Source: Candidatus Eiseniibacteriota bacterium (lineage in GTDB: Bacteria > Eisenbacteria > RBG-16-71-46). From it: DNA of 64,000 bases. A program made the translations under genes and the position numbers. A model generated the notes under the pieces. That model saw only the letters and a program-made list of their open reading frames with translations, was not told where the DNA came from and ran no database searches. This document shows, piece after piece, positions 1-64,000 of the stretch (positions are counted from its first letter, which is position 1; the number at the start of each line of letters is the position of its first letter). The DNA lies in the NCBI GenBank assembly GCA_035691845.1, contig DASSIN010000066.1:9032-73031 (forward strand), read 5' to 3'.

Positions 1-2
1 CG

Positions 3-710
3 ATGTTCGTCGCGCTGCTGGGGACCACGATCTCGCCGTACCTGTTCTTCTGGCAGGCGAGCCAGGAAGTCGAGGAGGAGATCACCGTCGGCCGCGTGAC
101 GGTGCGGCAGCGTCGCGGCGCGAGCGACGAGGAGCTGCACGATGCGGCCGTGGACGTGAACACCGGCATGGTGTTCTCGAACATCGTGATGTACTTCATC
201 ATCCTCGCCACCGCGGCCACGCTCCATCGCGCCGGCCACACCCACATCGAGACCGCGGCGCAGGCGGCCCTGGCGCTGCGGCCGCTGGCGGGCAACGGCG
301 CCACGGTGCTGCTGGCGATCGGGCTCGTGGGGGCCGGACTGCTGGCGGTGCCGATCCTGACCGGCTCGGCGGCCTACGCGGTGGCCGAGGTGTTCGGCTG
401 GCAGCACAGCCTGACCGCCAAGCCGCGCCAGGCGGGGCCGTTCTATGCCGTGATCGTCGCGTCCACCGGCATCGGTCTGCTGATCAACTTCCTCGGCATC
501 AAGCCGTTCGACGCGCTGGTGTGGACCGCGGTGCTCAACGGACTGCTCGCCCCGCCGCTGCTCGTGCTGATCATGCGGGTCGGCAACAACCGCAGGGTGA
601 TGGGCCGGAGGGTGAACGGCCGATTGACCAACATCGTGGGCTGGCTCACGACCGCCGTGATGTCGCTGGCGGCGCTCGCGCTGCTGCTCACCTGGGGGGC
701 GGGCCAGTAG
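3..710 (+). CDS. mntH: NRAMP-family divalent metal (Mn2+/Fe2+) transporter, C-terminal part (5'-truncated by window edge)
   Basis: Translation contains NRAMP-like motifs GTTISPYLFFWQ (cf. GTTIMPHNLYLHS) and AAQAALALRPLAGNGATVLLAIGLVGAGL (cf. AAEALRPLLG..ILFAIGLLASG); multiple TM helices; high GC3 frame. Confidence 0.8.
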   Translation: MFVALLGTTISPYLFFWQASQEVEEEITVGRVTVRQRRGASDEELHDAAVDVNTGMVFSNIVMYFIILATAATLHRAGHTHIETAAQAALALRPLAGNGATVLLAIGLVGAGLLAVPILTGSAAYAVAEVFGWQHSLTAKPRQAGPFYAVIVASTGIGLLINFLGIKPFDALVWTAVLNGLLAPPLLVLIMRVGNNRRVMGRRVNGRLTNIVGWLTTAVMSLAALALLLTWGAGQ

Positions 711-725
711 CGGTTTGTGCCCGTG

Positions 726-758
726 GGCGCCACGGCCGCCTGTCAGAATCGTGGCGCC
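726..758 (+). terminator. GC-rich stem-loop (GGCGCCACG-15 nt loop-CGTGGCGCC) 16 nt after the transporter stop, in convergent gap; no U-tract
   Basis: perfect 9-bp inverted repeat read directly in sequence between convergent genes. Confidence 0.3.
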
Positions 759-904
759 GGCCAGGCGTCGCTCGCGGAGGTTGCGCCGGGATCACTCCGG
801 CAGTCGCATGCGGCGGCGCATCGCCCCGTAACGCGGGTCGGAGCGCAGGGCGTGGCGTCGGCGAGCGGACCGCACCGCGCCCGGGGTGATCATCGCCACC
901 CTGC

Positions 905-3900
905 TTACCGCGCGACCACCAGCCTGCGCACGAGCGTACCCCGCGAGGTGACGAGCCGGGCGAAGTAGATGCCCGGCGTGGCCGTGGCGTTGGTCGTTCG
1001 CGCGCCGGCGCCGACCTGGTAGCGGCCGGGGTCGTACGAGCCATCCGCCAGCGTGGCGACCGTCCTGCCCCCCACGTCCACGATCGTCAGCCGCACCGGC
1101 GTGCTCCACGGCAGCGAGAACGCCAGCGCGATCGGACCCGATGACGGGTTGGGTCCGACGGTCTCGAGCGAGAACTCGATCGGGGCCTGGGACACGTCGG
1201 CGGCGGCCGTGACGTCCTCATTGATTCCATCGGTCGCCGTGGAGAACGCGGTCGAGCCGCCGTTCGCTACGGTGCTGGCGAGAGCGCCGTTGACGCCCGA
1301 AGTCTGGTCCCACGCGCGGAAGGTGAGCGCGTCCGAAAGCGTGCCGCTGAATCCCGTCGGGGGCTGGAGGTAGATGCGGGTGTTCGCGTCGGCGGCGAGC
1401 AGGCGGGCGCTGCTCACGCTCGCCGTCCCCATCGCCGTCCACGTCGTGCCATCCAGCGAGTAATACGCGATCACGTTGGGAGCGACCGCGACCACCGCGA
1501 TCCCGAGTGCCGCGCCGGCATCGGGATCGAGGACGTTGTCCAGCTGCCCCGAAGGGATGGCGGGATCGACCAAGGTCGACACCAGCGCGCCGACCGCCCC
1601 GACGGGCGCGCCGGAGTTCTCCTGCACCGCGGGAATCGTCGGAGTCTTGGAGGCGTCCAGCACCGGCGCGTCGTTCACGGGGATGCCGGTGACGTTCTTG
1701 GTGCCGCTCACCGCCAGGACGCCGTCGCTCACCTGCGTGCCGATCGCGAACGAGGCGTTGAAGTTGGGGGCGGGAACGAAGGTCACCGCGGCCAGCAGCA
1801 CGTTCACGTCGGCGATCGGGCCGCTGGCGTTCCACACGCCGTTGGCGAACGTCGACGTGACGCTGCCGGATGTGGCGGTGGTGAGCACGCCCGCCGCCGT
1901 GGAAAGGGTCAGCGTCACGGCCGTGTTGGCGTCATCGGGGTCGCTCACCACGATGTTCGCCAGGTCGAGCGGCGTGTCCTCGACGTACACCTCGGAGGCC
2001 GACAGGTTGGTGGCCTGGGGTGACTGATCGACGTGGACGATGAACTGCGAGATGGCGCCGATGGCGATCGAGAACGCGGTGCTGCCTCCGCTCGAGGAGG
2101 CGTCCGCCAGCCCGCCGTTCGATCCCGACGTCCGGTCCCACGCGCGGAAGCTGAGCGCGTTGGGGAGCGAGCCGTAGAAGTTCGGAGCCGGCTGCAAGAA
2201 GATGCGCGTGACGCCGTCGGCGGCCAGCAGTCGCGCGTTGGGGAGGCCGACCGAGCCCATCACCGTCCACGTGGCGCCGCCGTTGGTCGAATAGTACGCG
2301 ATCACGTGCGGGTCGACCGCCACCACGGCGATCCCGAGCAGGGCGCCCGCATCGGGATCGGTCACGTTGTCCACCTGGCCGGTGGGCACCGCGAAGTCCA
2401 CCAGGTTCGAGACCGGCGTGCCGGAACCGCCGATCGGCGGCGCCGCGGCGTTCTCCTGCACCGGCTGCATGGCCGGCAGCTTGGAGATGTCTAGCGCGGG
2501 CGCGTCGTTGACGGCGATTCCAGTCACGGCCTTGGTGCCGGTGAGCGCCGGAGCGATGCCGTCGCTGACGCTGGTGGAGATCGAAAACGCGCCGTTGCCG
2601 TTGGGGGCCGGAACAAAGCTGACCGAGGCCAGCAACGCGTTGACGTCCGCGATAGGGCCGTTCGACGTCCACACCCCGGTCAGCGCGTTGTAGGTCGAAG
2701 TGGTGCTGCCCGAGGTGGTCGTGGTCAGGCTGCCGGCGGCGGGGTCGGACAAGGTCAGGGTCGCGATGAGGACGGGGCTGTCGATGTCGGACACCACGAT
2801 GTCGATCAGGTCGAGCGGCGTGTCCTCGGTATAGGTCTCCGCCGCGTTCAGGTTGGTGGCCTGCGGCGGGTCGTTCACGGGCACGCCCGTCATGACCTTG
2901 CTGCCGGTCACGGGCGCGGAGATGCCATCCGTGACACTGGTGAGAATGGTGAACGTGGCGTTGAAGTTCGCCGCGGGGACGAACGTCACGCCGGCGAGCA
3001 GCGCGTTGACGTTGGCGATCGGCCCGCTCGCACTCCACACGCCGGCGCCGAAGGTGGCCGTGGTGCCGCCGACGCTGCCGGTGGTGAGGATGCCGGCGCC
3101 AGGATTGGACATGGTCAACGTCGCCGTCGTGCCGTTGTTGTCGACGTCGCTGACCACGATGTCGATCAGGTTGAGCGGCACGTCCTCCGTATAGGTCTCC
3201 CCCGCGCTCAGGTTGGTCGCCTGCGGTGGATCGTTCACGGGGAGGCCGGTGATGAACTTGGTGCCCGTCAACGGCGGCGCGATGCCGTCACTGACGCTGG
3301 TGGCGATCGAGAAGCCCCCGTTGAAGTTCGGCGCCGGGACGAACGTCACCCCGGCGAGCAGCGCGTTGACATCGGGAATCGCTCCGGATGCGGTCCAGGT
3401 GCCGGCTGCGGCGATGTACGTCGAGGTGACGCCACCCGAGGTGGCCGTGGTGAGGCTGCCGGCCGTGGGGTTCGACAGCGTCAGCGACACCTGGGTCGTG
3501 AAGTTGTCGATGTCGCTCACCACGATGTCGGCCAGGTTGAGCGGGACGTCCTCGGTGTAGGTCTCCGGGACGGACAGGTTGGTCGCCTGGGGCGGGTCGT
3601 CGACGGCGATGCCGGTCATGTTCTTGACGCCATTGACCGGCGGATTGAATCCGTCGCTGACGCTGGTGAACATGAGGAACGAGGCGTTGAAGTTCGGCGC
3701 CGGGATGAACGTCACGTCCGCGAGCAGCGAGTTGACCTCCGGAATCGGACCGCTCGCCGTCCACGTGCCGGCGCCGGGATTGTAGGTCGAGGTCGTGCTC
3801 CCGATGGTGCCCGTGGTGAGGCTGCCCGCGGCCGGGTTCGACAGAACCAGCGTGGCGGTCGTGACGGGATCGTCGTCGGACACCACGATGTCGGTGAGGT

Positions 3901-4084
3901 TGAGCGGGGTGTCCTCGGTGTAGACCTCGGGGGTGTTCAGGTTCGTCGCCTGGGGCGGAGCGTTCTGGCGCGCGGTGGTCGCCGCGGACGCTGGTTTGGC
4001 GGCCGAACTGGCGGCCAGGGCTCCGGCGAGCAGCACGGCAAGGGCGAAGCGGACGACACGCGTGGCGGCATGCGGCAGGCGCAT
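905..4084 (-). CDS. Giant secreted surface protein (1059 aa) with two types of tandem repeat and a T9SS-type/FlgD-Ig-like C-terminal sorting domain
   Basis: Signal peptide MRLPHAATRVVRFALAVLLAGALAASSAAKPASA. Five ~120-aa cadherin/Ig-like repeats (PPQATNL..TYTED.PLNL.DIVVSD..) plus two ~140-aa repeats. C-terminal PNPSSGP...TIVDVGGRTVATL...PGIYFARLV..RRLVVAR matches T9SS CTD pattern. Confidence 0.75.
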   Translation of the reverse strand: MRLPHAATRVVRFALAVLLAGALAASSAAKPASAATTARQNAPPQATNLNTPEVYTEDTPLNLTDIVVSDDDPVTTATLVLSNPAAGSLTTGTIGSTTSTYNPGAGTWTASGPIPEVNSLLADVTFIPAPNFNASFLMFTSVSDGFNPPVNGVKNMTGIAVDDPPQATNLSVPETYTEDVPLNLADIVVSDIDNFTTQVSLTLSNPTAGSLTTATSGGVTSTYIAAAGTWTASGAIPDVNALLAGVTFVPAPNFNGGFSIATSVSDGIAPPLTGTKFITGLPVNDPPQATNLSAGETYTEDVPLNLIDIVVSDVDNNGTTATLTMSNPGAGILTTGSVGGTTATFGAGVWSASGPIANVNALLAGVTFVPAANFNATFTILTSVTDGISAPVTGSKVMTGVPVNDPPQATNLNAAETYTEDTPLDLIDIVVSDIDSPVLIATLTLSDPAAGSLTTTTSGSTTSTYNALTGVWTSNGPIADVNALLASVSFVPAPNGNGAFSISTSVSDGIAPALTGTKAVTGIAVNDAPALDISKLPAMQPVQENAAAPPIGGSGTPVSNLVDFAVPTGQVDNVTDPDAGALLGIAVVAVDPHVIAYYSTNGGATWTVMGSVGLPNARLLAADGVTRIFLQPAPNFYGSLPNALSFRAWDRTSGSNGGLADASSSGGSTAFSIAIGAISQFIVHVDQSPQATNLSASEVYVEDTPLDLANIVVSDPDDANTAVTLTLSTAAGVLTTATSGSVTSTFANGVWNASGPIADVNVLLAAVTFVPAPNFNASFAIGTQVSDGVLAVSGTKNVTGIPVNDAPVLDASKTPTIPAVQENSGAPVGAVGALVSTLVDPAIPSGQLDNVLDPDAGAALGIAVVAVAPNVIAYYSLDGTTWTAMGTASVSSARLLAADANTRIYLQPPTGFSGTLSDALTFRAWDQTSGVNGALASTVANGGSTAFSTATDGINEDVTAAADVSQAPIEFSLETVGPNPSSGPIALAFSLPWSTPVRLTIVDVGGRTVATLADGSYDPGRYQVGAGARTTNATATPGIYFARLVTSRGTLVRRLVVAR

Positions 4085-4245
4085 GGAACCCCCGGGGGGC
4101 TAGAGGCTCGTCGGGATGCAAAGGGGGAATGGGCGTCGCCGGGAGCGTAGCAGCGCAACGCTCTCGAGACCAATGGATTCTGCCCGGAGTGTGAAGCGCG
4201 AGGACAAGGCACGGAGGTGGAACGGCCGCGGCAGGCGCCGCCCCG

Positions 4246-5568
4246 TCACCGCCGGGGCGCGTGGCCGGCGGCGCAGGCGGCGGCGCGTTCGAGCAGCAGC
4301 GCGCGCTCGCGCTGGTTGTGCGTCAGCTTCGCGGCGCGCTCGAATTCGGCGCGCGCCTCGGGCAGCCGGCCGAGGCGCGCGAGCATGTCGCCGCGCACGC
4401 TCGGCAGCAGGTGATAGCCCGCGAGCCGGCCGCCCTTGACCAGCCGGTCGACCTGCTCCAGCGCGACGGCCGGGCCGTACGCCATGCCGACGGCGACCGC
4501 GCGGTTCAGGTCCACGATCGGCGACGGCATCGCCTGCGCCAGCTCGCCGTAGAGCACGACGATGCGCTCCCAGTCGGTGTCGTCCGCCGTGCGCGCCCGG
4601 GCGTGGCACGCGGCGATCGCGGCCTGCAGCGTGTACGGTCCGCGGGTGGCCTCGAGCGACTCGGCGCGCGCCAGCGCCTCCAGGCCGCGGCGCACGAGCA
4701 GCGCGTTCCACAACGCGCGGTTCTGCTGGCGCAGCAGCACCGGCTCGCCGTGCGCGTTGGTGCGCGCGTGGGTGCGCGAGGCCTGCAGCTCCATCAACGC
4801 CACGAGCCCGTGCACCTCGGGCTCGTCGGGGACGAGGCGCGCCAGCACGCGGCCGAGCCGCATCGCCTCCTCGCACAGCGCCGGCCGCATCCAGTCGTCG
4901 CCAGCGGTGGCGGAATAGCCCTCGTTGAAGATCAGGTAGATCACCTCCAGAACCGCGGGGATGCGCGCGGCCAGCTCCGCGCCGCGCGGCACCACGAACT
5001 CCGCGCGCGCGTCGGCGAGCGTGCGCTTGGCGCGCACGATGCGCTGGGCGATCGTGGCCTCGGGCACCACGAACGCGCGCGCGATCTCGGGCGTGGTGAG
5101 CCCGCCCAGCAGCCGCAGCGTGAGCGCCACGCGCGCCTCGGTCGACAGCGACGGGTGGCAGCTCGTGAACATCAGCGCCAGCAGGTCGTCGCCGACCGGA
5201 TCGTCGAGCGCCATGTCCGAGGCCTGCTCGGGCGGCTCGCGCCGCGCTTCGATCTCGGCGCCCAACTGGTCGTGTCTGCGTTCGCGCATGTGGTTGCGCC
5301 TCACGTGATCGATCGCGCGATGCTTCGCCGCCTGCATCAGCCACGCGCCCGGACGCTCCGGCACGCCCTGGGACGGCCATTGCTGCAGCGCGGCCAGCAG
5401 CGCGTCCTGCGCCAGGTCCTCGGCGATGCCGACGTCGCGCACGATGCGCGCGAGGGCGGCGACCAGGCGGGCCGACTCGATCCGCCACACCGCCTCGATC
5501 GCGCGCCGCGTGGCGTCGCTCACGGCGCCAGGAATACCAGCTCGCGCAGCTCGCACTCCCCCTGCCAC
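4246..5568 (-). CDS. ECF-type sigma-70 factor with C-terminal DUF6596-like extension (SigJ-like). Start probably GTG at 5523 overlapping the upstream YciI stop (GTGA)
   Basis: EAVWRIESARLVAALARIVRDVGIAEDLAQDALLAAL region-2 motif; region-4 HTH (LTTPEIARAFVVPEATIAQRIVRAKRTLA); long C-terminal domain typical of YciI-associated sigma factors. Confidence 0.85.
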   Translation of the reverse strand: MAGGVRAARAGIPGAVSDATRRAIEAVWRIESARLVAALARIVRDVGIAEDLAQDALLAALQQWPSQGVPERPGAWLMQAAKHRAIDHVRRNHMRERRHDQLGAEIEARREPPEQASDMALDDPVGDDLLALMFTSCHPSLSTEARVALTLRLLGGLTTPEIARAFVVPEATIAQRIVRAKRTLADARAEFVVPRGAELAARIPAVLEVIYLIFNEGYSATAGDDWMRPALCEEAMRLGRVLARLVPDEPEVHGLVALMELQASRTHARTNAHGEPVLLRQQNRALWNALLVRRGLEALARAESLEATRGPYTLQAAIAACHARARTADDTDWERIVVLYGELAQAMPSPIVDLNRAVAVGMAYGPAVALEQVDRLVKGGRLAGYHLLPSVRGDMLARLGRLPEARAEFERAAKLTHNQRERALLLERAAACAAGHAPRR

Positions 5569-5879
5569 GCGGGCCAGTGGTCGGCGTGGAGCTGCATGAA
5601 CTCTTTCGTCGCGCGGATCGCCGCGTCGCGCGAGTCGGCCGCGATCACGGCGTAGCCGCCGATCACCTCCTTGCTCTCCGCGAACGGGCCGTCGACGACG
5701 GTGACCTTGCCGTTCTTCGATTGGATGCGGGCCGCGGCGGCCGACGGTGCGAGCCCTCCGGTCGACACCACGGTGCCGTCGTGCAGCGACTTCGTGACGT
5801 ACCGCTCGATCGCCTCCATGAAGCCGGCCGGCGGCGTGCCCTGCTGCTCGGCGGCGCGAATGACGGACAGATAGCGCAT
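5520..5879 (-). CDS. YciI-like (YCII-related/DGPF) protein, copy 2
   Basis: MRYLSVIRAAEQ...VVSTGGLAPS...GKVTVVDGPFAESKEVIGGYAVIAADSRDAAIRATKEF; ATG at 5879 preceded by GGGAGGTG RBS; six-frame ORF extends spuriously upstream. Confidence 0.8.
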   Translation of the reverse strand: MRYLSVIRAAEQQGTPPAGFMEAIERYVTKSLHDGTVVSTGGLAPSAAAARIQSKNGKVTVVDGPFAESKEVIGGYAVIAADSRDAAIRATKEFMQLHADHWPAWQGECELRELVFLAP

Positions 5880-5881
5880 GG

Positions 5882-6268
5882 TCACCTCCCGATCGCCTTC
5901 TGGATCTCCTCCGGGAAGTCGGAGGCCTCCTGGACCTGTCGCACCTCGATCACGTCGCCGTCCAGCATCGGCGCGCGGCGCGCCCACTCGATCGCCTCGT
6001 CCTGCGAGCGCGCCTGGATCATCCAGTAGCCGCCCACCAGCTCCTTGGACTCGATGTAGGGCCCGTCGATCACCGTGCTGTTGCCACCGCCGAACCGGAC
6101 GCGCGCCCCGGCCTTGGGCGGCGCGAGACCGTCGAGGCTCAGCAGCACGCCGGCATCGCCGAGCGACTTGTTGAACCGCGTCATCTTCTCCACCAGCTCG
6201 ACCGGCGGCACGAACTCGGCGGTGGCGTTCTCGTATGCCTTCGGGATCACCATCAGCATGAAGCGCAT
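5882..6268 (-). CDS. YciI-like (YCII-related/DGPF) protein, copy 1
   Basis: MRFMLMVIPKAYE...GGNSTVIDGPYIESKELVGGYWMIQARSQDEAIEWARR; ATG 6268 with GGAGAGG 8 nt upstream. Confidence 0.8.
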   Translation of the reverse strand: MRFMLMVIPKAYENATAEFVPPVELVEKMTRFNKSLGDAGVLLSLDGLAPPKAGARVRFGGGNSTVIDGPYIESKELVGGYWMIQARSQDEAIEWARRAPMLDGDVIEVRQVQEASDFPEEIQKAIGR

Positions 6269-6344
6269 GGTCGTCACCTCTCCGTGTCAGGGCCTCGGGT
6301 TGAGCGTTCGTGGTCGTTTCGAACAACGTGGTCATCGACCGGGA

Positions 6345-6725
6345 TCACGCCGTGCGGGGCGCGGGCGTGCGGCGGGCCAACGCCACGACGCTGGCGAGCA
6401 CGCCCACCAGCAGCGGGAACCCCGCCGCGGCCGCGCCCTGCGTGGATGCCGTCACCACCACTGCGCCGAGCATGATGACCACCAGCCCGGCGGCCGCAAG
6501 CGGGGTCAGTCGGGTGTGCACGTGGAGCGCGCCGGGGAGCACCAGGCCCAGCCCGCCCAGCACCTCGCACACCCCGATGAACTTGAGGAACGCGGCCGGC
6601 AGCGGCGACACGTGGGCGAGCTGCGTCATGGACATGGCGAGCTTGAAACCGCCCGCGAACAGGAACAGCGCGGCCAGGACGGCCTGCACGATCCACAGGG
6701 CGATCAGGGAACTACGGCGGGTCAT
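6345..6725 (-). CDS. DoxX-family membrane protein
   Basis: MTRRSSLIALWIVQAVLAALFLFAGGFKLAMS...FLKFIGVCEVLGGLGLVLPG; AAGGAG RBS before ATG 6725; 4 TM helices; the long six-frame ORF 6345..7829 upstream part is spurious. Confidence 0.8.
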   Translation of the reverse strand: MTRRSSLIALWIVQAVLAALFLFAGGFKLAMSMTQLAHVSPLPAAFLKFIGVCEVLGGLGLVLPGALHVHTRLTPLAAAGLVVIMLGAVVVTASTQGAAAAGFPLLVGVLASVVALARRTPAPRTA

Positions 6726-6979
6726 GATCGGCTCCTTTCCGTTGGCGGAGGCCGCCCGTGCGGCTTCCACCCACACGTCGAACGAGCCCACCCGGAATCG
6801 ACACGATCCGTAAGACGCGATGCAGGAATGAATTGTGACACCGAGATCGAGCGCCGCACGAACTCGGGAACGGCGCACGAAACCGGGCTCGGCAGCTTGG
6901 CGGGCGTGGGCCGCGCGCCTTGCCACGAGCGAACATCCGATTGCCGCCCGGGAGCCGGGAGCAGCCAACCGGGCAGCAG

Positions 6980-8146
6980 CTACGCTGCGAAGTGCTTGAT
7001 GATCACGCCCGCCACACCTGCAGCGGCGATCACGATCGGCTCCGGCAGCCTCCTGCCCCACGTCAACACGGCGAATGCGGCGACAGCGATGGCGATGGTC
7101 GGGACGTCGATCACGGCCCGGCGGCCGAGAACGATCACGGCGCCCGCGATGGCGCCCGTCGCCGCGGCCGTGACACCGCTCACGACTGCCTTCAGCACGC
7201 GATTGTCGGCGAAGCGGCGGTAGTGCGGAGCGGGGATGATCACCAGCAGATAACACGGGAGAAAGACGCCCAATGCCGCCGCGACAGCTCCCGCCGATCC
7301 GGCGACGAGATAGCCGATGAACGCCACCGTGATGACGACCGGACCGGGCGTGATCATCGCAACGGCCACCGCATCGAGGAACTGGCGCTCGTCGAGCCAG
7401 TGGAACCGACCCACCACGCCACCATGGAGGAACGGAACGATCGCAAGTCCGCTGCCGAACACGAACGCTCCCGCCTCGGCGAAGAAGCCTGCGAGACGGA
7501 CCAGCACGCGAGGATTCTGCGCTCCGTGAAGACCGGTCGTCAGCCAGCTGGTGGCACCGAGGGTCATGGCGGCCACGTGGCGGCGGGGCGGCGCCTTGAC
7601 CAGCCATGCGACCAGGCCGCTGGCGATGAAGACCCACACGATCTCGGTCGCCGTCCATGCGGTGATCACCGCATTGACGGTGAACAGCGCCCACAACATG
7701 CGATCCCGTCCCAGCGTCAGGCGCACGAGCTTCCAGGCGCTGCGCGCGATGATCGCGATCACCGCCGCGGCGACGCCGTAGAAGACCGCCTGCATCCATG
7801 GCAGGCCACCCGCGCGCACGTAGGCCCACGAGAGCGCGAGAACCATGGCGAATGACGGCAGGATGAAGGCCACGGCGACCGAGGTGGCCCCGACGATTCC
7901 GGCGCGAACCCAGCCGAGATAGATGGCCAGTTGCGCGGCCAGCGGCCCCGGCGCGAGCTGGGCGAGAGCGAGGCCTCGAACGTAGTCGTCATGCGTGATC
8001 CACCGGCGGCGCTCCACCAGGTCGCGCTGCATGTAGCCGACCAGCGCCACCGGGCCTCCGAAGCCGAACGTACCGAGACGCAGGAAATACACGAGCAGGT
8101 CTCGAAGGCCGCCGGCGGCGCGAGCCTCGCCCGGCGTGGATGACAT
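6980..8146 (-). CDS. chrA: Chromate transporter ChrA (CHR family, fused two-domain form)
   Basis: LVYFLRLGTFGFGGPVALVGYMQRDLVERRRWIT and second-half FLHGGVVGRFHWLDERQFLDAVAVAMITPGP motifs; ATG 8146 (TTG 8164 alternative overlaps upstream stop). Confidence 0.9.
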   Translation of the reverse strand: MSSTPGEARAAGGLRDLLVYFLRLGTFGFGGPVALVGYMQRDLVERRRWITHDDYVRGLALAQLAPGPLAAQLAIYLGWVRAGIVGATSVAVAFILPSFAMVLALSWAYVRAGGLPWMQAVFYGVAAAVIAIIARSAWKLVRLTLGRDRMLWALFTVNAVITAWTATEIVWVFIASGLVAWLVKAPPRRHVAAMTLGATSWLTTGLHGAQNPRVLVRLAGFFAEAGAFVFGSGLAIVPFLHGGVVGRFHWLDERQFLDAVAVAMITPGPVVITVAFIGYLVAGSAGAVAAALGVFLPCYLLVIIPAPHYRRFADNRVLKAVVSGVTAAATGAIAGAVIVLGRRAVIDVPTIAIAVAAFAVLTWGRRLPEPIVIAAAGVAGVIIKHFAA

Positions 8147-8160
8147 CGCGGCACGCCGCT

Positions 8161-9150
8161 TCAATGGGGCCGCATGATCCGCAGGACGGGCCGACCGCCG
8201 ACGCTCTGCAGCGGGAAGTAGACGAGATGCGTTCGCGGATCGACGGCGACCGTGTGAGCGTGGCGCATCGAGATGTCGCCAAGGTGGTGCAGCGTGGCGT
8301 CGCGTTCGGAGAATACGGACACGGTTCCGGATTCCGACGCGACGTACAGCCGCCGCAACACGGGATCGAAGGCGAGGACGTCGGGATTCCCGCCCACCCC
8401 GTGCCGTTGCACGACCTTCCAGCGCTTCAGGTCCACGACCAGCAATGTCGCGTCGTCCTCGTTTGCGACGAACAGCAGTTCTGCTGCCGGATCCAGCGAC
8501 ATGCCGTGAGGATGCGCTGCGCCCTCGAGCCGATGCCGCGCCGTCACGCGATCGCTGCCGGGGTCGATCTCCACCACCTCGTTGCGGGTTTGAACGGCGA
8601 CGAGCACGCGGCCCGAGCGAGGGTGGTAGAGGGTGTTGCCGGCTTCTCCGCCGAGTGACACGCGCCCGAGCACGCGATCCGACCGGCCATCGATCACGAG
8701 CTCGCCGCCTCCAGACTCGTCGGAGACGTACACCTTGCCTGTGCCCGGCGCGTACGCGATCCCGTCCGGAAACCCGATCCGTCCCAGGCGGGCGAGGACT
8801 CGCAGCGTGCGCGCATCGATGACCGCGACATGACGCGCTCCGGTCACCGAGGCGTAGACCTTTCCCAGCTCCGGAACGGCGCAGACGCCGGTGATGCGGG
8901 GCAGATCACTCACCCTGCCAGCGACCCGCCGCCTGGCGATGTCGAACACCACCAGCTCGTCCGCGTCCATGTGCGAGAGATAGAGACGGTTCGCGCTCGA
9001 ATCGAGGCTCTGGTAGTCGAACCGCACCGCGGGACCCGGCAACGCCACCTCGGCCACGCGTTCGAGCGCGGGCGTTCTCGGCGGGTGTGTGACCGCTGGC
9101 AGAGTCGCCGCGCTCGCGATCGCAAGCGCGCCGGCCAGCGACGGGATCAT
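8161..9150 (-). CDS. YVTN-family beta-propeller repeat protein (secreted), ChrJ-like
   Basis: Signal peptide MIPSLAGALAIASAATLPAV; repeated ...RLYVA/KVYVS...V.VID blades; start ATG overlaps upstream stop (ATGA). Confidence 0.75.
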   Translation of the reverse strand: MIPSLAGALAIASAATLPAVTHPPRTPALERVAEVALPGPAVRFDYQSLDSSANRLYLSHMDADELVVFDIARRRVAGRVSDLPRITGVCAVPELGKVYASVTGARHVAVIDARTLRVLARLGRIGFPDGIAYAPGTGKVYVSDESGGGELVIDGRSDRVLGRVSLGGEAGNTLYHPRSGRVLVAVQTRNEVVEIDPGSDRVTARHRLEGAAHPHGMSLDPAAELLFVANEDDATLLVVDLKRWKVVQRHGVGGNPDVLAFDPVLRRLYVASESGTVSVFSERDATLHHLGDISMRHAHTVAVDPRTHLVYFPLQSVGGRPVLRIMRPH

Positions 9151-10019
9151 GAGGAGCGCGTCTGGTCGAGCGCCGCGCGCACGCCGCGGGCGAGATCCTC
9201 GGCGCGTCCAATCCCCCAGTAGTGCAGGAACACGATGCGCGGGGTCTCACCGGTCATGTGCTGATGGATCGCCACGATCTCGATGTTGGCGTGGCGAAGC
9301 GCCCTCAGCACCGGCTGCAGCTCGGACTCGTGCATGGCGAAGTCGCCATCGACGAGGGCGCGATCCATCGACCCCGAGAACGCCGCCCAGGTGTTGACGC
9401 CCATGGCGTTGCCAACGGAATGGCCATGCATGCGCGCCGTGCGGCCGACGGTCACCTTGTAGACGCCTCCCGCAAGCTCCCCCCGATGGCCCAGAATGGC
9501 GGCCAGCTCGTCCGGCTCGAGTCGGCTTCGTGCGGGGTCGATGTCCGCCGTCTTTGGCGGCGTGCCGGGCCGCTCGAGGCGGGCGAGCACCTTCCCCACG
9601 GCCTCGGCGACGTGCTGGAGCGAGCCCGCGCCGCCGACGTGCATGAACATCACGCGCGGGTTCTCGCCCAGGAAATGGTTGTGGAGCGCCGTGACCTCGA
9701 GACCATTGTCGAGCGCCGTGCTCATGACCGGATTGACCTGGTCCTCGGTCAGGACCATGTCCCCCATCACCATCACACCGGACTCGATCGGCTGGAAGGC
9801 GGCCCATGACGTGAGGCCAGACGGCGGCGAGAGCTTGACCCCGCCGACGGTCACGGAGAGATCCGACCGGGGCGCCGACACCTTGAATACGCCTTCGGTG
9901 CGGTCCAGCCTTCCCCTGGTGCCGGTGAGCCGTTCGATGAGGGCCGTGTCGAGGGGCGATGCGGAGTGATGCGACGTCGTGGCCAGCGCGACAACGGTGA
10001 ACGCCGTCAGACAGTTCAT
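9147..10019 (-). CDS. DUF1259 / LppY-LpqO-family secreted protein
   Basis: Signal peptide MNCLTAFTVVALATT; internal duplication (…LHNHFLGENPRVMFMHVGG… / …IHQHMTGETPRIVFLHYWG…) typical of DUF1259; ATG 10019 overlaps upstream stop (ATGA), GGGGAGG RBS. Confidence 0.7.
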   Translation of the reverse strand: MNCLTAFTVVALATTSHHSASPLDTALIERLTGTRGRLDRTEGVFKVSAPRSDLSVTVGGVKLSPPSGLTSWAAFQPIESGVMVMGDMVLTEDQVNPVMSTALDNGLEVTALHNHFLGENPRVMFMHVGGAGSLQHVAEAVGKVLARLERPGTPPKTADIDPARSRLEPDELAAILGHRGELAGGVYKVTVGRTARMHGHSVGNAMGVNTWAAFSGSMDRALVDGDFAMHESELQPVLRALRHANIEIVAIHQHMTGETPRIVFLHYWGIGRAEDLARGVRAALDQTRSS

Positions 10020-10957
10020 GATGCCTCCCCTGCGGCCGGTTCGTCCTCGAATACGAGCGCGCGGTGCGACCGCGGCAGGAACGCGTAGACCCGGTTCGCG
10101 CCGGCGTCGAATGCCAGCGTGTGGGCGCCGGGCTCGGTGACGACGGTTTCCACGCGCGTCCAGCGCGCGACGTCGACGACGTCGATCACGCCGGGATCGC
10201 CGATCGCGACATACAGGTGATTCAGCGCGGGATTGTAGAACACGACGTCCGGTGGGCCGGACAGCGCGAGCGACCGAACGACATGACCCGCCTGGATGTC
10301 CACCGCGCACACCTGCCCGTCGTCGCATGCGCAGTAGAGCAGATGCCGGGCGGCGTCGAGGTCGAGTCCGTGCGGTCCGCGCTGCGGGATCGGGATCGCG
10401 CCGGCGATGCGATCGGGCGAGCGCGCATCGACGATCACGATCTCGGCAGGATCGGCGATGTTGACGAAGAACCGGTCCTGGTCCGGATCGAAGATCGCCC
10501 ACCGCGTCCGGCCCGGCATCGCGATCGTGGCGCGGACGGCGCGGGATGCCACGTCGACGATCGTGACGCTCGCCGAGCCGGGCGCGCCGGGATCGCCGAC
10601 GTTGGCGCACAGCAGCGTGCCGCGACCGGGATCGTGGGCGAGTCCGTTGGGCCGCAGCCCGACCCCGACCTTGGTCACCTCTCCGCCCTCGGCGGCGAAC
10701 ATCGCGATCGTGTTCTCGCCGCGGTTGGAGCTGAACACCAGGCCGCCGATCGAGTCGGTGAGAGCGCCGGCCACGCCCTTCAGACCATCAATGGATCGAA
10801 CGTGACGGGCCGCGTGCGTGTCGATCACGTCCACGGCGTCGTTGGCAGTGTGGGCGACGAACAGCAGCCCCCGCCCGGTGTCGACCGCGGCGTGATCGAA
10901 CGCGCCCGGCCCGAGATGGGCGGGAAGCGCGATCACGCTTGCGTGGTTCAACGGCAT
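10016..10957 (-). CDS. YVTN/NHL-type beta-propeller repeat protein
   Basis: repeated blades (LLFVAHTANDAVDVID, RFFVNIADPAEIVIVD, HLYVAIGDPGVIDVVD); RBS GGAGGGGGAG before ATG 10957. Confidence 0.7.
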   Translation of the reverse strand: MPLNHASVIALPAHLGPGAFDHAAVDTGRGLLFVAHTANDAVDVIDTHAARHVRSIDGLKGVAGALTDSIGGLVFSSNRGENTIAMFAAEGGEVTKVGVGLRPNGLAHDPGRGTLLCANVGDPGAPGSASVTIVDVASRAVRATIAMPGRTRWAIFDPDQDRFFVNIADPAEIVIVDARSPDRIAGAIPIPQRGPHGLDLDAARHLLYCACDDGQVCAVDIQAGHVVRSLALSGPPDVVFYNPALNHLYVAIGDPGVIDVVDVARWTRVETVVTEPGAHTLAFDAGANRVYAFLPRSHRALVFEDEPAAGEAS

Positions 10958-10976
10958 GACGCGCTCCCCCTCCGCC

Positions 10977-11438
10977 TCATCGCACGGCGCCTTCGGGACT
11001 GGCCTTGCCGACCGTCTCCTGGCAGTAGGCGTAGAGCGCGTCGTAGACGATCCATTCGGCCCGGTTCAGCTCGTGATCGTCCTTGAACCCGAGATGTCGG
11101 AAGCCCGTGGCGATGGCCTTGAGCCCCGCCGACTCGCGCTGGTTCCACAGCGTGTTGTCGGTGTCCGCGCCATTGACGATGCGGGCGAGCAGCACGAGCG
11201 CCGGATCGCCGGTCAATCCGTGTTTCTTGACGATCGCGTCGAACGAACACTCCTTGCCGTGATGCCCGAGCTCGACGCCCGTGACGTCGTACGGGATGGC
11301 GCCCTCGCGCTCGGCCGTCGCCATCACCTGATCCGACGGCACGAACAGGAACTCGGCCGCCGGATCGACGAACCTGCGGATGAGCCACGGGCAGGCGACG
11401 CGGTCGACCTTGACGTGCTCGCGGGTGATCCACTTCAT
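10977..11438 (-). CDS. Stand-alone ChrB C-terminal-domain protein (ChrB_C paralog)
   Basis: MKWITREHVKVDRVACPWLIRRFVDPAAEFLFV parallels RARVWVTRRGVLVDRIASAWLIRRFVDPAARFRFV in the adjacent chrB; ATG 11438 overlaps chrB stop (ATGA), AGGAGTG RBS. Confidence 0.7.
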   Translation of the reverse strand: MKWITREHVKVDRVACPWLIRRFVDPAAEFLFVPSDQVMATAEREGAIPYDVTGVELGHHGKECSFDAIVKKHGLTGDPALVLLARIVNGADTDNTLWNQRESAGLKAIATGFRHLGFKDDHELNRAEWIVYDALYAYCQETVGKASPEGAVR

Positions 11439-12370
11439 GGCAGCACTCCTTTCGGGACATGTGGCGTGACCCCTCGGAACGAGGCGTACAGGCAGTCGAA
11501 CAGCGGCCATCCTCTTTCCAGCCGGGCGTGGTCGTCGGCTTCGATGGCCGCGAGCCCGGCGATGAAGCTGGCGAGCCCCGGACCCTCGGCGCGGCCGTAC
11601 TTGCCGTCCTTGAGGTCCAGGTCGTGGACGGTCTCGGCCATCTGGCGCAACGCCGTGTCGCGCGGCTGCAGGCGCGCCGTCAGCGTCTCGAACGTGCAGC
11701 GATCCCCCTCGTGCGTGAACTCGCCGCCCGCCATGTCGAAACGCAGCTCGCCCGGCGCGATCGCATCGCCCGGGGCCACGAACCGGAACCGCGCGGCCGG
11801 ATCGACGAACCGCCGGATGAGCCAGGCACTCGCGATCCTGTCCACCAGCACGCCGCGGCGCGTCACCCACACGCGCGCGCGGTAGTCGTCGGGCGCGGGC
11901 TTCGCCGGCGACGCCGCGGGCGCTGCGGCGGCGGGCGGCGCTTCCTGCGCCAGGCGCCGGCGCAATCGGGCGAGACGCGCGCCGGCCGTGCGGCGATCCG
12001 ATGGCCGCGCGCGCACCGTGCCCCGGGCGATGCCCTCGAGCCGCTCGATCTGGGCGAGCGCCTGCCGGCGGCGGCGCTCGAGTTCCCGCGCGTGGCCGCG
12101 ATCGAGCGCGATGTGGTCGCGCGCGTCGAGCCACAGCACGACGCACGGCATCGCCTTGCCGCGCCGGCGCTCGAGCTGCCGCCCGGCCGCCGCCATCGCC
12201 GCGCGCGCGCCGGGGCCGTCGGGCAGCGCGTAGACGCCATCACGCACCGCCACCGCGCCGATCCGTCGCAACGACCTGCGGACGTGGACGCGGTCGGCGG
12301 CCAGGCGTGGCATGCGCTCCGCGATCAGCGCGATCCATCCGGCCGATGCCGCCTCGGATTCAGCTGCCAT
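11435..12370 (-). CDS. chrB: Chromate resistance regulator ChrB (N-terminal ChrB domain + ChrB_C domain)
   Basis: 311 aa; N-terminal DGVYALPDGPGARAAM.., C-terminal WLIRRFVDPAARFRFV motif; first gene of co-directional coupled operon. Confidence 0.75.
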   Translation of the reverse strand: MAAESEAASAGWIALIAERMPRLAADRVHVRRSLRRIGAVAVRDGVYALPDGPGARAAMAAAGRQLERRRGKAMPCVVLWLDARDHIALDRGHARELERRRRQALAQIERLEGIARGTVRARPSDRRTAGARLARLRRRLAQEAPPAAAAPAASPAKPAPDDYRARVWVTRRGVLVDRIASAWLIRRFVDPAARFRFVAPGDAIAPGELRFDMAGGEFTHEGDRCTFETLTARLQPRDTALRQMAETVHDLDLKDGKYGRAEGPGLASFIAGLAAIEADDHARLERGWPLFDCLYASFRGVTPHVPKGVLP

Positions 12371-12411
12371 GGCCTACGGATACCACCCCGCGTGCGGGTC
12401 CGCAACACAAA

Positions 12412-12427
12412 TGATTCGCACGAATCA
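12412..12427. promoter_or_regulatory. AT-rich palindrome TGATTCG-CA-CGAATCA in the chrB / eamA divergent intergenic region: candidate operator
   Basis: perfect 7-bp inverted repeat embedded in a locally low-GC island (aacacaaatgattcgcacgaatcacttatgtgatgg) within the 114-bp divergent promoter region 12371..12484. Confidence 0.4.
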
Positions 12428-12484
12428 CTTATGTGATGGACGTGGAGGGTTGGCGGCCCGCGCGGTTCGTGCTGCAATGGGCCG

Positions 12485-13558
12485 ATGGCTGTCGCCCGGA
12501 GACCGACGCGCACCCGGCTCGAGGTGCTGCTCGGGGCGCTGGCGTTCGCGGCCAGCGTCCCCGCCGGCAAGTTGCTGCTGCGCGGGCTCGCGCCGCTGGC
12601 GTTGTCCGGCGGGCTCTACCTGGCCGCCGGCGCGTTGTGCGCTGCGCTGCTGGCGCTGCAGTCCAGGCGCCAGCGACGCGAGCGCAACCGGCTGCAGGGC
12701 CGCGAGTGGTGGTGGCTGCTGTTGGCGATCGCATTCGGCGGCGTGCTCGGGCCGCTCGCGCTGTTCCACGGCCTGCGTCTGACCAGCGGCCACGTGGCCG
12801 GCCTGCTGCTGAACTTCGAGGCGGTGTTCACGGTCGCGCTCGGCGCCGTGCTGTCGCGCGAGCGCGTCGGCGCTCGAGGCGCGCAGGGCATCGGGCTCGT
12901 TATCGGCAGCGCCGTGCTGCTCGCCGCCACGGGCGAGCCCCACGCGTCCGCGGCCACGCGTCCGCTCGGACCGCTGCTGATCGTGGCGGCGTGCGCATGC
13001 TGGGGGCTCGACAACAACTTCACCCAGCACATCAGCCTGCGCGATGCGCGCCAGATCGTCGCGCTCAAGGGACTCATCGGCGGGGCCGCCAGCGTGTCGA
13101 TGGCGGCCGCGTTCGGCCAGCTCGGCGGTTGGTCGGCCGGCACCATCGCGGCCGTGGTGTGCGTGGGAGCCGTGTCCTACGGGGTCTCGATCGTGCTGTT
13201 CATCCGCGGCCTGCGGGCGCTGGGTGTCATCCACACCGGCGCGCTGTTCGCGCTCGCCCCCGGGTTCGCGGCCGTGTTGTCGTGGCTGGTGCTGCGCGAG
13301 CCCATCCATGCCGGCGCGCTGCTCGCCCTCGCCGGCATGACCGGCGGCGCCCTGTTGCTGGCGACCGATGTCCACGCGCACGAGCACGTCCACGAAGCGC
13401 TGGAGCACGCCCACCCGCACGAGCACGACGCGCACCACCAGCATGCGCACACGCCCGAGCAGCTGGACCAGGCGCCGCATGCCCACTGGCACCGCCACGA
13501 GCCGCTGGTCCACCGCCATGAGCATTCCCACGACCTCCACCACCGCCACCGGCACTGA
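12485..13558 (+). CDS. EamA/DMT-family transporter with ~60-aa His-rich C-terminal tail
   Basis: 10 predicted TM helices, two EamA halves; tail HAHEHVHEALEHAHPHEHDAHHQHAH...HAHWHRHEPLVHRHEHSHDLHHRHRH. Confidence 0.8.
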   Translation: MAVARRPTRTRLEVLLGALAFAASVPAGKLLLRGLAPLALSGGLYLAAGALCAALLALQSRRQRRERNRLQGREWWWLLLAIAFGGVLGPLALFHGLRLTSGHVAGLLLNFEAVFTVALGAVLSRERVGARGAQGIGLVIGSAVLLAATGEPHASAATRPLGPLLIVAACACWGLDNNFTQHISLRDARQIVALKGLIGGAASVSMAAAFGQLGGWSAGTIAAVVCVGAVSYGVSIVLFIRGLRALGVIHTGALFALAPGFAAVLSWLVLREPIHAGALLALAGMTGGALLLATDVHAHEHVHEALEHAHPHEHDAHHQHAHTPEQLDQAPHAHWHRHEPLVHRHEHSHDLHHRHRH

Positions 13559-13561
13559 ACG

Positions 13562-15202
13562 ATGTCCGCGCCCGCCCTCGACGCGCTCATCGTCGGCGCC
13601 GGACCCACCGGTCTGGCGCTGGCGGCGCAGCTCGCCCGCCTCGGCGCCCGGTTCCGCATCGTCGATCGTTCGTTCGATCGGGCGCGCGAATCGCGGGCGC
13701 TCGGCGTGCAGGCGCGCACGCTCGAGTGCCTTGACCAGATCGGGCTCGCCGACCCGCTCGTCGCATGCGGCCGCACGGGCACGCGCGTGGCCGTGCACCT
13801 AGGCGCGCGGCGCGTGGCCGGAATCACGCTCGGCGACGTGCGTGCCACCGACACCCGCTACCCGTTCATCCTGTTCGTGTCGCAGGCGGAGACCGAACGG
13901 CTGCTGAACGAGCACCTGGCATCCGCCGGCGTGACGGTGGAGCGCGGCGTCGAACTGACGGGGTTCGCGGCCGCCGATGCGCAGTTCGTGTGCACGCTGC
14001 GCCACGCGGGCGGCGACGAGGAGCGGGCGGCGGCGGCGTATCTGGTCGGCTGCGACGGCGCGCACAGCAGCGTGCGGAACCAGGCCGGATTCGCGTTCGA
14101 GGGAGGCAGCTACCCGCAGGACTTCGCGCTCGGCGACGTGGAGGCGGACGGCCCGCTCGAGCCCGGGGCGATCAACGCCTTCGCTGCGGGGGGCGGCATC
14201 GCCATGCTGTTCCCGCTCGGCCGGCCCACGACCTGGCGCGTGATCGCGATGGCCACCGAACGCGCGCATGACATGTCGCCGCCTGCGAGTCCCGCGACGG
14301 CCGGGCTCACGCTGGCGGAGCTGCAGCGCATGCTGGACGCTCCGACCGGGGGCACGATCCGCGTGCGCGACCCGGCGTGGCTCACCCGCTTCCACCTGCA
14401 CCATCGGCAGGTCGGACACTATCGTGCCGGGCGCGTGTTCCTCGCCGGCGACGCCGCCCACATCCACAGCCCGGTGGGCGCGCAGGGCATGAACACCGGC
14501 ATCCAGGACGCGTGGAACCTCGGCTGGAAGCTCGCGCTCGTGTCGCGCGGCGCGGCGCGGGAGCCGCTGCTCGACACCTACGAGCTGGAACGCTGGCCGG
14601 TGGGCCGGTTCCTGCTGCGCTACACCGATCGCATCTTCGGACTCGTCACGCGCGCGATGTCGGCGGGGCCGGTGGCGTCGTGGGGGCGCGAGCTGATCGT
14701 GCCGCGGGTGCTGCCCGCGGTGGGCGCGGCCTCGTGGTTACGATCGGCGGCGTTTCGGTTCGTGTCGGAGCTCGCGATCCGCTATCGCCGCAGCCCCCTG
14801 GCGGAGGAGGGTGTGCCGCGCCTGCACGGCGGGCCGCGCGCGGGCGACCGGCTGCCGGACGCGCGCCTGACGCTGGATGGCGAGGCCGCATGGCTGCAAC
14901 GGGTCGCCGCCGGCCCGCGCTTCACGCTGTTGCGGTGCGAGGACGCGCGGGTGCGGGACGAACGGGCGGACGGGTGGATGGACGCGCACCGAGACGTGCT
15001 CGAGATCCGCCGGCTGTCGTCCCGGGCGACGCCGGGAGCGCTGGTCGACACGAGCGGCGATACGCTGAAGCTGCTCGGCGCCGACCGCGGCGCGCACTAC
15101 CTGATCCGGCCGGACGGCTACGTGGGCTATCGAGCGGCCGGCCCGGATCTCGAGGGTGTGCGCGCGTACCTGGACCGCTGGCTCATCCGCGGCGCCCCAT
15201 GA
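13562..15202 (+). CDS. FAD-dependent aromatic-ring monooxygenase (PheA/TfdB class) with C-terminal thioredoxin-like domain
   Basis: N-terminal DALIVGAGPTGLALAAQLARLG Rossmann motif, GDAAHIHSPVGAQGMNTGIQDAWNLGWKL FAD motif, C-terminal ~150-aa extension; starts 4 nt after eamA stop. Confidence 0.85.
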   Translation: MSAPALDALIVGAGPTGLALAAQLARLGARFRIVDRSFDRARESRALGVQARTLECLDQIGLADPLVACGRTGTRVAVHLGARRVAGITLGDVRATDTRYPFILFVSQAETERLLNEHLASAGVTVERGVELTGFAAADAQFVCTLRHAGGDEERAAAAYLVGCDGAHSSVRNQAGFAFEGGSYPQDFALGDVEADGPLEPGAINAFAAGGGIAMLFPLGRPTTWRVIAMATERAHDMSPPASPATAGLTLAELQRMLDAPTGGTIRVRDPAWLTRFHLHHRQVGHYRAGRVFLAGDAAHIHSPVGAQGMNTGIQDAWNLGWKLALVSRGAAREPLLDTYELERWPVGRFLLRYTDRIFGLVTRAMSAGPVASWGRELIVPRVLPAVGAASWLRSAAFRFVSELAIRYRRSPLAEEGVPRLHGGPRAGDRLPDARLTLDGEAAWLQRVAAGPRFTLLRCEDARVRDERADGWMDAHRDVLEIRRLSSRATPGALVDTSGDTLKLLGADRGAHYLIRPDGYVGYRAAGPDLEGVRAYLDRWLIRGAP

Positions 15203-15214
15203 TCGCGATCCGGG

Positions 15215-16597
15215 CTAGCGCAGGGCGGCGTGGAGGAACAGCAGCGTCGAGGCCGGCGTGTCGCCGTAGTCGTCGTGCAGCGCGGCGGGAATCCGCGACA
15301 GCGTGCCCGCGCCGCCGATCCCGAGCGCCACGTGATCGCGGCGCAGGAAATCGTAGCGATAGCCGGCCGTGAGTTCGCCGACCTCGAACACCTGACCCGC
15401 GCGCGGATCGGGCGCGAGCAATAGCTCGTCCTTGGCGACCCGTTCGAGCCGCACGAACATGGTGTGCCGCTCGCCGCTCTGCAGCGCGCCCTCGGCCGTG
15501 TACGCATCGAGCGTGCGGCCCGGGGGGTTGCGGTTCCGTCCCCATGCCACCATGCCCTCCCACCGCCCGGTGTCGCCCCACGTGCCGTCGTACATCGCCG
15601 AGGCGGTGATGCGGTCCTGGTTCACGTCGGGCTCGAGCTGCTCGGGGCTGTGGATCCGCCCGTAGCTCGCCTGCAGCGCCCAGCGGTCGGTGGGATTGAC
15701 CGACAGCCGGAACGCATGCGAGTCGAGCTTGGGCGTTTCGACGTTCCAGCGGTTCTGGTCCGGCTCCCGCCCGCGGAACACGGACGCCTCGAGCTTGACC
15801 CGCGCGATCACGGCGCCGGCCGTCAGCACGCCGTAGGTGATGTGCGTCGAATCGAGCCAGTGGTGGGTGATCGGCGCCACCGGGATGTTCATTCCCGAGA
15901 AGCGGTGCATGAACGCCGGCGGGCCGAGCGCGGGCTCGCCCGGCAGGCCGCCGTAGACGAACAGCGAGCGGTCGCCGCTCGCCACGCTGTACGTGCCGGC
16001 CAGCTCCATGAACAGATCGTGGGGGTGCTGGCGGTCGATCAGCGGCGTGACCCCGTCGGCGGTCTCGCCGGTCTGCAGCAGCAGCGGGTAGCCCTTGCTC
16101 CCGATCGTCGCCGGCTCGAGCGACAGCATCGATCGCAGGCCGAACGTGCCCACGCCCAGCGGCCGCTGCGCCATCGCCATCGCCATGTTGCTGCTGAAGC
16201 TCCGATTGTCGCCGCGCGGCCCGCCCTGCTCGTCGTACACGCCGTCGGCGAAGCCGTGCAGCATCAGCATCCACGGGCCGCGCATGACGTGCACGCCCTC
16301 GTGGCGCGCCGCCTCGGGCTGCCACGAGGTGCCGGACGCTTCGCGCGTCATGGCGTATGGCCCCAACATGCCGGTCATCGGCATCGCGCCCATGTCCATA
16401 CCGGCCATGTCCATGCCGCCATGCGCCGCGTGGTGCGTCGGCGCGGCGTGCGCGTGCGCCGCAGGCATCGCGCCGTGACGGGCGGTCGAATCGGCCGCGG
16501 CGGGATGATGGTGATGCATCTGGGCGTGGGCGGCGGTGGGGAACGACAGCGCCGCGATCACGCCGGCCAGGGCCCATCGTCGCGGAAGCCCACTCAT
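15215..16597 (-). CDS. Putative outer-membrane beta-barrel protein with His/Met-rich N-terminal segment (metal-binding; CopB/PcoB-like architecture)
   Basis: Signal peptide MSGLPRRWALAGVIAALSFPTAAHA then QMHHHHPAA..HAHAAPTHHAAHGGMDMAGMDMGAMPMTGM; remainder rich in alternating beta-strand pattern, C-terminal aromatic; ATG 16597 overlaps cytochrome stop (ATGA). Six-frame ORF 15215..17419 N-terminal extension is an out-of-frame readthrough of the cytochrome gene. Confidence 0.6.
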   Translation of the reverse strand: MSGLPRRWALAGVIAALSFPTAAHAQMHHHHPAAADSTARHGAMPAAHAHAAPTHHAAHGGMDMAGMDMGAMPMTGMLGPYAMTREASGTSWQPEAARHEGVHVMRGPWMLMLHGFADGVYDEQGGPRGDNRSFSSNMAMAMAQRPLGVGTFGLRSMLSLEPATIGSKGYPLLLQTGETADGVTPLIDRQHPHDLFMELAGTYSVASGDRSLFVYGGLPGEPALGPPAFMHRFSGMNIPVAPITHHWLDSTHITYGVLTAGAVIARVKLEASVFRGREPDQNRWNVETPKLDSHAFRLSVNPTDRWALQASYGRIHSPEQLEPDVNQDRITASAMYDGTWGDTGRWEGMVAWGRNRNPPGRTLDAYTAEGALQSGERHTMFVRLERVAKDELLLAPDPRAGQVFEVGELTAGYRYDFLRRDHVALGIGGAGTLSRIPAALHDDYGDTPASTLLFLHAALR

Positions 16598-17403
16598 GGC
16601 TGCTCCCTGACGAGTTGCGCGTGAACACCCGGGGACCGCAGCCACGAGACGTACGCCCACAGCGCCGGAACGTCTCCGGGTCGGATGTGCTTTTCGAATG
16701 CCGGCATCTTCACCGCCTCGCGGCGCAGGAAGAACGCGGCGAACGGATTGGTCTCGAAGCGCCGGCTGACGCCACGCTCGACCCACTGCCGGAACTCGGT
16801 GCTGTCGCGCACCAGCTCCCGGAAGTCGCTCCCGTCCCACGATGGGATGCAGTCCTTCCACGCGCCGGGGTTCTGGCGCGCCAGGCGCCCGCCCGGACCG
16901 TGGCAGCCGACGCACCCCAGGTCCTCCGCTCGCTGCAGTCCCAACGCGACCAGCGAATCGTCCGGCTCCGGCATGCCCGATGCGGCCATCACGTAGGCCA
17001 CGAGGTCGTCGATGTCCCGCTCGCGCAGCCTGCCCTTGAACGCCGGCATCTTGAGGGCACCGCGCTCGCGGTCGGCCCGCCACGTGACGCTCGCCGCCTT
17101 CCTCGTGGTGACGCCGTCGTGGATCCACTGGTGGATGTCGTCCGGCGTCTTGGCGAACATCATCACGTCGTCGGCGAAGTTGGGGACGGTCTTGTCCATG
17201 CGACCGGGATTGTTCGCCCCGTGCAGCCCCCCGGCGCCATGGCAGCCGAAACAACCGGTGCGCTCCGCCACCCGCCGGCCGCGTTCGGCCGCGGGCAGAT
17301 CCGGGCGCCGCGCGAACGCCACCGCCCCCACCACCACGACCATGCCGACCGCCACTCCCGCCATCCATCGCATGCTCGGCTCCCGTAGGAGCGCGCCCGT
17401 CAC
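16594..17403 (-). CDS. Diheme c-type cytochrome (two class-I cyt c domains)
   Basis: Two CxxCH (CFGCH, CVGCH), each followed by a ...KMPAF... Met-ligand segment, an internal duplication; N-terminal TM/signal anchor MRWMAGVAVGMVVVVGAVAF. Confidence 0.8.
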   Translation of the reverse strand: MTGALLREPSMRWMAGVAVGMVVVVGAVAFARRPDLPAAERGRRVAERTGCFGCHGAGGLHGANNPGRMDKTVPNFADDVMMFAKTPDDIHQWIHDGVTTRKAASVTWRADRERGALKMPAFKGRLRERDIDDLVAYVMAASGMPEPDDSLVALGLQRAEDLGCVGCHGPGGRLARQNPGAWKDCIPSWDGSDFRELVRDSTEFRQWVERGVSRRFETNPFAAFFLRREAVKMPAFEKHIRPGDVPALWAYVSWLRSPGVHAQLVREQP

Positions 17404-17431
17404 CGGACGCGCTCCGCATGGTGGACGCTGG

Positions 17432-17824
17432 CTACCGGCTCGCGACCTGCACGGCGCTGGCTTCGATCGCCTTCGTTCCGCTGCGCGTCAGCAGCTCGCC
17501 GGTCACGGCGACGGTCTTGCCGGCCATGCCCTTCAGAGAGTTGTAGGGGTCGGCGTTGTCGTGGTCGAGCGTCACGAGGTAGAGCGTGCCGTTGCTCGTG
17601 AGCAGCCCCATCGGCATGCCCTGGTTGAGACACTTGGTGGCGCACGACACGTGGTCCGCGCCGCGCGCTTCGTGCCCCAGCCAGCAGCCCATGTCCACCA
17701 CTTCGCCGGTGATGGTCTTCCGCACCACCTTTTCGCCCGGCATGTGGTGGCCTTCGTGGGCGATGGCGGGGGCGGCGAAGCCGAGAACGGCCAGGGCGGC
17801 GAACATATGGGTGATGCGGGTCAT
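17432..17824 (-). CDS. Small secreted His/Cys-containing protein (possible periplasmic metal-binding protein)
   Basis: Signal peptide MFAALAVLGFAAPAIA followed by HEGHHMPGEK; motif DMGCW..H..C...C; high GC3; co-directional 28 nt upstream of cytochrome gene. Confidence 0.55.
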   Translation of the reverse strand: MTRITHMFAALAVLGFAAPAIAHEGHHMPGEKVVRKTITGEVVDMGCWLGHEARGADHVSCATKCLNQGMPMGLLTSNGTLYLVTLDHDNADPYNSLKGMAGKTVAVTGELLTRSGTKAIEASAVQVASR

Positions 17825-17951
17825 GAGAACTCCTCCGTTGGAAGTCGAGGATCCGCGCCGTGGCGCGGATGACAGGCGTGAGTCGGATGGGCGCCATCAC
17901 GCCCGGACCGGCACGCGGAAACACCGCCTGCCTGCCGGGCGGGCAGCCGGA

Positions 17952-18341
17952 TCAGAGTCGGAGGATGGAAGCGGGAGCTGGAGGGGATTCGGAGGGGATT
18001 GGAACGCGCGCCCTCGCGCCATCTCCGCCGGGGACGAGCGCGGGCGCTACCTGAGCCGTCGGGAGCGGCGCGGCGGGCGGGGCCGGAACGTCGGGCGCCG
18101 CCGCTGCCGGCGCCCACGTCGAGCAGCACATCGAGGTGTGCGCGCACTCGCCGGCGGGCTTGTCGTCACAGCCATCGGGATCCGCGCAGCCGTCGTGGCC
18201 GGCCGCGGCCGCGCAATCGGCGTGGGCCGCTGCCAGCGCCGGGCCATCGCACGCGCCGCCGCGTGCGGCGCACGCTTGCGCGAACGCGAGCATGGCGAAC
18301 ACCAGCACCGCGCCGACGGTCCGGTGGGCGGCGTCGAACAT
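17952..18341 (-). CDS. Small Cys-rich secreted protein, hypothetical
   Basis: Signal peptide MFDAAHRTVGAVLVFAMLAFAQACA; 11 Cys in ~60 aa (CDGPALAAAHADC...GHDGCADPDGCDDKPAGECAHTSMCC); very high GC3 in this frame; low complexity Pro/Ala tail. Confidence 0.4.
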   Translation of the reverse strand: MFDAAHRTVGAVLVFAMLAFAQACAARGGACDGPALAAAHADCAAAAGHDGCADPDGCDDKPAGECAHTSMCCSTWAPAAAAPDVPAPPAAPLPTAQVAPALVPGGDGARARVPIPSESPPAPASILRL

Positions 18342-18500
18342 GCGCGGGCGGTAGGTCACGCGAGAATCATCGGCACAACCACGCAGCGGGTCAAGGCGCA
18401 GGCCCGAATCGTCCGGCCCATGTCAGGGGTTCCGGCGATCGTCCGCTCGTGCATGCGGATTGCACGCGTTGCGAACGCGCGCCGTATCAGCAGGTCCTGG

Positions 18501-21347
18501 TCACCGGATCAGGGCGACGCGTCGTGTGACGCTCCTGCCGTTCACGCTCGCCCGCACGAAGTACACGCCCGGTTCCGTGCTCCGGCCACGATCGTCGCGT
18601 CCGTCCCAGACGAGACGCCGCGCGCCCGGCACCGTGGCATCGAGCAGATGGCGCACGCGGCGACCGCGGCTGTCGTAGATCGCGACCACGCCGCGGGCCG
18701 GTCGGGCGGTGACGAGGTCGATCGTCGCCGCTCCGGCCGCGGGGTTGGGCTCGACCTGCAGCGCGATGCTCCCTCCCGCATGCCCGTCGGGGACGTCGGA
18801 GGCGGCGTTCACCGTGAGCGTGGCGGCGTGGCTCGTCACGCTGCCGCAGGCGTCGGACACGACGCAGTCGTAGCTCCCGCTGTCGGCCGGGGCGCACGTG
18901 AAGATGTCGATGAGGTCGCGCTGCGATCCATCGACGTATGAGCCCCATGGCGTGAAGCCGTCCACGAGCGGCACGCCGTCCTTGCGCCACGCGTAGGTCG
19001 CCGCTTCGTAACCGGTCGGCACCTCGACGTCGAACCCAGCCGTCTGCCCCGCCGTGATGGCCTGTGACGCCGGCTGCGACCAGATCCACGGCGTCCCGGT
19101 TTCGAGGAAGCGCGCCATGCCCGGGGAATCGATCGCGAACGATTCCGCCCAGGTGAAATCCCCGCCCGCGATCATCTCGCCGTTGAAGCCGACGAGCGCC
19201 CGGCCGGAGTTGTTGACGCCCACGTCCACGGCGCTCCACGCCGATCCGTTCCAGCGCGCGGCGTTCATCGCGCTCACGCCGTCGGCCGAGGTGAAGGTGC
19301 CGAGCGCGTACAGCGAGCCGCCGTCGGCCTTGAGTGCGTACACGGTGCCGTTGCAGCCCCCGCCCGGCGTGGAGCCGACCGCCACCCACGCCGATCCGTT
19401 CCAGCGCGCCACGTGATGGACCGCGCCCGTGCTGGACGACGTGAACGCCCCGCCCGCGTACGTGCTGCCGTTGTAGCGCTCGACGGCGAACACGGTGTCG
19501 TTCAATCCGCCGCCCAGCGCGCTCCACGGCGTGAACCCCGGGCCGACGGTGCTCTGGGTCCAGATCGCCACGCGGCTGGCCGCGCCGCCGTTGGCGATCG
19601 TGAATTCGCCTCCCGCCACCAGCGCGATGTTGCTGGAGTTGACGGTGTAGGCCTTGAGCGCATGCACGGCGGCGTTCATGCCGGTGCCCATCGGCTGCCA
19701 CGCGGAGCCGTCCCAGCGCGCCACGCGCGTGACCGCGGTGGCGCCGGAGGTCACGAACGCGCCGCCCGCCACCGTGGCGCCGCCGAACTGCTCCAGCGCC
19801 AGCACGGTGTTGTCGAAGCCGCTTCCGAGCCGCGACCAGGCATTGAACGGGAACACCGGCGATTCACTCCACAGCGCCACGTGATTCGCATCGAGCCCGC
19901 CCGCATGGGTGAAGCCGCCGCCGACGATCAGGTTGTTGCGCGTCTGTCCCTGCACCAGGTCGGAATAGCCCTTGAGCGCGTAGATCGGCGCATCGGTGCC
20001 GGCGCCCAGCGCCGCGAGCTGGTTGCCGTCCCAGGTGCACAGGTAGTAGTCGTCCGCGGCGTTGATGTGCTGCGAGAAGTATCCGCCCATCGCCAGCTTC
20101 GCTCCATACGTTCCAAGCGCGTACACGTGGAGCGGCGCATCAGGCGCCACCCAGCTGGCGCCGGTCCACTGACCGACGTCGTAGAGGTCCGTCGTGCCGC
20201 CGCGGTGGAAGTCGCCGCCCGCGAACAGCGTTCCGCCGTAGCTGCACAGCGCCCTCACGTACAGGGACGTGCCCTGCAGGTTGGAGTCGATGCCCGACCC
20301 CACATCGGTCCACGACGAGCCGTTCCACAGCGCGATGCGATTCAGGCTGCAGCCCAACTGCGTGTAGAAGTCGCCGCCGGCGTAGAGCAGGCCGCCCGAT
20401 TCCCCCAGCGCGAACACCGAGCTGCACAGGCTGCCGGCGCTCTGCCAGCTCGTTCCGGTCCAGCGCACGACGCCGGCGGCCGCGGGCTCGGCCACGCCCA
20501 CGAACAGGTCGGTCCCGTGGGTCGCCATCGCGAGCACGGGTTGGGCCGGCCCGTTGCCCGAGCCGTCGTCCACCGCGCTCCAGGAGGCGCCGTCGTAGCG
20601 GGCGATGAATTTCGCATGCGCCGCGCCCGCCCCGGTGAACGCGCCGCCTGCGTACAGGGCGTTGTTGGCCACGGTCAGGCAGTAGACGGTCCCGGAGGTC
20701 CCGCCCCCCGCCAGTGGCTGCCAGCTGGTGCCGTTGAAGGCGGCGATGTTCGAGGGGGTGCCGATGTGCCCCGCGGCGATCAGGGTGCCGCCGTAGGTCG
20801 TGAGCGCGAACACCGTGTCGGGGGCGCCGGTCAGATAGCCACGATCCAGGTCGTTCCAGCTCGCGCCGTCCCACAGTTCGATGTCGGCGGTGTGGAGGCT
20901 GGACGTTCCGCCGGCCACGAGCTGCCCGTTGTAGACGGCGAGCGACGACACGCTGGCCGAAGGGCCCGCACCCAGCGCGCGCCACACGAGCCCGTCCCAC
21001 GTCGCCACGTGACGGGCCGCGACGCCGTTGATGGAATGGAACGATCCACCCACCACGAGCAGCGGCGCCGCCGGCCCCGCGCCGTCCGGGTCCCACACCT
21101 GCATCGCGCGGATCGCGCTGTCGGCGCCGACCACCGTCGACCCGAGCGGCCCCGCGACCCATTGCGAGCACTGCGATCGCGCGCGATGCGCGGTGCCGCC
21201 GAGCGCGACCGCCGCCAGCAGGCCGATGATCGCCCCGCGCCGGGCGCGGGCGCATCGGGATGGAGGGAATCGAAGCACCGTCCCACCTCCGGAAGGGGGA
21301 CCGGGCGAGCGCAGGCAGCCCGTCTCCCGCGCTCGATTGTGACGCAT
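18501..21347 (-). CDS. Secreted tandem beta-propeller repeat protein (delta-60/kelch-like repeats) with Ig-like domain and T9SS-type C-terminal sorting domain
   Basis: ~15 repeats of W(D/N)G.SW..(L/V)G.G....V.AL..Y.G.L.AGG.F; C-terminal VEPNPAAGAATIDLV..VAIYDSRGRRVRHL...WDGRDDRGR..PGVYFVRASVNGRSVTRRVALIR; start uncertain (signal-like segment after residue ~35). Confidence 0.8.
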   Translation of the reverse strand: MRHNRARETGCLRSPGPPSGGGTVLRFPPSRCARARRGAIIGLLAAVALGGTAHRARSQCSQWVAGPLGSTVVGADSAIRAMQVWDPDGAGPAAPLLVVGGSFHSINGVAARHVATWDGLVWRALGAGPSASVSSLAVYNGQLVAGGTSSLHTADIELWDGASWNDLDRGYLTGAPDTVFALTTYGGTLIAAGHIGTPSNIAAFNGTSWQPLAGGGTSGTVYCLTVANNALYAGGAFTGAGAAHAKFIARYDGASWSAVDDGSGNGPAQPVLAMATHGTDLFVGVAEPAAAGVVRWTGTSWQSAGSLCSSVFALGESGGLLYAGGDFYTQLGCSLNRIALWNGSSWTDVGSGIDSNLQGTSLYVRALCSYGGTLFAGGDFHRGGTTDLYDVGQWTGASWVAPDAPLHVYALGTYGAKLAMGGYFSQHINAADDYYLCTWDGNQLAALGAGTDAPIYALKGYSDLVQGQTRNNLIVGGGFTHAGGLDANHVALWSESPVFPFNAWSRLGSGFDNTVLALEQFGGATVAGGAFVTSGATAVTRVARWDGSAWQPMGTGMNAAVHALKAYTVNSSNIALVAGGEFTIANGGAASRVAIWTQSTVGPGFTPWSALGGGLNDTVFAVERYNGSTYAGGAFTSSSTGAVHHVARWNGSAWVAVGSTPGGGCNGTVYALKADGGSLYALGTFTSADGVSAMNAARWNGSAWSAVDVGVNNSGRALVGFNGEMIAGGDFTWAESFAIDSPGMARFLETGTPWIWSQPASQAITAGQTAGFDVEVPTGYEAATYAWRKDGVPLVDGFTPWGSYVDGSQRDLIDIFTCAPADSGSYDCVVSDACGSVTSHAATLTVNAASDVPDGHAGGSIALQVEPNPAAGAATIDLVTARPARGVVAIYDSRGRRVRHLLDATVPGARRLVWDGRDDRGRSTEPGVYFVRASVNGRSVTRRVALIR

Positions 21348-21399
21348 GCCAGCGTGCCACGCAGCAGGATACTTTCGGCTCCGGGCGTGTAGCCGGTGG

Positions 21400-23745
21400 C
21401 TAGTGGCCGGGTCGGAACGATCGCAGCCGCAGGGCGTTTCCGATCACCGAGACGGAGCTGAAACTCATCGCGGCGGCGGCGATGATGGGGCTGAGCAGCA
21501 GGCCGAAGAAGGGGTACAGCACTCCGGCGGCGATGGGCACGCCCAGCGCGTTGTAGACGAAGGCGAACAACAGGTTCTGCCGGATGTTGGACATGGTGGC
21601 GCGGCTGAGTTGGCGCGCCCGCACGATGCCGCGCAGGTCGCCCTTCACGAGCGTGACGCCCGCGCTCTCCATGGCGACATCCGTGCCCGTTCCCATCGCG
21701 ATCCCGACGCGAGCCCGGGCGAGCGCGGGCGCGTCGTTGATGCCGTCCCCCGCCATCGCCACCGACCGCCCTTCCGACTGGAGCTGGGTCACGATTTCCA
21801 GCTTGCGATCGGGAAGAACCTCGGCGTGCACCTCGTCGATGCCGAGCTGTCGCGCGACGGCTTCGGCCGTGGTGCGATTGTCGCCGGTGAGCATGACCAG
21901 ACGCAGCTTCTGTGCGTGCAGCTGCCGAATCGCCTCCGGCGTCGTCTCCTTCAGCGGGTCGGCCACGCCGATGACGGCGGACACCCGGCCTTCGACGACG
22001 AGGAACATCGCCGTCTGCCCTTCGGCGCGCATGCTCCCGGCCGCGTCGTTCAGAGGTCCCGCATCGGCGTGGACGTCGGCGAGCAGCGCGGCGTTGCCCA
22101 GGGCGAGCGGCTTGCCGTCGATCACGCCCTTCACCCCCTTGCCCGTGAGCGCGATGAAGTCGGCCGCATCCGTCAATGGCAGGTGGCGGGCCTCTGCGGC
22201 CGCGACGAGCGCCGCGGCGAGCGGGTGCTCGCTGCCACGCTCGAGGCTGGCCGCGAGCCGAAGGGCCTCGTTCTCCTGCCAGCCGGGCGCGACGGTGATC
22301 CCCGCGAGCTTGGGCTTGCCTTCCGTCAGCGTGCCGGTCTTGTCGAACACCAGCGTGTCCACGGCACGCAGCGTCTCGATCGCCTCGGCGTTCTTGAACA
22401 GCACGCCCATGGTGGCACCCTTTCCGGCCGCCACCATGACGGACATCGGCGTCGCGAGTCCGAGCGCGCACGGACAGGCGATGATGAGCACGGCCACCGC
22501 ATTGACGATGGCGTACGCCATCCGTGGCTCGGGGCCGGCGATGGCCCAGACGATGAATGTCACAACCGCAATCCCCACCACCGTCGGGACGAACCACGCG
22601 GACACCTGATCGGCCAGGCGCTGGATCGGTGCGCGGCTCCGCTGCGCTTGCGCGACCATCTGGACGATTCGCGCCAGCAGCGTGTCGGCGCCCACCTTCT
22701 CGGCGCGCATGACGAGCGCCCCCGTGCCGTTGATGGTCGCGCCGACGAGGCGGGCCCCCGGCTCCTTCTCGACCGGGATCGCTTCGCCGCTGACGAGCGA
22801 TTCGTCCACCGAGCTGCGTCCTTCGAGCACGATGCCGTCCACCGGCACCTGCTGTCCGGGCCGCACCCGCAGCCGATCACCCACGTGGACCTGCTCGAGC
22901 GAAACGTCGCGCTCCGTGCCGTCCTGCTCGATGCGGCGCGCCGTGGTCGGGGCCATGCGGAGCAACGCCCGGATGGCGGCGCCGGTCTGGCTGCGCGCCT
23001 TGAGCTCCATCACCTGACCGAGCAGCACCAGCGTCACGATCACGGCCGCCGCTTCGAAGTAGGTGCCGACGCGCCCGGTGGAATCGCGGAACGAGGCCGG
23101 GAACAGCTCCGGCACCAGCACGGCGGCCACGCTGTAGAGGAACGCCACGCCCACCCCGAGGCCGATCAGTGTGAACATGTTCGGGCTGCGATGGACGATC
23201 GATTCCCAGCCGCGTACGAAGAACGGCCAGCCGCCCCACGGCACCACCGGGGCCGCGAGCAGGAACTCGACCCAGCCGATCGCCGCCATGGGAACGACGC
23301 GGTGCAGCGGCTGCCCGGGCAGGAACGAGCCGAGCATCATCAGGACCAGCGGCGCGGTCAGGGCTGCGGAGATCCACAGCCGCCGGCGCATGTCGACCAG
23401 CTCCGGGTTCTCCTGATCCGCGAGCGAGATGGTTCGCGGCTCGAGCGCCATGCCGCAGATCGGGCAGCTTCCCGGCCCGCTCCGCACGATCTGCGGATGC
23501 ATGGGGCAGGTGTACTCGGTGGCCGCCGCGCTCGCGGGACGAGCCGTGCGCTCCGGAGGCGAGAGGTAGCGGTGGGGATCGGCCGTGAACTTCGCCAGGC
23601 ATCCCGCGCAGCAGAACCGGTACGTGCGACCTTCGAAGCTCGTCTGGTGCGGGGTGTCGGCGCGCACGCTCATGCCGCACACCGGGTCGCGCTCGACCGC
23701 TGGATCGCGCTGAACGACCGGCAGGGAATGTGTCCTCATCTCCAT
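21400..23745 (-). CDS. copA: Copper-translocating P1B-type ATPase with N-terminal TRASH/YHS-type and CPxH-zinc-ribbon metal-binding motifs (no classical HMA domain)
   Basis: CPC transmembrane motif ([13 protein letters not shown]), DKTGTLT phosphorylation site, [10 protein letters not shown] hinge, HP (SEHPLAAAL); N-terminal VCGMSV..x20..FCCAGC and CPMHPQ..x8..CPICGM; ATG 23745 (MEMRTHS). Confidence 0.9.
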
Positions 23746-23810
23746 CCCCTCATGGTAACCCGTCCATGCGATACGCTCGGAACCCGCCCGGCCCCGCGCC
23801 GGGTGGTCGC

Positions 23811-26495
23811 TCACGGCGTCGGAATCGGATCCCGCATCGTCTCCCAGCCCACCACCAGCCGGACCGCGAGCGCGTGTCCGCCCGGCGCAATGAAGATGAA
23901 GCCTCTGCCATCCGGTCGTACCACGTATTCGCTGCGACGATCGTTGCGCAGGTAGCGATCCTCGAACAACGGCACCGGCCGTGACACGGCGATCGGATCG
24001 CCCGGCACCACGCGCGCGGCCATGAAGTGCGTCGGGGATCGGAAGAACACCTCGCGGCCGTCCGCGGACCAGCGCGGCTCCGTGCCTCCGCCGGACGACA
24101 CCTGCACGCGGCCGCCACCCTCGATCGGCTTGAGGTAGATCTCCTGCTCTCCCGTCTCGTCGGAGCTGTAGGCCAGCCACCGGCCGTTCGGCGAAAGCGA
24201 CGGCGACAGTTCCGACGCGGGCGTCTGCACCAGCCCGCGCCGCGTGCGGCGCCCGTCGGTCGAGACCATCAGGATGTCTTCGTTCGTCGTCGGATTGTTC
24301 TCGCGATACACGACCCAGTTGCCGTCGGGCGACCACGCGAGCGGAAATGTGAACAGTGGCCCGGCGACCAGCGTGTCCACCACGCCCGAGCCGTCGGCGT
24401 TCCGCACCAGGACTTCGAACGTGCCGCGCCGGAAGCCGGCGTAGGCGATGCGGCGACCGTCCGGAGACCATACCGGGTCGATGTTGTCGGGGCCGAACGT
24501 GACACGGGAAAGCACGTTGCGCGCGAGATCGAGGGTCCAGACGTCCCGGCCGGTGTCGCCCGGCAGCGCGACCGCGAGCCGCGTTCCCGATGGCGAAATG
24601 GCGGGTCGGTCGTAGGCCCGGGCTTCGACCGGGAGCGACACCGCGCGACCGGCTCGATCCACGTCCCAGAGCGGATTGGTCCCCGCCGAGGGCGGCGAGT
24701 CGAGCCACGCGAGCAGACCGTTGCCCGAAACCGCGAAGTCCCTCGCGCCCGAGCCGACCGATGAGCCAAGCGTCGTGAGGCGCTCGGCCGGGCCGCGACG
24801 CCGGGCGCCCGCCGGATCGAACGGCAGGCGGTACAGCGCGCCGTCCTGGCCGCGAAACAGCAGCTGGTCCCCGACGAAGCGCACCTCGGTCGCGCGCTCG
24901 CCGATCGGGTGAGTCGCGCCGGTGGCGAGCTCGATCGTGACGAGGGGGCCGGATCCCATTTCGGACGTTGCGGCGACCGCGATCAGACGGCGACCGCCCG
25001 GCAGGGGTTCCGCGCTCACCAGGCTGTACGCCCCGTCGTTCTCGACGGGAGCCGCCACGCGGGTCGGCGCGCCCCCGTCGGCGCTCACCCGCAGGATGCC
25101 CCGAAACGGGCGGAATCGGACGGAGTAGTAGATGAAGCCGTCGCCAGCCCACGCGCCACCGCTGATCAGCCCGCCCGGGTCCATCGAGCCGTCATCGGTG
25201 CCGCGAATGCGCTCGGCCGCACCATCGGGGAGGCGCGCCTTCCACAGCGCGCCGTGCGCCGCGAATGCCAGCCAGCGGCCATCGGGCGAGAAGAACGGCC
25301 TGTCTGCGCCGTCGCTGGCGGGGATGGTCACCGTCGTCGTCGAGGACAGATCCCGCACCATCGCCACCCTCCGCCCGAGGCTGTCGAGGCCGACGAACGC
25401 GAGTCGTGTGCCGTCCTCCGACAGCGCCACGCCGGCGGGCGCGACGCGCCCCACGTCCGACGAGGACGGGACGAGGGTCGCGACGAGCGGCGCGGTGCGA
25501 TGGGCCGAGGGAACGACCGAGCGCCGACCGAGCGCCCAGACGACGACCAGCAGCGCGGCCAGAACGAGCGCGGCCACGATCATCGTCCCACGCGATGGCA
25601 CGGCGCGCGGCGCGCCCGGCTCTTGCGCCGGCGCGGCGAGCACTTCGCCGAGTTCGAGTCGCGCGTCGCCGATGTCGCGCAGGCGCTCGTGGGAATCCTT
25701 GCGCAGACAGCGCGCCAGCAGCTCGCGCACGCGTGCGGGTGTCGCCGCCGGCAGCGCGCTCCAGTCGGGCTCGCGTTCGAGGATGCTCGCGATCAGGTCG
25801 GACACCGTCCCGCCCTGGAACGCCTGACGTCCGGCCAGGCACTCGTAGAGCAGGCAGCCGAACGACCAGATGTCCGACCGCCGGTCCACGACCCTGCCCC
25901 GGGCCTGTTCGGGGCTCATGTAGGCGGCGGTGCCCAGGATCATGCCGGCGCTGGTCCCGCCATAGGCCATGGTGGGCGAGGCGCTCAGGCTCGCGTCGGA
26001 GCCCGCGGCCCCAGCCGCACCGCCCGTCGCGAGCCCGAAATCGAGCACCTTGACGCCGCCCCGCCCCGTGATCATGACGTTTCCGGGCTTCAAGTCGCGG
26101 TGCACCACGCCGCTCTCGTGCGCGGCCTCCACGCCGGACGCGATCTTCACCGCGATCTCCAGCGCCTCGCGCACCGGCAGCGGTCCGCGCGCCAGCCGCG
26201 CGGCCAGGGTCTCCCCCGCGACGAACTCGAGCACCAGATAGCGCGCCCCCTCGACCTGTTCGAGGCCGAAGATCCCGGAGATGTTCGGGTGATTCAGCGA
26301 CGCGAGCAGCTTCGCTTCGCGTTCGAACCTGGCCAGGCGGTCGGGATCGGTCGCGAATGCGGCCGGCAGGGCCTTGATCGCCACGTCGCGGGACAGGCGC
26401 GTGTCATGCGCGCGGTACACCTCGCCCATGCCGCCGCTGCCGAGCGGCGCGACGATCTCGTATGGGCCAAGGCGGGTGCCCGCGGCCAGAGTCAT
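23811..26495 (-). CDS. Ser/Thr protein kinase with TM segment and periplasmic TolB-like (PD40) beta-propeller
   Basis: [22 protein letters not shown] glycine loop, [10 protein letters not shown] catalytic loop, DFG, SPEQ; [18 protein letters not shown]; C-terminal repeats [10 protein letters not shown] / [10 protein letters not shown] / [10 protein letters not shown] / [10 protein letters not shown]. Confidence 0.85.
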
Positions 26496-26594
26496 CGCGC
26501 CACTGTGCCACAGACGGGTGAGGGTCCAGAAGGACGAGGGCGTCACCGAACGGGCATGGGGGAGGCCCGACGTACGGCGCGGGCGCTGCTCAGC

Positions 26595-29150
26595 TCACAG
26601 ATCGAACCAGTGCGCCACCTTGATCAGGAACGTGTTCGCGGGATGAACGCGGAACAGCCGGTCGAGGTCACCCGACAGCGCGCGCGATCCTTCCAGGGAC
26701 TCGAAGTCCTGCCGCCCCTGCGTCCACACCAGGTACAGCGACGAGCCCGGGCGGTATTCCCAGCGCAGCACGGTGCTGGAGTTGAAATCCTTGACGTTGA
26801 AGGCGCGGGGATTGCCGGCGACGGCAGCGGCGTATGGCGCGAACCGGTCGGCGTAATGGGCGGCGCGCGCGTTCACGACCTCGCGGACGTCCGAGTAGTC
26901 GCCCTTGCTCACGAACGGATTGGCGTACACCTGCAGCGTGAGCGTGGGCGAGGCGGTGTAGTCCACGCGGAACGTGAGCCCCACCGTCGTCTGATCGAGG
27001 TGCGCGAACGTGTAGTGCGTCGCGCCGGTCGAATCCGCGAAGTTGCCGAACCACTGGGTGTTGTCCTGATTGCGCGAGTAGCTCATGCCGAGCGAGGGGG
27101 TCATGCGCGCGGAGACGCGGACCTGCAGCGTCGGGTTGACATAGGTTCGGTGCGTGCGTCCCTCGTCGGTGTGCACGATCTGCGCGTACACGTCGGGGTA
27201 CAGCATGCGGCGCTGGTCGCCCTGGATCTCCACCCACGGCGCCTGGTATGGCGATTGGCGCAGGGCGGGTCCGCCGCGCGTGGCGCGGTCGCTGAACGTG
27301 GCGCCGAGCTGGCCCAGGGTCGCTCCGGCGTGCGCGAACCAGTTGTTGTGGAACATCACGTGCTCGTTGGTGTTCATGGCGCGCTCGAGCTGAAGGCCGG
27401 CGCTGGTCCAGTCCTGCCATTCGTTGAAGTTCAGGTTGAGCTGGTTGTACCACCTGGTCCGGCGCAGGAACTGCAGGCCCATCCACGTGCTCTGGTCCTG
27501 CCAGTCGGCGCGGTTCAGGAACCCGAGGTCGTTGATCTCGTATCCGGGCGAGATGCGCTGGTAGCTGGTCTCGAACACCACGATGCCGCCGCCGTACTTG
27601 GCGAGGTGCAGCGTTTCGGCATCGCCCGAGAGTTTCGTGCGCGTCGTGTCCAGCTCGAGCGCACCGTCGGGCCGCTGGTAGTAGTGCGCCGGATCGGTCT
27701 GCGTGGACAGCACGGCGGCGTGGCTGCCGGCGATGCGGCTCGCCGTCACCGCGGCGTTGAGCTGGTAGTTGTGACCGGGCCCGAACTCGTGGCGCGCGTC
27801 GAGCCCACCGACGTAGGCCGAGCGGCGCAGGATGCCGCGTGACGTGCTGTCGAGCGAACGGTCCACGGAGGTGAAGATCAGGCCCACCCCGCTCCGGTCC
27901 TTGTTCAAGTCCTGCTCGAGGCGCACGACGCCGTAGTGGGTGGCGGGTTCGATGGTGAGATCGGAGATGCCGGTTTCGCGCCGCGTCACCGCGTCCAGCA
28001 CGCCCACCGTGAGGCCTCCCGCCGAGCGTCCGGTCAGCTTGGCGGCGCCGAGGATCGTGGTCGACGTCGGCGACGATGCCGTGCCGTACAGCGGTCCGAG
28101 CTGCGGCGCCCGGCCGATACGGCGGGAGTAGAACAGGCCCTCGCTGGTGTTGTTCACCTGATTGCTGTTGACGGGGAACTGGTAGACGCCCGTGCCCTCG
28201 AGGAAGAACGGCCGTTTCTCCTGCAGGAAGGTCTCGAACACGCTGAGGTTGAGGACGGCCGGATCCTGCTCCACCTGCCCGAAGTCCGGGTCCACGGTGC
28301 CGTCGAGCGTGAAGTTCGACGTGAGGCCGAACTTGAAATCGGCGCCGCCGGTGAAGCTCTGGTGGCGGTTGAAACCTGCCGTGGTCGGCCGCGGCTCGTT
28401 CTTCGCCACCGTGTAGGGCATCACGTCGAACCTGTGCGGGGCCGGGATGCCGTCGATGCCGGTGATGTCGCCGAGCTGAGAAACGAAGCCGATCTGCGAC
28501 GGCCGGTACGCCGGCCAGGACACGCGCTCCTTGTAGCGCTCGATGTCGCGCCAGATCGCGAATCCGAACGTGTGCGCCGGAGACGACGGATAGCGAAGCT
28601 GGGACAGCGGGATCGCGAACTCGGCCGTCCATCCAAGCGAATCCACCTTCGTGGCCACGTCCCATACGCCATCCCAGGAGCCATCCTCGTTGTTGTCGTT
28701 GTAGATGGCGTAGTCGCGCTTCACGCCGCCCGGACTGACGGCGAACTCGAAGCCCGTGCGCCGATCGTGGAAGGCGTCGATCACGATCTTCAGCTGATCG
28801 GTGGGCGGCCGCACGTCGCGCCGCGCGAGCACGGTGGAGATCTTCGCGGGCTCGGGGTCGTAGGCGCGGATGAAGCAGTAGAAGTTGTGGTCGTCGAACG
28901 CGACCTGCGCCTCGGTCCTGAACCGCGCGGGCCCGCCCTCGACCGGCGAGAATTGGACGAAGTCGGCGATCACCGGTGCCGTGTGCCACACGGCATCGTC
29001 AGGACGCCCGTCGATCACCACCGGCTGCGGCGTGCGGACGGCCACGGCGGTCACGGCCGAATCCGGCGCCGCCGCTGACAGGGCGGCGCTCGGGAGCAGG
29101 CAGGCCAGCGCGATGGCGAACGGGAGCTTGGGCATGGGGGTTGATGGCAC
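26595..29150 (-). CDS. DUF5916 / carbohydrate-binding family-9-like domain outer-membrane-associated protein
   Basis: Signal peptide MPKLPFAIALACLLPSAALSAAA; N-terminal CBM9-like (VIDGRPDDAVWHTAPV..F.Q..P); long beta-rich C-terminal region ending ...FLIKVAHWFDL (aromatic terminus). Confidence 0.7.
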   Translation of the reverse strand: MPSTPMPKLPFAIALACLLPSAALSAAAPDSAVTAVAVRTPQPVVIDGRPDDAVWHTAPVIADFVQFSPVEGGPARFRTEAQVAFDDHNFYCFIRAYDPEPAKISTVLARRDVRPPTDQLKIVIDAFHDRRTGFEFAVSPGGVKRDYAIYNDNNEDGSWDGVWDVATKVDSLGWTAEFAIPLSQLRYPSSPAHTFGFAIWRDIERYKERVSWPAYRPSQIGFVSQLGDITGIDGIPAPHRFDVMPYTVAKNEPRPTTAGFNRHQSFTGGADFKFGLTSNFTLDGTVDPDFGQVEQDPAVLNLSVFETFLQEKRPFFLEGTGVYQFPVNSNQVNNTSEGLFYSRRIGRAPQLGPLYGTASSPTSTTILGAAKLTGRSAGGLTVGVLDAVTRRETGISDLTIEPATHYGVVRLEQDLNKDRSGVGLIFTSVDRSLDSTSRGILRRSAYVGGLDARHEFGPGHNYQLNAAVTASRIAGSHAAVLSTQTDPAHYYQRPDGALELDTTRTKLSGDAETLHLAKYGGGIVVFETSYQRISPGYEINDLGFLNRADWQDQSTWMGLQFLRRTRWYNQLNLNFNEWQDWTSAGLQLERAMNTNEHVMFHNNWFAHAGATLGQLGATFSDRATRGGPALRQSPYQAPWVEIQGDQRRMLYPDVYAQIVHTDEGRTHRTYVNPTLQVRVSARMTPSLGMSYSRNQDNTQWFGNFADSTGATHYTFAHLDQTTVGLTFRVDYTASPTLTLQVYANPFVSKGDYSDVREVVNARAAHYADRFAPYAAAVAGNPRAFNVKDFNSSTVLRWEYRPGSSLYLVWTQGRQDFESLEGSRALSGDLDRLFRVHPANTFLIKVAHWFDL

Positions 29151-29202
29151 TACGGACTGGCGATTGGACAGGTTTCACCACGCCAGGGTTGGAAGCGCTC
29201 CG

Positions 29203-29892
29203 TCACCTCTCCCCCGCGGGATGCGGTCTGGGCAAGTCCCGGGGAGACGAGCGCGGCGGTTCCGCGGGCGAGCGCCCGCCCCTCGCCCGCAGCGCGAGCG
29301 CGACCAGCACCATCGAGAGCGGCGCCGTGACGCCCCACGGGAATCCGAGCATGAGCAGCCTGGTGGAGTAGGTCGGATGGAAGTACACGACCCCGGCCAG
29401 GGCCGTCGCCACGACGTTGGCCAGGCACGCCGTCCGGGCCCACCGTTCGATGCCCGGGTGGCGCAGGACCGGGACGATCACCAGCAGCGCGAGCCCCATC
29501 GCGATGTACGCCAGGGCATCGAAGTCCCATAGCAGCGAGTGCGGTGTCTGTTCGAGCACTCGCACCGCGTCGCCGGCGCCCCGCAGCTTCGCGGGAATGA
29601 CCGTGCCGAGCTGGATGGCGTAGTTCGCCGTGCCGAACACCGCATACATGGTGGTGAAGACGAGCGCCGCATGCGTCCAGAAGCGTTGCCCGCCAGGGCT
29701 CGAGTGGTGGAGGGCGAGCATCTCGAACACGAACGGCACGACGATGCAGAGCGACGTCCCGAAGATCAGGATCTCGTCCAGCGGGAAATGGACAACCCCC
29801 ACCACCTGGAGGATCTGCACCACGTCGTAGCCGACCGTGGCCGTGAACGCGGCCAGGCCGGCCCAGAACCCAATGCGCCCGATCCCAGGCAT
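29203..29892 (-). CDS. Hypothetical integral membrane protein (7 predicted TM)
   Basis: ORF with high GC3, hydrophobic helices; tightly packed (5-nt and 52-nt gaps) between kinase and DUF5916 genes. Confidence 0.5.
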   Translation of the reverse strand: MPGIGRIGFWAGLAAFTATVGYDVVQILQVVGVVHFPLDEILIFGTSLCIVVPFVFEMLALHHSSPGGQRFWTHAALVFTTMYAVFGTANYAIQLGTVIPAKLRGAGDAVRVLEQTPHSLLWDFDALAYIAMGLALLVIVPVLRHPGIERWARTACLANVVATALAGVVYFHPTYSTRLLMLGFPWGVTAPLSMVLVALALRARGGRSPAEPPRSSPRDLPRPHPAGER

Positions 29893-29896
29893 GGCG

Positions 29897-32641
29897 TCAG
29901 CGCTGTTCCTGGCGCTTGCGGATCAGCTCCGTGATGCGTGAGCCCCAGCCGATCGACAGCGCCAGTTCGCGCCGTTGATCGGCATCCACGGGCGCCCGGG
30001 TGAACAGGAACCGATCGCTCGTCGGGTCATAGGCGTAGTCGCGATACGTCGGCTCGATCGGAGATGCCGGGACATCGAACAGCGGCTGGGGCTGTCCGAT
30101 CGCGAGCCCGTCGCCCGTGATCGACACCGTCACCCGCTTCAGCGTTTCGTCTTCGACGAAGAACAGCTCGCGGCCGGCGCGGCCCCATCGCGCGCCCCCG
30201 CCGCCCCGGGTACTCACCTGCCACTGACCGCCGGTTCCATCCCGCCGCCGGATGAACACCTCCTCGCGCCCCGTTCGGTTCGAGATGTACGCCAGCCACA
30301 CGCCGTCCGGCGACAACACGCCGGCCTGCTCGGCCACCTGGTTGTTGGCATCGGTGGCAAGCTGGCTCGCAGCGTGACCCGTTGCGCGATGGTTCCCCTC
30401 GCGAGCGATGGGGCTCACGGGCACGCTGTAGATGCGCCCATTGGCGGGTCCGTAGTCCGAGAACAGCACCGCGTCGCCTTGTGGCGTGACGGCGGTGGCG
30501 GTGATCGGCGGGCCCTTGCGGACCAGCGTTTGCGCGTCCGCGCCATCCACCCGACGAACTTCGATGATGCTGACTCCGAGCGAATCCGCCGCGGACATGG
30601 CGAAGCGGATGCCATCGGGGAACCACACCGACATCGGACCGGTGTTGGAGTAGGTCAGTCGCCGCATCCCGCCGCTCGCGAGATCGGCCAGCCACAGGTC
30701 GCCCGCCCCACCTCCCGGCCCCACCAGCACCAGCGCGCTTCTGCCGTCCGGGGAGATCGCGAGCTGCCGGTACTCCCCGGGAGGAATCGTCGTCGGCGTC
30801 CAGTGGCCGGAGCGATCGAACCAGCCGATCTCGCGCCTGGAATCGTCCTGACTGGCCGGCAGCCAGGCCATGGTGCCTTCGCGGGCGATGTCCAGGAACG
30901 CCGCGCCCGACGAACCGACGCCCGCGACGCCGTCGAGGACCGGCACGGGCTCCCCGGTCACGCGCGGATTTCGTGGATCGATGGTCACGGCGTACAGGCT
31001 TCCCCCTCGATCGAACACCAGGTGGTTGGGCGGGGCCCACACCGCCCGGCGCGCCCCGTGGATCAGATGGCGCCGCTCGCGGGTCGTGACCGAAACCGCG
31101 TCGATGTCGGCGCCGTCGTAATCGCCGGGGCTGTCCATGGTGCCGACCGTGAACACCACCCACGGGCCGCCGCTCAACGCACTCGGCCAGCGATGGGTGC
31201 GCTCCTTGCGGGTCGAATCCAGCGTGGTGACGGCCACCGGTGTCCCGCCGGCGCCGGGCATGATCATCAGCGGCTCGGTCGCCTCGGCGCTCAACACGAT
31301 CCGGCCGTCGTCCAGCCACACGCCGCCACGATCCTGTCCCGTCACCGCGAGCGGAACGGGCGCGCCGCCGTGCACCGACACCTTGAGCAGGTGCTTGCCG
31401 TCGAAGAAGGCGATCCACTCGCCGTCCGGCGAGAAGAACGGATCGCGCGCGTCGTCGGTGCCCGAGATCGCGATGTCCTCGCGGCTGTCCAGCCGGCGCA
31501 CGCGCAGCGCGATGCTGCCGGCCTCGCGCGCGGTGTACGCGAGCGCGCGCCCATCGGGTGACAGCGCGGCGAAGTGATACCCGAGGCTCGTGCCCAGGCG
31601 ATACCCGGGCGGCAGGACGACGCTCGCCTCCCGCGGTCCGGGCGGCAGTTCGGGCCTGCGGCCGAGCGCCATCACGGCGGTCGCGAGCGCGAGCGCGGCC
31701 GCGGCCGCCGCGATCGCCCACGGCAGCCACGCCCGCACGCCATGCGCCGGCGTGGCGCCGGTGGCGGTCTCGACCGGCTCGGATGCGCGCAGCAGCGCGA
31801 TGCGGGCCTCGCCGATGTCGCGCAGACGCAGGTTCACGTCGCGCGTGAGGCAGCGCCGCAGCAGCTCGAGGACCCGCGGCGGCGTCGCGGCCGGCAACGC
31901 GCGCCAGTCGGGCTCGGTCTGCAGGATGCTGGCGATCACGTCGCTCACGGTCTCGCCCGAGAACGCCTGCCGGGCCGTCAGGCACTCGTACAGCACGCAG
32001 CCGAACGACCAGATGTCCGTGCGCCGGTCCGCCGCCTTGCCGCGCGCCTGCTCGGGCGACATGTATGCGGCGGTGCCCAGGATCATGCCGGCGCTCGTGG
32101 CCGCGTGCGTCATCGTCGGCGATGCCGACAGGTTCACGTCGGACGACGAACCGCCGCCCGCCGCGCCGCCCTTGGCCAGCCCGAAGTCCAGCACCTTCAC
32201 GCTGCCGTCGGGCTTCAGCATCACGTTGCCGGGTTTCAAGTCGCGATGGATGACGCCCGCCTCGTGCGCCGCCTCGATCGCGCCGGCCACCTGCGCGCAC
32301 ACCTGCAGCGCCTCGTCCACCGGCAGTGGCCCGCGCGCGAGCCGCGCGGCGAGCGTCTCGCCCTCGACGAACTCGAGCACCAGATAGCGATGATCGCCGA
32401 CCAGCTCCAGCCCATGGATGCCGGCGATGCCGGGGTGCGAGAGCGAGGCGAGCAGCCGGGCCTCGCGCTCGAAGCGCGCCAGCCGCTCGGGATCCTGGGC
32501 GAACCCGGCGGGCAGCGCCTTGATGGCCACGTCGCGCGCGAGGCGCGCGTCGCGCGCGCGGTACACCTCGCCCATGCCGCCGGCGCCGAGCGGCGCGACG
32601 ATCTCGTAGGGCCCGATGCGGGTACCGGCCGACAGCGGCAT
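29897..32641 (-). CDS. Ser/Thr protein kinase with TM segment and periplasmic TolB-like (PD40) beta-propeller (paralog of 23811..26495)
   Basis: [49 protein letters not shown]; TM WAIAAAAAALALATAVMAL; PD40-like repeats LSPDGRALAY / FSPDGEWIAF / ISPDGRSALV / LSPDGVWLAY. Confidence 0.85.
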   Translation of the reverse strand: MPLSAGTRIGPYEIVAPLGAGGMGEVYRARDARLARDVAIKALPAGFAQDPERLARFEREARLLASLSHPGIAGIHGLELVGDHRYLVLEFVEGETLAARLARGPLPVDEALQVCAQVAGAIEAAHEAGVIHRDLKPGNVMLKPDGSVKVLDFGLAKGGAAGGGSSSDVNLSASPTMTHAATSAGMILGTAAYMSPEQARGKAADRRTDIWSFGCVLYECLTARQAFSGETVSDVIASILQTEPDWRALPAATPPRVLELLRRCLTRDVNLRLRDIGEARIALLRASEPVETATGATPAHGVRAWLPWAIAAAAAALALATAVMALGRRPELPPGPREASVVLPPGYRLGTSLGYHFAALSPDGRALAYTAREAGSIALRVRRLDSREDIAISGTDDARDPFFSPDGEWIAFFDGKHLLKVSVHGGAPVPLAVTGQDRGGVWLDDGRIVLSAEATEPLMIMPGAGGTPVAVTTLDSTRKERTHRWPSALSGGPWVVFTVGTMDSPGDYDGADIDAVSVTTRERRHLIHGARRAVWAPPNHLVFDRGGSLYAVTIDPRNPRVTGEPVPVLDGVAGVGSSGAAFLDIAREGTMAWLPASQDDSRREIGWFDRSGHWTPTTIPPGEYRQLAISPDGRSALVLVGPGGGAGDLWLADLASGGMRRLTYSNTGPMSVWFPDGIRFAMSAADSLGVSIIEVRRVDGADAQTLVRKGPPITATAVTPQGDAVLFSDYGPANGRIYSVPVSPIAREGNHRATGHAASQLATDANNQVAEQAGVLSPDGVWLAYISNRTGREEVFIRRRDGTGGQWQVSTRGGGGARWGRAGRELFFVEDETLKRVTVSITGDGLAIGQPQPLFDVPASPIEPTYRDYAYDPTSDRFLFTRAPVDADQRRELALSIGWGSRITELIRKRQEQR

Positions 32642-32696
32642 CGGGAGACTCTACCTCATCTCATCCCGATGTCGGCTCCGGCATGCGGGCCGCGGC

Positions 32697-32718
32697 GGCG
32701 AAGGCTCAAGCCTTCGCC
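32697..32718 (-). terminator. Perfect 9-bp stem / 4-nt loop hairpin (GGCGAAGGC-TCAA-GCCTTCGCC) spanning the DUF1801 stop codon
   Basis: inverted repeat read directly; lies at 3' end of the three-gene arsR operon; no U-tract. Confidence 0.35.
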
Positions 32719-33140
32719 GTCCGCCTGCTGCCCGCTCGCCGCGGCTTCGCCTTGCTGGTGTGCTCCAGATTGAGCGCCACGGCCGCACGGATCAGCGTCT
32801 TCAATGCGCGCGCGTCGATCGCGTCGCCTTCGCGGATGTCGATCGCGCGCCTGACGTTTCCATCGAGACTGGAGTTGAACAGGCCGGAGGGGTCCTGCAA
32901 CGCCGCCCCCCTGGCGAACGTCATCTTGACCACGGCCTTGTACGTCTCTCCGGTGCACACGATGCCGCCGTGGGACCAGACCGGAGTGCCCATCCACTTC
33001 CACTCCTCCACGATCTCGGGATCGGCGTCGTGGATGATGGCGCGCACCTTGGCGAGCGTCTTCCCGCGCCAGTCCGCGAGTTCCTTGATCCTGCCATCGA
33101 TCAACGCCGATGCGGATTCCGCCGGGACGGATTTCTTCAT
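32706..33140 (-). CDS. DUF1801 (YdhG-like) domain protein
   Basis: MKKSVPAESASALIDGRIKELADWRGKTLAKVRAIIHDADPEIVEEWKWMGTPVWSHGG pattern typical of DUF1801; GGAGGTG RBS 5 nt before ATG 33140. Confidence 0.7.
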   Translation of the reverse strand: MKKSVPAESASALIDGRIKELADWRGKTLAKVRAIIHDADPEIVEEWKWMGTPVWSHGGIVCTGETYKAVVKMTFARGAALQDPSGLFNSSLDGNVRRAIDIREGDAIDARALKTLIRAAVALNLEHTSKAKPRRAGSRRTAKA

Positions 33141-33168
33141 CGACACCTCCACGCTCGCCTGGCCGCGC

Positions 33169-33708
33169 TCATCGCGCGCCGGTCTCGACGCCGAACTGCC
33201 TCGCGTACTCGCCGCTCAACCGCTGCCAGCCGGCGAACTGCATGACCTCGGGGCCGGCCATGCGTCCGATGGGCTGACCGTCGAGCATCCCGTCGAGCAC
33301 GTCGAGGCAGATGTGCCAGCCTGCGGCGCCCCACGCGATGAAGCGGCGATCGATCTGGTGCCACAGCGCGAGCCGCGTGCCAGCGCCCAGCGGTTCGAGC
33401 TGCCACCGCAGGTCGCCGCCACCCCAGTCGAACTCCAGCAGCTTGTGCGTTTCGGCCCGCTTCACGGTGCTGTCGGACACCTGCGAAGTGCCGACGGTCG
33501 AGAGCTTCACCGGCCCCACCGTCCCGAGATTCCTGTCGGCCTCGAACGGTGCCCATTCCCGAAGCTGCGCCGGGTCGGTCAGCGCCTGCCACACCATCGC
33601 CGGCGGCTGGCGAAGCTCGCGTACCAGAACGAGCGTCCAGTGGTTTCCCTCCTTCCGGATCTCCGCGCCGCTGGCGGGCCCCGGCATGTAGCTCTCGCGG
33701 GTTCTCAT
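33169..33708 (-). CDS. SRPBCC / AHSA1 (activator of Hsp90 ATPase homolog 1-like) domain protein
   Basis: WTLVLVRELRQPPAMVWQALTDPAQLREWAP motif; ATG 33708 overlaps arsR stop (ATGA). Confidence 0.75.
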   Translation of the reverse strand: MRTRESYMPGPASGAEIRKEGNHWTLVLVRELRQPPAMVWQALTDPAQLREWAPFEADRNLGTVGPVKLSTVGTSQVSDSTVKRAETHKLLEFDWGGGDLRWQLEPLGAGTRLALWHQIDRRFIAWGAAGWHICLDVLDGMLDGQPIGRMAGPEVMQFAGWQRLSGEYARQFGVETGAR

Positions 33709-34067
33709 CGTCTCCTCCTGTTCGCGCGTACCGATCGTTTCGTGCGTTTCGGAGCGGGTTCGCGTTCCATCCGGACCAGGTGGCGTTCGAGCGCATCGAC
33801 GTGGGCCGACCAGAATCTTCGGAACGGAGCCAGCCAGGAATCAACTTCCATCAGTCGTTCGGGCCGGAGGCGGTAGACGCGGCGCTGCGCGTCCACGCGC
33901 GACTCCACGAACCCCGCCTCCCGCAGCACCCGCAGGTGTTTCGACACGGACGGCTGGGGCATCCGCAGCCGGCGCTCCAGCTCCCCGACCGACCGCTCCG
34001 ATGTGGCCAGAAGGCTCAACATCGCCCGGCGGTTCGGCTCGGCAAGGATCGCGAACGCAGATTCCAT
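33705..34067 (-). CDS. ArsR/SmtB-family metalloregulatory transcriptional repressor
   Basis: FAILAEPNRRAMLSLLATSERSVGELERRLRMPQPSVSKHLRVLREAGFV winged HTH; ATG 34067. Confidence 0.8.
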   Translation of the reverse strand: MESAFAILAEPNRRAMLSLLATSERSVGELERRLRMPQPSVSKHLRVLREAGFVESRVDAQRRVYRLRPERLMEVDSWLAPFRRFWSAHVDALERHLVRMEREPAPKRTKRSVRANRRRR

Positions 34068-34130
34068 GTGGCGTATATTGCCATTGCAGTATATGCCTGT
34101 CAAGGCACTAACGGCGTCGGGATCAGGCGT

Positions 34131-35375
34131 TCAGCGGACTCGTACGACCCGCAGGCTCTGTGTTCGGCCGCCGGCGTCGAGCCGTGCCATGTACACACCC
34201 GGCGCGGTGCCGGCCGCGTCCCACGTCATCTCGCTTGCTCCCGCCGGCAGCAGTTGGTCGATGCCACCCGGCATGCGGCGACCGGCGAGATCGAAGATGC
34301 CGATGCGCGCACGGCCCGCCTCGGGCAGCTCGACTCGGAACCGCGCTTGATCGTGGATCGGATGGGGTCCCACGAGCGCGAAGCGCACGTTCGGCGCAGG
34401 GCCAGCCGGAGGCACGAACACGTTGGCGACGGACCGGCGCCACAGTCCATCCACCCTGCCGGCGTACAGCATGCTGCCGAGCGAGGCGATCTCGTAGGTG
34501 AAGATGGCGGGCAGCCGATCCAGCACCTGCCAGGTCGTGCCATCGTCCACGCTGTATTCGACGCCGGTGCCTGCGCCGTTGGCGAAGTGGACGAACACGA
34601 CACCGTCGTGCAGCGCGAACGAGGTGAAGAACGTCGGGTGGAGCCCGAAATCGATGTACGTCCACGGCGATTGGCCGGCTGCGCTGTGGAACGCTCCGAT
34701 GTTGGTCCCCACGAGCCATGAGCCGCCTGTCCAGATGGCGGCGAGCGACGCGAGGCCCGCAGCCACCTGCCCGTTCAGCAGGTAGTCGTACGACCAGTCC
34801 GCGTCGCCGGGATCGCGGTAATAGATGTCGCCGTTCCCGCCGGCGCATGCGAACAGCCGCGTGTCCGACGTGGCGAGCGCCTCCATGTTCGAAGCCTGGG
34901 CCGGCTCGAGCACGTTGCCGTAGTGCGACCATCCGCCCGTAGTCAGGTTCCTGATCCACGGGCCCGCGCCCCCGGTCGCGGCGTACAGCGTGTCGCCGCG
35001 CGCCAGCAGGTCCATGATGCGGAGCTGCGAGTCGGCGAACCCGCCCACCAGCCCCTCGTTGAAGCTCCGCCAGTTCACGCCCAGGTCGCTGCTGACGAAC
35101 ACGCCCTGGCCGAAGGTGCCGGCGTAGAGCACGCCCTTGTGGAGCCTCACGGCCTCCACCGTCGTCGCGCCCGCCGCCACCGTCGCACTCGTGATCCAGG
35201 TGGCGCCCGCGTCGGTGCTGACGAATACGGTGCTGTCGGAGGCGGCCGCGATCGTGTCGCCCGTGGTGAACACGGAGTAGATGTTGGCGTCGGGCACCTG
35301 CTCGACACGCGTCCACTGCGCCGATGCCGGCGATGCGATCAGGGCGCCCATCAGGGCGGCGGCGATCCGCTTCAT
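34131..35375 (-). CDS. Secreted BNR/Asp-box beta-propeller protein with T9SS-type C-terminal sorting domain
   Basis: Signal peptide MKRIAAALMGALIASPASA; Asp-box motifs STDAGATW, SSDLGVNW, SVDDGTTW; C-terminal LVGPHPIHDQARFRVELP..GIFDLAGRRM...PGVYMARLDAGGRTQSLRVVRVR. Confidence 0.7.
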   Translation of the reverse strand: MKRIAAALMGALIASPASAQWTRVEQVPDANIYSVFTTGDTIAAASDSTVFVSTDAGATWITSATVAAGATTVEAVRLHKGVLYAGTFGQGVFVSSDLGVNWRSFNEGLVGGFADSQLRIMDLLARGDTLYAATGGAGPWIRNLTTGGWSHYGNVLEPAQASNMEALATSDTRLFACAGGNGDIYYRDPGDADWSYDYLLNGQVAAGLASLAAIWTGGSWLVGTNIGAFHSAAGQSPWTYIDFGLHPTFFTSFALHDGVVFVHFANGAGTGVEYSVDDGTTWQVLDRLPAIFTYEIASLGSMLYAGRVDGLWRRSVANVFVPPAGPAPNVRFALVGPHPIHDQARFRVELPEAGRARIGIFDLAGRRMPGGIDQLLPAGASEMTWDAAGTAPGVYMARLDAGGRTQSLRVVRVR

Positions 35376-35459
35376 GGCCGGATTGAGATGCGGCTGCCAC
35401 AACCGCGGTGCGCCGTTTCCACGACTACCGCAGCGAGGCGGAATGGCCCTCGGCGTTCG

Positions 35460-36788
35460 CTACCTCACCGGCAGTGGGAACGCGGGCACGCCGCGATGGC
35501 CGGCGGCATCCACCGCGCGCACGCCGAACAGCCAGTTGTCCTTCGAGTAGTTAAGCGTCACCGCGGTCACGTTGCCGACGTCGGTGACGTCGGTCCAGGT
35601 GGGATCCGTCGTCTTCCGCCGCACGACCTCGTAGCGCGCGGCGCCCGGCACGGGCAGCCACGTGAGCTGGGTCCTGTTGTCGAGCGCCTTGGTCAGCACC
35701 TTGGCGGAATCCGGGCGCCCCGGGCCCATCGCCAGCGACGCCAGCACCGACACGTTGTAGCGCGTGACGCGCGCCAGGTAATCGAAGTCCATGTACTTCT
35801 GCAGGTCGCCGTATTCGACGCCGTTCTCGGTGCGCACGGTCTGGTGCTGGTGCGTGAACGTCTCGACCGGCTCGGTGAAGCGCACGGCCGGGTAGCCGGC
35901 GGCGTTGAACGACTCGTGATCGCCGCCGCGCAGGAAGCGATCGGCGCGGAACACCAGCTCGCCGTGGAAGTCCGGCTGATAGCGGTCGCCGACCTCCTGT
36001 GCGTAGCGCGCCAGCTCGCGTGACGGCGAATCGCTCTCGTCACCGATCAGGTTGACGCGCGCGGGATCGGCGCCCTGCGCCAGCGCCTGCGAGAAGATCC
36101 GCACCATCCCGGGTTTGTGCTCGCCCTGATCGCCCACCGACGCGCCGACGATGTCGTTGTTGAGGTCGCCCTGCACGTCGGCGCCCGCCGCCTTCAACGC
36201 CTGCGCGTGATGCGCGGATCCGAACAGGCCCTGCTCCTCGGCGTCGTAGGTGGCGAAGATGACGGTGGCGTGCACGGGCAGCCCGGCCATCACGCGTGCC
36301 GCTTCCAGCACCGCCGACGTGCCGGAGCCGTTGTCGTCGGCGCCGGGCGCGTCGTGGGTGGCGTCGGCGTTGTCGGAATTGCGCGAGTCGTAGTGGCTGG
36401 ACATCACGTACGTGCGCCCGCCGGGCTCGTCGCCCTCGAGCGTGGCGATCACGCTCGAGATCTCGACGTCGCGCGCGATGCGCTTGCCGTCGGCCTTCTG
36501 CACGTAGCTGTCGTAGGCCACGGTCATGCGCCCGTGACTCGCCTTGGCGAACTCACGGAACTGATCGGCGATCCACGCCCGGGCGGCGAACACGCCGCGC
36601 GTGTTGCCCAGCTTTTCCGAGAACGTGCTGCGCGTGCCGAAACCGACGAGCCGCGAGTCGATCGCCTTCAGGCGCTCGGGCGACACTCGCGCGACCGCGG
36701 CCGCGATCGCGGGGTCCACCGGTGGCGGCGCGGCGTGCGCGGCGGAAACGAGCGTCACCGAAACGAGGGCAAGCGCGACTCCACGCAT
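35460..36788 (-). CDS. M28-family metallopeptidase (aminopeptidase) with C-terminal fibronectin-III-like domain
   Basis: Signal peptide MRGVALALVSVTLVSAAHA; HYDSRNSD..GADDNGSGTSAVLEAARV and TYDAEEQGLFGS metal-ligand motifs; AAGGAG RBS; six-frame ORF to 37388 is a spurious extension. Confidence 0.85.
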   Translation of the reverse strand: MRGVALALVSVTLVSAAHAAPPPVDPAIAAAVARVSPERLKAIDSRLVGFGTRSTFSEKLGNTRGVFAARAWIADQFREFAKASHGRMTVAYDSYVQKADGKRIARDVEISSVIATLEGDEPGGRTYVMSSHYDSRNSDNADATHDAPGADDNGSGTSAVLEAARVMAGLPVHATVIFATYDAEEQGLFGSAHHAQALKAAGADVQGDLNNDIVGASVGDQGEHKPGMVRIFSQALAQGADPARVNLIGDESDSPSRELARYAQEVGDRYQPDFHGELVFRADRFLRGGDHESFNAAGYPAVRFTEPVETFTHQHQTVRTENGVEYGDLQKYMDFDYLARVTRYNVSVLASLAMGPGRPDSAKVLTKALDNRTQLTWLPVPGAARYEVVRRKTTDPTWTDVTDVGNVTAVTLNYSKDNWLFGVRAVDAAGHRGVPAFPLPVR

Positions 36789-36894
36789 CACGTCTCCTTT
36801 CGTGCACGGTTCCGGCCCGGGGGTCCAGGCCGTGGAGCGGGCACTATAGCGCGGGGGCCCGATCTCCGCCGCCGATGCCGGGCCCCGCACGCGA

Positions 36895-38166
36895 ATGAGC
36901 CTTGACGTGGCCGGTCGCGCTCCGCATTCTGCGCGCGTGCTCAACTGGATTTGGGCGGCGCTCTTCCTCATCGCCTTCGTGGTGGCGGTCTGGCAGGCGG
37001 CAGTCGGCGGGAAGCCGGATGTCATGCAGGCCGTCGTCCAATCGCTGTTCGACTCGTCCAAGACGGGCTTCGAGCTGGCGCTCGGGCTGACCGGCGTGAT
37101 GAGCCTGTGGCTCGGGCTCATGCGCATCGCCGAGCAGGCGGGCGTGACGGAGTGGATCGCGTGGGCCGTGGGCCCGCTGTTCCGCCGCCTGTTCCCCGCC
37201 ATCCCCCCCGGCCACCCCGCCAGCGGCGCGATCGTGATGAATCGCTCGGCCAACATGCTGGGGCTCGACAACGCCGCCACCCCGCTCGGCCTGAAGGCGA
37301 TGAAGGAGCTGCAGAGCCTCAATCGCGAGCCCGACCGCGCCAGCGACGAGATGATCCTGTTCATGGTGATGAACGCCTCGTCGGTCACGCTGGTGCCGAT
37401 CTCGATCCTGACGTTCCGGGCCCAGCTCGGCGCCAGGAATCCGGCCGACGTGTTCGTCCCGATCCTGATCGCGACCTACATCGCCGATCTGTCGGGATTG
37501 TTGCTCGTCGCCGCCATCCAGCGACTCAAGCTGTGGAGTCCCGTGGTGCTGGCGTGGATCGGCACGTTGACGCTGGTGGTGGCGGGACTCGTGTGGCGCT
37601 TCTCGCAGCTGCCGACGGCCGAGGTCGCGACGCAGTCGGCGCTGCTCGCGAACGCCATCCTGATCGGGCTGATCGCGTCGTTCCTGATCGCGGGCGCGTG
37701 GCGCCGGGTGCCGATGTACGAGACGTTCGTCGAGGGCGCGAAGGAAGGCTTCGCGGTCGCGATCGGCATCGTGCCGTTCCTGGTCGCGATCCTGGTCGCG
37801 GTCGGCGCGCTGCGCGCGAGCGGCGCGCTCGAGGCGTTCCTGGGCGGCATCAAGACGATGGTCGGCCACTGGAACATGGACACGCGCTGGGTGGACGCGC
37901 TGCCCACGGCGCTGATCAAGCCGCTGTCGGGCGGCGGCGCGCGCGGGATGATGGTGGACACGATGAAGGCGCTCGGGCCCGATTCGTTCGCGGGACGGCT
38001 GTCGTGCGTCATCCAGGGCAGCACCGAGACCACGTTCTACGTGCTCGCCGTCTACTTCGGCTCGGTCGGGATCCGAAAGACGCGCTACGCCCTGCACGTC
38101 GCGCTCGCGACCGAGATCATCGGCGTGATCGCCGCGATCGCGATCAGCTACGTGTTCTTCGGCTGA
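36895..38166 (+). CDS. Nucleoside-recognition (Gate) domain membrane protein, fused SpmA/SpmB-like
   Basis: VLNWIWAALFLIAFVVAVWQA start typical of SpmA; two Gate-domain halves; 11-12 TM; start ATG 36895 or GTG 36937. Confidence 0.75.
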   Translation: MSLDVAGRAPHSARVLNWIWAALFLIAFVVAVWQAAVGGKPDVMQAVVQSLFDSSKTGFELALGLTGVMSLWLGLMRIAEQAGVTEWIAWAVGPLFRRLFPAIPPGHPASGAIVMNRSANMLGLDNAATPLGLKAMKELQSLNREPDRASDEMILFMVMNASSVTLVPISILTFRAQLGARNPADVFVPILIATYIADLSGLLLVAAIQRLKLWSPVVLAWIGTLTLVVAGLVWRFSQLPTAEVATQSALLANAILIGLIASFLIAGAWRRVPMYETFVEGAKEGFAVAIGIVPFLVAILVAVGALRASGALEAFLGGIKTMVGHWNMDTRWVDALPTALIKPLSGGGARGMMVDTMKALGPDSFAGRLSCVIQGSTETTFYVLAVYFGSVGIRKTRYALHVALATEIIGVIAAIAISYVFFG

Positions 38167-38276
38167 CGCGCACCCGCCTTGGCGCGCGCAGCAGGCCGTG
38201 CGGCCGCGAGGTGCTGTTAGAATGCGCCCGGTCGACCACCCGCCGGTAACGCATTTCAATCTTCACGAGTCCGCGA

Positions 38277-39374
38277 TTGCCCAGCCGCCGGATCCTGCAC
38301 ATCGACATGGACGCGTTCTATGCATCGGTCGAGCAGCGCGACCGGCCGGAATGGCGCGGCCGGCCGGTGGCGGTGGGCGGATCGCCCGCCGAGCGCGGCG
38401 TGGTGGCGGCGGCGAGCTACGAGGCGCGCGCGTTCGGCGTGCGCTCGGCGTTGCCGATGTCGCGCGCGCTGCGGCTGTGTCCCGAGCTCGTGATCGTGCC
38501 TCCCGACTTCGCCCGCTACCGCGCCGTGTCGCAGCAGGTGCGCGCGATCTTCCTCGCGGTCACGCCGCGGGTCGAACCGCTGTCGCTGGACGAGGCGTAT
38601 CTGGACGTGACCGAGAACGCGTGGGGCGAGGCGCTGGGCGTCGATGTCGCGCGGCGCATCAAGCAGCAGATCCGCGACACCACGGGGCTCACGGCCTCGG
38701 CGGGCGTGGCGCCGAACAAGTTCCTCGCCAAGGTCGCCTCGGCGTGGCGCAAGCCGGATGGGCTCACGGTGATCGCGCCCGAGCGGGTCGAGAGCTTCCT
38801 GCGGGCGCTGCCGGTCGAGGCGCTGTGGGGTGTCGGCCCGAAGACGGCGCGCCGCCTGCGCGAGCGCGGCATCGCGCGCGTGGTGGACGTCCGCGGCGCG
38901 GATCCGGCGGTGCTGCGCTCGGTCGTGGGCTCGTTCGCGGAGGCGCTGCTCGAGATGGCCAATGGCCGCGACGAGCGGCCGGTCGAGCCGGATCGGCCGT
39001 CCAAGTCGTGCTCGAGCGAGAACACCTACGCGCATGACGTGAGCGATCCCGGCCGCATCCGTGACGAGATCGATCGCATGGCGCGCGACAACGCGCGGTG
39101 GCTGGCGCGCAACGGGCTCGAGGCGCGCACGGTCACGATCAAGGTGCGCTACGGCGACTTCACAACGGTCACCCGCTCGGACACGCGGCCGCCGACGGCC
39201 GACGCGGACGAGCTCGCGGCCCGCGCGGTCGGGCTGCTGGCGAAGACCGAGGCTGGCCGCCGGCCCGTCAGGCTGCTGGGCGCCGGCGTCCACAACCTGG
39301 TCTCCCCGGCCGGGCGCGCGAACGACGGACGGCTGCCGTTCGAGGCCATGCCGAACGAGGCGGATGCGGGATGA
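38277..39374 (+). CDS. dinB: DNA polymerase IV (Y-family, DinB)
   Basis: RILHIDMDAFYASVEQRDRPEWRGRPVAVGG, SLDEAYLDVT catalytic motifs; TTG start at 38277 (ATG at 38307 would truncate conserved N-terminus). Confidence 0.85.
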   Translation: MPSRRILHIDMDAFYASVEQRDRPEWRGRPVAVGGSPAERGVVAAASYEARAFGVRSALPMSRALRLCPELVIVPPDFARYRAVSQQVRAIFLAVTPRVEPLSLDEAYLDVTENAWGEALGVDVARRIKQQIRDTTGLTASAGVAPNKFLAKVASAWRKPDGLTVIAPERVESFLRALPVEALWGVGPKTARRLRERGIARVVDVRGADPAVLRSVVGSFAEALLEMANGRDERPVEPDRPSKSCSSENTYAHDVSDPGRIRDEIDRMARDNARWLARNGLEARTVTIKVRYGDFTTVTRSDTRPPTADADELAARAVGLLAKTEAGRRPVRLLGAGVHNLVSPAGRANDGRLPFEAMPNEADAG

Positions 39375-40138
39375 ACGTGCGCTTCCATGGCCGGGTCGCG
39401 ATCGTCACCGGCGCCGCGCACGGAATCGGCCGCGCCGTGGCGCTCGCGTTGGCGGCGCTCGGGGCGCAGGTCGTCGCATGCGACATCCTGGCCGGCGAGC
39501 TGGGCGAGACCGAACGTCTCGCGAGCGAAGCGGGCGCGCAGCTGTCCGCGCGTCCGCTCGACGTCACCGACCGCGCGGCCGTTCACGCGCTGGCGCGCGA
39601 GACGCACGCGGCGTTCGGGCGCATCGACGTGCTCGTCAACGACGCGGGCGGCGTGCTGGGCCAGACCGGCCGGCCGCTGGAACAGGTGTCCGAAGCCGAC
39701 TGGCGCGCGATCCTGGCGGTCAACCTGGACGGCGCGTTCCATTGCAGTCAGGCGGTGGCGTCCGCGATGAAGGCCGCGCGCTACGGGCGCATCGTCAACG
39801 TGTCGAGCGGCGCCGGCCTGGGCGTCAGCCTGACCGGGATCCAGGCCTACGCCGCGGCCAAGGCGGGGCAGATCGGGCTCACGCGCCAGCTCGCGCACGA
39901 GCTGGGGCCGTGGGGCATCACCGTCAACGCGGTTGCGCCGGGATTCGTGCGCAGCAATCCGACCACCGAGCGGCAGTGGGAGTCCTACGGCCCCGAAGGG
40001 CAGCGACAACTGATCGAGCGCATCGCGCTGCGCCGGCTGGGGACTCCGCCCGACATCGTGCACGGGGTGCTCTATTTCGCCAGCGAATACGCGGGCTGGG
40101 TGACGGGCCAGACGCTCGCCATCGACGGCGGTCGCTGA
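39371..40138 (+). CDS. SDR-family oxidoreductase (FabG-like)
   Basis: GRVAIVTGAAHGIGRAVA Rossmann motif, NVSSGAG..Y..AKAG catalytic YxxxK; ATG overlaps dinB stop (ATGA). Confidence 0.85.
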   Translation: MNVRFHGRVAIVTGAAHGIGRAVALALAALGAQVVACDILAGELGETERLASEAGAQLSARPLDVTDRAAVHALARETHAAFGRIDVLVNDAGGVLGQTGRPLEQVSEADWRAILAVNLDGAFHCSQAVASAMKAARYGRIVNVSSGAGLGVSLTGIQAYAAAKAGQIGLTRQLAHELGPWGITVNAVAPGFVRSNPTTERQWESYGPEGQRQLIERIALRRLGTPPDIVHGVLYFASEYAGWVTGQTLAIDGGR

Positions 40139-40150
40139 ACGGCGCGCCGC

Positions 40151-40942
40151 CTACATCAGCGCGCGCACCCAGCCGCCGTCCACCACGATCGACTGCCCGG
40201 TGATGTACGCGGCCCGCTCCGAGGCCAGGAACGCCGCCATCGCCGCCAGCTCGCGCGGCTCGCCGATGCGCCGCATCGGGATCTGGGCGATCGTCCGCCG
40301 CTCCACCTCGCTCACCGAGATCCCCTCGCGCGCGGCGGCCGCCTCGTTCACCTCGGCCACGCGCTCGGTGTTCATGAACCCGGGCAGGATGGTGTTGACG
40401 GTGATGCCATCGGCCGCGACCTCGTTGGCGAGCGTGCGCGACAGGCCGGTCAGGGCGGAGCGGATCGAGGTCGAGAGCATCAGGCCGTCGATCGGCTGCT
40501 TCACGGTGAGCGAGGTGACGTGGATGATCCTGCCCCAGCGGCGCTCGCGCATGCCGGGCAGCGCGGCGCGCGTCAGCTCCACCGCGCTGCGCAGCGTCAG
40601 CTCGCAGGCGCGCTGCCACGCGGCCCAGTCGTGGCGCTCGAACACGCCGATCGGCGGCCCGCCGTTGTTGGTGACGAGCACGTCCACGCGGCCGAAGCGC
40701 TCGAGCGTGGAGCGCGTGACGCGCTCGATCCCCTCGGCCTGTGCGAGATCCGCGGCGACGGCGTGGACGGGGGCGCGGGTCGTGCGCGCGATCTCATCGC
40801 GCGCGGCGGCCAGCGTGTCGGCGTGGCGCGCGCACAGCGCCAGCGCCGCGCCCTCGGCCGCCAGCGCCTCGGCGATCGCTCGCCCCAGCCCCTTGCTGGA
40901 GGCGGCGACCAGCGCCACCTTGTTCGAGAGCCCGAGCTCCAT
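40151..40942 (-). CDS. SDR-family oxidoreductase
   Basis: NKVALVAASSKGLGRAIAEALAAEGA Rossmann motif; catalytic S..Y..K pattern. Confidence 0.85.
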   Translation of the reverse strand: MELGLSNKVALVAASSKGLGRAIAEALAAEGAALALCARHADTLAAARDEIARTTRAPVHAVAADLAQAEGIERVTRSTLERFGRVDVLVTNNGGPPIGVFERHDWAAWQRACELTLRSAVELTRAALPGMRERRWGRIIHVTSLTVKQPIDGLMLSTSIRSALTGLSRTLANEVAADGITVNTILPGFMNTERVAEVNEAAAAREGISVSEVERRTIAQIPMRRIGEPRELAAMAAFLASERAAYITGQSIVVDGGWVRALM

Positions 40943-40945
40943 GGA

Positions 40946-41317
40946 TCAGCTCCGCAGGTAGGCGTCGCGCTTCTCGATCCAGTCGCTGCGCACGGGGCTG
41001 AACGCGTCGCTCACGATCGAATCCTCGAGCGCCTCGGCGGAGTGCGGCAGTCCGGGCGGAATCATCAGCACCTCGCCGCCGCGCACGTCCACCACCTCGG
41101 CGCCGTCCGCGCCCATGCGGAACCGCAGGCAGCCGGACAGCACGTGCGCGAACTGCTCGTTGTCGTGCGCGTGCTTGGGCACGAGGCAGCCCTGGGCGAG
41201 ATGGAACTGCGCCAGCGTCAGGTGCTGGCCGTTGACGTAGCGGCGCTCGAGCTTCTCCCCCAGGCGCTCGCGCGGCATGTCGTTCCAGCGGACGAGCGTG
41301 GCCTGCTGCGTGTTCAT
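40946..41317 (-). CDS. Cupin-domain protein
   Basis: G..L.PKHAHDNEQFAHVLSGCLRFRMG...VLMIPPGLPHSAEAL two-His cupin motifs; ATG 41317 (MNTQQATL). Confidence 0.7.
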   Translation of the reverse strand: MNTQQATLVRWNDMPRERLGEKLERRYVNGQHLTLAQFHLAQGCLVPKHAHDNEQFAHVLSGCLRFRMGADGAEVVDVRGGEVLMIPPGLPHSAEALEDSIVSDAFSPVRSDWIEKRDAYLRS

Positions 41318-41360
41318 CGCATGGTTCTCCGGTGGTGGTGGGTCGAGGGGTGAACGCACG

Positions 41361-41858
41361 TCAATGGTGCCGGACGTCGTATTCGGCGAACGGCTGCCAG
41401 CCTCCGCCGGGGTCTCCCGACTCGAGCCGGAAGCGCCAGTGGTCGGCGGCGCGATCGTAGACGAACGTGTCGCGGAACGGGCCGTCGGCGTAGTCGAAGC
41501 GTAGCCGCAGCGTGTCGCCGTCCATCTCGCCCGAGGCGGGCGGGATCGAATAGCGCGCGCCGGTCGAGTCCAGCCAGTGCGCCAGGTAACGGCCGCCCAG
41601 GCTGTCCACGCCCACGAACACGCGCGCCTCGTATGCGGGCGGACGTTGGACGTCCGTCATGTGGAGCTCGACGAACCGCCTTCGCAGCGTGCGCGTGACC
41701 TCGAGGTCGTAGGCGACCGGCTTGCCGCGCACGGACCCGGTCATGCGCCACCTGCCCACCAGCCGGTCGAGCAGCGCGTCCATGGCGGCGGGGCTCGAAG
41801 TGGGCGTGGCGGACCGGATGACGAGCGCCAGCAGGCAGATAAACGTGGACGGAAGCAT
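41361..41858 (-). CDS. Secreted hypothetical protein (DUF1579-like)
   Basis: Signal peptide MLPSTFICLLALVIRSATP; high GC3; no confident family assignment. Confidence 0.5.
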   Translation of the reverse strand: MLPSTFICLLALVIRSATPTSSPAAMDALLDRLVGRWRMTGSVRGKPVAYDLEVTRTLRRRFVELHMTDVQRPPAYEARVFVGVDSLGGRYLAHWLDSTGARYSIPPASGEMDGDTLRLRFDYADGPFRDTFVYDRAADHWRFRLESGDPGGGWQPFAEYDVRHH

Positions 41859-41960
41859 CGGCGGCCCTCCTCCTCAGTGGGCGCCGATCCTAGCCGCGCG
41901 AGCGGCTCGCGATCCAATCGTCCGTGGGAATGCGACACGCGGCCGTTCGCAGGCCCTGGA

Positions 41961-43662
<1,702 letters not shown>

Positions 43663-43675
43663 GCGAAGCGGCCGA

Positions 43676-46600
43676 TCACTCGATCACGGTGACGCGGCGC
43701 GTGAGGCGCGTCGCTCCCTGCGTGAGCCGCACGAGGTAGATGCCGGGCGAGCGTCCCGCGCCCACCGGAAGCTCGATCTCGTGGCGCCCGGTGCCGAGCG
43801 CGCCCACCTCGCGCACCGCCACGCGGCGCCCGGCGACGTCCAGCAGCTCGAGCTGGGCGCGCCCCGCAGCCGGCAGCACGAACGCCACGCGCAGGCGATC
43901 ACCCGTCATCGGATTCGGCCGCAGGGCGTCGAGTGCGAGTGCGAGCGGTGCGCTGGCGCCCACGGCGGTCGTGTTGCCGGGCCCGAGCGTCGCGTACGGG
44001 CTCGCGTTGCCGTTCACGTCCACGGCGGCCAGCTTGTACCAACTCCCGGCGGGTCCGGGATCGGTGTAACCGGTGTCGGACAACGTCGCCACGGCATTGG
44101 CGGGTCCGGGCGTGAAATCGGACGCGCTGCCGCGGTAGAGGGCGTAGTACCACAGGTCGGGCTCGGTGTTGGCGCCCCAGTGCAGGTGCGTGGCGGACGC
44201 CGCGTAGGCAGCCGTGAATGGCGCCGGCGGCGCGGGCGGCAGGTTGTCCACCGAGTAGCCCGAGTCCGGCGGCGAGTCGAAGTACGTCGCCGGATCGGAG
44301 GTGATGGCGCTCACGAACAGCGTGCTGCGATGGATGCCGTCCGCGTTGGAATCGGCGAGCGTGGGAACCACCACCACGTAGGCCGAGTCGGCGCGCGCCG
44401 TCAGCGTTGCCACGAAGTCCCAGCCGTCCACCTGCAGCGCCGCGCGCCGCGCGTGCCCGGCGGACGAGGCGCCCGCAGGTCGCACGGTGGACGGCGCGAA
44501 ACCCGCCGCCACCTTGCGGTACACGTCGTACTGGGTGATCGGCGTGCCCGATCCGCGATAATCGTATCCGCTGGCGCGGAACCGCAGCCGCACCTCGTGG
44601 CCCTGATCGTCGCCGACGTCCTGAATGCTGGCGATCGCGGGGCTGGCACTGGCCACAATCCGCACGCTGACGGGCGCGGAGCTGCTGCCGCACAGTCTGG
44701 CGTCGCCCTTGTAGACGGCCGTGAACGTGCGGCTGCCGAGCCGCGGCGCGAACAGCGCGAGCCCAGCCGTGCCACCGACCACCGGGGCCGTGCCGAGCAG
44801 CGTGGTGCCGTCGAAGAACCGCACCGAGTCCGTGGGAGACGTCGTGCCGCCGGCCGCGAGCGCGACGCCGGCCTGCAGCGTGAGCGGTGCGTTCAGCACG
44901 CACGGATTGGGGCTCGCGGTCAGCGTCGTGCGCGTGAGCTGCAGCGCCGTCAGCAGCGAGGCGCTGCTGCCGATGTAGTTGGCGGTGGCCAGATCGACGC
45001 GGCCATCGCCGTTCACGTCGCCGGCCGCCACGTAGTAGTCGGACTGGCCGGTCGGGTAGTCGATCTTCGGGCCGAACGTGCCCGTACCGGTGCCGAGCAT
45101 CACCGAAACCGTGCTGGAAATTCCGTTGGCGATCACGAGATCGGCGCGGCCGTCGCCGTTCACGTCGGCGGCGGCGACGCCGAATGGACTGTTCCCGGCG
45201 GGGTAATCGGTGCGCGTGTAGGCGCCGGAGCCGTTGTCGAGGAACACGGAAACGAGGTTGGAGCCCTGATCCACCACCACGAGCTCGTAGCGCCCGTCGC
45301 CGTTCAAGTCGGTCACCACGAGCCCGGCGGGATTGACGCCGGTCGCGTAAAGCGTGTTCGAGGGGAACTGGTTGGACCCGTTGTTGAGCAGCACGGCCAC
45401 GGCGTTGCTGTTGTAGTCGGTGACCACGATGTCGAGCCTGCCGTCCTTGTTGATGTCGGCGAGCGCCACCGTCATGGGATTGGACCCCGTCGCCCAGTCG
45501 GTCTTGGCCCCGAACGTACCGTTGCCGTTGCCGAGCAGGACGGAGACGGAGGTCGCACCGCCGTTGGCGGTGACGAGATCCAGCCGGCCATCGCCGTTGA
45601 CGTCCCCGATCGCCACCGACTGCGGCTGGAGGCCGGTCGTGAAGTTGGTGGCCGCTCCGAATCCCCCGGCGCCGTTGCCGAGCAGCACCGAGACGTTGTT
45701 CGAGCCGTAGTTCGGCACCACCATGTCCGGGATGCCGTCGTTGTTGAGATCCGCGAACATCGCGGCTTGTGGAGTGGTGCCGGTCGGATAGTCGTTGCGC
45801 GCCCCCAGCGCGCCCGAGCCGTTGGCGAGCATCACCGAGATCCCGCCCCCGTTGACGTTGGCGGTGGCGGCATCGCTACGCCCGTCGCCGTTCAGGTCGG
45901 CGATCGTCACCCAGCGCGGGTTCGCTCCCACCGGCGTGTCGACCTTGGGCGCGAACCCGGCCGGCTGGAACAGCAGCGTGATCGCGGATGCGAACTGATC
46001 GGTCGCCACCAGATCGGGCCGGCCGTCACCGTTCAGGTCCGCGGCCACGATCCCCCAGGCGTTGCCGGTGACCGGGGTGTCGAATCGGCTGCCGAACCCG
46101 CCCGCGCCGTCCCCCGCGAGCACGGTCACGGAAGCGGAATCGTAGTTCGCGGTCGCGATGTCCATCTTGCCGTCGTTGTTCAGATCCGCGACCACCAGCG
46201 TCGCAGGGCTGCCGTTGACGGCGAAGTCCGTCCGGGCGCCGAAGCCGCCGGTGCCGGTGCCGAGGAACACCGACACCGACTTCGAACCCTGGTTGCTGCA
46301 CAGCAGGTCGGGCTTGCCGTCGCCGTTCACGTCGGCGATCGCCAACGAGCTGGTGGTATTCCCGGTGGTGTAGTCCGTGCGCGCGCCGAATGCGCCGGCG
46401 CCGGTTCCGAGCCGCACCGAGATCGCGTTGAAGCCGTAGTCCGCGACCGCGATGTCGGGGATGCCGTCGTTGTTGAAGTCCCCGACCTGCACGTGGAACG
46501 GGTTGGCGCCGGTCGCGTACGCCACGCGCGGCGCGAATCCGCCCGAGCCGTTGGCGAGCAGCACGGAAACGGCGCCCGAGCCGCCGTCGGCCGTCACCAG

Positions 46601-47122
46601 GTCGGGCCGCCCGTCGGCGTTCAAGTCGGCGATCGCGACCGACTGTGGCTGGGTGCCGGTCGGGTAGTCGGTGCGGGCGCCGAATCCGCCCGCGCCGTTG
46701 CCGATGAACACCGACACCGAGGCCGCGCCGTAGTTCGCCACGGCCAGATCCAGCCTGCCGTCGCCGTTCAGGTCCCCGATCGCCACGGCGCTGGGGCTGG
46801 CGGCGGTGGCGATGTCGGTCCGCGGCAGGAACGCGCCGCCTCCGGCGCCGAGCAGGATCGACATGTTGTTCGAGTAGTAGTTGACGACGACGAGATCCGG
46901 CCTGCCATCGCCGTTCAGGTCGGCGGCCTGCACCCAGCGGGTGCCGAACGGGGTCGCGTAGTCCTGGCGCACGCCGAGACTGAACGCCTGCGCGGCGGAC
47001 GAGCGCGGCTGGAACGCCGCCGACAGGCACAGGAGTCCCGCGACCAGAGGCGCGCCCAGCCGGCGCCAGTGATCGAGGTGAGCGCGGACGCGCGCGACAG
47101 GTGCTGCGGCGCTACGGTGCAT
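43676..47122 (-). CDS. Giant secreted FG-GAP/VCBS-repeat protein (~1150 aa) with Ig-like region and T9SS-type C-terminal sorting domain
   Basis: ~14 repeats of ADLNGDGRPDLVV.NY.SN.VSVLLGNG.GGF; signal peptide LGAPLVAGLLCLSAAFQPRSSAAQA (ATG 47122); C-terminal LRPNPMTGDRLRVAFVLP..LELLDVAGRRVAV...PGIYLVRLTQGATRLTRRVTVIE. Confidence 0.85.
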   Translation of the reverse strand: MHRSAAAPVARVRAHLDHWRRLGAPLVAGLLCLSAAFQPRSSAAQAFSLGVRQDYATPFGTRWVQAADLNGDGRPDLVVVNYYSNNMSILLGAGGGAFLPRTDIATAASPSAVAIGDLNGDGRLDLAVANYGAASVSVFIGNGAGGFGARTDYPTGTQPQSVAIADLNADGRPDLVTADGGSGAVSVLLANGSGGFAPRVAYATGANPFHVQVGDFNNDGIPDIAVADYGFNAISVRLGTGAGAFGARTDYTTGNTTSSLAIADVNGDGKPDLLCSNQGSKSVSVFLGTGTGGFGARTDFAVNGSPATLVVADLNNDGKMDIATANYDSASVTVLAGDGAGGFGSRFDTPVTGNAWGIVAADLNGDGRPDLVATDQFASAITLLFQPAGFAPKVDTPVGANPRWVTIADLNGDGRSDAATANVNGGGISVMLANGSGALGARNDYPTGTTPQAAMFADLNNDGIPDMVVPNYGSNNVSVLLGNGAGGFGAATNFTTGLQPQSVAIGDVNGDGRLDLVTANGGATSVSVLLGNGNGTFGAKTDWATGSNPMTVALADINKDGRLDIVVTDYNSNAVAVLLNNGSNQFPSNTLYATGVNPAGLVVTDLNGDGRYELVVVDQGSNLVSVFLDNGSGAYTRTDYPAGNSPFGVAAADVNGDGRADLVIANGISSTVSVMLGTGTGTFGPKIDYPTGQSDYYVAAGDVNGDGRVDLATANYIGSSASLLTALQLTRTTLTASPNPCVLNAPLTLQAGVALAAGGTTSPTDSVRFFDGTTLLGTAPVVGGTAGLALFAPRLGSRTFTAVYKGDARLCGSSSAPVSVRIVASASPAIASIQDVGDDQGHEVRLRFRASGYDYRGSGTPITQYDVYRKVAAGFAPSTVRPAGASSAGHARRAALQVDGWDFVATLTARADSAYVVVVPTLADSNADGIHRSTLFVSAITSDPATYFDSPPDSGYSVDNLPPAPPAPFTAAYAASATHLHWGANTEPDLWYYALYRGSASDFTPGPANAVATLSDTGYTDPGPAGSWYKLAAVDVNGNASPYATLGPGNTTAVGASAPLALALDALRPNPMTGDRLRVAFVLPAAGRAQLELLDVAGRRVAVREVGALGTGRHEIELPVGAGRSPGIYLVRLTQGATRLTRRVTVIE

Positions 47123-47285
47123 GAGCGGCCTCCGGGACGGGTTGAGGCTCCATTTTACGCGGGCGCTCTGCGGCGCGAACAGCCCAATGTGGGCGGCCGC
47201 TGGGTTTTTCCGCCGGCGGGGCCGGAGGCGGTGCCGCCTTCGCCGTTCGACTTCCCGTGGCCGCTGAAGTAGAACTCGGCGCCCC

Positions 47286-48500
47286 ATGGGCCTCGAGATC
47301 GCCGCCTGCCGCACGCCCGACGAGACGATCGCCTCGATCGGGCCGGTGGCCCACTATTTCGGCATCCCGCTGCGGCCGCAGGACCACGTGCGGTTCACGC
47401 CGTTCGTCGAACCCTCGCGCGCGTTCACGGCGCGCGACGATGGTGTGGTGGTGGGCGGCTGCGCGTCGTTTCCGTTCGAGCTGACGGTGCCGGGCGGGTT
47501 CGTGCGCGCGGCGGGCGTGACCACGGTGGGCGTGCTGCCCACCCACCGCCGCCGCGGCATCCTGCGCGACCTGATGCGCGAGCAGCTCGACGACGTGCGC
47601 CGGCGCGGCGAGCCGGTGGCGGCGCTGTGGGCGTCCGAGGACACGATCTACGGGCGATTCGGCTACGGCATGGCATCGGTGTGCGCGGACATCGAGCTGC
47701 CGAAGGCCTCGGTGGCGTTCGCGCTGCCGTTCGAGCGGCGTGGAAGCTTCCGGCTGCTCGGCGAGGCCGAGGCGCTGGCCGCGTTCCCAGAAGTCTACGA
47801 CCGCGTGCGGGCGCGCCAGCCGGGCATGCTGTCACGCGTGCCCGAGTGGTGGCAGCATCGCGTGCTGGCGGATTCCGAGCACCGCCGCCAGGGTGGCGGC
47901 CACATGAATCGCGTGCTGCTCGCGCGCGACGGCCGCGCGAGCGGCTACGCGTTGTATCGCCTGTTCCAGAAGTTCGAGGCGGGCGTGACGGTCGGTCACC
48001 TGCAGGTGATCGAGGCGGTCGCCGATGGCGCCGACGCCACGCGCGAGCTGTGGCGTCACCTGCTCGACATCGACTGGGTGGCGAGCATCAAGGCGACGCT
48101 GCTGCCGCTCGATCACCCGCTGTGGTTCCTGCTCGCGCGCCCGCGCGAGGCGGGACTGCGCGTGCGCGACGGCCTGTGGATCAGGCTCGTGGACCTGCCG
48201 GCGGCGCTCGCCGCGCGCGGGCGGGGCGACGCCGCCCCCGTCGTGATCGAGGTGGCGGACGCGTTCTGTCCGTGGAACGCGGGCCGCTGGCGCATCGCGC
48301 CCTCCGGCGTCGAGCGCACCACCGCCGAGCCCGAGCTGGCGTGCGACGTCGGTACACTCGGCTCGGTCTACCTCGGGGGCTTCACGTTCCGTCGGCTGGT
48401 GCGCGCCGCGCGCGTGGCCGAGCTGCGCGCCGGCGCCGCGGAACGCGCCGACGCGCTGTTCCCGGCCGATCTCGCCCCGTGGTGTCCCGAGATCTTCTGA
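47286..48500 (+). CDS. GNAT-family N-acetyltransferase, Eis-like three-domain architecture
   Basis: 404 aa; GVLPTHRRRGILRDLMREQL acetyl-CoA binding motif; C-terminal SCP2-like region. Confidence 0.65.
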   Translation: MGLEIAACRTPDETIASIGPVAHYFGIPLRPQDHVRFTPFVEPSRAFTARDDGVVVGGCASFPFELTVPGGFVRAAGVTTVGVLPTHRRRGILRDLMREQLDDVRRRGEPVAALWASEDTIYGRFGYGMASVCADIELPKASVAFALPFERRGSFRLLGEAEALAAFPEVYDRVRARQPGMLSRVPEWWQHRVLADSEHRRQGGGHMNRVLLARDGRASGYALYRLFQKFEAGVTVGHLQVIEAVADGADATRELWRHLLDIDWVASIKATLLPLDHPLWFLLARPREAGLRVRDGLWIRLVDLPAALAARGRGDAAPVVIEVADAFCPWNAGRWRIAPSGVERTTAEPELACDVGTLGSVYLGGFTFRRLVRAARVAELRAGAAERADALFPADLAPWCPEIF

Positions 48501-48576
48501 CCGCGGCAACCCCGAGCGCGCGCTCCATCTGAACCGCCCGCGGCGGTATGGCGGATCCGCGCCGGCGATCCCACCC

Positions 48577-49281
48577 TCACGCCGCGACCGTCTCGACGCG
48601 CGCCGGCGCCTCCCGCGCACCGAACACCAGCAGCCAGGTCGCGGCCACCAGCTCTCCCGGCGCGAGCGCCCGCGCGATCGGATCGATGACGGTCGCGAGC
48701 TTCATCGGGAACAGGCTCGTCACCGCCGTCGCCATGTCGCCGGCGGCCGCCAGCAGCAGCAGCACACCCAGGATCTTCGGCAGGAATCCGGAGCGAAGCA
48801 CGAGGATCCCGAACGGCACCAGCCACAGCGACCAGAACACCCACACCACGGCGAAGCCCTGGCCATGGATGCGCAGGAACAGATACGCCAGCGAGTCGAG
48901 CTGGGGCCTCGAGAACGTGGCGAGGAACGGGGGCGCGCCCACGATGACCAGCGCGGCGAGCTCGTTCATCGCGTTCAGGAACATGATCGGCACCGACATG
49001 GCGACCAGGATCGCGAGTTGCACCGCCGCGCTGCGGTTGACGGACTCGAACAGACGATAGAGCGCGAGGCCGAGGTACAGGAACACGACCTGGTGGAACA
49101 GCTCGCTGGCGATGCCGAGCCGCAGCAGCGTCTCCGAGGCCCGGATGTGCGCGGCGGTCGTGGCCGCGTCGCCGTACACGAACAACGCCTTCGGGATGAA
49201 GATCAGCCCCGGCAGCCCGGTGACGACCATCAGTGCGTACAGCAGGCCCGCGAACCGCGCTTGTTGCCTGGTGGAGCGCAT
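48577..49281 (-). CDS. DUF4386-family membrane protein
   Basis: MRSTRQQARFAGLLYALMVVTGLPGLIFIP...; GGGAGGA RBS before ATG 49281; paralog at 57436..58167; six-frame ORF to 49632 is an extension. Confidence 0.7.
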   Translation of the reverse strand: MRSTRQQARFAGLLYALMVVTGLPGLIFIPKALFVYGDAATTAAHIRASETLLRLGIASELFHQVVFLYLGLALYRLFESVNRSAAVQLAILVAMSVPIMFLNAMNELAALVIVGAPPFLATFSRPQLDSLAYLFLRIHGQGFAVVWVFWSLWLVPFGILVLRSGFLPKILGVLLLLAAAGDMATAVTSLFPMKLATVIDPIARALAPGELVAATWLLVFGAREAPARVETVAA

Positions 49282-49626
49282 GCGTCCTCCCATGGTGGAG
49301 TGGGGACCCGTGCCATTGGTTACGGGGCCGGGTGGTTGGGGGTTTCTGGTTCGCCTCCGGGCAGCCCCGGCGGCAGCGTCCGAGGGCCGACGCGTCGGGC
49401 CGTGGACGACGAACACCTTGGGCCCTGCTGGGCCGTCCGCCGCGCCCGTGCCCCCCGGCTCCGGATTGGGAGGGTTTTCATTGCCGGTGAACCGCCCGTC
49501 GGCGACGGTTCGCGTTCCGGCGCGGAGGACTCGCCCGGGCGGGCGCCCATGGTCGTGGCGGCGCCGACCACCCGACCGCGTCCACCCCGAACGCCGCATC
49601 GCGGACAATCGTTCACGGAGGATCGC

Positions 49627-50823
49627 GTGCATCGCGCCGCACGGACCGTCCTGCTGCTATCCGCCATTCACTCCCGCCTGCCCGCGGCGTCCGCGTCCGC
49701 CGTGCACGAGGTGCCATTCGAGATCGCGAGCAACAAGGCGTTCGTGCAGGTGACCGTGAACGGCTCGGCGCCGCAGTGGTTCATCCTCGATTCGGGCTGC
49801 GCCGGCGGCTCGGTGATCGCGCGCGAGTGTGCGGACCGGCTGGGAATCGCGCGCGGCCGCGCGACGGAGCGCCACCTGGGCGCCGGCAGCGGCGTGTCCG
49901 TCGGCGTGTCCACGGCGGCCGACGCGGTGCTCGGGCTCGGTGAGGACACGGTGGGCGTGGCGTCCCCGCGCGTGTTCCCGCTCGCCCACGTCGCCCGCTT
50001 CGAGGGCCGGCGCGTGGATGGGCTCGTGGGCGAGGACTTCCTGCTGCGGCACGTGGTCGAGATCGACTACGCGCATCGGCGGCTGCGGATTCGGGACCCG
50101 CGCGGCTTCACCCCGCCACGTGGAGCGACGGTGGTCCCGATCGCGCTCGAGCACGGGCTCGCGGTCGTGGGGGGCGCGATCGCGCTGCCGGGCGGCGGAT
50201 CGATCCCTTGCCGATTCGTGATCGACACCGGTGTGCGGGCCACGGTGATCCTCTACCGCCCATTCGCCATCGCCCACCATCTGCTCGATGCGCCGGGCGA
50301 CCTCGCCTCCGCTGTGGTGGGCGGCGGCGCCGGCGGCGAGACGATCGGCGACGTCGGGCGGCTGGCATGGCTCGCACTCGGTGAGGCGCGGTTCGAGCGT
50401 CCGACCGCGGTGTACTCGCGCGACACGGTCGGGGTGTTCGCGAGCGAGGATCCGGACGGCATCATCGGCGGCGAGCTGTTGCGGCGCTGCCGCGTGACGT
50501 TCGACTACCCGCACCGGCGGCTGATGCTCGAGCGCCATCGCGGTCCGGGCGCCTTCGAGTACGACATGAGCGGTTTGTTCCTGACCGCCGAGGGCGACCG
50601 CTTCGACACCGTCATGGTGTACGGGGTCACGAGCGGCACGCCGGCCGCGGAGGCGGGCGTCCGTCCCGGCGATGCGATCCTCGCCATCGATGGCGCGCGC
50701 GCGCCGGATCTCACGCTCGAGCGTGCACGCGCCATGCTGCGCACGCCCGGCGCGCATCGCCTCGAGCTCGAGCGTGGGAACGAGCGGCGCGAGATCCGGA
50801 TCGAGGCGCGCCCGCTGGTATAG
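49627..50823 (+). CDS. Secreted retropepsin-like (clan AA) aspartic protease fused to C-terminal PDZ domain
   Basis: GTG start with ACGGAGGA RBS; signal peptide VHRAARTVLLLSAIHSRLPAASASA; two DSG/DTG active-site motifs (ILDSGCAGG, VIDTGVRAT); C-terminal PDZ (GVRPGDAILAIDGA). Confidence 0.7.
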   Translation: MHRAARTVLLLSAIHSRLPAASASAVHEVPFEIASNKAFVQVTVNGSAPQWFILDSGCAGGSVIARECADRLGIARGRATERHLGAGSGVSVGVSTAADAVLGLGEDTVGVASPRVFPLAHVARFEGRRVDGLVGEDFLLRHVVEIDYAHRRLRIRDPRGFTPPRGATVVPIALEHGLAVVGGAIALPGGGSIPCRFVIDTGVRATVILYRPFAIAHHLLDAPGDLASAVVGGGAGGETIGDVGRLAWLALGEARFERPTAVYSRDTVGVFASEDPDGIIGGELLRRCRVTFDYPHRRLMLERHRGPGAFEYDMSGLFLTAEGDRFDTVMVYGVTSGTPAAEAGVRPGDAILAIDGARAPDLTLERARAMLRTPGAHRLELERGNERREIRIEARPLV

Positions 50824-50981
50824 CAGCGGGCGCGGCGGTCACGCGAGCGCGTACAACGCATCGCCGCCCCGCACCTCGCTGTCCTCGAACACGGACGCGT
50901 ACACGCCGGCGGTGTGGCGGGCCTCGCGCACCAGCGTGCGCATCACGCGTGGGTCGCGCGGCACCTCGTCAACGGGCTGGG

Positions 50982-53900
50982 TCACCGCACCCGCACGACG
51001 CGCTGCGTGATCGCCCGCGCCCCGGTCTCGAGCCGCACGAAGTAGACGCCCGCTGCGGCGGCGCGCGGCTCCCACGTGACCGCATGCGGTCCGGCGCGCC
51101 GCAGACCGTCCTCCACCACCGCGACGCGACGGCCGGCGAGATCGTAGACCGCCACGCGCACGCGGGTGTCGTTCGGCAGGGCGTAGTCGATGCGCACCAC
51201 GCCGCGCGCGGGGCTGGGACTGGCGCGCATCGCGAACGCCAGCGGCGCGGTCGTGGGCGGCGCGGCCGCGACCGGCGGCGTCACGAACTGCACGATCCCC
51301 TGCGCGGGGAACCCGCCCACCGACTGGAACCGCCCGCCGGCGAACAGGCTCGTGCCATCGAGCGCGAACGCGAACACCAGGTTGTCGGCGCCCGTGGCGA
51401 ATGCCGTCGCGTGTCCGGGACTGGCGACCGTCACCTCGCCCATGTACGCGTGCGGGGCGCCGTCCAGCGCGGTGAAGCTGCCGCCCACCTCGACGTCGGT
51501 GCCGTTCAGCAGCAGCGCGCTCACCGAGCCCGCCGCATTGGGATTCCAGGTCGACGCGGCGCCGGTGCTGGTGCTCAACGCCGCCAGCCGGTTGCGCGAC
51601 TGTCCGCCGATGGTGGTGAAGTTTCCGCCTGCGTACAGCACGCTGCCGTTCAGCAGCAGCGCGCCGATGCTGCTGTTGGGGGCCGGGTTCCAGGCCAGCA
51701 GCGCGCCGGTCGATGCGCTGACCCCGGCCAGGTCCACCACCGTGGTCGCGCCGACCTTGTTGAACACGCCGCCGAAGTACACGTTGGTGCCGTTGGTCGC
51801 GATCGCGTTGACGTTGCCGTTCACGCCTGGGTTCCAGCTCGCCAGCGCGCCGGTGGTGGTGCTGACGGCCGCGAGATGGCCGCGGGTGGTGCCATCCACG
51901 GTGGTGAACCCGCCGCCCAGGTAGAGCCGCGTGCCGCTGACCGCCAGCGCGCGCACGATGTTGTCGGTGCTGGCCGCGAACGCGGTCTTGGCGCCGGTCG
52001 CGAGATCGAATGCGGCCAGGTTGGCGTGGGCGAGCCCGCCCGCGTTGGCGAACGATCCGCCCGCGAAGACATTGGTGCCATCGGTCGCCAGCGCATTCAC
52101 GCTGCCGTCGGTGCCGGGGTTCCAGGAGGTGACCGTGCCCGAGGCCTCGTCGATCGCCGCTAGGCTCGCGCGCGGCACGCCGCCCGCGCTCGTGAACCCT
52201 CCGCCGGCCCAGATCTCGGCGCCGGTGGTCACCGCGGCCGCGATCACGTTCACGGTGTTGTTGACGTTCGGGTCCCACGCCTGCGCGTTGCCGCTCGCCA
52301 CGTCGAGCGCGGCGAGGTTGTGGCGCGGCTGGCCGCCGATCGCCGTGAACGCTCCGCCGACGTACAGCGTCGCGCCGCGCGACAGCAGGCACGTGGCATT
52401 GCCGGTGGGATTCGGGTTCCAGCTCGTGGCCGCGCCGCTGGCGGCGTCGAGCGCCGCCAGGCTCGCGCGCGCCTGGCCACCGATGTTGGAGAAGTAGCCT
52501 GCGGCGTACACCGTCGAGCCCGCCGGCTCGATCGCGACCACGGCGTTGTCGGCGTTGGGATTCCAGCTCGTGACGGCGCCCGATCCGAGATCGATCACGG
52601 CGATGTGGCCGCGCGCCTGCCCGGCGATCTCCGTGAACCCGCCGCCCGCGTACAGTCTGCCGTTGTCGATCTTCGTCGTGTACACGAAGTCGTTGGCCTC
52701 GGCCGCCCATGGCCGTGCGAAGCCGGTTTGGGTGTCGAGGATCGCGAGCCGGGTGCGCGCGCCGCCGCCCGCGTGCAGGAACTGTCCTCCGGCCACGAGC
52801 CCGCCGCCGCCGAACGCGAGGCTGAACACGGCGTCGTCCGCGCCCGGGTTCCAGTCCAGCGGCTCGCCGGAGGTGGCGTCCAGCGCCGCCAGGTTGCTGC
52901 GCAGCACGCCCGCCACGCTCGTGAACGCGCCGCCGATGAACACGCGCTGGCCCTCGATCGCGATCGCGAACACCTCGCCGTCCGGGCACGGGTTCCACGG
53001 GGCCAGCGACTGGTATGCGTACACGTGCGCGAGATTGCGGCGCGGCACGCCGTTCACGTGCGTGAAGAAGCCCCCCAGGTACCAGCCGCCGTTGCCATCC
53101 GAGGCCATCGCGTCGATCCGGCCGTCCACGCGCGGCAGCCAGTTGGCCTGCCCGGTCACGGGATCGAACGGCACGGCGCTGCCGGTGGCCGGTCCGATCT
53201 GCGAGAACGATCCGCCCAGGTACAGCGTGCCGTTGACCGGCAGCAGCGCGGACACCTGCGAATCGGTAACGTACAGGTCCCTGCGCACGGTCTTCCACTG
53301 GTCGTCGTCCAGGATCGTCCCGGTGCCGCCGGCGCGCGCGAGGAACGCGCCGGACGGATTCGACAGCGTGACGGCGAACGTCTCGTCGCTCTCGCTCTTC
53401 GCGTCGCCGCGCACCGCGACCGAAACGGTGTGCGACAGCTCGCCCGGCGCGAACACGACCGTGCCGCCGGCCGCGACGTAATCGCTGTCGGCCACGGTGG
53501 CAACCCCGTCGGCGGTGTTCCAGTCCACGGTCACGGTGCTGGTGGAGGGCGCGGTCAACGTGACGGTGAACGTGGCGGGGCTCGTGCCCGCATCGCCCTC
53601 GGGCACCGCGCGATCGCCGATCGTGAGCGAAGGCGTCGCGCTGCACGCGCCGAGGTTGGGCGCAGGGTATGGCCCGAGCGTACGGGTCCCCGCGACGTAG
53701 CAGCGTCCCGGCCCCAACACCACCGCCGCACCCCCGCCCGACTGCGGAACCCAGGCCGTGGGCGTTCCGGTGGTCGCGTCGAGCGATGCCAGACCGGAAC
53801 GCGGCTGTCCGCCGACGTTCTGAAAGTTGCCCGCGGCGGTGAGCAGGTTGCCGTCGATCGCCATGCCGTGCACCGCGCCGTCGAATCCGGGATCGAACGC

Positions 53901-55775
53901 GAGCACCGCGCCGGTGGCGTAATTGAGCGCGGCGAAGTAGTTGCGCGATTGCCCGCCGACCGTGCTCATGAAGCCGCCGATGTAGATCCCGTTCGGTCCG
54001 GCGACCATGCACGTGGCCGGAAACGTCGACGTCTGCGTGAACGTCGTGGCATTGCCGGTGGAGGTGTCGTATGCGGCGAAGGCTCCGTTCTGGGTCAACG
54101 TGCCCTGGATGGACTCCGAGACGTAGAGCCAGCCGCCAAGCACCATGCTGGTGACCGGGCCCTGTGGAATCGGCGGCGACCACGTGCTCACCGTGGCCGA
54201 AAACGCGTCCACGCGCGCGATCCCATCGTGGAATTGATTCCCCACGCCGCTGAAGGCGCCGCCCACGTACAGCCATCCTCCCGCGCACAACAACGCGTAC
54301 ACCGGGGCGTCCGTGTCGGCGCTCCACGCGGCCACCGCGCCGGTGGCCGCGTCCACGGCGGCGAGATTGGCACGCGCCTGGACGCCCACCTGCGTGAACG
54401 TGCCGCCCAGGAACACGCGCGTGCCCTGCACCGCGATCGCGGTCACGTTCGTGCCGGGGACGCCGCCGGTGACGTTCGGATCGAACGCCGTTGCCGCGCC
54501 GGTGGCCAGATCGAACGCCGCGGCGTTGTTGCGCGATACCACGTTCACGCTCGTGAATTGGCCGCCCACGAACATCGCGCCGCCGCTCACCGCGATCGTC
54601 TTGGCGAACAGCATCGGGTTCGGGTTCCACGCCGCGGCGAGTCCGGTCGAGCCGTCCACGGCGGCCATCATGCTGCGATACTGGCCGCCGATGATGCTGA
54701 ACGGACCCGAGACGTAGACCGTGGACCCGCTGGCCGTCACCAGATTGGGCTTCCCATCGGGGTTCGGATTCCAGCCCATCGCCGTGCCGAGCACGGGGTC
54801 GAGCGCGGCGAGTCCGTTGCGCGGGGCGGAAGCGATCGTGGCGAAGTCGCCCGCGACGTACAGCGCGCCGTTGGCCAGCGCCATCGAATACACGGCCGCG
54901 TTCGGCGCCGGCACCCACGGCAGGGGCGCCCCCGTTCCGGCATCGAACGACGTCAGGAACGAGCGCGTCGGCATCGTGGTCGTGCTGTAGTTGCCGGCGA
55001 GGAACACGCTCGAGCCCGACACGAGGATCGAAAAGATGCCGGGCGAGATCGGCGGGGCCCAGGCGGCCACCGTGCCGGAGGCGGCGTCGATGCGGGCGAC
55101 CCCGGGGTGCGTCGCGCCTCCCACCGTGTTGAAGTAGCCTCCGACGTAGATGTTGGTCCCCGCCACCACGCAGCAGTTGACCGTGTTGTCGAGCCCGGGA
55201 TTCCAGGCCGTCGCCGCGCCGGTGCTCGCGTCCACCGCCCCCAGGAAATGCCGCGCGGCGCCGCCGAGCGAGTCGAACTGCCCTCCCACGAACAGCGAAG
55301 CGCCGGCGAGCGCCAGCGTCTGGACCACGCCGTCGGAACCCGGGTCCCACGGAGCGACCGCGCCGGAGCCGAGCACGTGCGCGAGATTGCGGTGCGCGAC
55401 TCCGCCCACGTGGCCGAATTGCCCGCCCACGAACCAGCCTCCCGCGCCGTCCGGAACCACGGCGTTGACGATGCCATCGATGCGCAGCCGCGGGCCGGTC
55501 AGCAGGCCCGTCGCGGGGTCTAGCAAGACTCCGCCTCCGGTGTTGGGACCCACGTGCGTGAACGCGCCCCCGACGTAGAGGGTGTTCGCGTCGCGCGCGA
55601 TCGTCGACACGAACCCGTCGGTGACCCACAACGTGGTGTCCACGATCGCCTGGGCCCGGGCCCGCATCGGCAGGGCGAGACCGGTGATCGCGAGCAGGAC
55701 GGTGGCGAGGATTTCCGCGCGCCGGCGGGCCCGGGGCGCATGGACAAAGCGGTCGGGGGTCATGTGCGGCCTCAC
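50982..55775 (-). CDS. Giant secreted delta-60/kelch-like tandem-repeat protein (~1597 aa) with central Calx-beta-like domain and T9SS-type C-terminal sorting domain
   Basis: Signal peptide ILATVLLAITGLALPMRARAQA; >25 repeats of G.F..VGG..R..LAA.D..TG....W.P..; Calx-beta-like segment TFTVTLTAPSTSTVTVDW..DYVAAGGTVVFAPGE; C-terminal RASPSPARGVVRIDYALP..VAVYDLAGRRVAV...AGVYFVRLETGARAITQRVVRVR. Overlapping ORF 50839..55824 is an Arg-rich alternative frame. Confidence 0.85.
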   Translation of the reverse strand: MRPHMTPDRFVHAPRARRRAEILATVLLAITGLALPMRARAQAIVDTTLWVTDGFVSTIARDANTLYVGGAFTHVGPNTGGGVLLDPATGLLTGPRLRIDGIVNAVVPDGAGGWFVGGQFGHVGGVAHRNLAHVLGSGAVAPWDPGSDGVVQTLALAGASLFVGGQFDSLGGAARHFLGAVDASTGAATAWNPGLDNTVNCCVVAGTNIYVGGYFNTVGGATHPGVARIDAASGTVAAWAPPISPGIFSILVSGSSVFLAGNYSTTTMPTRSFLTSFDAGTGAPLPWVPAPNAAVYSMALANGALYVAGDFATIASAPRNGLAALDPVLGTAMGWNPNPDGKPNLVTASGSTVYVSGPFSIIGGQYRSMMAAVDGSTGLAAAWNPNPMLFAKTIAVSGGAMFVGGQFTSVNVVSRNNAAAFDLATGAATAFDPNVTGGVPGTNVTAIAVQGTRVFLGGTFTQVGVQARANLAAVDAATGAVAAWSADTDAPVYALLCAGGWLYVGGAFSGVGNQFHDGIARVDAFSATVSTWSPPIPQGPVTSMVLGGWLYVSESIQGTLTQNGAFAAYDTSTGNATTFTQTSTFPATCMVAGPNGIYIGGFMSTVGGQSRNYFAALNYATGAVLAFDPGFDGAVHGMAIDGNLLTAAGNFQNVGGQPRSGLASLDATTGTPTAWVPQSGGGAAVVLGPGRCYVAGTRTLGPYPAPNLGACSATPSLTIGDRAVPEGDAGTSPATFTVTLTAPSTSTVTVDWNTADGVATVADSDYVAAGGTVVFAPGELSHTVSVAVRGDAKSESDETFAVTLSNPSGAFLARAGGTGTILDDDQWKTVRRDLYVTDSQVSALLPVNGTLYLGGSFSQIGPATGSAVPFDPVTGQANWLPRVDGRIDAMASDGNGGWYLGGFFTHVNGVPRRNLAHVYAYQSLAPWNPCPDGEVFAIAIEGQRVFIGGAFTSVAGVLRSNLAALDATSGEPLDWNPGADDAVFSLAFGGGGLVAGGQFLHAGGGARTRLAILDTQTGFARPWAAEANDFVYTTKIDNGRLYAGGGFTEIAGQARGHIAVIDLGSGAVTSWNPNADNAVVAIEPAGSTVYAAGYFSNIGGQARASLAALDAASGAATSWNPNPTGNATCLLSRGATLYVGGAFTAIGGQPRHNLAALDVASGNAQAWDPNVNNTVNVIAAAVTTGAEIWAGGGFTSAGGVPRASLAAIDEASGTVTSWNPGTDGSVNALATDGTNVFAGGSFANAGGLAHANLAAFDLATGAKTAFAASTDNIVRALAVSGTRLYLGGGFTTVDGTTRGHLAAVSTTTGALASWNPGVNGNVNAIATNGTNVYFGGVFNKVGATTVVDLAGVSASTGALLAWNPAPNSSIGALLLNGSVLYAGGNFTTIGGQSRNRLAALSTSTGAASTWNPNAAGSVSALLLNGTDVEVGGSFTALDGAPHAYMGEVTVASPGHATAFATGADNLVFAFALDGTSLFAGGRFQSVGGFPAQGIVQFVTPPVAAAPPTTAPLAFAMRASPSPARGVVRIDYALPNDTRVRVAVYDLAGRRVAVVEDGLRRAGPHAVTWEPRAAAAGVYFVRLETGARAITQRVVRVR

Positions 55776-55860
55776 GGGGGACGCGTGCCGGGGGGTGCGG
55801 AGGGGCCGGCATCAAGGCTAGCACCGCCTGGGCGCGATCGGCGCGGGAATTTTTGCGGTG

Positions 55861-56772
55861 CTACCGGCGATGCGGCCCCGCGGAGTGCCCGGCCAGCGTC
55901 GCATAGGCAGCGTCCATGGGCGCGTCGCCGTTCGGCCAGTCGTGCTCCTTGCCCGGCGTGTCGGGCCGCGGGTGCGACAGCACGAATGCGGCGACGTCGT
56001 AAGCCTGCTGATCGGTCAACGTGCCGGGCCGGTCGCGCGGCATGTTCCAGCGGATGAACGCCGCGGCGGTGCGGACCCGCGACATGCCGGCGCCGATTGC
56101 GAACGACCCCGGCCCCCATAGGGGCGGGATCCCGACGCCGCCTTGCCCGGCGGTCCCATGGCAGCGCACGCAGTTCTGCGCGAACACCCGCGCCCCCGCA
56201 CCGGCATCGCCCGTGCGCGGCGCCAGCGTGCGGTAGCCGAGCCACGGCGCGCGCCGGCCCTGTGGCATGCCGCTCGACAGGAACGCCATGTACGAGACGA
56301 TGTCGATCATGTCCCGGCCGTTGGGATCGAGCGGGACGCCGTTCAGGCTGCGGCGCATGCACTCGTTCACGCGATCCTCGATCGTGATCACCCGCCCGGC
56401 GCGCGCGTTGTACTGCGGGAAGGTGGCGAACGTGCCCACCCACGCGCTGGACCCGGCCCGCGTGCCGGCGTCGAGGTGGCAGTTCGTGCAGGCGAGCCGG
56501 CTCGAGACGTGGGCGGGGAGCGAGTCGCGCGTGGCGAGCACGAGCGCGCGGCCGCGGCGAATCGAGGCGCCGAGCGCCCCGCCCGGGATGCGCGCGCTGT
56601 CGGGCACGGCGAACCCGCGCGGGGCGGCGACCGAATCGGGGAGCAGCGCCAGGCTCGGGTCCGCGGGCGGGGCATGCCGTCCGCATCCGGCCGCGCACAG
56701 CAGCGATGCGATCGGCAGGGCGAGCAGCGCCACGGCCGTCAGCGACGCGAACCGCGGGAATGAGATGGCCAT
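55861..56772 (-). CDS. Diheme c-type cytochrome, TsdA/thiosulfate-dehydrogenase-like (lipoprotein-type signal)
   Basis: Signal peptide MAISFPRFASLTAVALLALPIASLLCAAGC; two CxxCH (CTNCH, CVRCH) about 100 aa apart, ~300 aa total. Confidence 0.6.
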   Translation of the reverse strand: MAISFPRFASLTAVALLALPIASLLCAAGCGRHAPPADPSLALLPDSVAAPRGFAVPDSARIPGGALGASIRRGRALVLATRDSLPAHVSSRLACTNCHLDAGTRAGSSAWVGTFATFPQYNARAGRVITIEDRVNECMRRSLNGVPLDPNGRDMIDIVSYMAFLSSGMPQGRRAPWLGYRTLAPRTGDAGAGARVFAQNCVRCHGTAGQGGVGIPPLWGPGSFAIGAGMSRVRTAAAFIRWNMPRDRPGTLTDQQAYDVAAFVLSHPRPDTPGKEHDWPNGDAPMDAAYATLAGHSAGPHRR

Positions 56773-56853
56773 CCGAGGAAAACGAGGGAGTCGGGACCGG
56801 GCTGGAATTCGAACCGCGGCGCGGCGTTCGGCCGCGCCGCGGTCGAACACGGG

Positions 56854-57285
56854 CTACGGGCGCAGCGTCTCCCAGCCCTCCGAGTACTTGGTGGTGATGT
56901 ACCACATCGCGCCCTTGACCGGCGTCACGGTGGGCAGCAGTTCGGATTCCTTGACGCCGAGCAGGTCCATCGCGTGGTGGCAGACGTGGAACACCACGCC
57001 GCGTTTGGTCAGGCTCGCGATGTCGTCCGCGAACTTGGTCGTGGGCCGGGTGGTGACGGCGAACGTGGCCGGCCCGTAGGTGATGACCTCGAGCTGCACG
57101 TTGTCCTGGCCGACGTCGTCGAGCAGGTTGGTCAGGTGCTTGGTCATCACCCACTGTCCCATCGAGTCGCCCTCGGTCCACTGAAACAGGATGTGCTTCT
57201 TCTTCGGCACGGCGCTGTGGGCGGACGGGATGGAGACGGACGCGGAGAACAGCAGCACGGCGGACAGCAGCAACAGGCGACGCAT
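56854..57285 (-). CDS. Secreted DsrE/DsrF-like (sulfur-relay fold) protein
   Basis: Signal peptide MRRLLLLSAVLLFSASVSIPSAHSA; KKHILFQWTEGDS..., GVVFHVCHHAMDLLGV Cys-containing motif reminiscent of DsrE/TusD family; ATG 57285. Confidence 0.45.
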   Translation of the reverse strand: MRRLLLLSAVLLFSASVSIPSAHSAVPKKKHILFQWTEGDSMGQWVMTKHLTNLLDDVGQDNVQLEVITYGPATFAVTTRPTTKFADDIASLTKRGVVFHVCHHAMDLLGVKESELLPTVTPVKGAMWYITTKYSEGWETLRP

Positions 57286-57435
57286 GTTGGTGGGACCTCC
57301 AGGGGGAAAAGGCCGGCGCATCTGCGCGGACCCGCGCAGTCGACGCGGCATCCTAGTGCGCCCGGCCGGCCGGAACAACGGCGATCTGCGGATCCGCGTA
57401 GGATCGAGCATCGCATGAAGATGTGACCGCACGGG

Positions 57436-58167
57436 TCACACGGCGCCGCGCGCCGCCCGCGCCTCCCACCCGTGCGCGTCCACGCCCCTGACGATCAGCC
57501 ACAGGCACAGGGACGACTCGCCCACGAGCGCGGGCAGCAGGATGTAGGGATATAGCCGGTTGGCGAGCGGCGGCGACAGCAGCAGGGCGAAGCTGTCCGT
57601 GAGATAGCAGGCGCCGGCGAGCTGCATCAGCACGCCGATCGCCTTCGGCAGGAAGCCGGAGCTGAAGATCAGGCGCCCGACGATCAGGCAGAAGCAGCCG
57701 AAGAAGATCAGCGCGACGCCGAACCCGTAATCGTGCGAGCGGATCGCCAGCATGGTCATGACGTCGAGCTGCGGCGACGGGAACGCCTGCAGGTACCCGG
57801 CCCGGCCCAGCGGGAACAGCGCCTCGACCAGCGGCATCGTGGTGGCCGCCTCGACCGCGATCGAGACCACGTTGAACACCACCGCGAGCAGCGCCAGATC
57901 GCGGCTCACGGGCCGCAGCAGCACGTACAGGATCATCAGCAGCACGATGGCGCAGATCAGCAGCACGAACTCGGAGGCGAGCCCCACCCGCCACAGCGGC
58001 TCCATCGCCCGGATCCGGGCCGCGGTCCCGGCCGGATCGCCGGGGACCACGAGCCTGCCGCGCACGACCGCCTCGCCGAACAGCCCGAGCACGATGATGA
58101 CGAGGTACAGCACGCCGCCGATGCGGGCGAGCGTGCGCGGGGACGTGCGGGCCGGGTGGGTTTGCAG
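57436..58167 (-). CDS. DUF4386-family membrane protein paralog, start codon uncertain (possible CTG start or 5' decay)
   Basis: Aligns over full length with 48577..49281 (…LARIGGVLYLVIIVLGLFGEAVV… vs …FAGLLYALMVVTGLPGLIFIP…), but the first in-frame ATG (58005) would remove the first TM helix; upstream in-frame region has only CTG/ATC. Confidence 0.5.
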   Translation of the reverse strand: MQTHPARTSPRTLARIGGVLYLVIIVLGLFGEAVVRGRLVVPGDPAGTAARIRAMEPLWRVGLASEFVLLICAIVLLMILYVLLRPVSRDLALLAVVFNVVSIAVEAATTMPLVEALFPLGRAGYLQAFPSPQLDVMTMLAIRSHDYGFGVALIFFGCFCLIVGRLIFSSGFLPKAIGVLMQLAGACYLTDSFALLLSPPLANRLYPYILLPALVGESSLCLWLIVRGVDAHGWEARAARGAV

Positions 58168-58184
58168 ATCTCCTCCACGCGCGA

Positions 58185-60578
58185 TCAGCCGGAGATCGGC
58201 CGCAGCTCGCTCGCCGCCGGCAGGCCGGATTCGATCTTCACCTCGCGGAACAGCGCGTGGACGGAGGGATCGAGCATCGGCGCCTCGAGCGGCCACACCA
58301 GTGTGGCGTCCCGGCGGCGCGGCGCGAAGCGATCGAGATCCAGGATCGGGTGCAGCGCCGGCGTCAGGCGCGCGAGCGTCGGCGACAGCGCGTACAGCAG
58401 GCGGACGTTCACGATCTCGACCGCGACGTCGAGCTCTCCGATCCGCACCGCGGCCTCGGCCATCATCAGCAGGCCGATCGATCCGATGCCAGTCCGCTCG
58501 CGCAGCTCGTGCACGATCCGGCGCGCCTCCTCCGCGTGCCCGGCGCGCGCGGCCAGCAACGCGTCGATGGCGCGCAGGTCGTCGGGGCGGGCGTGGTCGG
58601 CCGCGCCTTCGCGGCGCGAGCGCTCGGCGGCGGGAAGGTCGCCCCGTCGCAGCGCGAGCCAGGCGCGATCCAGGTGCACTCCCGTCACGTAGAACGGGTT
58701 GTCGGTCGCGCGGCGCACGCGATCGAGCAGCGCCAGCGCCTCGTCCTCGCGGCGGGTGCCCTGCGCGATCAGGATCACCCAGAACATCGCGAAGCAGTCC
58801 AGGGGATCGATGTCGAGCGCACGCCGCGCGTAACGCTCGCCGGCCGCCAGATCGGCGTCCTCCACCTCGAGCACGACCAGATTGAGCAACGCGGGCGAGA
58901 AGCGCGCGTCGGATTCGAGCGCGCGGAGCAGCGCCGCCCGGGTGCCGGCGATGTCGCCCATGAAGTGCAGGCTGAGCGCCAGCGCCTTGTGACCCTCGGG
59001 CAAGCGCGGATTCAGCGACAGCGCGTGGCGTGCGGCCTCGAGCCCGAGCCGGGTGAGCTCGTCGATGCTCGTGGCCCGGCTCCACTGGCACAGCTGTCCG
59101 TAGCAGTCGGCGATCCCCGCCCACGCCAGCGCGTAGCTCGGATCCACCTGGGTCGCCGCGCGGAACTTATCCAGCGCCTCGTTCAAGGACGCCTCGGTGT
59201 ACTGCCCGTACAGCTCGCGACCCTTGAGGTACAGGTCGTAGGCGCGCACGTCGCGCGGGCGATCCTCGGCCATCCTGGCCACGTCGGCCGGCGACAGCGC
59301 CACGCGCAGGGCTTCGGCGATCGAGGACGCGATCTCCCCCTGCACCGCGAACACGTCGTCCATGGTGCGGTCGTAGCGCTCGGCCCACAGCTGGAAGCCG
59401 TCGCCGGCGTTCACGAGCTGCGCGGTGATGCGCACGCGCCCGCCGGCGCGTCGCACGCTGCCCTCCAGCACCGAACCCACGCCCAGCTCCGCCGCGACCC
59501 GGGGCAGATCGGCGGGCTGACCGCGATAGCGCTGGACGGCATTGCGCGACGCGACGCGCAGCCCCTTGATCTTGGACAGATCGGTGAGGATGTCCTCGGT
59601 GATGCCGGAGCAGAAGTAGTCGCTGTCGGGATCGTTGCCGATGTTCTCGAAGTACAGCACCGCCAGCGACGGCTTCGCGGGCGCGGCGGCCGCGACGACG
59701 CCGGACGGCGACGACAGCTCGAGCTCGAGCGCGTGCAGCTCGCGCCCGATGTCGCCCACGTCGCGCGGGCGATCCTCGGCGGTCTTGGTGAGACAGCGCC
59801 GCAGCACGTCGCGCAGCCGCGGCGGCGTGGTCGGCGGCAGCGCGTTCCAGTCCGGCTCGCGCTCCAGGATCCTGGCGATGGTGTCGGACACGGTCTCCCC
59901 GGCGAACACCGGGCGGGCGGTCAGGCACTCGAACAGGATGCAGCCGAACGCCCACACGTCGGAGCGCCGATCCAGCTGCTTCCCGCGCGCCTGCTCGGGG
60001 CTCATGTAGGCGGCGGTGCCGAGGATGATGCCGGCGCCGGTGGCCGACAGCGCCATCGTCGGCGAGGCCGACAGGTCGGAGGACGAGCCCGCGGCCTCGA
60101 TCCCCCCCTTCGCCAGCCCGAAGTCCAGCACCTTGACGCGACCCGAGGGCATCAGCATCACGTTCCCGGGCTTCAGATCGCGGTGCACGATGTCGCGCTC
60201 GTGCGCCGCCGAGATCGCGGCCGCCATCTGCGCGCCCACCTCGAGCGCATCCTGCAGGGGCAGCGGGCCGCGCGCGAGGCGCTGCGCCAGCGTCTCGCCT
60301 GGGACCAGCTCCATAACCAGGAACGGCGCGCCGTCGGCGTCCTCGAGCCCGTAGAGGATCGCGATGCCGGGATGGTTGAGCGACGCCAGCAGGCGGGCCT
60401 CGCGCTCGAAGCGCGCGAGCCGCTCCGGGTGCTGCGCGAACGCCGCCGGCAGGCCCTTGATCGCCACCTCGCGCCCGAGCCGCGTGTCGCGCGCGCGGTA
60501 CACCTCGCCCATTCCCCCGGCGCCGAGCGGCGCGAGAATCTCGTACGGCCCGAGCAGGGTTCCCGAGTCGAGCGGCAT
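58185..60578 (-). CDS. Ser/Thr protein kinase with C-terminal TolB-N-like / TPR-repeat region (cytoplasmic-type sensor)
   Basis: [49 protein letters not shown]; C-terminal PSLAVLYFENIGNDPDSDYFCSGITEDI (TolB-N-like) followed by TPR-like helical repeats. Confidence 0.85.
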   Translation of the reverse strand: MPLDSGTLLGPYEILAPLGAGGMGEVYRARDTRLGREVAIKGLPAAFAQHPERLARFEREARLLASLNHPGIAILYGLEDADGAPFLVMELVPGETLAQRLARGPLPLQDALEVGAQMAAAISAAHERDIVHRDLKPGNVMLMPSGRVKVLDFGLAKGGIEAAGSSSDLSASPTMALSATGAGIILGTAAYMSPEQARGKQLDRRSDVWAFGCILFECLTARPVFAGETVSDTIARILEREPDWNALPPTTPPRLRDVLRRCLTKTAEDRPRDVGDIGRELHALELELSSPSGVVAAAAPAKPSLAVLYFENIGNDPDSDYFCSGITEDILTDLSKIKGLRVASRNAVQRYRGQPADLPRVAAELGVGSVLEGSVRRAGGRVRITAQLVNAGDGFQLWAERYDRTMDDVFAVQGEIASSIAEALRVALSPADVARMAEDRPRDVRAYDLYLKGRELYGQYTEASLNEALDKFRAATQVDPSYALAWAGIADCYGQLCQWSRATSIDELTRLGLEAARHALSLNPRLPEGHKALALSLHFMGDIAGTRAALLRALESDARFSPALLNLVVLEVEDADLAAGERYARRALDIDPLDCFAMFWVILIAQGTRREDEALALLDRVRRATDNPFYVTGVHLDRAWLALRRGDLPAAERSRREGAADHARPDDLRAIDALLAARAGHAEEARRIVHELRERTGIGSIGLLMMAEAAVRIGELDVAVEIVNVRLLYALSPTLARLTPALHPILDLDRFAPRRRDATLVWPLEAPMLDPSVHALFREVKIESGLPAASELRPISG

Positions 60579-60690
60579 CGGTCGAATGTACCACGGACGT
60601 TGCGGGCGGCAGCCCGCGCCTGGGCCGTCCGTGACTGCCATTGTGGCGGCCGGCGGGACGCCCGAGCGCCAGGTGCTACCCTCCGACCCC

Positions 60691-61578
60691 GTGCGGATCG
60701 CGACCTGGAACGTGAACTCGCTGAAGGCGCGGCTCGAGCGGGTGATGGGCTGGCTCGAGCGCGCCCGGCCCGACGTGCTGCTGATGCAGGAGACGAAGCT
60801 CGCCGACCCGGACGCGCCGGTCGAGGCGTTCCGGCACGCGGGCTATGCGCTCGCCCACCATGGCGAGGGGCGCTGGAACGGCGTCGCGATCGCCAGCCGC
60901 TGCGGGCTCGAGCACGTGGTGACCCACTTCGGCGAGACGCTGCGGCCGGCACGCACCGCGGACGCGGGCGACGACGAACCGCTGGCCGAGGCCCGGATGA
61001 TGGCAGCCACCTGCGGCGGCGTGCGCGTGGTGAGCGTGTACGCGCCCAACGGCCGGATGGTGGGGTCGCCGTTCTACGAGGCCAAGCTCCTCTGGTACCG
61101 ACGCCTGCTGCGCTGGCTCGAGGACGCCGCGCGGCCGGACGAGCCACTGGCGATCGGCGGCGACTTCAACGTGGCGCCGGACGACGCGGACGTGTGGGAC
61201 CCGAAGCTCGCGCACGGCGGCACGCACGTGTCGCCGCGTGAGCGCGAGGCGCTGGCCGCACTGCATGCGTGGGGGCTGGTGGACGCCTACCGGCTGCGGC
61301 ACCAGGAGTCGGGCCGCTATACGTGGTGGGACTACCGCGCCGGAAACTTCCACATGAACATGGGGATGCGCATCGATCACCTGCTCGTCACCCGCGCGCT
61401 CGCGCAACGCGTGGTATGGGCCGAGATCGACCGCGAGGCGCGCAAGGGCAAGCCGACGCCGTCGGACCACGCGCCGCTGGTGCTCGATCTCGATCGGCCG
61501 GGCGCGGCGTTCGACGCCGGCTGGGCCGGCGCCGACGAGCGGTTCGCCGCGCGCCGCACGAAGACGCGCCGGACATGA
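60691..61578 (+). CDS. xthA: Exodeoxyribonuclease III (AP endonuclease, XthA)
   Basis: VRIATWNVNSLKARLERV start (GTG 60691), LLMQETK, GGDFNVAPDDADVWD, SDHAPLVLDL catalytic motifs. Confidence 0.85.
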   Translation: MRIATWNVNSLKARLERVMGWLERARPDVLLMQETKLADPDAPVEAFRHAGYALAHHGEGRWNGVAIASRCGLEHVVTHFGETLRPARTADAGDDEPLAEARMMAATCGGVRVVSVYAPNGRMVGSPFYEAKLLWYRRLLRWLEDAARPDEPLAIGGDFNVAPDDADVWDPKLAHGGTHVSPREREALAALHAWGLVDAYRLRHQESGRYTWWDYRAGNFHMNMGMRIDHLLVTRALAQRVVWAEIDREARKGKPTPSDHAPLVLDLDRPGAAFDAGWAGADERFAARRTKTRRT

Positions 61579-61585
61579 GCGAAAC

Positions 61586-61614
61586 GGCGCCGCCGGCTGC
61601 ATGCCGGCGGCGCC
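61586..61614. terminator. Perfect 12-bp GC stem / 5-nt loop hairpin (GGCGCCGCCGGC-TGCAT-GCCGGCGGCGCC) between convergent xthA and DUF4382 genes: candidate bidirectional terminator
   Basis: read directly; 8 nt after xthA stop and 27 nt after the minus-strand gene stop. Confidence 0.55.
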
Positions 61615-61640
61615 GCCCGCTGCGCTGCGTGCGCGGGGTG

Positions 61641-62462
61641 CTAGTCGATGATCTGCGTTCCGCCCCCGTCGCCACTGCCCGCGCTGAAGTCGATCACGCC
61701 GAGGCTCGTGGTCGAGCCCGCGGTGACGATCACGCCCGGGAAGCTGCGATCGCCGGCGGCGCCGTGCACCACCACGTCGTAGGTCCCGGCCGGCAGCACG
61801 CTCGCCACGAACACGCCGCTCGCGCCCGGCACCACGCTCGTGATCGTCGTGCCGTTCCGCAGCACGTCCACGCCGCTGACCCAGCCCGGCGGCGCCACCG
61901 TGCCCGAGATCGCCCCGGCATCGGCCGCGGCGAGCCCGCGCAGCACGGGACGCAGGAACCAGCTGCCGCCTCCGTTCTGCTGCAGCGACTGGCCGGCGTC
62001 GAAGTCGAGCTGCAGCGCCAGCACGCCGCCCGCGGGCACCGAGAAGCTGCCCTGCAGCTTGAGTCCCGACTCCGCTCCGCTCGGCACGGTGAGCGGGCTC
62101 GTCACGCCGTCCACGGTGATCGTGTTGTCGTTGCCGAGCACGAGCCGCAGGCCGTCGTAGCTGCCCGATGACACCGAGCCGTTGGCCAGCGCGAGGAACG
62201 CCCCGTTCTGGAGCGAGAGCAGGTCCACGGCCTGGGGCGTCGCGTTCAGCACGTCCCAGCCGAGGTTGTCGGCCGCGCCGGCATGGTGGGCCAGCACCGA
62301 CACGACGTCCACGTTCACGGCCTGCACGGCGGCGGGCGCGTCGGTCATCAGCACCCTGAACTGCCCCACCGACGCGCTCGGGGATGTCGGCGCGGGCGTC
62401 TTGCCGCCGCATCCGTACAGCGCCGCGATGGCGATGACGGCAGGAATGAGCAGCTTGCGCAT
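61641..62462 (-). CDS. DUF4382-domain lipoprotein
   Basis: MRKLLIPAVIAIAALYGCGG lipoprotein signal; GGAGGA RBS; FRVLMTDAP...VNVDVVSV pattern typical of DUF4382. Confidence 0.7.
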   Translation of the reverse strand: MRKLLIPAVIAIAALYGCGGKTPAPTSPSASVGQFRVLMTDAPAAVQAVNVDVVSVLAHHAGAADNLGWDVLNATPQAVDLLSLQNGAFLALANGSVSSGSYDGLRLVLGNDNTITVDGVTSPLTVPSGAESGLKLQGSFSVPAGGVLALQLDFDAGQSLQQNGGGSWFLRPVLRGLAAADAGAISGTVAPPGWVSGVDVLRNGTTITSVVPGASGVFVASVLPAGTYDVVVHGAAGDRSFPGVIVTAGSTTSLGVIDFSAGSGDGGGTQIID

Positions 62463-62770
62463 GAGATCCTCCAGCGGGTTTCGGCTGCGAACTGATCCGC
62501 CCGGGGGATTCGCAAGCTCCATTCCAACGCGCAACGCCGTGCGCCGCCTCACCCGTTGAGATTCCGCGGCTTGCACGACGCACGCCGGGGCGGCCCCGGC
62601 CGTGCGGAATCGAACGGGCCGGGCGGGGCATGGTCCAAAGGCACCAGTCGCGACGGTCCCTGTGGCCACTTTCCGCCCGCCGTTGGGGGGCGCAGGATCC
62701 GGAGCGTGTCATCCCACCGGCCCGAATCGCGGGCCGGGATCGCGGACCGTCCCCCACGAGAGGCCATCCC

Positions 62771-64000
62771 ATGCATCGCCCGACCAGGGCCCACGGGGCG
62801 TCTGCACGCGCGCTCGGGCATCGAGCGGGCGCACGCGCGCCGCAGCTCGCGACGTTCGCGGCGCTCGCGCTCGCGCTGACGTGTGGAAATGTGACGCGCG
62901 CCCACGCGCAACAGATCCCGCTCGATCCCAAGAGCATTCCGCAGTTCGTCGAGCCGTTGCCGATACCCTCGGTGTTGAACGGCACGACGACGACGCCGGG
63001 CTCGCCGCTCGTCGTCACCATGAGCGAATTCCAGCAGAAGCTGCTGCCGGATGCGTTCTACGCCGGACTCGCGGCGCCGTACGACGCCGGCAGTTACGTG
63101 TGGGGCTACAACCACAGCTATCCGGGCCCCACGATCGTCGCCACGCGCAACGTGCCGACGCACGTGCGGTACGTGAACGATCTCTACAACCCGGCGGGCG
63201 GGCCGCTGTACCTGCAGGCCACGGTGCCGGTGGATCAGACCATCCACTGGGCGGATCCGCTCGGCACGGGCATGAGCTTCGAGCGCTACCTGGGTCCGGT
63301 GCCGGCGGTCGTGCATCTGCACGGCGGCGAGGTGCCATCCGCGTTCGACGGTGGACCCGATGCGTGGTGGACGCCGGGGTTCGCGTACCACGGGCCGGGT
63401 TTCGTGACCGACACCTACACCTATCCCAACGCCCAGCAGGGCGCCTCGATGTTCTATCACGATCACGCGCTCGGCATGACGCGGCTGAACGTCTACTCCG
63501 GCCTGGCCGGGTTCTACATCCTGCTCGACCCCTCGATCGAGCCGGCCCAGCTGCCCGGCGGAGCGGCCGACACGCCGCAGGACCAGTACGGGCATTCGTA
63601 CCGGATCGGGCTCGCGCTGCAGGACCGTGTGTTCGACACGAACGGCCAGCTCCTGTTCCCGAGCGACAGCGACAACCCGGACGTGCATCCCTACTGGACG
63701 CCCGAATTCTTCGGCGACGTCATGCTCGTGAACGGAAGATCGTGGCCATACCTGCGGGTGGAGCCGCGGCGCTATCGCTTCGAGTTCCTGGACGGCTCCA
63801 ACGCGCGGTTCTACGAGCTGCGGTTGATGAACCAGGCCACCGGGCGGCCGGGCCCGGCGTTCTGGCAGACGGGCGGCGACCAGGGGCTGCTGGACGCGGC
63901 GGTGAAGCTGAACGATCCGGTCGTGTCCAAGTCGCCGCGGCTGCTGTTCGCGCCGGGCGAGCGCTGCGACGTGGTGATCGACTTCTCCGGGTTCGCCGGG
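62771..64000 (+). CDS. Multicopper oxidase (CotA/bilirubin-oxidase-like), 3'-truncated by window end
   Basis: Open frame from ATG 62771 to 64000 (410 codons, no stop; not listed in the ORF track); Tat/Sec-like leader; copper-ligand motifs HWADP, HLHGGEV, MFYHDHALGMT. Confidence 0.8.
   Translation, partial: MHRPTRAHGASARALGHRAGARAPQLATFAALALALTCGNVTRAHAQQIPLDPKSIPQFVEPLPIPSVLNGTTTTPGSPLVVTMSEFQQKLLPDAFYAGLAAPYDAGSYVWGYNHSYPGPTIVATRNVPTHVRYVNDLYNPAGGPLYLQATVPVDQTIHWADPLGTGMSFERYLGPVPAVVHLHGGEVPSAFDGGPDAWWTPGFAYHGPGFVTDTYTYPNAQQGASMFYHDHALGMTRLNVYSGLAGFYILLDPSIEPAQLPGGAADTPQDQYGHSYRIGLALQDRVFDTNGQLLFPSDSDNPDVHPYWTPEFFGDVMLVNGRSWPYLRVEPRRYRFEFLDGSNARFYELRLMNQATGRPGPAFWQTGGDQGLLDAAVKLNDPVVSKSPRLLFAPGERCDVVIDFSGFAG

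Follow-up and report, generated by a model that had tools for sequence, protein, structure and literature searches.

A six-gene operon of the chromate-resistance type from an uncultured soil bacterium, with a signal-less YVTN propeller gene located behind chrF

The six genes on the minus strand between positions 12370 and 6980 of the window (the whole 64-kb stretch of DNA analysed, from an uncultured soil bacterium) form a chromate-resistance-type operon in the order chrB-chrF-P1-chrY(L)-chrZ(K)-chrA. Judging from sequence homology, this locus probably confers inducible resistance to chromate (CrO4 2-) and represents an extended chr operon. Most of its parts correspond to accessory genes that have already received names in Cupriavidus and Arthrobacter, the exception being P1, which seems to be the new element of the locus. 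P1 represents a small, apparently undescribed cytoplasmic family of propellers, encoded almost always directly behind a ChrF gene. The genes, junctions and flanking features are as follows.

12485..13558, plus strand: CnrT-like transporter (DMT/EamA), C-terminal tail rich in His (EamA, 101 bits)
12398..12441, no strand: imperfect, AT-rich inverted repeat, its two arms of 21 nt separated by 2 nt, with 76% complementarity (repeat search)
11435..12370, minus strand: chrB, 311 aa, ChrB-type regulator of full length (Pfam: 29.5 bits for ChrB_N, 145 bits for ChrB_C)
11435-11438, minus strand: junction of chrB stop and chrF start, ATGA overlap
10977..11438, minus strand: chrF ortholog, ChrB_C-only, cytoplasmic, 153 aa (ChrB_C 156.9 bits, profile positions 1-132 of 132)
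10958-10976, minus strand: chrF/P1 junction, 19-nt gap containing GGAGGGGGAG
10016..10957, minus strand: P1, 7-blade YVTN/YncE-type propeller without signal peptide, 313 aa (partial matches to NCBIfam YncE and PQQ_ABC_repeats)
10016-10019, minus strand: junction of P1 and the DUF1259 gene, ATGA overlap
9147..10019, minus strand: chrY/chrL ortholog, secreted DUF1259 protein (LppY/LpqO family), 290 aa (PF07485 259.5 bits, two stretches)
9147-9150, minus strand: junction of the DUF1259 gene and P2, ATGA overlap
8161..9150, minus strand: P2, chrZ/chrK ortholog, secreted 7-blade YVTN propeller, 329 aa (homology and TIGR02276)
8161-8164, minus strand: P2/chrA junction, TTGA overlap
6980..8164, minus strand: chrA, 394 aa from TTG, predicted chromate efflux transporter of the long-chain CHR type (PF02417 twice, 270.7 bits)

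All six minus-strand open reading frames of the initial annotation were found at the coordinates it had given, and reading of the sequence confirmed its 4-nt start/stop overlaps, three of ATGA and one of TTGA, together with the 19-nt gap carrying a Shine-Dalgarno motif. The TTGA overlap at 8161-8164 holds only if chrA starts at TTG, an alternative ATG (8146) being located 18 nt downstream. The claim of a chr-type determinant was supported by profile searches, which gave family matches for each of the six genes, including ChrA, ChrB, ChrB_C, DUF1259 and the propellers, the last mostly below the full-length cut-offs; the accession cited for DUF1259, PF06702, was wrong and should be PF07485. This is the only chr locus within the window. 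Neither a sigma-70-like promoter nor an intrinsic terminator was detected in a consensus scan.

The chrA product contains two PF02417 halves in one chain of about 400 aa, scores 378.8 bits against TIGR00937 (cut-off 171.7) and is close to a studied ChrA, sharing 56% identity over 396 aa with ChrA1 of plasmid pMOL28; it is predicted to be a chromate efflux transporter. The chrB product carries the DNA-binding part, ChrB_N, followed by the sensor domain, ChrB_C, in a single protein, of which residues 1-298 align end to end with residues 1-318 of pMOL28 ChrB1 (29% identity). The split ChrB proposed in the initial annotation is therefore rejected, the second gene being, by its sequence, ChrF, the 'F' of canonical chrBACF. 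Its product is of the expected size (about 140-155 aa), consists of the ChrB_C domain alone, and is 55% identical to pMOL28 ChrF1 while sharing only 36% with the C-terminal domain of ChrB from its own operon (AF2 model, pLDDT 85.8).

The DUF1259 protein is built of two tandem PF07485 repeats, each of which carries an HxH...H motif; the invariant residues are H113/H115/H127 and H252/H254/H266. It is 46-49% identical to ChrY (Rmet_6195) and 32-34% identical to ChrL of Arthrobacter sp. FB24 (Arth_4247). Its AF2 model has a pLDDT of 89.7, and a search for homologs of solved structure gave none. The N-terminus includes a hydrophobic segment. The lipoprotein reading implied by the LppY/LpqO name was rejected, because no lipobox Cys follows the signal peptide: the N-terminus reads MNCLTAFTVVALATTSHHSA|SP by eye, the sole Cys is residue 3, ahead of the hydrophobic region, and the signal of close homologs ends AHA|A. 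As judged by eye, the protein is secreted and soluble through a plain signal peptide and not lipid-anchored. The P2 propeller is an ortholog of pMOL28 ChrZ (Rmet_6194, 44% identity) and FB24 ChrK (Arth_4252, 48.5%), with an N-terminal hydrophobic segment in all seven aligned members. It exceeds the cut-off of TIGR02276 (34.1 bits against 27.85), other full-length propeller profiles remaining below their curated cut-offs, and its invariant polar residues are H60, E145, N172, H215, E231, E273, H299 and H308.

Among the closest known systems, the cluster chrIBACEFONPYZ on pMOL28 of Cupriavidus metallidurans CH34 (Rmet_6204-6194) shares chrB, chrA, chrF, chrY and chrZ with the window, at the identities given above (from 29% for chrB to 56% for chrA), and in both chrY is followed directly by chrZ. 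In contrast to pMOL28, the window lacks chrI, chrC (SOD), chrE, chrO, chrN and chrP, has the extra signal-less P1 between chrF and chrY, carries chrA in the last instead of the second position, and has its six genes translationally coupled within 5.4 kb. In CH34, chrY (DUF1259) and chrZ (propeller) are chromate-induced members of the cluster, as are chrO, chrN and chrP (PMC2864759), and the ChrY protein was seen only in metal-challenged cells (PMC11647595). Synteny of the accessory chr genes with Burkholderia and Methylobacterium was pointed out in 2009-2010. The architecture is thus no novelty for a Gram-negative organism, since the link between accessory genes and chrA was already published for pMOL28.

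The determinant of Arthrobacter sp. FB24 (chrJ, chrB-Cterm, chrB-Nterm, chrK, SCHR, chrB-Cterm2, chrA6, chrL) has in common with the window a ChrK-type propeller with signal sequence, a ChrL-type DUF1259 protein, ChrA and stand-alone ChrB_C genes. In this strain the product of chrJ is a malate:quinone oxidoreductase, that of chrK a YVTN propeller and that of chrL an LppY/LpqO lipoprotein; all determinant genes are chromate-induced, and deletion of chrK or chrL reduces chromate resistance, high levels of which require the accessory genes (PMC2751784); Arthrobacter chrA alone gives about one-tenth of the resistance of the whole determinant. The window has neither the split ChrB with separate N and C genes nor chrJ nor the short-chain CHR gene, and the six genes gave no profile match to Mqo or short-chain CHR. 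The membrane anchor of the FB24 lipoprotein ChrL has no counterpart in the DUF1259 protein of the window; FB24 in turn is without a P1-type propeller, and the best plasmid matches to P1 are 27-36% identical. The suggested likeness to the chrJ/K/L lipoprotein genes of FB24 thus stands for DUF1259 and P2, homologous to chrL and chrK, but not for the lipoprotein nature, which belongs to chrL only. In Ochrobactrum tritici, the chrBACF determinant of TnOtChr includes chrC (SOD), absent from the window, and is without DUF1259 and propellers.

Upstream of chrB, in the intergenic region shared with the CnrT-like gene, the inverted repeat at 12398-12441 is comparable to that of TnOtChr and is a candidate ChrB operator, with a putative function. 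The CnrT-like gene is divergent from chrB and probably associated with the operon; cnrT itself is located on pMOL28, the plasmid that also carries chrIBACEFONPYZ, and in the window its counterpart adjoins the operon. The protein has the EamA/DMT fold and is 40% identical to pMOL28 CnrT over 339 aa, His-rich tail included, with 24 His among the last 70 residues; nickel is its putative substrate. The His-rich tail is kept in CnrT-like homologs adjoining DUF1259, ChrF or P1 at about 10 other loci.

Both propellers belong to the repeat family and fold class of E. coli YncE and related YVTN 7-blade propellers (PDB 3vgz, 1l0q), to which the likeness is distant (E 1e-11 to 1e-17 with the family profile), and P1 scores below the curated full-length cut-offs. 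YncE is periplasmic, unlike P1. The initial annotation had combined both propellers and DUF1259 into one periplasmic module, and this would be right if P1 were a periplasmic ChrK/ChrZ paralog of which the start codon or export signal had been missed, in line with its sharing the fold class of P2 and with its position directly before a secreted DUF1259 gene. Such a case is highly improbable. No in-frame start is found upstream of P1 before a stop, and the reading frame is not extendable. The N-terminus MxLKHxGxIDLP is common to all 19 aligned family members and aligns with the start of the P2 mature domain; 16 members begin there, and the three longer reading frames gain no hydrophobic stretch. 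Full-length representatives are 303-313 aa in length, their match beginning at residues 1-8, and alignment and hydropathy gave no signal peptide in any member, the maximum N-terminal hydropathy (median 0.78, against 2.6 for P2) being as low as that of cytoplasmic ChrF. Identity of P1 to P2, ChrK and ChrZ is only 27%, so that neither orthology to ChrZ/ChrK nor their signal sequence was found, and the two propellers differ in their invariant polar residues. The constant neighbour of P1 is ChrF, DUF1259 being present at only 17 of 85 loci. The single periplasmic module therefore fails for P1, which goes with ChrF instead.

ChrF and P1 are tightly coupled genetically: a ChrB_C gene is located directly upstream of P1 at 55 of 65 metagenome loci, whichever exporter (ChrA, ChrP-like MFS or CnrT-like) is nearby. 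Likewise, a ChrA or ChrB_C gene is present within 5 kb at 55 of the 80 genome loci with DUF1259 relatives, over many unrelated phyla, as anticipated from the proposed conservation of accessory genes beside chrA or chrB. Both frequencies are far above what chance would give in genomes with one or two chr genes each, and for this reason it is hardly credible that the propellers and DUF1259 are passengers unlinked to ChrA function, packed together by genome compaction or chance operon fusion. The DUF1259 homologs of highest identity (69-77%), of which at least one comes from another Eisenbacteria MAG, would fit that view, as they have no chr genes nearby and are found by themselves or beside just a propeller or CnrT-like gene, and so would the different gene order in the relatives L179, L058 and L093. 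Even with this shuffling, however, the gene set persists, L179 having the same six genes with P1 moved behind chrA, L058 again bringing together P1, DUF1259, P2 and ChrF, and L182 keeping the P1-DUF1259 junction; the genetic evidence from FB24 also speaks against mere passengers. DUF1259 is not confined to chrA loci: ChrA is present at 43 of the 80, and those closest homologs are without it. A further reading, in our judgement unlikely, is that ChrF, P1, DUF1259 and P2 constitute a general metal/oxyanion-stress module with swappable exporters, for which the ligand is a cation (Cr(III), Ni/Co) and ChrA one partner among several. The transporter beside P1 does vary (ChrA at 22, ChrP-like MFS at 21 and CnrT-like DMT at 5 of the 85 loci), which indicates that the accessory proteins may not be chromate-specific. 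His-tailed CnrT-like genes flank DUF1259, ChrF or P1 at about 10 loci, including the window and L181, where a CnrT-like gene is the sole partner of a 77%-identical DUF1259; plasmid-borne DUF1259 genes lie inside mixed metal-resistance islands, and the HxH...H motif is invariant in both DUF1259 repeats. Against a general module, the partner seen most constantly is a ChrB_C-domain gene, O. tritici ChrB is reported to be highly chromate-specific, ChrA is found at more than half of the DUF1259 loci, and both the chromate induction of CH34 chrY and chrZ and the FB24 deletions point to chromate.

For the chromate resistance operon that we favour, the following working is proposed. By analogy with O. 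tritici ChrB, ChrB would bind the AT-rich inverted repeat, and sensing of chromate by its ChrB_C domain would release or activate transcription of the six genes, which, from their overlapping junctions, would be carried on one translationally coupled mRNA. Given its identity to ChrA1, ChrA would move cytoplasmic chromate to the periplasm at the expense of the proton-motive force. The accessory proteins may form two pairs, one on each side of the membrane, in agreement with the hydrophobic N-termini present in the DUF1259 and P2 families and absent from the P1 and ChrF families. The periplasmic pair, DUF1259 and P2, might bind or process exported chromate or Cr(III) and block its re-uptake; location and homology of this pair are established, while its biochemistry is a guess from the conserved His/Glu residues. 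The HxH...H motifs of DUF1259 and its recurrent His-tailed, CnrT-like (nickel-type) partner suggest a cation no less than an oxyanion. On the cytoplasmic side, ChrF, a sensor domain without DNA-binding domain, and P1 may tune ChrB signalling or capture intracellular chromate/Cr. We tentatively suggest, at somewhat less than even confidence, that ChrF and P1 make up a conserved, undescribed cytoplasmic unit, combined with interchangeable exporters (ChrA, ChrP-like MFS, CnrT-like DMT) and often with a secreted DUF1259 protein, and almost confined to uncultured lineages from soil and sediment, Eisenbacteria and Rokubacteria among them.

Chromate resistance is usually accounted for by efflux through ChrA and regulation by ChrB. 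The accessory genes chrF, chrK/Z and chrL/Y are known to matter genetically. In the present locus all three are part of a single coupled operon, together with a second propeller, P1, with which the accessory proteins sort into a periplasmic pair (DUF1259 and P2) and a cytoplasmic pair (ChrF and P1). This split leads to testable hypotheses on protein partners, and to compact constructs for heterologous work. The recurring CnrT-like and ChrP-like exporters raise the question of whether these proteins handle chromate itself or a metal cation, for example Cr(III). If the reading of ChrF and P1 as a unit is true, the chr accessory genes would represent a wider two-compartment stress system, and not simple helpers of ChrA.

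Six open reading frames, all on the minus strand, were identified in the window sequence at 12370-6980, and each gave a family match in the Pfam/NCBIfam profile search.

Genes of the operon, with their family matches in the Pfam/NCBIfam profile search
11435-12370, minus strand: gene 1, chrB; ChrB_N and ChrB_C
10977-11438, minus strand: gene 2, chrF; ChrB_C alone
10016-10957, minus strand: gene 3, propeller P1; YncE/YVTN propeller, match partial
9147-10019, minus strand: gene 4, DUF1259 protein; tandem DUF1259 (PF07485, 259.5 bits)
8161-9150, minus strand: gene 5, secreted propeller P2; YncE/YVTN propeller, match partial
6980-8164, minus strand: gene 6, chrA; two Chromate_transp domains and TIGR00937 (378.8 bits against a cut-off of 171.7)

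The accession PF06702, which the initial annotation had assigned to DUF1259, is wrong and is replaced by PF07485. The description of a coupled six-gene operon was borne out by the five junctions read from the sequence: three ATGA overlaps (11435-11438, 10016-10019, 9147-9150), one 19-nt spacer at 10958-10976 with GGAGGGGGAG, and a TTGA overlap at 8161-8164, which is valid only with the TTG start of chrA (the alternative is ATG at 8146). Three of the genes are preceded by good Shine-Dalgarno motifs. A promoter and terminator scan, uninformative for this phylum, detected neither a sigma-70 promoter nor a relevant terminator. No second chr locus was found within the window. Proteins identical to those of the window were found on a 74-kb NCBI MAG contig labelled Candidatus Eisenbacteria. 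A gap of 255 nt separates the 3' end of chrA from DoxX_2 (6345-6724, minus strand), which is followed by two YCII genes (5520-6277, minus strand) and an ECF sigma factor gene with DUF6596 (4246-5568, minus strand). Related Eisenbacteria loci (L088-L091) also have a DoxX_2-YCII pair, there immediately before chrB. On the other side, 18501-21347 (minus strand) encodes a large secreted protein with Ig-like domains and a C-terminal FlgD_ig domain, and C-terminal domains of this kind are common in related loci; they may bear on the initial annotation's mention of a T9SS-bearing genome.

Accessory chr genes have been described before. In Arthrobacter sp. FB24, the product of chrK is a YVTN propeller that has a signal sequence, that of chrL is an LppY/LpqO lipoprotein and that of chrJ is a malate:quinone oxidoreductase; all three genes are induced by chromate and required for high resistance (Henne et al. 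2009, PMC2751784). Near its chrA, C. metallidurans has orthologs of both chrK and chrL, and a chrK ortholog is present also in Burkholderia (PMC2751784). The chromate-induced genes of the C. metallidurans CH34 plasmid pMOL28 were named chrO, chrN, chrP, chrY and chrZ (Janssen et al. 2010, PMC2864759), and chrY has been equated with chrL (PMC7060636). The presence of these genes in Gram-negatives is thus established and not new.

Gene 1 aligned end-to-end with pMOL28 ChrB1, indicating that ChrB is intact and not split as had been proposed. Gene 2 showed 55% identity to pMOL28 ChrF1 and only 36% to the C-terminal domain of the neighbouring ChrB, which makes it an ortholog of ChrF. For gene 6, identity to pMOL28 ChrA1 is 56%. 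Gene 4 shares 46-49% identity with Rmet_6195 (ChrY) and 32-34% with FB24 Arth_4247 (ChrL); for gene 5 the figures are 44% against Rmet_6194 (ChrZ) and 48.5% against FB24 ChrK. Together with the published chr genes, this orthology identifies five of the six operon genes as orthologs of named chr genes. The DUF1259 protein carries a signal peptide without a lipobox, and its reading as a lipoprotein was rejected.

The remaining gene, P1, shares only 27% identity with P2, ChrK and ChrZ. Its reading frame cannot be extended upstream, and its N-terminus lines up with the point at which the mature domain of P2 begins. The 19 aligned P1 homologs share a common N-terminus without a hydrophobic leader; this N-terminus is the start in 16 of them, and the three longer reading frames add no hydrophobic stretch. 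The maximum N-terminal hydropathy of the P1 family (median 0.78) is to be compared with 2.6 for P2, 2.5 for DUF1259 and 1.5 for the cytoplasmic ChrF. On these grounds P1 is predicted to be cytoplasmic and a periplasmic location was rejected, so that the single periplasmic module of two propellers plus DUF1259, as initially proposed, does not hold for P1. When 1.84 billion cluster representatives were scanned exhaustively with HMMER, only 113 reached E <= 1e-30, the full-length ones being 303-313 aa with the match beginning at residues 1-8. In the PLSDB plasmids no P1-type protein was found, the matches being only of the ChrK/Z type (27-36% identity).

The P1 family is closely associated with ChrF. 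Of the best 80 metagenome loci ranked by similarity to P1, 65 extend far enough upstream to be scored; in 55 of those, a gene with the ChrB_C domain ends directly upstream of P1 on the same strand, 46 of these genes being ChrF-sized and nine full ChrB. In all five contexts from long contigs, a ChrB_C-only gene is followed by P1, ChrA is absent within 6 kb, and the nearby transporter is MFS, EamA or absent. In two of these five, L093 and L095, the spacer is 19 nt as in the window. The P1-DUF1259 overlap was found again in L182 (84-85% identity), and P1, DUF1259, P2 and ChrF are together again in the Rokubacteria contig L058. For the 85 P1 loci listed, ChrF was present in 60, ChrB in 25, ChrA in 22, a ChrP-like MFS (about 250 bits to pMOL28 ChrP) in 21, DUF1259 in 17, SOD in 9 and a CnrT-like gene in 5. 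The ChrP-like MFS follows or lies near ChrF-P1, often without ChrA, in L088-L091, L097-L099, L109, L110, L125, L128, L133-L135, L140, L141, L146, L169 and L174. Such an arrangement points to chr-type systems with an MFS protein as the central exporter. The full six-gene set was detected in L179 with P1 moved behind chrA. This locus (1160-7255, JGI Ga0633815_0000567) reads chrB-chrF-[178-aa secreted protein]-DUF1259-P2-chrA-P1, the extra secreted protein, without a family match, occupying the place of P1; the gene caller gives P1 there as 116-aa and 177-aa pieces, and tblastn aligns it as one stretch.

DUF1259 is also kept beside chr genes. Within the best 80 genome loci ranked by similarity to the query (many phyla, 49-73% identity), ChrA or a ChrB_C gene is located within 5 kb of DUF1259 in 55 (ChrA in 43, ChrB_C in 45), and a propeller in 17. 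Where the sequence extends 5 kb or more in both directions, ChrA or ChrB_C is present in 24 of 37 loci. Among the matches listed, no chr genes were found near the closest homologs, which are 69-77% identical and include at least one protein of another Eisenbacteria MAG. Of the relatives 69-72% identical to the window protein, DUF1259 stands alone in L004-L006 and has just a P2-type propeller (64% identity to P2) behind it in L007 (7001-8859). DUF1259 is therefore not exclusive to chr loci. In L181 a CnrT-like gene is its sole partner. In L022, which comes from the genome survey, the gene after DUF1259 (58% identity) encodes a third type of propeller, neither P1 nor P2.

A gene at 12485-13558 (plus strand), divergent from chrB, encodes an EamA/DMT transporter with 40% identity over 339 aa to the pMOL28 nickel exporter CnrT. 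The match takes in the tail, which is conserved and rich in His (24 of the last 70 residues). In about 10 other, unrelated loci (L181, L095, L105, L066, L124, L087, L093, L100, L011 and L021), homologs that share this tail adjoin DUF1259, ChrF or P1. The only AT-rich patch within the 114-nt intergenic region is a 21-nt imperfect inverted repeat at 12398-12441, GTCCGCAACACAAATGATTCG / CGAATCACTTATGTGATGGAC, which recalls the ChrB operator of O. tritici and is a candidate ChrB operator.

AF2 models DUF1259 (pLDDT 89.7) as a tandem alpha/beta sandwich, for which no convincing solved structural homolog was found; a PDB sequence search detected no solved relative of DUF1259 (best E 0.32) or of ChrF (no match). 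An HxH...H motif and a GD...E motif are kept in each half. P2 has invariant His, Glu and Asn residues, and the different invariant set of P1 includes a CxC-D motif (C209/C211/D212). Judging from other propellers, a ligand site at the centre of the protein might be made up of these residues.

Taken together, the locus is probably an extended chr-type chromate-resistance operon, the biochemical details being much less sure. ChrB would control chromate-induced expression of one coupled mRNA and ChrA would export chromate; the periplasmic pair of DUF1259 and P2 may act on exported chromate or Cr(III), and the cytoplasmic pair of ChrF and P1 may modulate sensing or capture intracellular chromate or Cr. 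The interchangeable exporters beside the accessory genes and the His-rich features of accessory and neighbour proteins would also fit accessory proteins serving a cation or broader stress response, which we consider the main alternative and rather unlikely.

A literature search on DUF1259, LpqO and beta-propellers with chromate retrieved no papers other than those on FB24, CH34 and STM6070, and a ChrF-linked cytoplasmic propeller was not found in the literature searched. Judging by this literature, neither the pairing of ChrF with P1 nor the division of the accessory proteins between two compartments seems to have been described. Seen as a whole, the operon consists of known chr genes, compactly rearranged and in a new phylum.

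Follow-up and report, generated by a model that had tools for sequence, protein, structure and literature searches.

The locus raised the question of whether four adjacent genes, the last two of which encode a c-type cytochrome and an outer-membrane barrel in overlapping frames, handle copper between the periplasm and the outer membrane. Few steps of copper homeostasis in bacteria are understood as poorly as the crossing of the outer membrane; the only routes listed in a review (PMC7558416) are general porins, OprC/NosA (TonB-dependent), chalkophore receptors, CusC and PcoB/CopB, the last of which is enigmatic. The window (the whole stretch of DNA analysed, 64,000 nt) was examined for gene organisation, protein families, predicted folds and related loci.

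Organisation of the cassette and its small proteins

All four predicted ORFs were present on the minus strand and form one operon: a small secreted Cys-rich protein (17952 to 18359, 135 aa, GTG start), the secreted OB-fold protein p130 (17432 to 17824), a diheme class I c-type cytochrome (16594 to 17373) and a 16-stranded porin-like outer-membrane barrel (15215 to 16597, 460 aa). The predicted ATGA overlap, in which the stop codon of the cytochrome gene shares bases with the barrel ATG, was found on the minus strand at 16594 to 16597. Such overlaps are common in operons and not unusual by themselves, so this one alone does not establish the 1:1 complex that had been deduced from it. A comparable overlap or near-abutment was seen in loci L088 and L090, and the gap in L010 is about 45 nt if the start is the Met preceding the signal peptide. 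A GGGAG is located 7 nt upstream of the barrel ATG. For the cytochrome, the ATG at 17373 (259 aa) is a more likely start than the alternative GTG at 17403, judging from a GGGAG 8 nt upstream and from homologues of about 264 aa.

Directly upstream of the first gene, the consensus scan gave one promoter-like site, TTGACC-17-GATGAT (18366 to 18394, minus strand), against 0.2 expected, as a pattern match only. The terminator scan and the Rfam scan of the whole window produced no match, and no copper-sensing regulator adjoins the cassette. The short inverted repeats found upstream of it appeared to be GC-rich chance matches. The cassette was seen again in L010, L088, L089 and L090, and the best-120 match lists of the barrel and the cytochrome had 19 contig-length coincidences.

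A CopA-type P1B ATPase gene (21400 to 23745) lies 3 kb upstream on the same strand, and Pfam found N-terminal YHS/TRASH and HMBD domains in it, in line with the TRASH type named in the original prediction; it is likely the copper source for a periplasmic module. The same prediction had counted a multicopper oxidase as a member. This CotA-like gene is on the plus strand, 45 kb from the cassette, and runs off the window end, and it was ruled out by distance.

The Cys-rich ORF had an intermediate, comparatively weak coding signature. Its same-position conservation in L088 and L089 (47-48% identity), the seven Cys invariant against both (C30, C37, C58, C64, C72, C78 and C79) and its CCSTWAP motif indicate that it is a real gene. 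It contains 8 Cys and not the 11 first claimed, and carries a conserved C-terminal IPIPxESPP..ILRL; no Pfam or NCBIfam match was obtained. Homology to an Acidobacterial Cys/His-rich protein that also precedes a barrel was rejected (hhalign probability 0.2%).

The p130 family is conserved (573 matches at 75-85% identity), with an invariant HEGHH at the mature N-terminus and invariant C47, C61 and C65. The latter belong to a Cys/His cluster (C47, H51, H58, C61, C65, M70 and H88) on a small secreted five-stranded OB barrel. These features make p130 a candidate periplasmic metallochaperone; it matched neither CusF, CopI nor any other Pfam or NCBIfam model. One p130 homologue is labelled DUF5666 in UniRef; Pfam on the window protein did not reproduce the label, and the DUF5666 literature was uninformative for p130. 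Both small upstream ORFs are conserved genes.

The barrel and its family

The structure model of the barrel showed 16 antiparallel strands with short periplasmic turns and long extracellular loops, including L3. The signal peptide (ending ...AHA, followed by Q) precedes 53 residues (26 to 78; 16364 to 16522, minus strand) with 10 His and 9 Met, which are predicted to be a disordered periplasmic tail (pLDDT < 50). The His/Met cluster noted earlier at the barrel start was thus recovered, and it is conserved as a compositional feature: close homologues have a median His plus Met content of 25% in the tail and diverse ones of 18%, against about 7% in the barrel part. The window barrel has no Cys and no heme motif, and its C-terminus (...HAALR) has no terminal aromatic residue.

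Alignments A1 and A2 and motif counts in 216 family members revealed two near-invariant stretches, which were assigned to loops from the strand order of the model. Putative loop L2 (residues 160-195; 16013 to 16120, minus strand) carries GYPLLLQTGET...DRQHPHD, and putative loop L3 (residues 218-252; 15842 to 15946, minus strand) carries PGEPALGPPxFMHR...APxxHHWxDSTH. Together they hold six near-invariant His (H191, H193, H231, H245, H246 and H252) along with conserved Asp, Glu and Met residues, several of the acidic ones being near-invariant too. If porins of the OmpF and OprP type are a guide, L3 would occupy the position of the constriction loop, and both loops may fold into the lumen as a copper-selective site or constriction. 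Model confidence was lowest (pLDDT < 50) precisely in these two loops, so that their placement in the lumen is something we infer.

No Pfam (E up to 0.1) or NCBIfam match was obtained for the barrel, porin families (Porin_1, Porin_4 and Porin_O_P) included, and the sole porin-family trace was a sub-threshold OmpL-like bbp2 match in one relative. A PDB search with a profile of 34 homologues (E up to 10) gave two chance matches only and no PcoB chain, and the exact window barrel had no entry in the pre-computed neighbour annotation. The view that it is not a CopB orthologue was upheld, given no PF05275 match and 16 strands against the 12 of PcoB. Of the folds proposed for comparison by modelling, the 12-stranded CopB type and the 26-stranded MtrB type both differ from the model.

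The barrel belongs to a family of 4220 clusters at 50% identity, found in at least 583 species-representative genomes of many phyla, from Proteobacteria to Chlamydiae. Members from different phyla share 50-78% identity and the invariant residues cluster in L2/L3; by these sequence measures the family is unannotated yet under strong constraint. The literature searched contained no description of the family and no experimental data on any member.

A CopA-type ATPase was present in 23 of the 89 related barrel loci (within 1 kb in 19), while in about three-quarters CopA was not seen in the flanking sequence examined. These counts were made by tblastn; single-linkage neighbour clustering had placed p130 and CopA in one group by way of HMBD-containing proteins. 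CsoR, CopC and CopD each occurred in 5 loci, and CusA also recurs. The barrel is flanked by Cus RND and HMBD proteins in L001 and by two P-type ATPases in L004, and a member on a Sphingobium plasmid lies near MerR, DUF305 and a P-type ATPase. Some loci, such as L002, had no obvious metal genes.

N-terminal modules are swapped between members and include CopI- or rusticyanin-like cupredoxins, monoheme cytochrome c, Cys-rich repeats, YtkA, YHS and the His/Met tail. A CopI-type cupredoxin is fused to the barrel (NCBIfam E 1e-27), a Cys-rich repeat is fused in 7 representatives, and Met-rich tails also occur. Monoheme cytochrome c was fused in 4 of the 50 long family representatives (P0123, P0151, P0197 and P0249). 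Most members have the His/Met tail only, or non-redox modules.

A generic porin had been named as the outcome that would overturn the copper reading. An ordinary unspecific porin, or one for another metal (Zn, Ni or Ag), could share an operon with a cytochrome and owe its copper link to hitch-hiking on resistance islands; the barrel is folded like general porins, metal genes are missing from some loci, and His-rich tails can bind Ni or Zn too. This explanation is very improbable, as the cross-phylum conservation is extreme for a porin, the loop motifs are invariant, independent fusions join the barrel to copper-specific modules (CopI, YtkA and Met-rich tails), and the neighbours CopA, CsoR and CopCD are Cu/Ag-specific. 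Results showed instead a family strongly linked to copper genes.

The cytochrome and the proposed copper route

The cytochrome contains two CXXCH motifs (CFGCH and CVGCH), with an MPAF after each, and begins with a hydrophobic anchor or signal peptide. It matched PF00034 (47.1 bits, cut-off 21.3) and PF13442 (40.9 bits, cut-off 27). It is CcoP-like, but its TIGR00782 score (63.5 bits) was below the equivalog cut-off (179.95), and identity as the CcoP equivalog (cbb3 oxidase subunit III) was rejected. Both CXXCH motifs were kept in 119 of the 120 cytochrome homologues listed.

The expected linkage of cytochrome and barrel held in part. The same diheme cytochrome lies upstream of the barrel in L010, L088 and L090, and the monoheme fusions point the same way; the window type adjoins the barrel only in a subclade and is absent from most family loci. 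Non-orthologous c-type cytochromes adjoin the barrel in L033, L063, L072 and L078. Specific orthology with the fused cytochrome domains of relatives was rejected, the similarity being only generic to class I (E of at least 0.008). The suggested likeness to Mtr-type porin-cytochrome conduits was not borne out, with 16 strands and not 26, and a small diheme class I cytochrome and not a decaheme one.

From the observed gene order, protein folds, conservation, copper-gene linkage and domain fusions, the preferred reading, put forward tentatively and at slightly less than an even chance, is that Cys135, p130, diheme cytochrome c and barrel constitute a periplasm-to-outer-membrane copper-handling operon with a copper-selective channel and periplasmic capture and redox partners. 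Its metal specificity, the lumenal position of L2/L3, the cytochrome's part in it and an outward flux are points that we infer. CopA would pump Cu(I) into the periplasm. There it would be collected by p130, whose OB fold bears an N-terminal His cluster and a Cys/His site, and by the Cys-rich protein, and these would hand it to the barrel tail. The disordered His/Met tail, hanging in the periplasm, would capture Cu(I); an electron could then pass to the cytochrome, of a high-potential type with His/Met ligation, giving an O2-independent oxidation of Cu(I) to Cu(II). Copper would exit via the barrel, with L2/L3 forming the selective site or constriction. In PcoB, copper resistance depends on an analogous tail (PMC12509749). 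The broader family probably provides copper with a hitherto undescribed path through the outer membrane. The predicted copper detoxification or redox module gained support from the copper-gene linkage and lost its multicopper oxidase and its Mtr-type analogy.

Against the preferred reading, a passive barrel cannot export up a gradient, the argument that also lies behind the PcoB uptake proposal (PMC9210255); the loci with no CopA, the lack of an adjoining copper regulator and the non-aromatic C-terminal end also count against it. The same channel could work inward, as proposed for PcoB, as a copper-acquisition porin that lets in copper from outside and feeds periplasmic chaperones, which would either supply cuproenzyme assembly or sequester the metal in a controlled way. 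Downhill flux suits a passive barrel, CopC/CopD neighbours and YtkA/FixH-type fusions resemble copper-delivery components, and the cytochrome partner is CcoP-like. We consider inward transport unlikely, since the barrel's most frequent neighbour is a CopA-type ATPase, an exporter, detoxification loci typically carry CsoR, Cus RND and CopI-type modules, and a location on plasmids beside resistance genes points the same way.

That the barrel is repeatedly fused to, or encoded beside, one-electron carriers (monoheme cytochrome c, CopI- or rusticyanin-like cupredoxins and diheme c4-like cytochromes) would fit a copper-centred redox porin, Cyc2-like in function, in which the six-His cluster holds a redox-active copper in the barrel, exchanges electrons with cytochrome c or cupredoxin, and oxidises or reduces Cu, Fe or Mn at the outer membrane or beyond it. 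The barrel's HxH and HH motifs resemble multinuclear copper sites, a likeness that serves as a lead only. The cytochrome-fused members also match Cyc2 in architecture, which combines a heme domain at the N-terminus with a porin of about 16-17 strands (PMC10654088). A redox porin is nevertheless distinctly unlikely: the window barrel lacks a heme motif and Cys, the prevailing tail-only or non-redox architecture does not suit it, the neighbourhood is one of copper homeostasis and not respiration, and a single shared site for the histidines is a supposition. A more speculative combination, to which we likewise give little probability, is an O2-independent cuprous oxidase/exporter, in which the six-His/acidic cluster of L2/L3 would bind copper in the barrel and be wired to interchangeable periplasmic one-electron carriers, making it a heme-free Cyc2 analogue in hundreds of species.

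The preferred reading, a copper-handling operon with a copper-selective channel, may explain periplasmic Cu(I) handling where O2-dependent multicopper oxidases cannot work. What is new is a separate, very large unannotated family with near-invariant His-rich loops, linkage to copper pumps and modular copper-binding or redox fusions, and members in culturable hosts (Sphingobium, Pontibacter and Bradyrhizobium) are testable candidates. They include QQ987_RS19865 on a plasmid of Sphingobium baderi SC-1, A0W33_RS20300 of Pontibacter akesuensis and a Bradyrhizobium/Nitrobacter homologue.

Comparison with known systems

Among the small proteins, p130 resembles CusF in being a small secreted beta-barrel (OB-fold) with His/Met/Cys ligand candidates, and we take the two to be of the same fold class and size, although p130 matches neither the CusF nor the CopI model. 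CopI itself is represented by the CopI-type domains fused to the barrel in relatives. As in MtrAB/PioAB, an outer-membrane barrel gene adjoins a c-type cytochrome gene, but there is no 26-stranded barrel of the MtrB/PioB kind sheathing a decaheme MtrA-type cytochrome. The strand number, short turns and long loops including L3 are shared with 16-stranded porins of the OmpF/OprP type; compared with Omp-Pst1, OmpU and OprP, identity is 9-13%, porin Pfam matches are absent, L2/L3 are far more strongly conserved, and a putative periplasmic metal-binding tail is present.

Cyc2 of Fe(II) oxidisers is similar by architecture and strand count, in that it too pairs a c-type cytochrome with a porin of about 16-17 strands (PMC10654088). 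The monoheme-plus-barrel arrangement in four family representatives, and partners that include a c4-like diheme cytochrome and rusticyanin-like cupredoxins, extend the likeness. The window barrel differs from Cyc2 in having neither CXXCH nor Cys, and in its copper-gene context in place of rus/cox operons.

The E. coli PcoB structure has 12 strands (PMC9210255), whereas the window barrel has 16 in its model, is 460 aa long and bears two long near-invariant His-rich loops. It shares its operon with a cytochrome c, an OB-fold protein and a Cys-rich protein, and not with the multicopper oxidase PcoA, and no sequence relationship to PcoB/CopB was detected (E up to 0.1 for PF05275 and up to 10 for PDB chains). 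The two systems nevertheless share an outer-membrane barrel that follows a disordered His/Met-rich periplasmic N-terminus (PF05275; PMC9210255, PMC12509749), a copper flux that may run in either direction, and a copper-resistance neighbourhood reliant on a CopA-type pump.

Organisation of the four-gene cassette

The cassette, in a window with a G+C content of about 71%, contained four co-directional genes on the minus strand: a Cys-rich protein of 135 aa (17952-18359), the secreted 130-aa protein p130 (17432-17824), a diheme cytochrome c (stop at 16594) and a 460-aa predicted outer-membrane barrel (15215-16597). A pattern scan showed a promoter-like site immediately 5' of the first gene, and a scan of the cassette showed no terminator-like site inside it. 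As homologues of the cytochrome are about 264 aa long, its most likely start is ATG 17373, which has GGGAG 8 nt 5' of it, and not GTG 17403. The cytochrome stop and the barrel ATG overlapped as ATGA, as in the original prediction, with GGGAG 7 nt 5' of the barrel ATG. Such overlaps are common in operons, and the 1:1 complex read from this one is not shown by it.

The small Cys-rich ORF, for which 11 Cys had been claimed and 8 were counted, had a weaker codon-position signature. It was kept at the same position in two loci of barrel relatives (L088 and L089; 47-48% identity), and the three proteins shared seven invariant Cys, the CCSTWAP motif and a conserved motif at the C-terminus. Despite the weaker signature, it is on this conservation a real gene. 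Another small secreted Cys/His-rich protein lay directly 5' of the barrel in Acidobacteriota (L044, L056, L057, L061, L068, and L069), with invariant GPHPCH, SCH, DCC and a C-terminal IDHVPL, and gave no Pfam match; comparison rejected it as a homologue of the window protein.

The cytochrome contained two CXXCH and two MPAF motifs and scored above the Pfam cut-offs for Cytochrom_C and Cytochrome_CBB3. It was CcoP-like, yet its score was far under the equivalog cut-off. Both heme motifs were kept in 119 of the best 120 cytochrome homologues listed.

The barrel and its family

The window barrel matched a hypothetical protein from a Candidatus Eisenbacteria MAG at 100% identity. With the N-terminus periplasmic, the strand order of the model placed short turns on the periplasmic side and long loops on the extracellular side, of which L2 (residues 160-195) and L3 (residues 218-252) were the longest two. 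Alignments showed these loops as the most conserved stretches of the barrel. Of 216 near-complete members of the family, 85-95% carried their motifs, GYPLLLQTGET...DRQHPHD and PGEPALGPPAFMHR...APITHHWLDSTH, and the median Cys count of the barrel domain was zero. Since model confidence was lowest precisely in L2 and L3, we infer from the analogous L3 of porins, rather than read from the model, that they may sit inside the barrel lumen. The mature N-terminus (residues 26-78) contained 10 His and 9 Met and was predicted to be disordered. The predicted His/Met-rich region was conserved in homologues as a compositional feature, with a median H+M of 25.5% in the tails of 100 close homologues and 18% in those of 98 diverse homologues, whereas the barrel domain had about 7%.

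Of the 150 best cluster representatives, about a fifth carried extra domains. In the 50 longest of these representatives, monoheme cytochrome c was fused in 4, cupredoxin in 3-5 and YtkA in 3, with single cases of YHS, DUF2911, and AhpC/redoxin. One fused cupredoxin was CopI-type (NCBIfam E 1e-27) and another rusticyanin-like (E 4e-14). With few exceptions the extra module was N-terminal, on the periplasmic side, and followed by a His/Met linker; other relatives had very long Met-rich tails. Seven representatives (P0166, P0174, P0202, P0203, P0226, P0246, and P0258) carried an N-terminal duplicated Cys-rich module of about 100 residues (G.Y.CC.K..C..C....C.C......GKGVCG.C..GW..G.G), which had no Pfam or NCBIfam match and looks like an undescribed metal-binding domain. 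A few long proteins with kinase or receiver domains were read-through artefacts.

More than 8000 word-sharing homologues were found, every one significant, and an exhaustive HMM search recovered 4220 representatives of 50%-identity clusters, 1145 of which had E up to 1e-30. A motif search over a single genome from each species confirmed at least 583 carriers, in Eisenbacteria, Acidobacteriota, Alpha-, Beta- and Gammaproteobacteria, Planctomycetota, Verrucomicrobia, Chlamydiae, Elusimicrobiota, and Omnitrophota, with identity to the window barrel still 50-60% across these groups. Three plasmids of cultured Sphingobium/Pontibacter carried it, annotated "hypothetical protein". The family is well supported as a real, widespread entity with a putative function. 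MAGs with the labels Limnocylindrales, Dormiibacterota, and Bacillota (L008, L015, and L051), groups in which a classical outer membrane is not expected, also contained homologues; mis-binning or horizontal transfer could be responsible.

Partners and genomic neighbourhood

Only four loci (the window's own, L010, L088, and L090) had the window-type diheme cytochrome immediately 5' of the barrel; in L001 it was nearby. In L088 and L090 the two genes overlapped or almost did, and in L010 the gap is about 45 nt if the Met preceding the signal peptide is the start. Among the best 120 matches each, contigs compared by length coincided 19 times for barrel and cytochrome, about 16 times for barrel and p130 and 18 times for cytochrome and p130, so an Eisenbacteria-like clade commonly has the cassette. 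The cytochrome was missing from some close relatives (L005, L087, and L089), and p130 is the more constant partner in this clade. Outside it, c-type cytochromes of other classes adjoined the barrel (L033, L063, L072, and L078), and comparison rejected the window cytochrome as an orthologue of the fused cytochrome domains. Linkage to one-electron carriers is therefore recurrent and was acquired independently, without being universal.

The predicted TRASH-type CopA was present 3 kb upstream (21400-23745, minus strand), carrying YHS/TRASH and HMBD. A CopA homologue (>45% identity to the window CopA) was present in 23 of 89 independent loci, at 1 kb or less in 19, and in 13 of the 52 loci that have 3 kb or more on each side; CsoR, CopC, and CopD recurred in 5 loci each and CusA in 4. 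The order in L001 was Cus-type RND (OEP, CusB, ACR_tran), HMBD protein, barrel, HMBD P-type ATPase, 128-aa protein and cytochrome c; in L004 two P-type ATPases flanked the barrel, one on each side. On a Sphingobium plasmid the neighbours were a MerR regulator, glutaredoxin, DUF305, and a heavy-metal ATPase.

Downstream of the cassette lay the chromate genes ChrA (Chromate_transp) and ChrB (6980-8164 and 11435-12370, both minus strand), ChrB_C being also near the barrel in L004, and the surroundings resemble a multi-metal resistance region. The multicopper oxidase claimed for the window end was present (CotA/bilirubin-oxidase-like, about 62900-64000, plus strand, running off the end; HLHG, YHDHA) and falls outside the module because it is 45 kb away.

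Other genes were observed nearby. An EamA-family transporter (12485-13558, plus strand) had an unusual, extremely His-rich C-terminal tail of about 60 residues (HAHEHVHEALEHAHPHEHDAHHQHAH...HRHRH), and an EamA gene was likewise near the barrel in L087. A 948-aa secreted protein between CopA and the cassette (18501-21347, minus strand) contained beta-propeller repeats, an Ig domain and a T9SS C-terminal sorting domain, with no evident metal link. Two large Ser/Thr protein kinase genes were present (23811-26546 and 58185-60641, both minus strand), the former having a long extension at its C-terminus and lying on the CopA strand directly 5' of that gene. In 6 loci (L034, L036, L056, and other Thermoanaerobaculia) a 478-aa protein lay downstream of the barrel (+1/+2) with other conserved genes; it ended in ...VYNF, as many outer-membrane proteins do, had no Pfam match, and its position is probably lineage synteny.

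Proposed function and comparison with known systems

The most economical reading is that the barrel acts as a copper-selective outer-membrane channel. Copper from CopA and small chaperones would be captured by the periplasmic tail (in relatives, by a folded copper-binding module), the His- and acid-rich L2 and L3 would form the selective site, and the cytochrome or cupredoxin partners would set the metal redox state. An uptake channel is a rival reading, as is a porin unconnected with copper. A putative outward, detoxifying flux, with Cu(I) oxidised by the cytochrome, is favoured given the exporters, repressors and CopI-type modules in the neighbourhood. The thermodynamic objection raised for PcoB holds for this barrel too (PMC9210255).

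The suggested resemblance to Mtr-type porin-cytochrome electron conduits failed on barrel size and cytochrome partner, both of which differ. A copper-centred redox porin like Cyc2 is a further rival to the channel. Cytochrome-fused relatives have the Cyc2 architecture (PMC10654088), but the window barrel has no heme motif. As predicted, the barrel is not an obvious CopB orthologue; no sequence relationship to PcoB/CopB was detectable, and the PcoB barrel has 12 strands (PMC9210255). The tail-plus-barrel logic is common to both, and in PcoB the tail matters for function (PMC12509749). No such barrel family is named in a 2020 review of bacterial copper transport (PMC7558416), and no description was found in the literature searched.

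Follow-up and report, generated by a model that had tools for sequence, protein, structure and literature searches.

Does a small exported protein of the DsrE type work together with a thiosulfate dehydrogenase, and if so, what does it do outside the cytoplasm? The question is raised by two adjoining genes of a soil bacterium of Candidatus Eisenbacteria, one encoding a diheme cytochrome c of the TsdA type and the other a DsrE-like protein, which lie in the 64-kb stretch of DNA analysed here (the window). Bacteria interconvert thiosulfate and tetrathionate mainly by means of TsdA. To our knowledge, two partners of this enzyme have been described, the cytochrome TsdB and the lipoprotein TsdC of Wolinella, and all characterised DsrE, TusD and DsrE3 proteins act in the cytoplasm. 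A literature search found no published account of an exported DsrE-like protein paired with TsdA, and the pairing points to an undescribed TsdA helper or sulfur carrier outside the cytoplasm. We put the chances at about even that the two genes form a periplasmic thiosulfate/tetrathionate module in which the small protein serves TsdA as a dedicated periplasmic sulfur carrier.

Gene organization

Both reading frames described in the earlier note, a cytochrome of about 300 aa and a 143-aa protein, are present, and they share one strand as it had claimed, here the minus strand. The ORF call for the dsrE-like gene, here termed type A, spans 56854..57285 and gives 143 aa including a signal peptide; that for tsdA spans 55861..56772 (303 aa) and is accompanied by matches to PF21342 and to TsdA in the PDB. 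The small gene had been placed 81 nt downstream of the cytochrome gene. The 81-nt spacer between the dsrE-like stop codon and the tsdA start is correct, but the order has to be reversed: the small gene is downstream in plus-strand coordinates only and, given the minus-strand orientation of both genes, it is the upstream (5') member of the pair.

A GGAGG sequence lies 8-12 nt ahead of the dsrE-like ATG at 57285 and, together with homologue lengths of 141-146 aa, favours the 143-aa protein over a start at an upstream GTG (192 aa). Similarly, a tsdA start at GTG 56850 (329 aa) was rejected in favour of ATG 56772, because the resulting protein is 100% identical to a 303-aa NCBI protein from a Candidatus Eisenbacteria MAG and in agreement with the homologue alignment. 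In the frame of GTG 56850, the hairpin region considered below (FDRGAAERRAAV) does look like the n-region at the N-terminus of some homologues (TRDGARSAGAV), and the TsdA signal peptide might conceivably be longer than called from ATG 56772.

A scan of positions 55600-57700 found no consensus promoter or terminator. The neighbours of the pair in the window are unrelated genes, and neighbours vary from locus to locus. Within the 64-kb window there is no second DsrE-like or TsdA copy, no sox, dsr, sqr or sulfite-oxidase gene and no dsrF/H, tusA, dsrC or tusE. The absence from the window of enzymes expected downstream (SoxB, TetH, sulfite oxidase and Sqr) counts against a carrier role for the small protein.

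The cytochrome

That the cytochrome is a true TsdA, rather than a generic c4/c5 cytochrome, is borne out by several lines of evidence. The SoxA/TsdA domain model PF21342 matches it with 53.2 bits (cut-off 27), the second domain is a cytochrome c domain (PF13442/PF00034), and residues 54-271 match the solved TsdA structures 4WQ7/4V2K with E values of 3e-51 to 5e-52, the latter to A. vinosum TsdA. Both heme motifs named in the earlier note are present. The attachment motif of the catalytic haem 1, CTNCH (C95-C98-H99; 56476..56490, minus strand), is invariant in the TsdA alignment A2, while that of the electron-transfer haem 2, CVRCH (C201-C204-H205; 56158..56172, minus strand), was recognized from the sequence and the alignment.

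The catalytic residues are conserved as well. In the phmmer alignment to A. vinosum TsdA, the active-site stretch R124 ... R134-V-N-E-C138-M-R-R-S142 (56347..56403, minus strand) brings Arg124, Arg134, Cys138 and Ser142 opposite Arg109, Arg119, Cys123 and Ser127, and all four are invariant in A2. In A. vinosum, Cys123 (precursor numbering; Cys96 of the mature protein) provides catalytic haem 1 with its sixth ligand, Arg109 and Arg119 belong to the thiosulfate site and are invariant in TsdA and SoxA, and Ser127 is invariant in TsdA and absent from SoxA (PMC4423706). By correspondence, haem 1 would have Cys138 as its sixth ligand, and thiosulfate would be bound by Arg124, Arg134 and Ser142. Towards the C-terminus, Asn243-Met244 in RWNMP (56041..56046, minus strand) are both invariant in A2. 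Met244 is the counterpart of Met209 in A. vinosum and of Met255 in C. jejuni; this Met is the strictly conserved distal ligand of haem 2, and C. jejuni TsdA has Asn254-Met255 (PMC5146829). Asn243 stands where A. vinosum has Lys208, as in the C. jejuni enzyme. An AF2 model built from a 10-sequence alignment had a mean pLDDT of 39.7 and was unusable for fold assignment; given the sequence similarity to solved TsdA, a structure-model test of the fold was unnecessary. Judged from these alignments, tsdA is predicted to encode a complete thiosulfate dehydrogenase/tetrathionate reductase with a Cys-ligated catalytic haem 1.

The cytochrome had also been described as lipoprotein-type. Its export signal (residues 1-30; 56683..56772, minus strand), as read from the sequence, ends in a possible lipobox, A27-A28-G29-C30, whose position -3 is non-canonical. 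A V-A-G-C lipobox occurs in the TsdA homologues of loci L004 and L010 but is absent from those of L003 and L006, so that lipoprotein status is plausible only.

The DsrE-like protein

The DsrE-like fold proposed for the small protein was recovered by sequence and by structure comparison. MTH1491 (1L1S) was matched with E values of 1e-8 by phmmer from the single sequence and 1e-11 with a profile. An AF2 model of pLDDT ~97 over the mature part gave, in Foldseek, MTH1491 (TM 0.94, rmsd 1.2 A) and 2PD2 (TM 0.89), with SSO1125/1126, YchN, DsrEFH and TusBCD among the lower-ranked matches. The Pfam check suggested in the earlier note was less clear-cut: PF02635 scored 21.6 bits (E 2.6e-4), just below its cut-off of 22.7, although many close homologues carry a precomputed PF02635 match. 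PF13686 scored 20.9 bits (cut-off 25), and there was no match to NCBIfam models or to Sox Pfam domains. On the model, the small protein is assigned the DsrE alpha/beta fold of the MTH1491/COG1416 branch. Neither finding that the earlier note had named as speaking against its proposal, lack of a DsrE fold or clustering of the cytochrome with generic c4/c5 proteins, was made.

Cys102 (codon 56980..56982, minus strand) is the sole cysteine of the mature protein and lies in the motif FHVCHHAMD (56965..56991, minus strand), and in the AF2 model it sits where strand beta-3 ends and the next helix begins. It is invariant in an alignment of 25 sequences and in all 146 sequences that represent the wider family, and aligns with the cysteine of MTH1491, ST0148 and Swol_2425 DsrE. 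From topology, Cys102 would occupy the position of the active-site cysteine (Cys78) of DsrE/TusD.

Export of the small protein, also claimed earlier, is supported in all aligned family members. The N-terminus MRRLLLLSAVLLFSASVSIPSAHS|AV shows the features of a Sec signal peptide (residues 1-24; 57214..57285, minus strand), with predicted cleavage after AHS; an n/h/c signal architecture ending in A-H-A|A is found in 25 of 25 aligned homologues, and homology to the cytoplasmic MTH1491 begins only at residue 29-32. The protein is thus read from its sequence as exported, with a type-I cleavage site and without a lipobox.

The surroundings of the cysteine set type A apart. Where the family consensus is A-A-C-E-N-T-M-K/R, type A has H-V-C-H-H-A-M-D; three His are gained, and a positively charged residue with which a thiosulfonate anion might be held is gone, which argues against a carrier role. 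The departure may point to another kind of chemistry, such as the binding of a metal. Periplasmic copper sites typically combine Cys, His and Met, and type A might have been repurposed to bind a metal or cofactor through H100, C102, H103 and H104 with Met47, Met106 and Met127, for instance in copper handling or cytochrome maturation. The type-A-specific His and Met that supplant the family consensus around the cysteine speak for such a role, but we regard it as very unlikely. No known metal-binding family was matched, H103 is incompletely conserved, and the linkage is specific to TsdA, which requires haem only. No linked metal-handling genes occur in the related loci examined, and the multicopper-oxidase-like ORF in the window starts about 5 kb away on the opposite strand, with three genes between.

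Conservation of the pairing

The type-A gene lies directly upstream of tsdA in 24 of the 24 loci with enough downstream sequence, which come from Eisenbacteria and Gemmatimonadales MAGs and from soil or sediment metagenomes. The two-gene module proposed from the window alone is therefore conserved: adjacency is far beyond chance, and a single subclade of TsdA from Eisenbacteria and Gemmatimonadales keeps the pair strictly together. Type A itself is a narrow clade (three clusters at 50% identity), and a search of 185,579 species, each represented by one genome, gave seven type-A loci from six MAGs. Gene calls overlap or abut in several loci (by 4 nt in L015 and L016; as TGATG in L006 and L009), suggesting one operon. 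A second exported paralogue, type B, is present in about 10 of the 24 loci at varying positions and on either strand, and its shifting location speaks for selection on linkage and against inherited gene order.

Not all TsdAs of these phyla are partnered. Homologues at 54-62% identity lack the dsrE-like gene, so the partner is not needed for core catalysis. Partnered and partnerless enzymes differ in the residues flanking Cys138 (E-C-L/M vs G/D-C-F), beside Met244 (W vs H/Y) and in SFA vs SFN, a comparison of seven with three sequences that is confounded by phylogeny.

These observations bear on a possible, though doubtful, alternative: the DsrE-like protein might assist or modulate TsdA, tuning its activity or direction as TsdC does for the Wolinella enzyme, docking it to a redox partner or the membrane, or repairing Cys138 by taking off sulfane or thiosulfonate adducts that would block this haem ligand. 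Strict pairing, when closely related TsdAs manage without a partner, is what such a role would give, and the differences near Cys138 and Met244 would fit it, though they come from few and phylogenetically confounded sequences. Accessory proteins of TsdA are on record, namely TsdB and TsdC. Repair would also have a substrate, since the active-site cysteine of TsdA and SoxA is prone to stable adducts (PMC4423706). Against this, an invariant cysteine at the reactive site of a sulfurtransferase fold is in keeping with covalent chemistry on sulfur, even if repair would use the cysteine too, and the small protein, not being a lipoprotein, cannot serve as an anchor.

The type-B paralogue is far more widespread (1801 matches) and often stands alone in unrelated contexts or beside other cytochromes, which rules out that it is always linked to TsdA. 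More generally, 114 of 121 clusters of at least 130 aa, among the best 150 representative clusters of MTH1491-like proteins, have a hydrophobic N-terminus. The export that the earlier note had regarded as atypical is so in relation to characterised DsrE/TusD proteins, but sequence databases contain many exported MTH1491-like proteins, which form an uncharacterised group. Pairing with TsdA would be the first functional context for this large unstudied class.

The breadth of type B raises the alternative that the DsrE-like protein is independent of TsdA and shares its regulation only because both respond to thiosulfate or tetrathionate; it would be a general periplasmic thiol protein that buffers, detoxifies or senses reactive sulfur or tetrathionate. 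The hairpin between the genes, which could end transcription, would suit this explanation. It is unlikely, in our view, as type A was never found without TsdA in the 24 loci and is confined to a very narrow clade, and as the start/stop overlaps in some loci suggest translational coupling.

The intercistronic hairpin

The spacer between the genes contains a GC-rich hairpin (56807..56848, minus strand) that begins 5 nt past the dsrE-like stop codon. The predicted stem comprises 17 pairs with one single-base bulge, and 13 of these pairs form an uninterrupted perfect run; the loop is 5 nt long, and no U-tract follows the hairpin. The stop codon and spacer (84 nt) have a predicted fold of -42 kcal/mol (z = -3.9 vs dinucleotide shuffles). 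Most related loci have a comparable hairpin of other sequence after the dsrE-like stop codon, and a perfect stem of 9 bp or more is present in 11 of 23 related loci compared with 2.5% of background windows. A hairpin behind the first gene would allow the carrier to be made in excess over the enzyme. Conversely, so strong a hairpin could be a terminator that gives separate transcripts in this genome, which counts against a dedicated carrier.

Proposed role of the small protein

If the small protein is a sulfur carrier for TsdA, the thiolate of Cys102 would take up a thiosulfonate group (-S-SO3-), and two sources may be envisaged. Cys102 could attack the tetrathionate made by TsdA, as shown for the cytoplasmic DsrE3A, or it could undergo thiol-disulfide exchange with a TsdA Cys138-S-thiosulfonate intermediate. 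Catalysis by TsdA proceeds via a Cys-S-thiosulfonate, and the related SoxAX charges a carrier, SoxYZ, with thiosulfate (PMC4423706). Rather than escaping as free, reactive tetrathionate, the oxidised sulfur would remain bound to protein until another acceptor took it over, a part that the second exported paralogue could play in many genomes. When tetrathionate is being reduced, the flow would run the opposite way. We infer that the DsrE-like protein may function in a persulfide relay, as the earlier note had suggested.

A more far-reaching version, which we consider improbable, is a minimal carrier-based thiosulfate oxidation that resembles SoxAX-SoxYZ but is assembled from other parts. Here TsdA would couple thiosulfate onto Cys102, or pass on its Cys138-thiosulfonate, and the bound thiosulfonate would be processed further with type B as a second carrier. 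With such a system, a DsrE-type sulfur relay would for the first time be placed outside the cytoplasm, and widespread uncultured soil phyla (Eisenbacteria, Gemmatimonadota) would have a new way to use thiosulfate.

For the simpler carrier of thiosulfonate or persulfide, the consequence would be that sulfur-relay chemistry reaches the periplasm, and the pair would offer a handle on thiosulfate use by heterotrophic soil bacteria of poorly known phyla. The narrow clade limits the reach of the finding.

Comparison with known systems

The window cytochrome shares with the TsdAs of A. vinosum (4WQ7) and C. jejuni the two-domain architecture of a dihaem cytochrome c, an N-terminal SoxA-like domain and export. 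It further resembles them in the predicted His/Cys ligation of haem 1, the Arg, Arg, Ser pocket and the haem-2 Met, and the C. jejuni enzyme in the Asn before that Met. It differs from known TsdAs in the possible A-A-G-C30 lipid anchor and in having no adjoining tsdB, and its subclade differs in the exported DsrE-like gene that is always ahead and in the changes beside Cys138 and Met244.

MTH1491 (1L1S) and ST0148 (2PD2) are small DsrE/DsrF-like proteins of the COG1416 type with no known function. The window protein has their fold (TM 0.94 and 0.89), the cysteine at the end of beta-3 and a C-terminal EGW motif. The two archaeal proteins are about 110 aa long, lack a signal peptide and are presumably cytoplasmic, whereas the window protein has a Sec signal, a His-rich Cys motif and a tie to tsdA.

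With DsrE3A and DsrEFH/TusBCD the window protein has in common the DsrE fold and, judged from topology, the structural position of a reactive cysteine. Metallosphaera cuprina DsrE3A reacts with tetrathionate to form a Cys-S-thiosulfonate that is handed on (DsrE3A/TusA transfer). Unlike the window protein, these are cytoplasmic hetero-oligomers whose partners are TusA, DsrC or Hdr-like enzymes, and Foldseek identities to them are only 12-17% (12-13% for DsrE/TusD). The signal peptide and the lack of linked TusA, DsrF or DsrH genes place the window protein outside DsrEFH/TusBCD.

The arrangement also recalls SoxAX-SoxYZ, as the gene of a SoxA-family Cys-ligated cytochrome lies beside that of a small protein that is exported and has a single reactive cysteine. 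The Sox cytochrome oxidatively couples thiosulfate to the carrier cysteine (PMC4423706). The window cytochrome differs from SoxA in its TsdA-specific Ser142 and dihaem TsdA architecture, and the window holds no SoxX, SoxZ, SoxB or SoxCD. Nor is the small protein a SoxYZ: it has a DsrE fold, its cysteine is internal and its C-terminus reads ...EGWETLRP, with neither the SoxY fold nor the C-terminal GGCGG swinging arm.

[quoted passage not shown] Compared by description, it too is exported and DsrE-like, with a gene among those of periplasmic thiosulfate oxidation, and a role in handing on sulfur has been proposed for it; its linkage is to soxYZAB, that of the window gene to tsdA.

TsdB and TsdC are small exported proteins, encoded next to tsdA, that alter or support TsdA function, TsdC being described as a unique Wolinella lipoprotein that modulates or enhances Wolinella TsdA. 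TsdB is a dihaem cytochrome with two CxxCH motifs, whereas the window protein, with its one mature cysteine, has none and is not a TsdB. TsdC is a lipoprotein by description; the type-I signal of the window protein, without a lipobox, argues against equivalence. A strictly linked secreted protein of the DsrE fold would be a third kind of TsdA partner.

Results

The window, whose GC content is about 71%, carries two closely spaced genes on its minus strand. The first in the direction of transcription is a dsrE-like gene (57285..56854; ATG start preceded by GGAGG, TAG stop) encoding 143 amino acids, followed after a spacer of 81 nt by tsdA (56772..55861), which encodes a dihaem cytochrome c of 303 amino acids. 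An earlier note, made from the sequence alone, had placed the cytochrome gene first; its coordinates, motifs and gap length were all correct, but reading both ORFs on the minus strand reverses that order. The NCBI entry that matches the cytochrome at 100% identity and equal length, a protein labelled only 'c-type cytochrome', comes from a Candidatus Eisenbacteria MAG; this match supports the start codon chosen for tsdA.

The same note had called the cytochrome TsdA-like, and by its sequence it is a complete, bona fide TsdA, compatible with both thiosulfate oxidation and tetrathionate reduction. A SoxA/TsdA cytochrome domain (PF21342; score 53 bits, cut-off 27) precedes a class-I cytochrome c domain, and the best PDB matches are the Allochromatium vinosum TsdA structures 4WQC, 4V2K and 4WQ7 (E 5e-52 to 3e-51, residues 54-271), followed by the TsdB-TsdA fusion 5LO9. 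SoxA chains and generic cytochromes matched only at E 1e-10 or worse, and the protein is not a generic c4/c5 cytochrome. All of the mechanistic residues named in the literature are present. Besides the two haem attachment motifs (CxxCH, C95-H99 and C201-H205), Cys138 aligns with the haem-1 ligand Cys123 of A. vinosum, and Arg124, Arg134 and Ser142 align with Arg109, Arg119 and Ser127 of its thiosulfate site (PMC4423706). The haem-2 ligand Met244 follows an Asn, the arrangement of Campylobacter jejuni TsdA (Asn254-Met255), whereas A. vinosum TsdA has Lys208 before its Met (PMC5146829). The haem motifs, Cys138, the three thiosulfate-site residues and Asn-Met244 are invariant across ten aligned TsdA homologues. 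The N-terminus is an export signal ending in a possible lipobox (AAGC30), which is only partly conserved among homologues. About 40 kb from tsdA lies an ORF of around 297 amino acids (16594-17487, minus strand) in which two CxxCH motifs and a single cytochrome c domain can be recognised. As no tsdB adjoins tsdA, the product of this ORF might conceivably be the electron partner of TsdA, although nothing connects the two.

The small protein is predicted to be an exported single-cysteine DsrE-fold protein with its cysteine at the sulfurtransferase position. Its match to the Pfam DsrE model PF02635 fell just below the threshold (21.6 against 22.7 bits). A phmmer search matched it to MTH1491 (PDB 1L1S) at E 1e-8, and a 25-sequence profile matched MTH1491 at E 1e-11 as well as ST0148 (PDB 2PD2). 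The AlphaFold model, with a pLDDT of about 97 over the mature domain, superposes on 1L1S with a TM score of 0.94 and an rmsd of 1.2 A, in agreement with the DsrE-like identity proposed earlier; ST0148, the Sulfolobus DsrE3A/DsrE2B structures, YchN, DsrEFH and TusBCD were further structural matches. Cys102, located where strand beta-3 ends and the following helix begins, aligns with the conserved cysteine of MTH1491, ST0148 and a Syntrophomonas DsrE, and is invariant in all 146 aligned representatives of the wider family. Residues 1-24 form a typical Sec signal (MRR, a hydrophobic core and AHS|A), a signal peptide is present in 25 of 25 aligned homologues, and homology to cytoplasmic archaeal proteins starts only at residue 29-32. 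Both protein identities given in the earlier note, including the signal peptide on the DsrE-like protein, were correct.

Around the cysteine, this protein and its close relatives (type A) read H-V-C-H-H-A-M-D compared with A-A-C-E-N-T-M-K/R in the family consensus, so that one cationic residue is lost and histidines are gained. Given these changes, the chemistry of type A may possibly differ from that of the family, metal binding included. Metal binding as the actual role of the protein, which the added histidines would favour, seems very improbable.

Homologous loci came from three sources: contigs encoding close homologues, a species-level scan (185,579 species, each represented by a single genome) and a metagenome scan. 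The species scan returned only seven loci, all from Eisenbacteria, Gemmatimonadales or unclassified MAGs, and the metagenome scan 18. In all 24 loci with sufficient downstream sequence, tsdA comes immediately after a type-A gene in the same orientation; the count includes L002, where frameshifts in a long-read assembly disrupt tsdA. The suggestion that the two genes form a module is borne out accordingly. The genes flanking the pair on both sides vary between loci, and in some the gene calls show a 4-nt overlap, or stop and start together read TGATG. With this linkage in view, a role as a periplasmic thiol protein independent of TsdA is rather improbable for the small protein. The frameshifted tsdA (L002:6536-7290, on a 412-kb metagenome contig) is split over three frames and was missed by the source's gene caller; it is either an assembly error or a pseudogene.

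The neighbours of the pair in the window are unrelated to it. Directly upstream, 150 nt from the dsrE-like gene, lies a DUF4386 membrane-protein gene (57436-58122, minus) that is absent from the related loci with gene tables examined; a paralogue (48577-49656, minus) flanks the region on the other side. Next upstream is one of three long Ser/Thr protein kinases with C-terminal TPR or PD40 beta-propeller repeats (58185-60641, 23811-26594 and 29897-32650, all minus). Downstream of the pair, a gene (50982-55775, minus) encodes a beta-propeller/Calx-beta protein of 1597 aa that ends in a type-IX secretion sorting domain. Together with a 1225-aa FG-GAP protein (43676-47353, minus) and a 980-aa Ig/FlgD-Ig protein (18501-21443, minus), it is one of three very large secreted repeat proteins that are typical of the lineage and have no relation to the TsdA/DsrE-like pair. 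The window ends inside a further ORF (62465-64000, plus), which weakly matches a multicopper-oxidase N-terminal domain and has a DUF4382 lipoprotein gene (61641-62450) upstream of it on the opposite strand. No sox genes, for which the earlier note had suggested a search, and no dsr, sqr or sulfite-oxidase genes occur anywhere in the 64-kb window. Tandem AhpC/Redoxin genes lie near the pair in L001 and L003, and a sulfite-oxidase-type molybdoenzyme gene in L003 (L003:8945-9850 and L001/L003 upstream genes); neither is found near the pair in the window.

A GC-rich hairpin (56807-56848, minus) begins 5 nt past the dsrE-like stop codon, with 17 pairs and one single-base bulge, 13 of the pairs forming an uninterrupted perfect run. 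For the 84 nt made up of the stop codon and the spacer, the folding energy is -42 kcal/mol (z = -3.9). Hairpins of differing sequence stand at the same place in most related loci (L001-L004, L006-L010, L018, L021, L023, L024, L026, L027 and L033), in some of which they overlap the first tsdA codons, encoding a conserved R-D-G-A...A-G-A-V stretch. Perfect stems of at least 9 bp were observed in 11 of 23 loci compared with 2.5% of random 100-nt windows, and long but imperfect stems occur in several others. In the window the hairpin has no U-tract after it. The hairpin may stabilise the upstream mRNA or partly terminate transcription, favouring the small protein over TsdA, or it could simply reflect constraint of the coding sequence.

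A second exported DsrE-like protein (type B; motif FKVCQVALKNN, about 25% identical to type A) is encoded in the tsdA cluster of about ten loci, and none was found in the window. Its gene lies upstream of the pair on the same strand (L005, L019) or divergently (L004, L017), or downstream of tsdA (L006, L008, L015, L016, L021 and L022; for example L006:1462-1890). Persistence of the linkage through these rearranged positions and strands argues for a functional connection with the pair. Type B is not confined to tsdA clusters: its family numbers 1801 matches, the gene is often found by itself or adjacent to other c-type cytochromes (L011-L014, L035-L037), and one MAG with the type-A/TsdA pair carries type B on a separate contig (L023 and L036).

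Discussion

No dsrE-like gene was found within 4 kb of TsdA homologues 54-62% identical to that of the window, one of them from Gemmatimonadaceae; the partner is thus an add-on of one TsdA subclade, and catalysis does not need it. In the TsdA alignment, partnered proteins differ from three partner-less ones in the flanks of Cys138 (residues 137-139; E-C-L/M against G/D-C-F), two residues before Met244 (residue 242; W against H/Y) and near the substrate pocket (residue 225; SFA against SFN). These differences may reflect co-adaptation or simply phylogeny and are only a lead, the comparison being small and phylogenetically confounded. A TsdC-like modulator or repair role for the partner appears unlikely.

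TsdA turnover passes through a Cys-S-thiosulfonate on the haem ligand, and SoxAX, a relative of TsdA, joins thiosulfate to the carrier cysteine of SoxYZ (PMC4423706). On the exported protein, Cys102 could accept a thiosulfonate (or sulfane) group, supplied by tetrathionate or by TsdA itself, and keep it until transfer to another acceptor, a role that type B could fill in loci that have it. That the small protein is such a carrier for TsdA has, in our judgement, about an even chance. No downstream enzyme is genetically linked to the pair.

Export of a DsrE-like protein, described in the earlier note as atypical, is so only when measured against those DsrE/TusD/DsrE3 proteins that have been characterised, which are cytoplasmic. 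In the 150 best representatives of the MTH1491-like family, a hydrophobic N-terminal extension is present in 114 of the 121 members of at least 130 aa and absent from the archaeal-type members of 111-121 aa, and exported DsrE-like proteins are therefore common in nature. The type-A clade itself is tiny (three clusters at 50% identity below E 1e-30) compared with 686 clusters in the broader family. In this TsdA system, an exported partner of the DsrE fold is strictly linked to the enzyme, an arrangement confined to a narrow set of uncultured bacteria from soil and sediment; the pairing is undescribed in the sense that no paper describing it was found in the literature searched, whose coverage was incomplete. 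The closest published mention, a single sentence, concerns a periplasmic DsrE-like sulfurtransferase gene of Methylovirgula thiovorans (PMC9371685), which is located in a sox operon, whereas the dsrE-like gene of the window is linked to tsdA.
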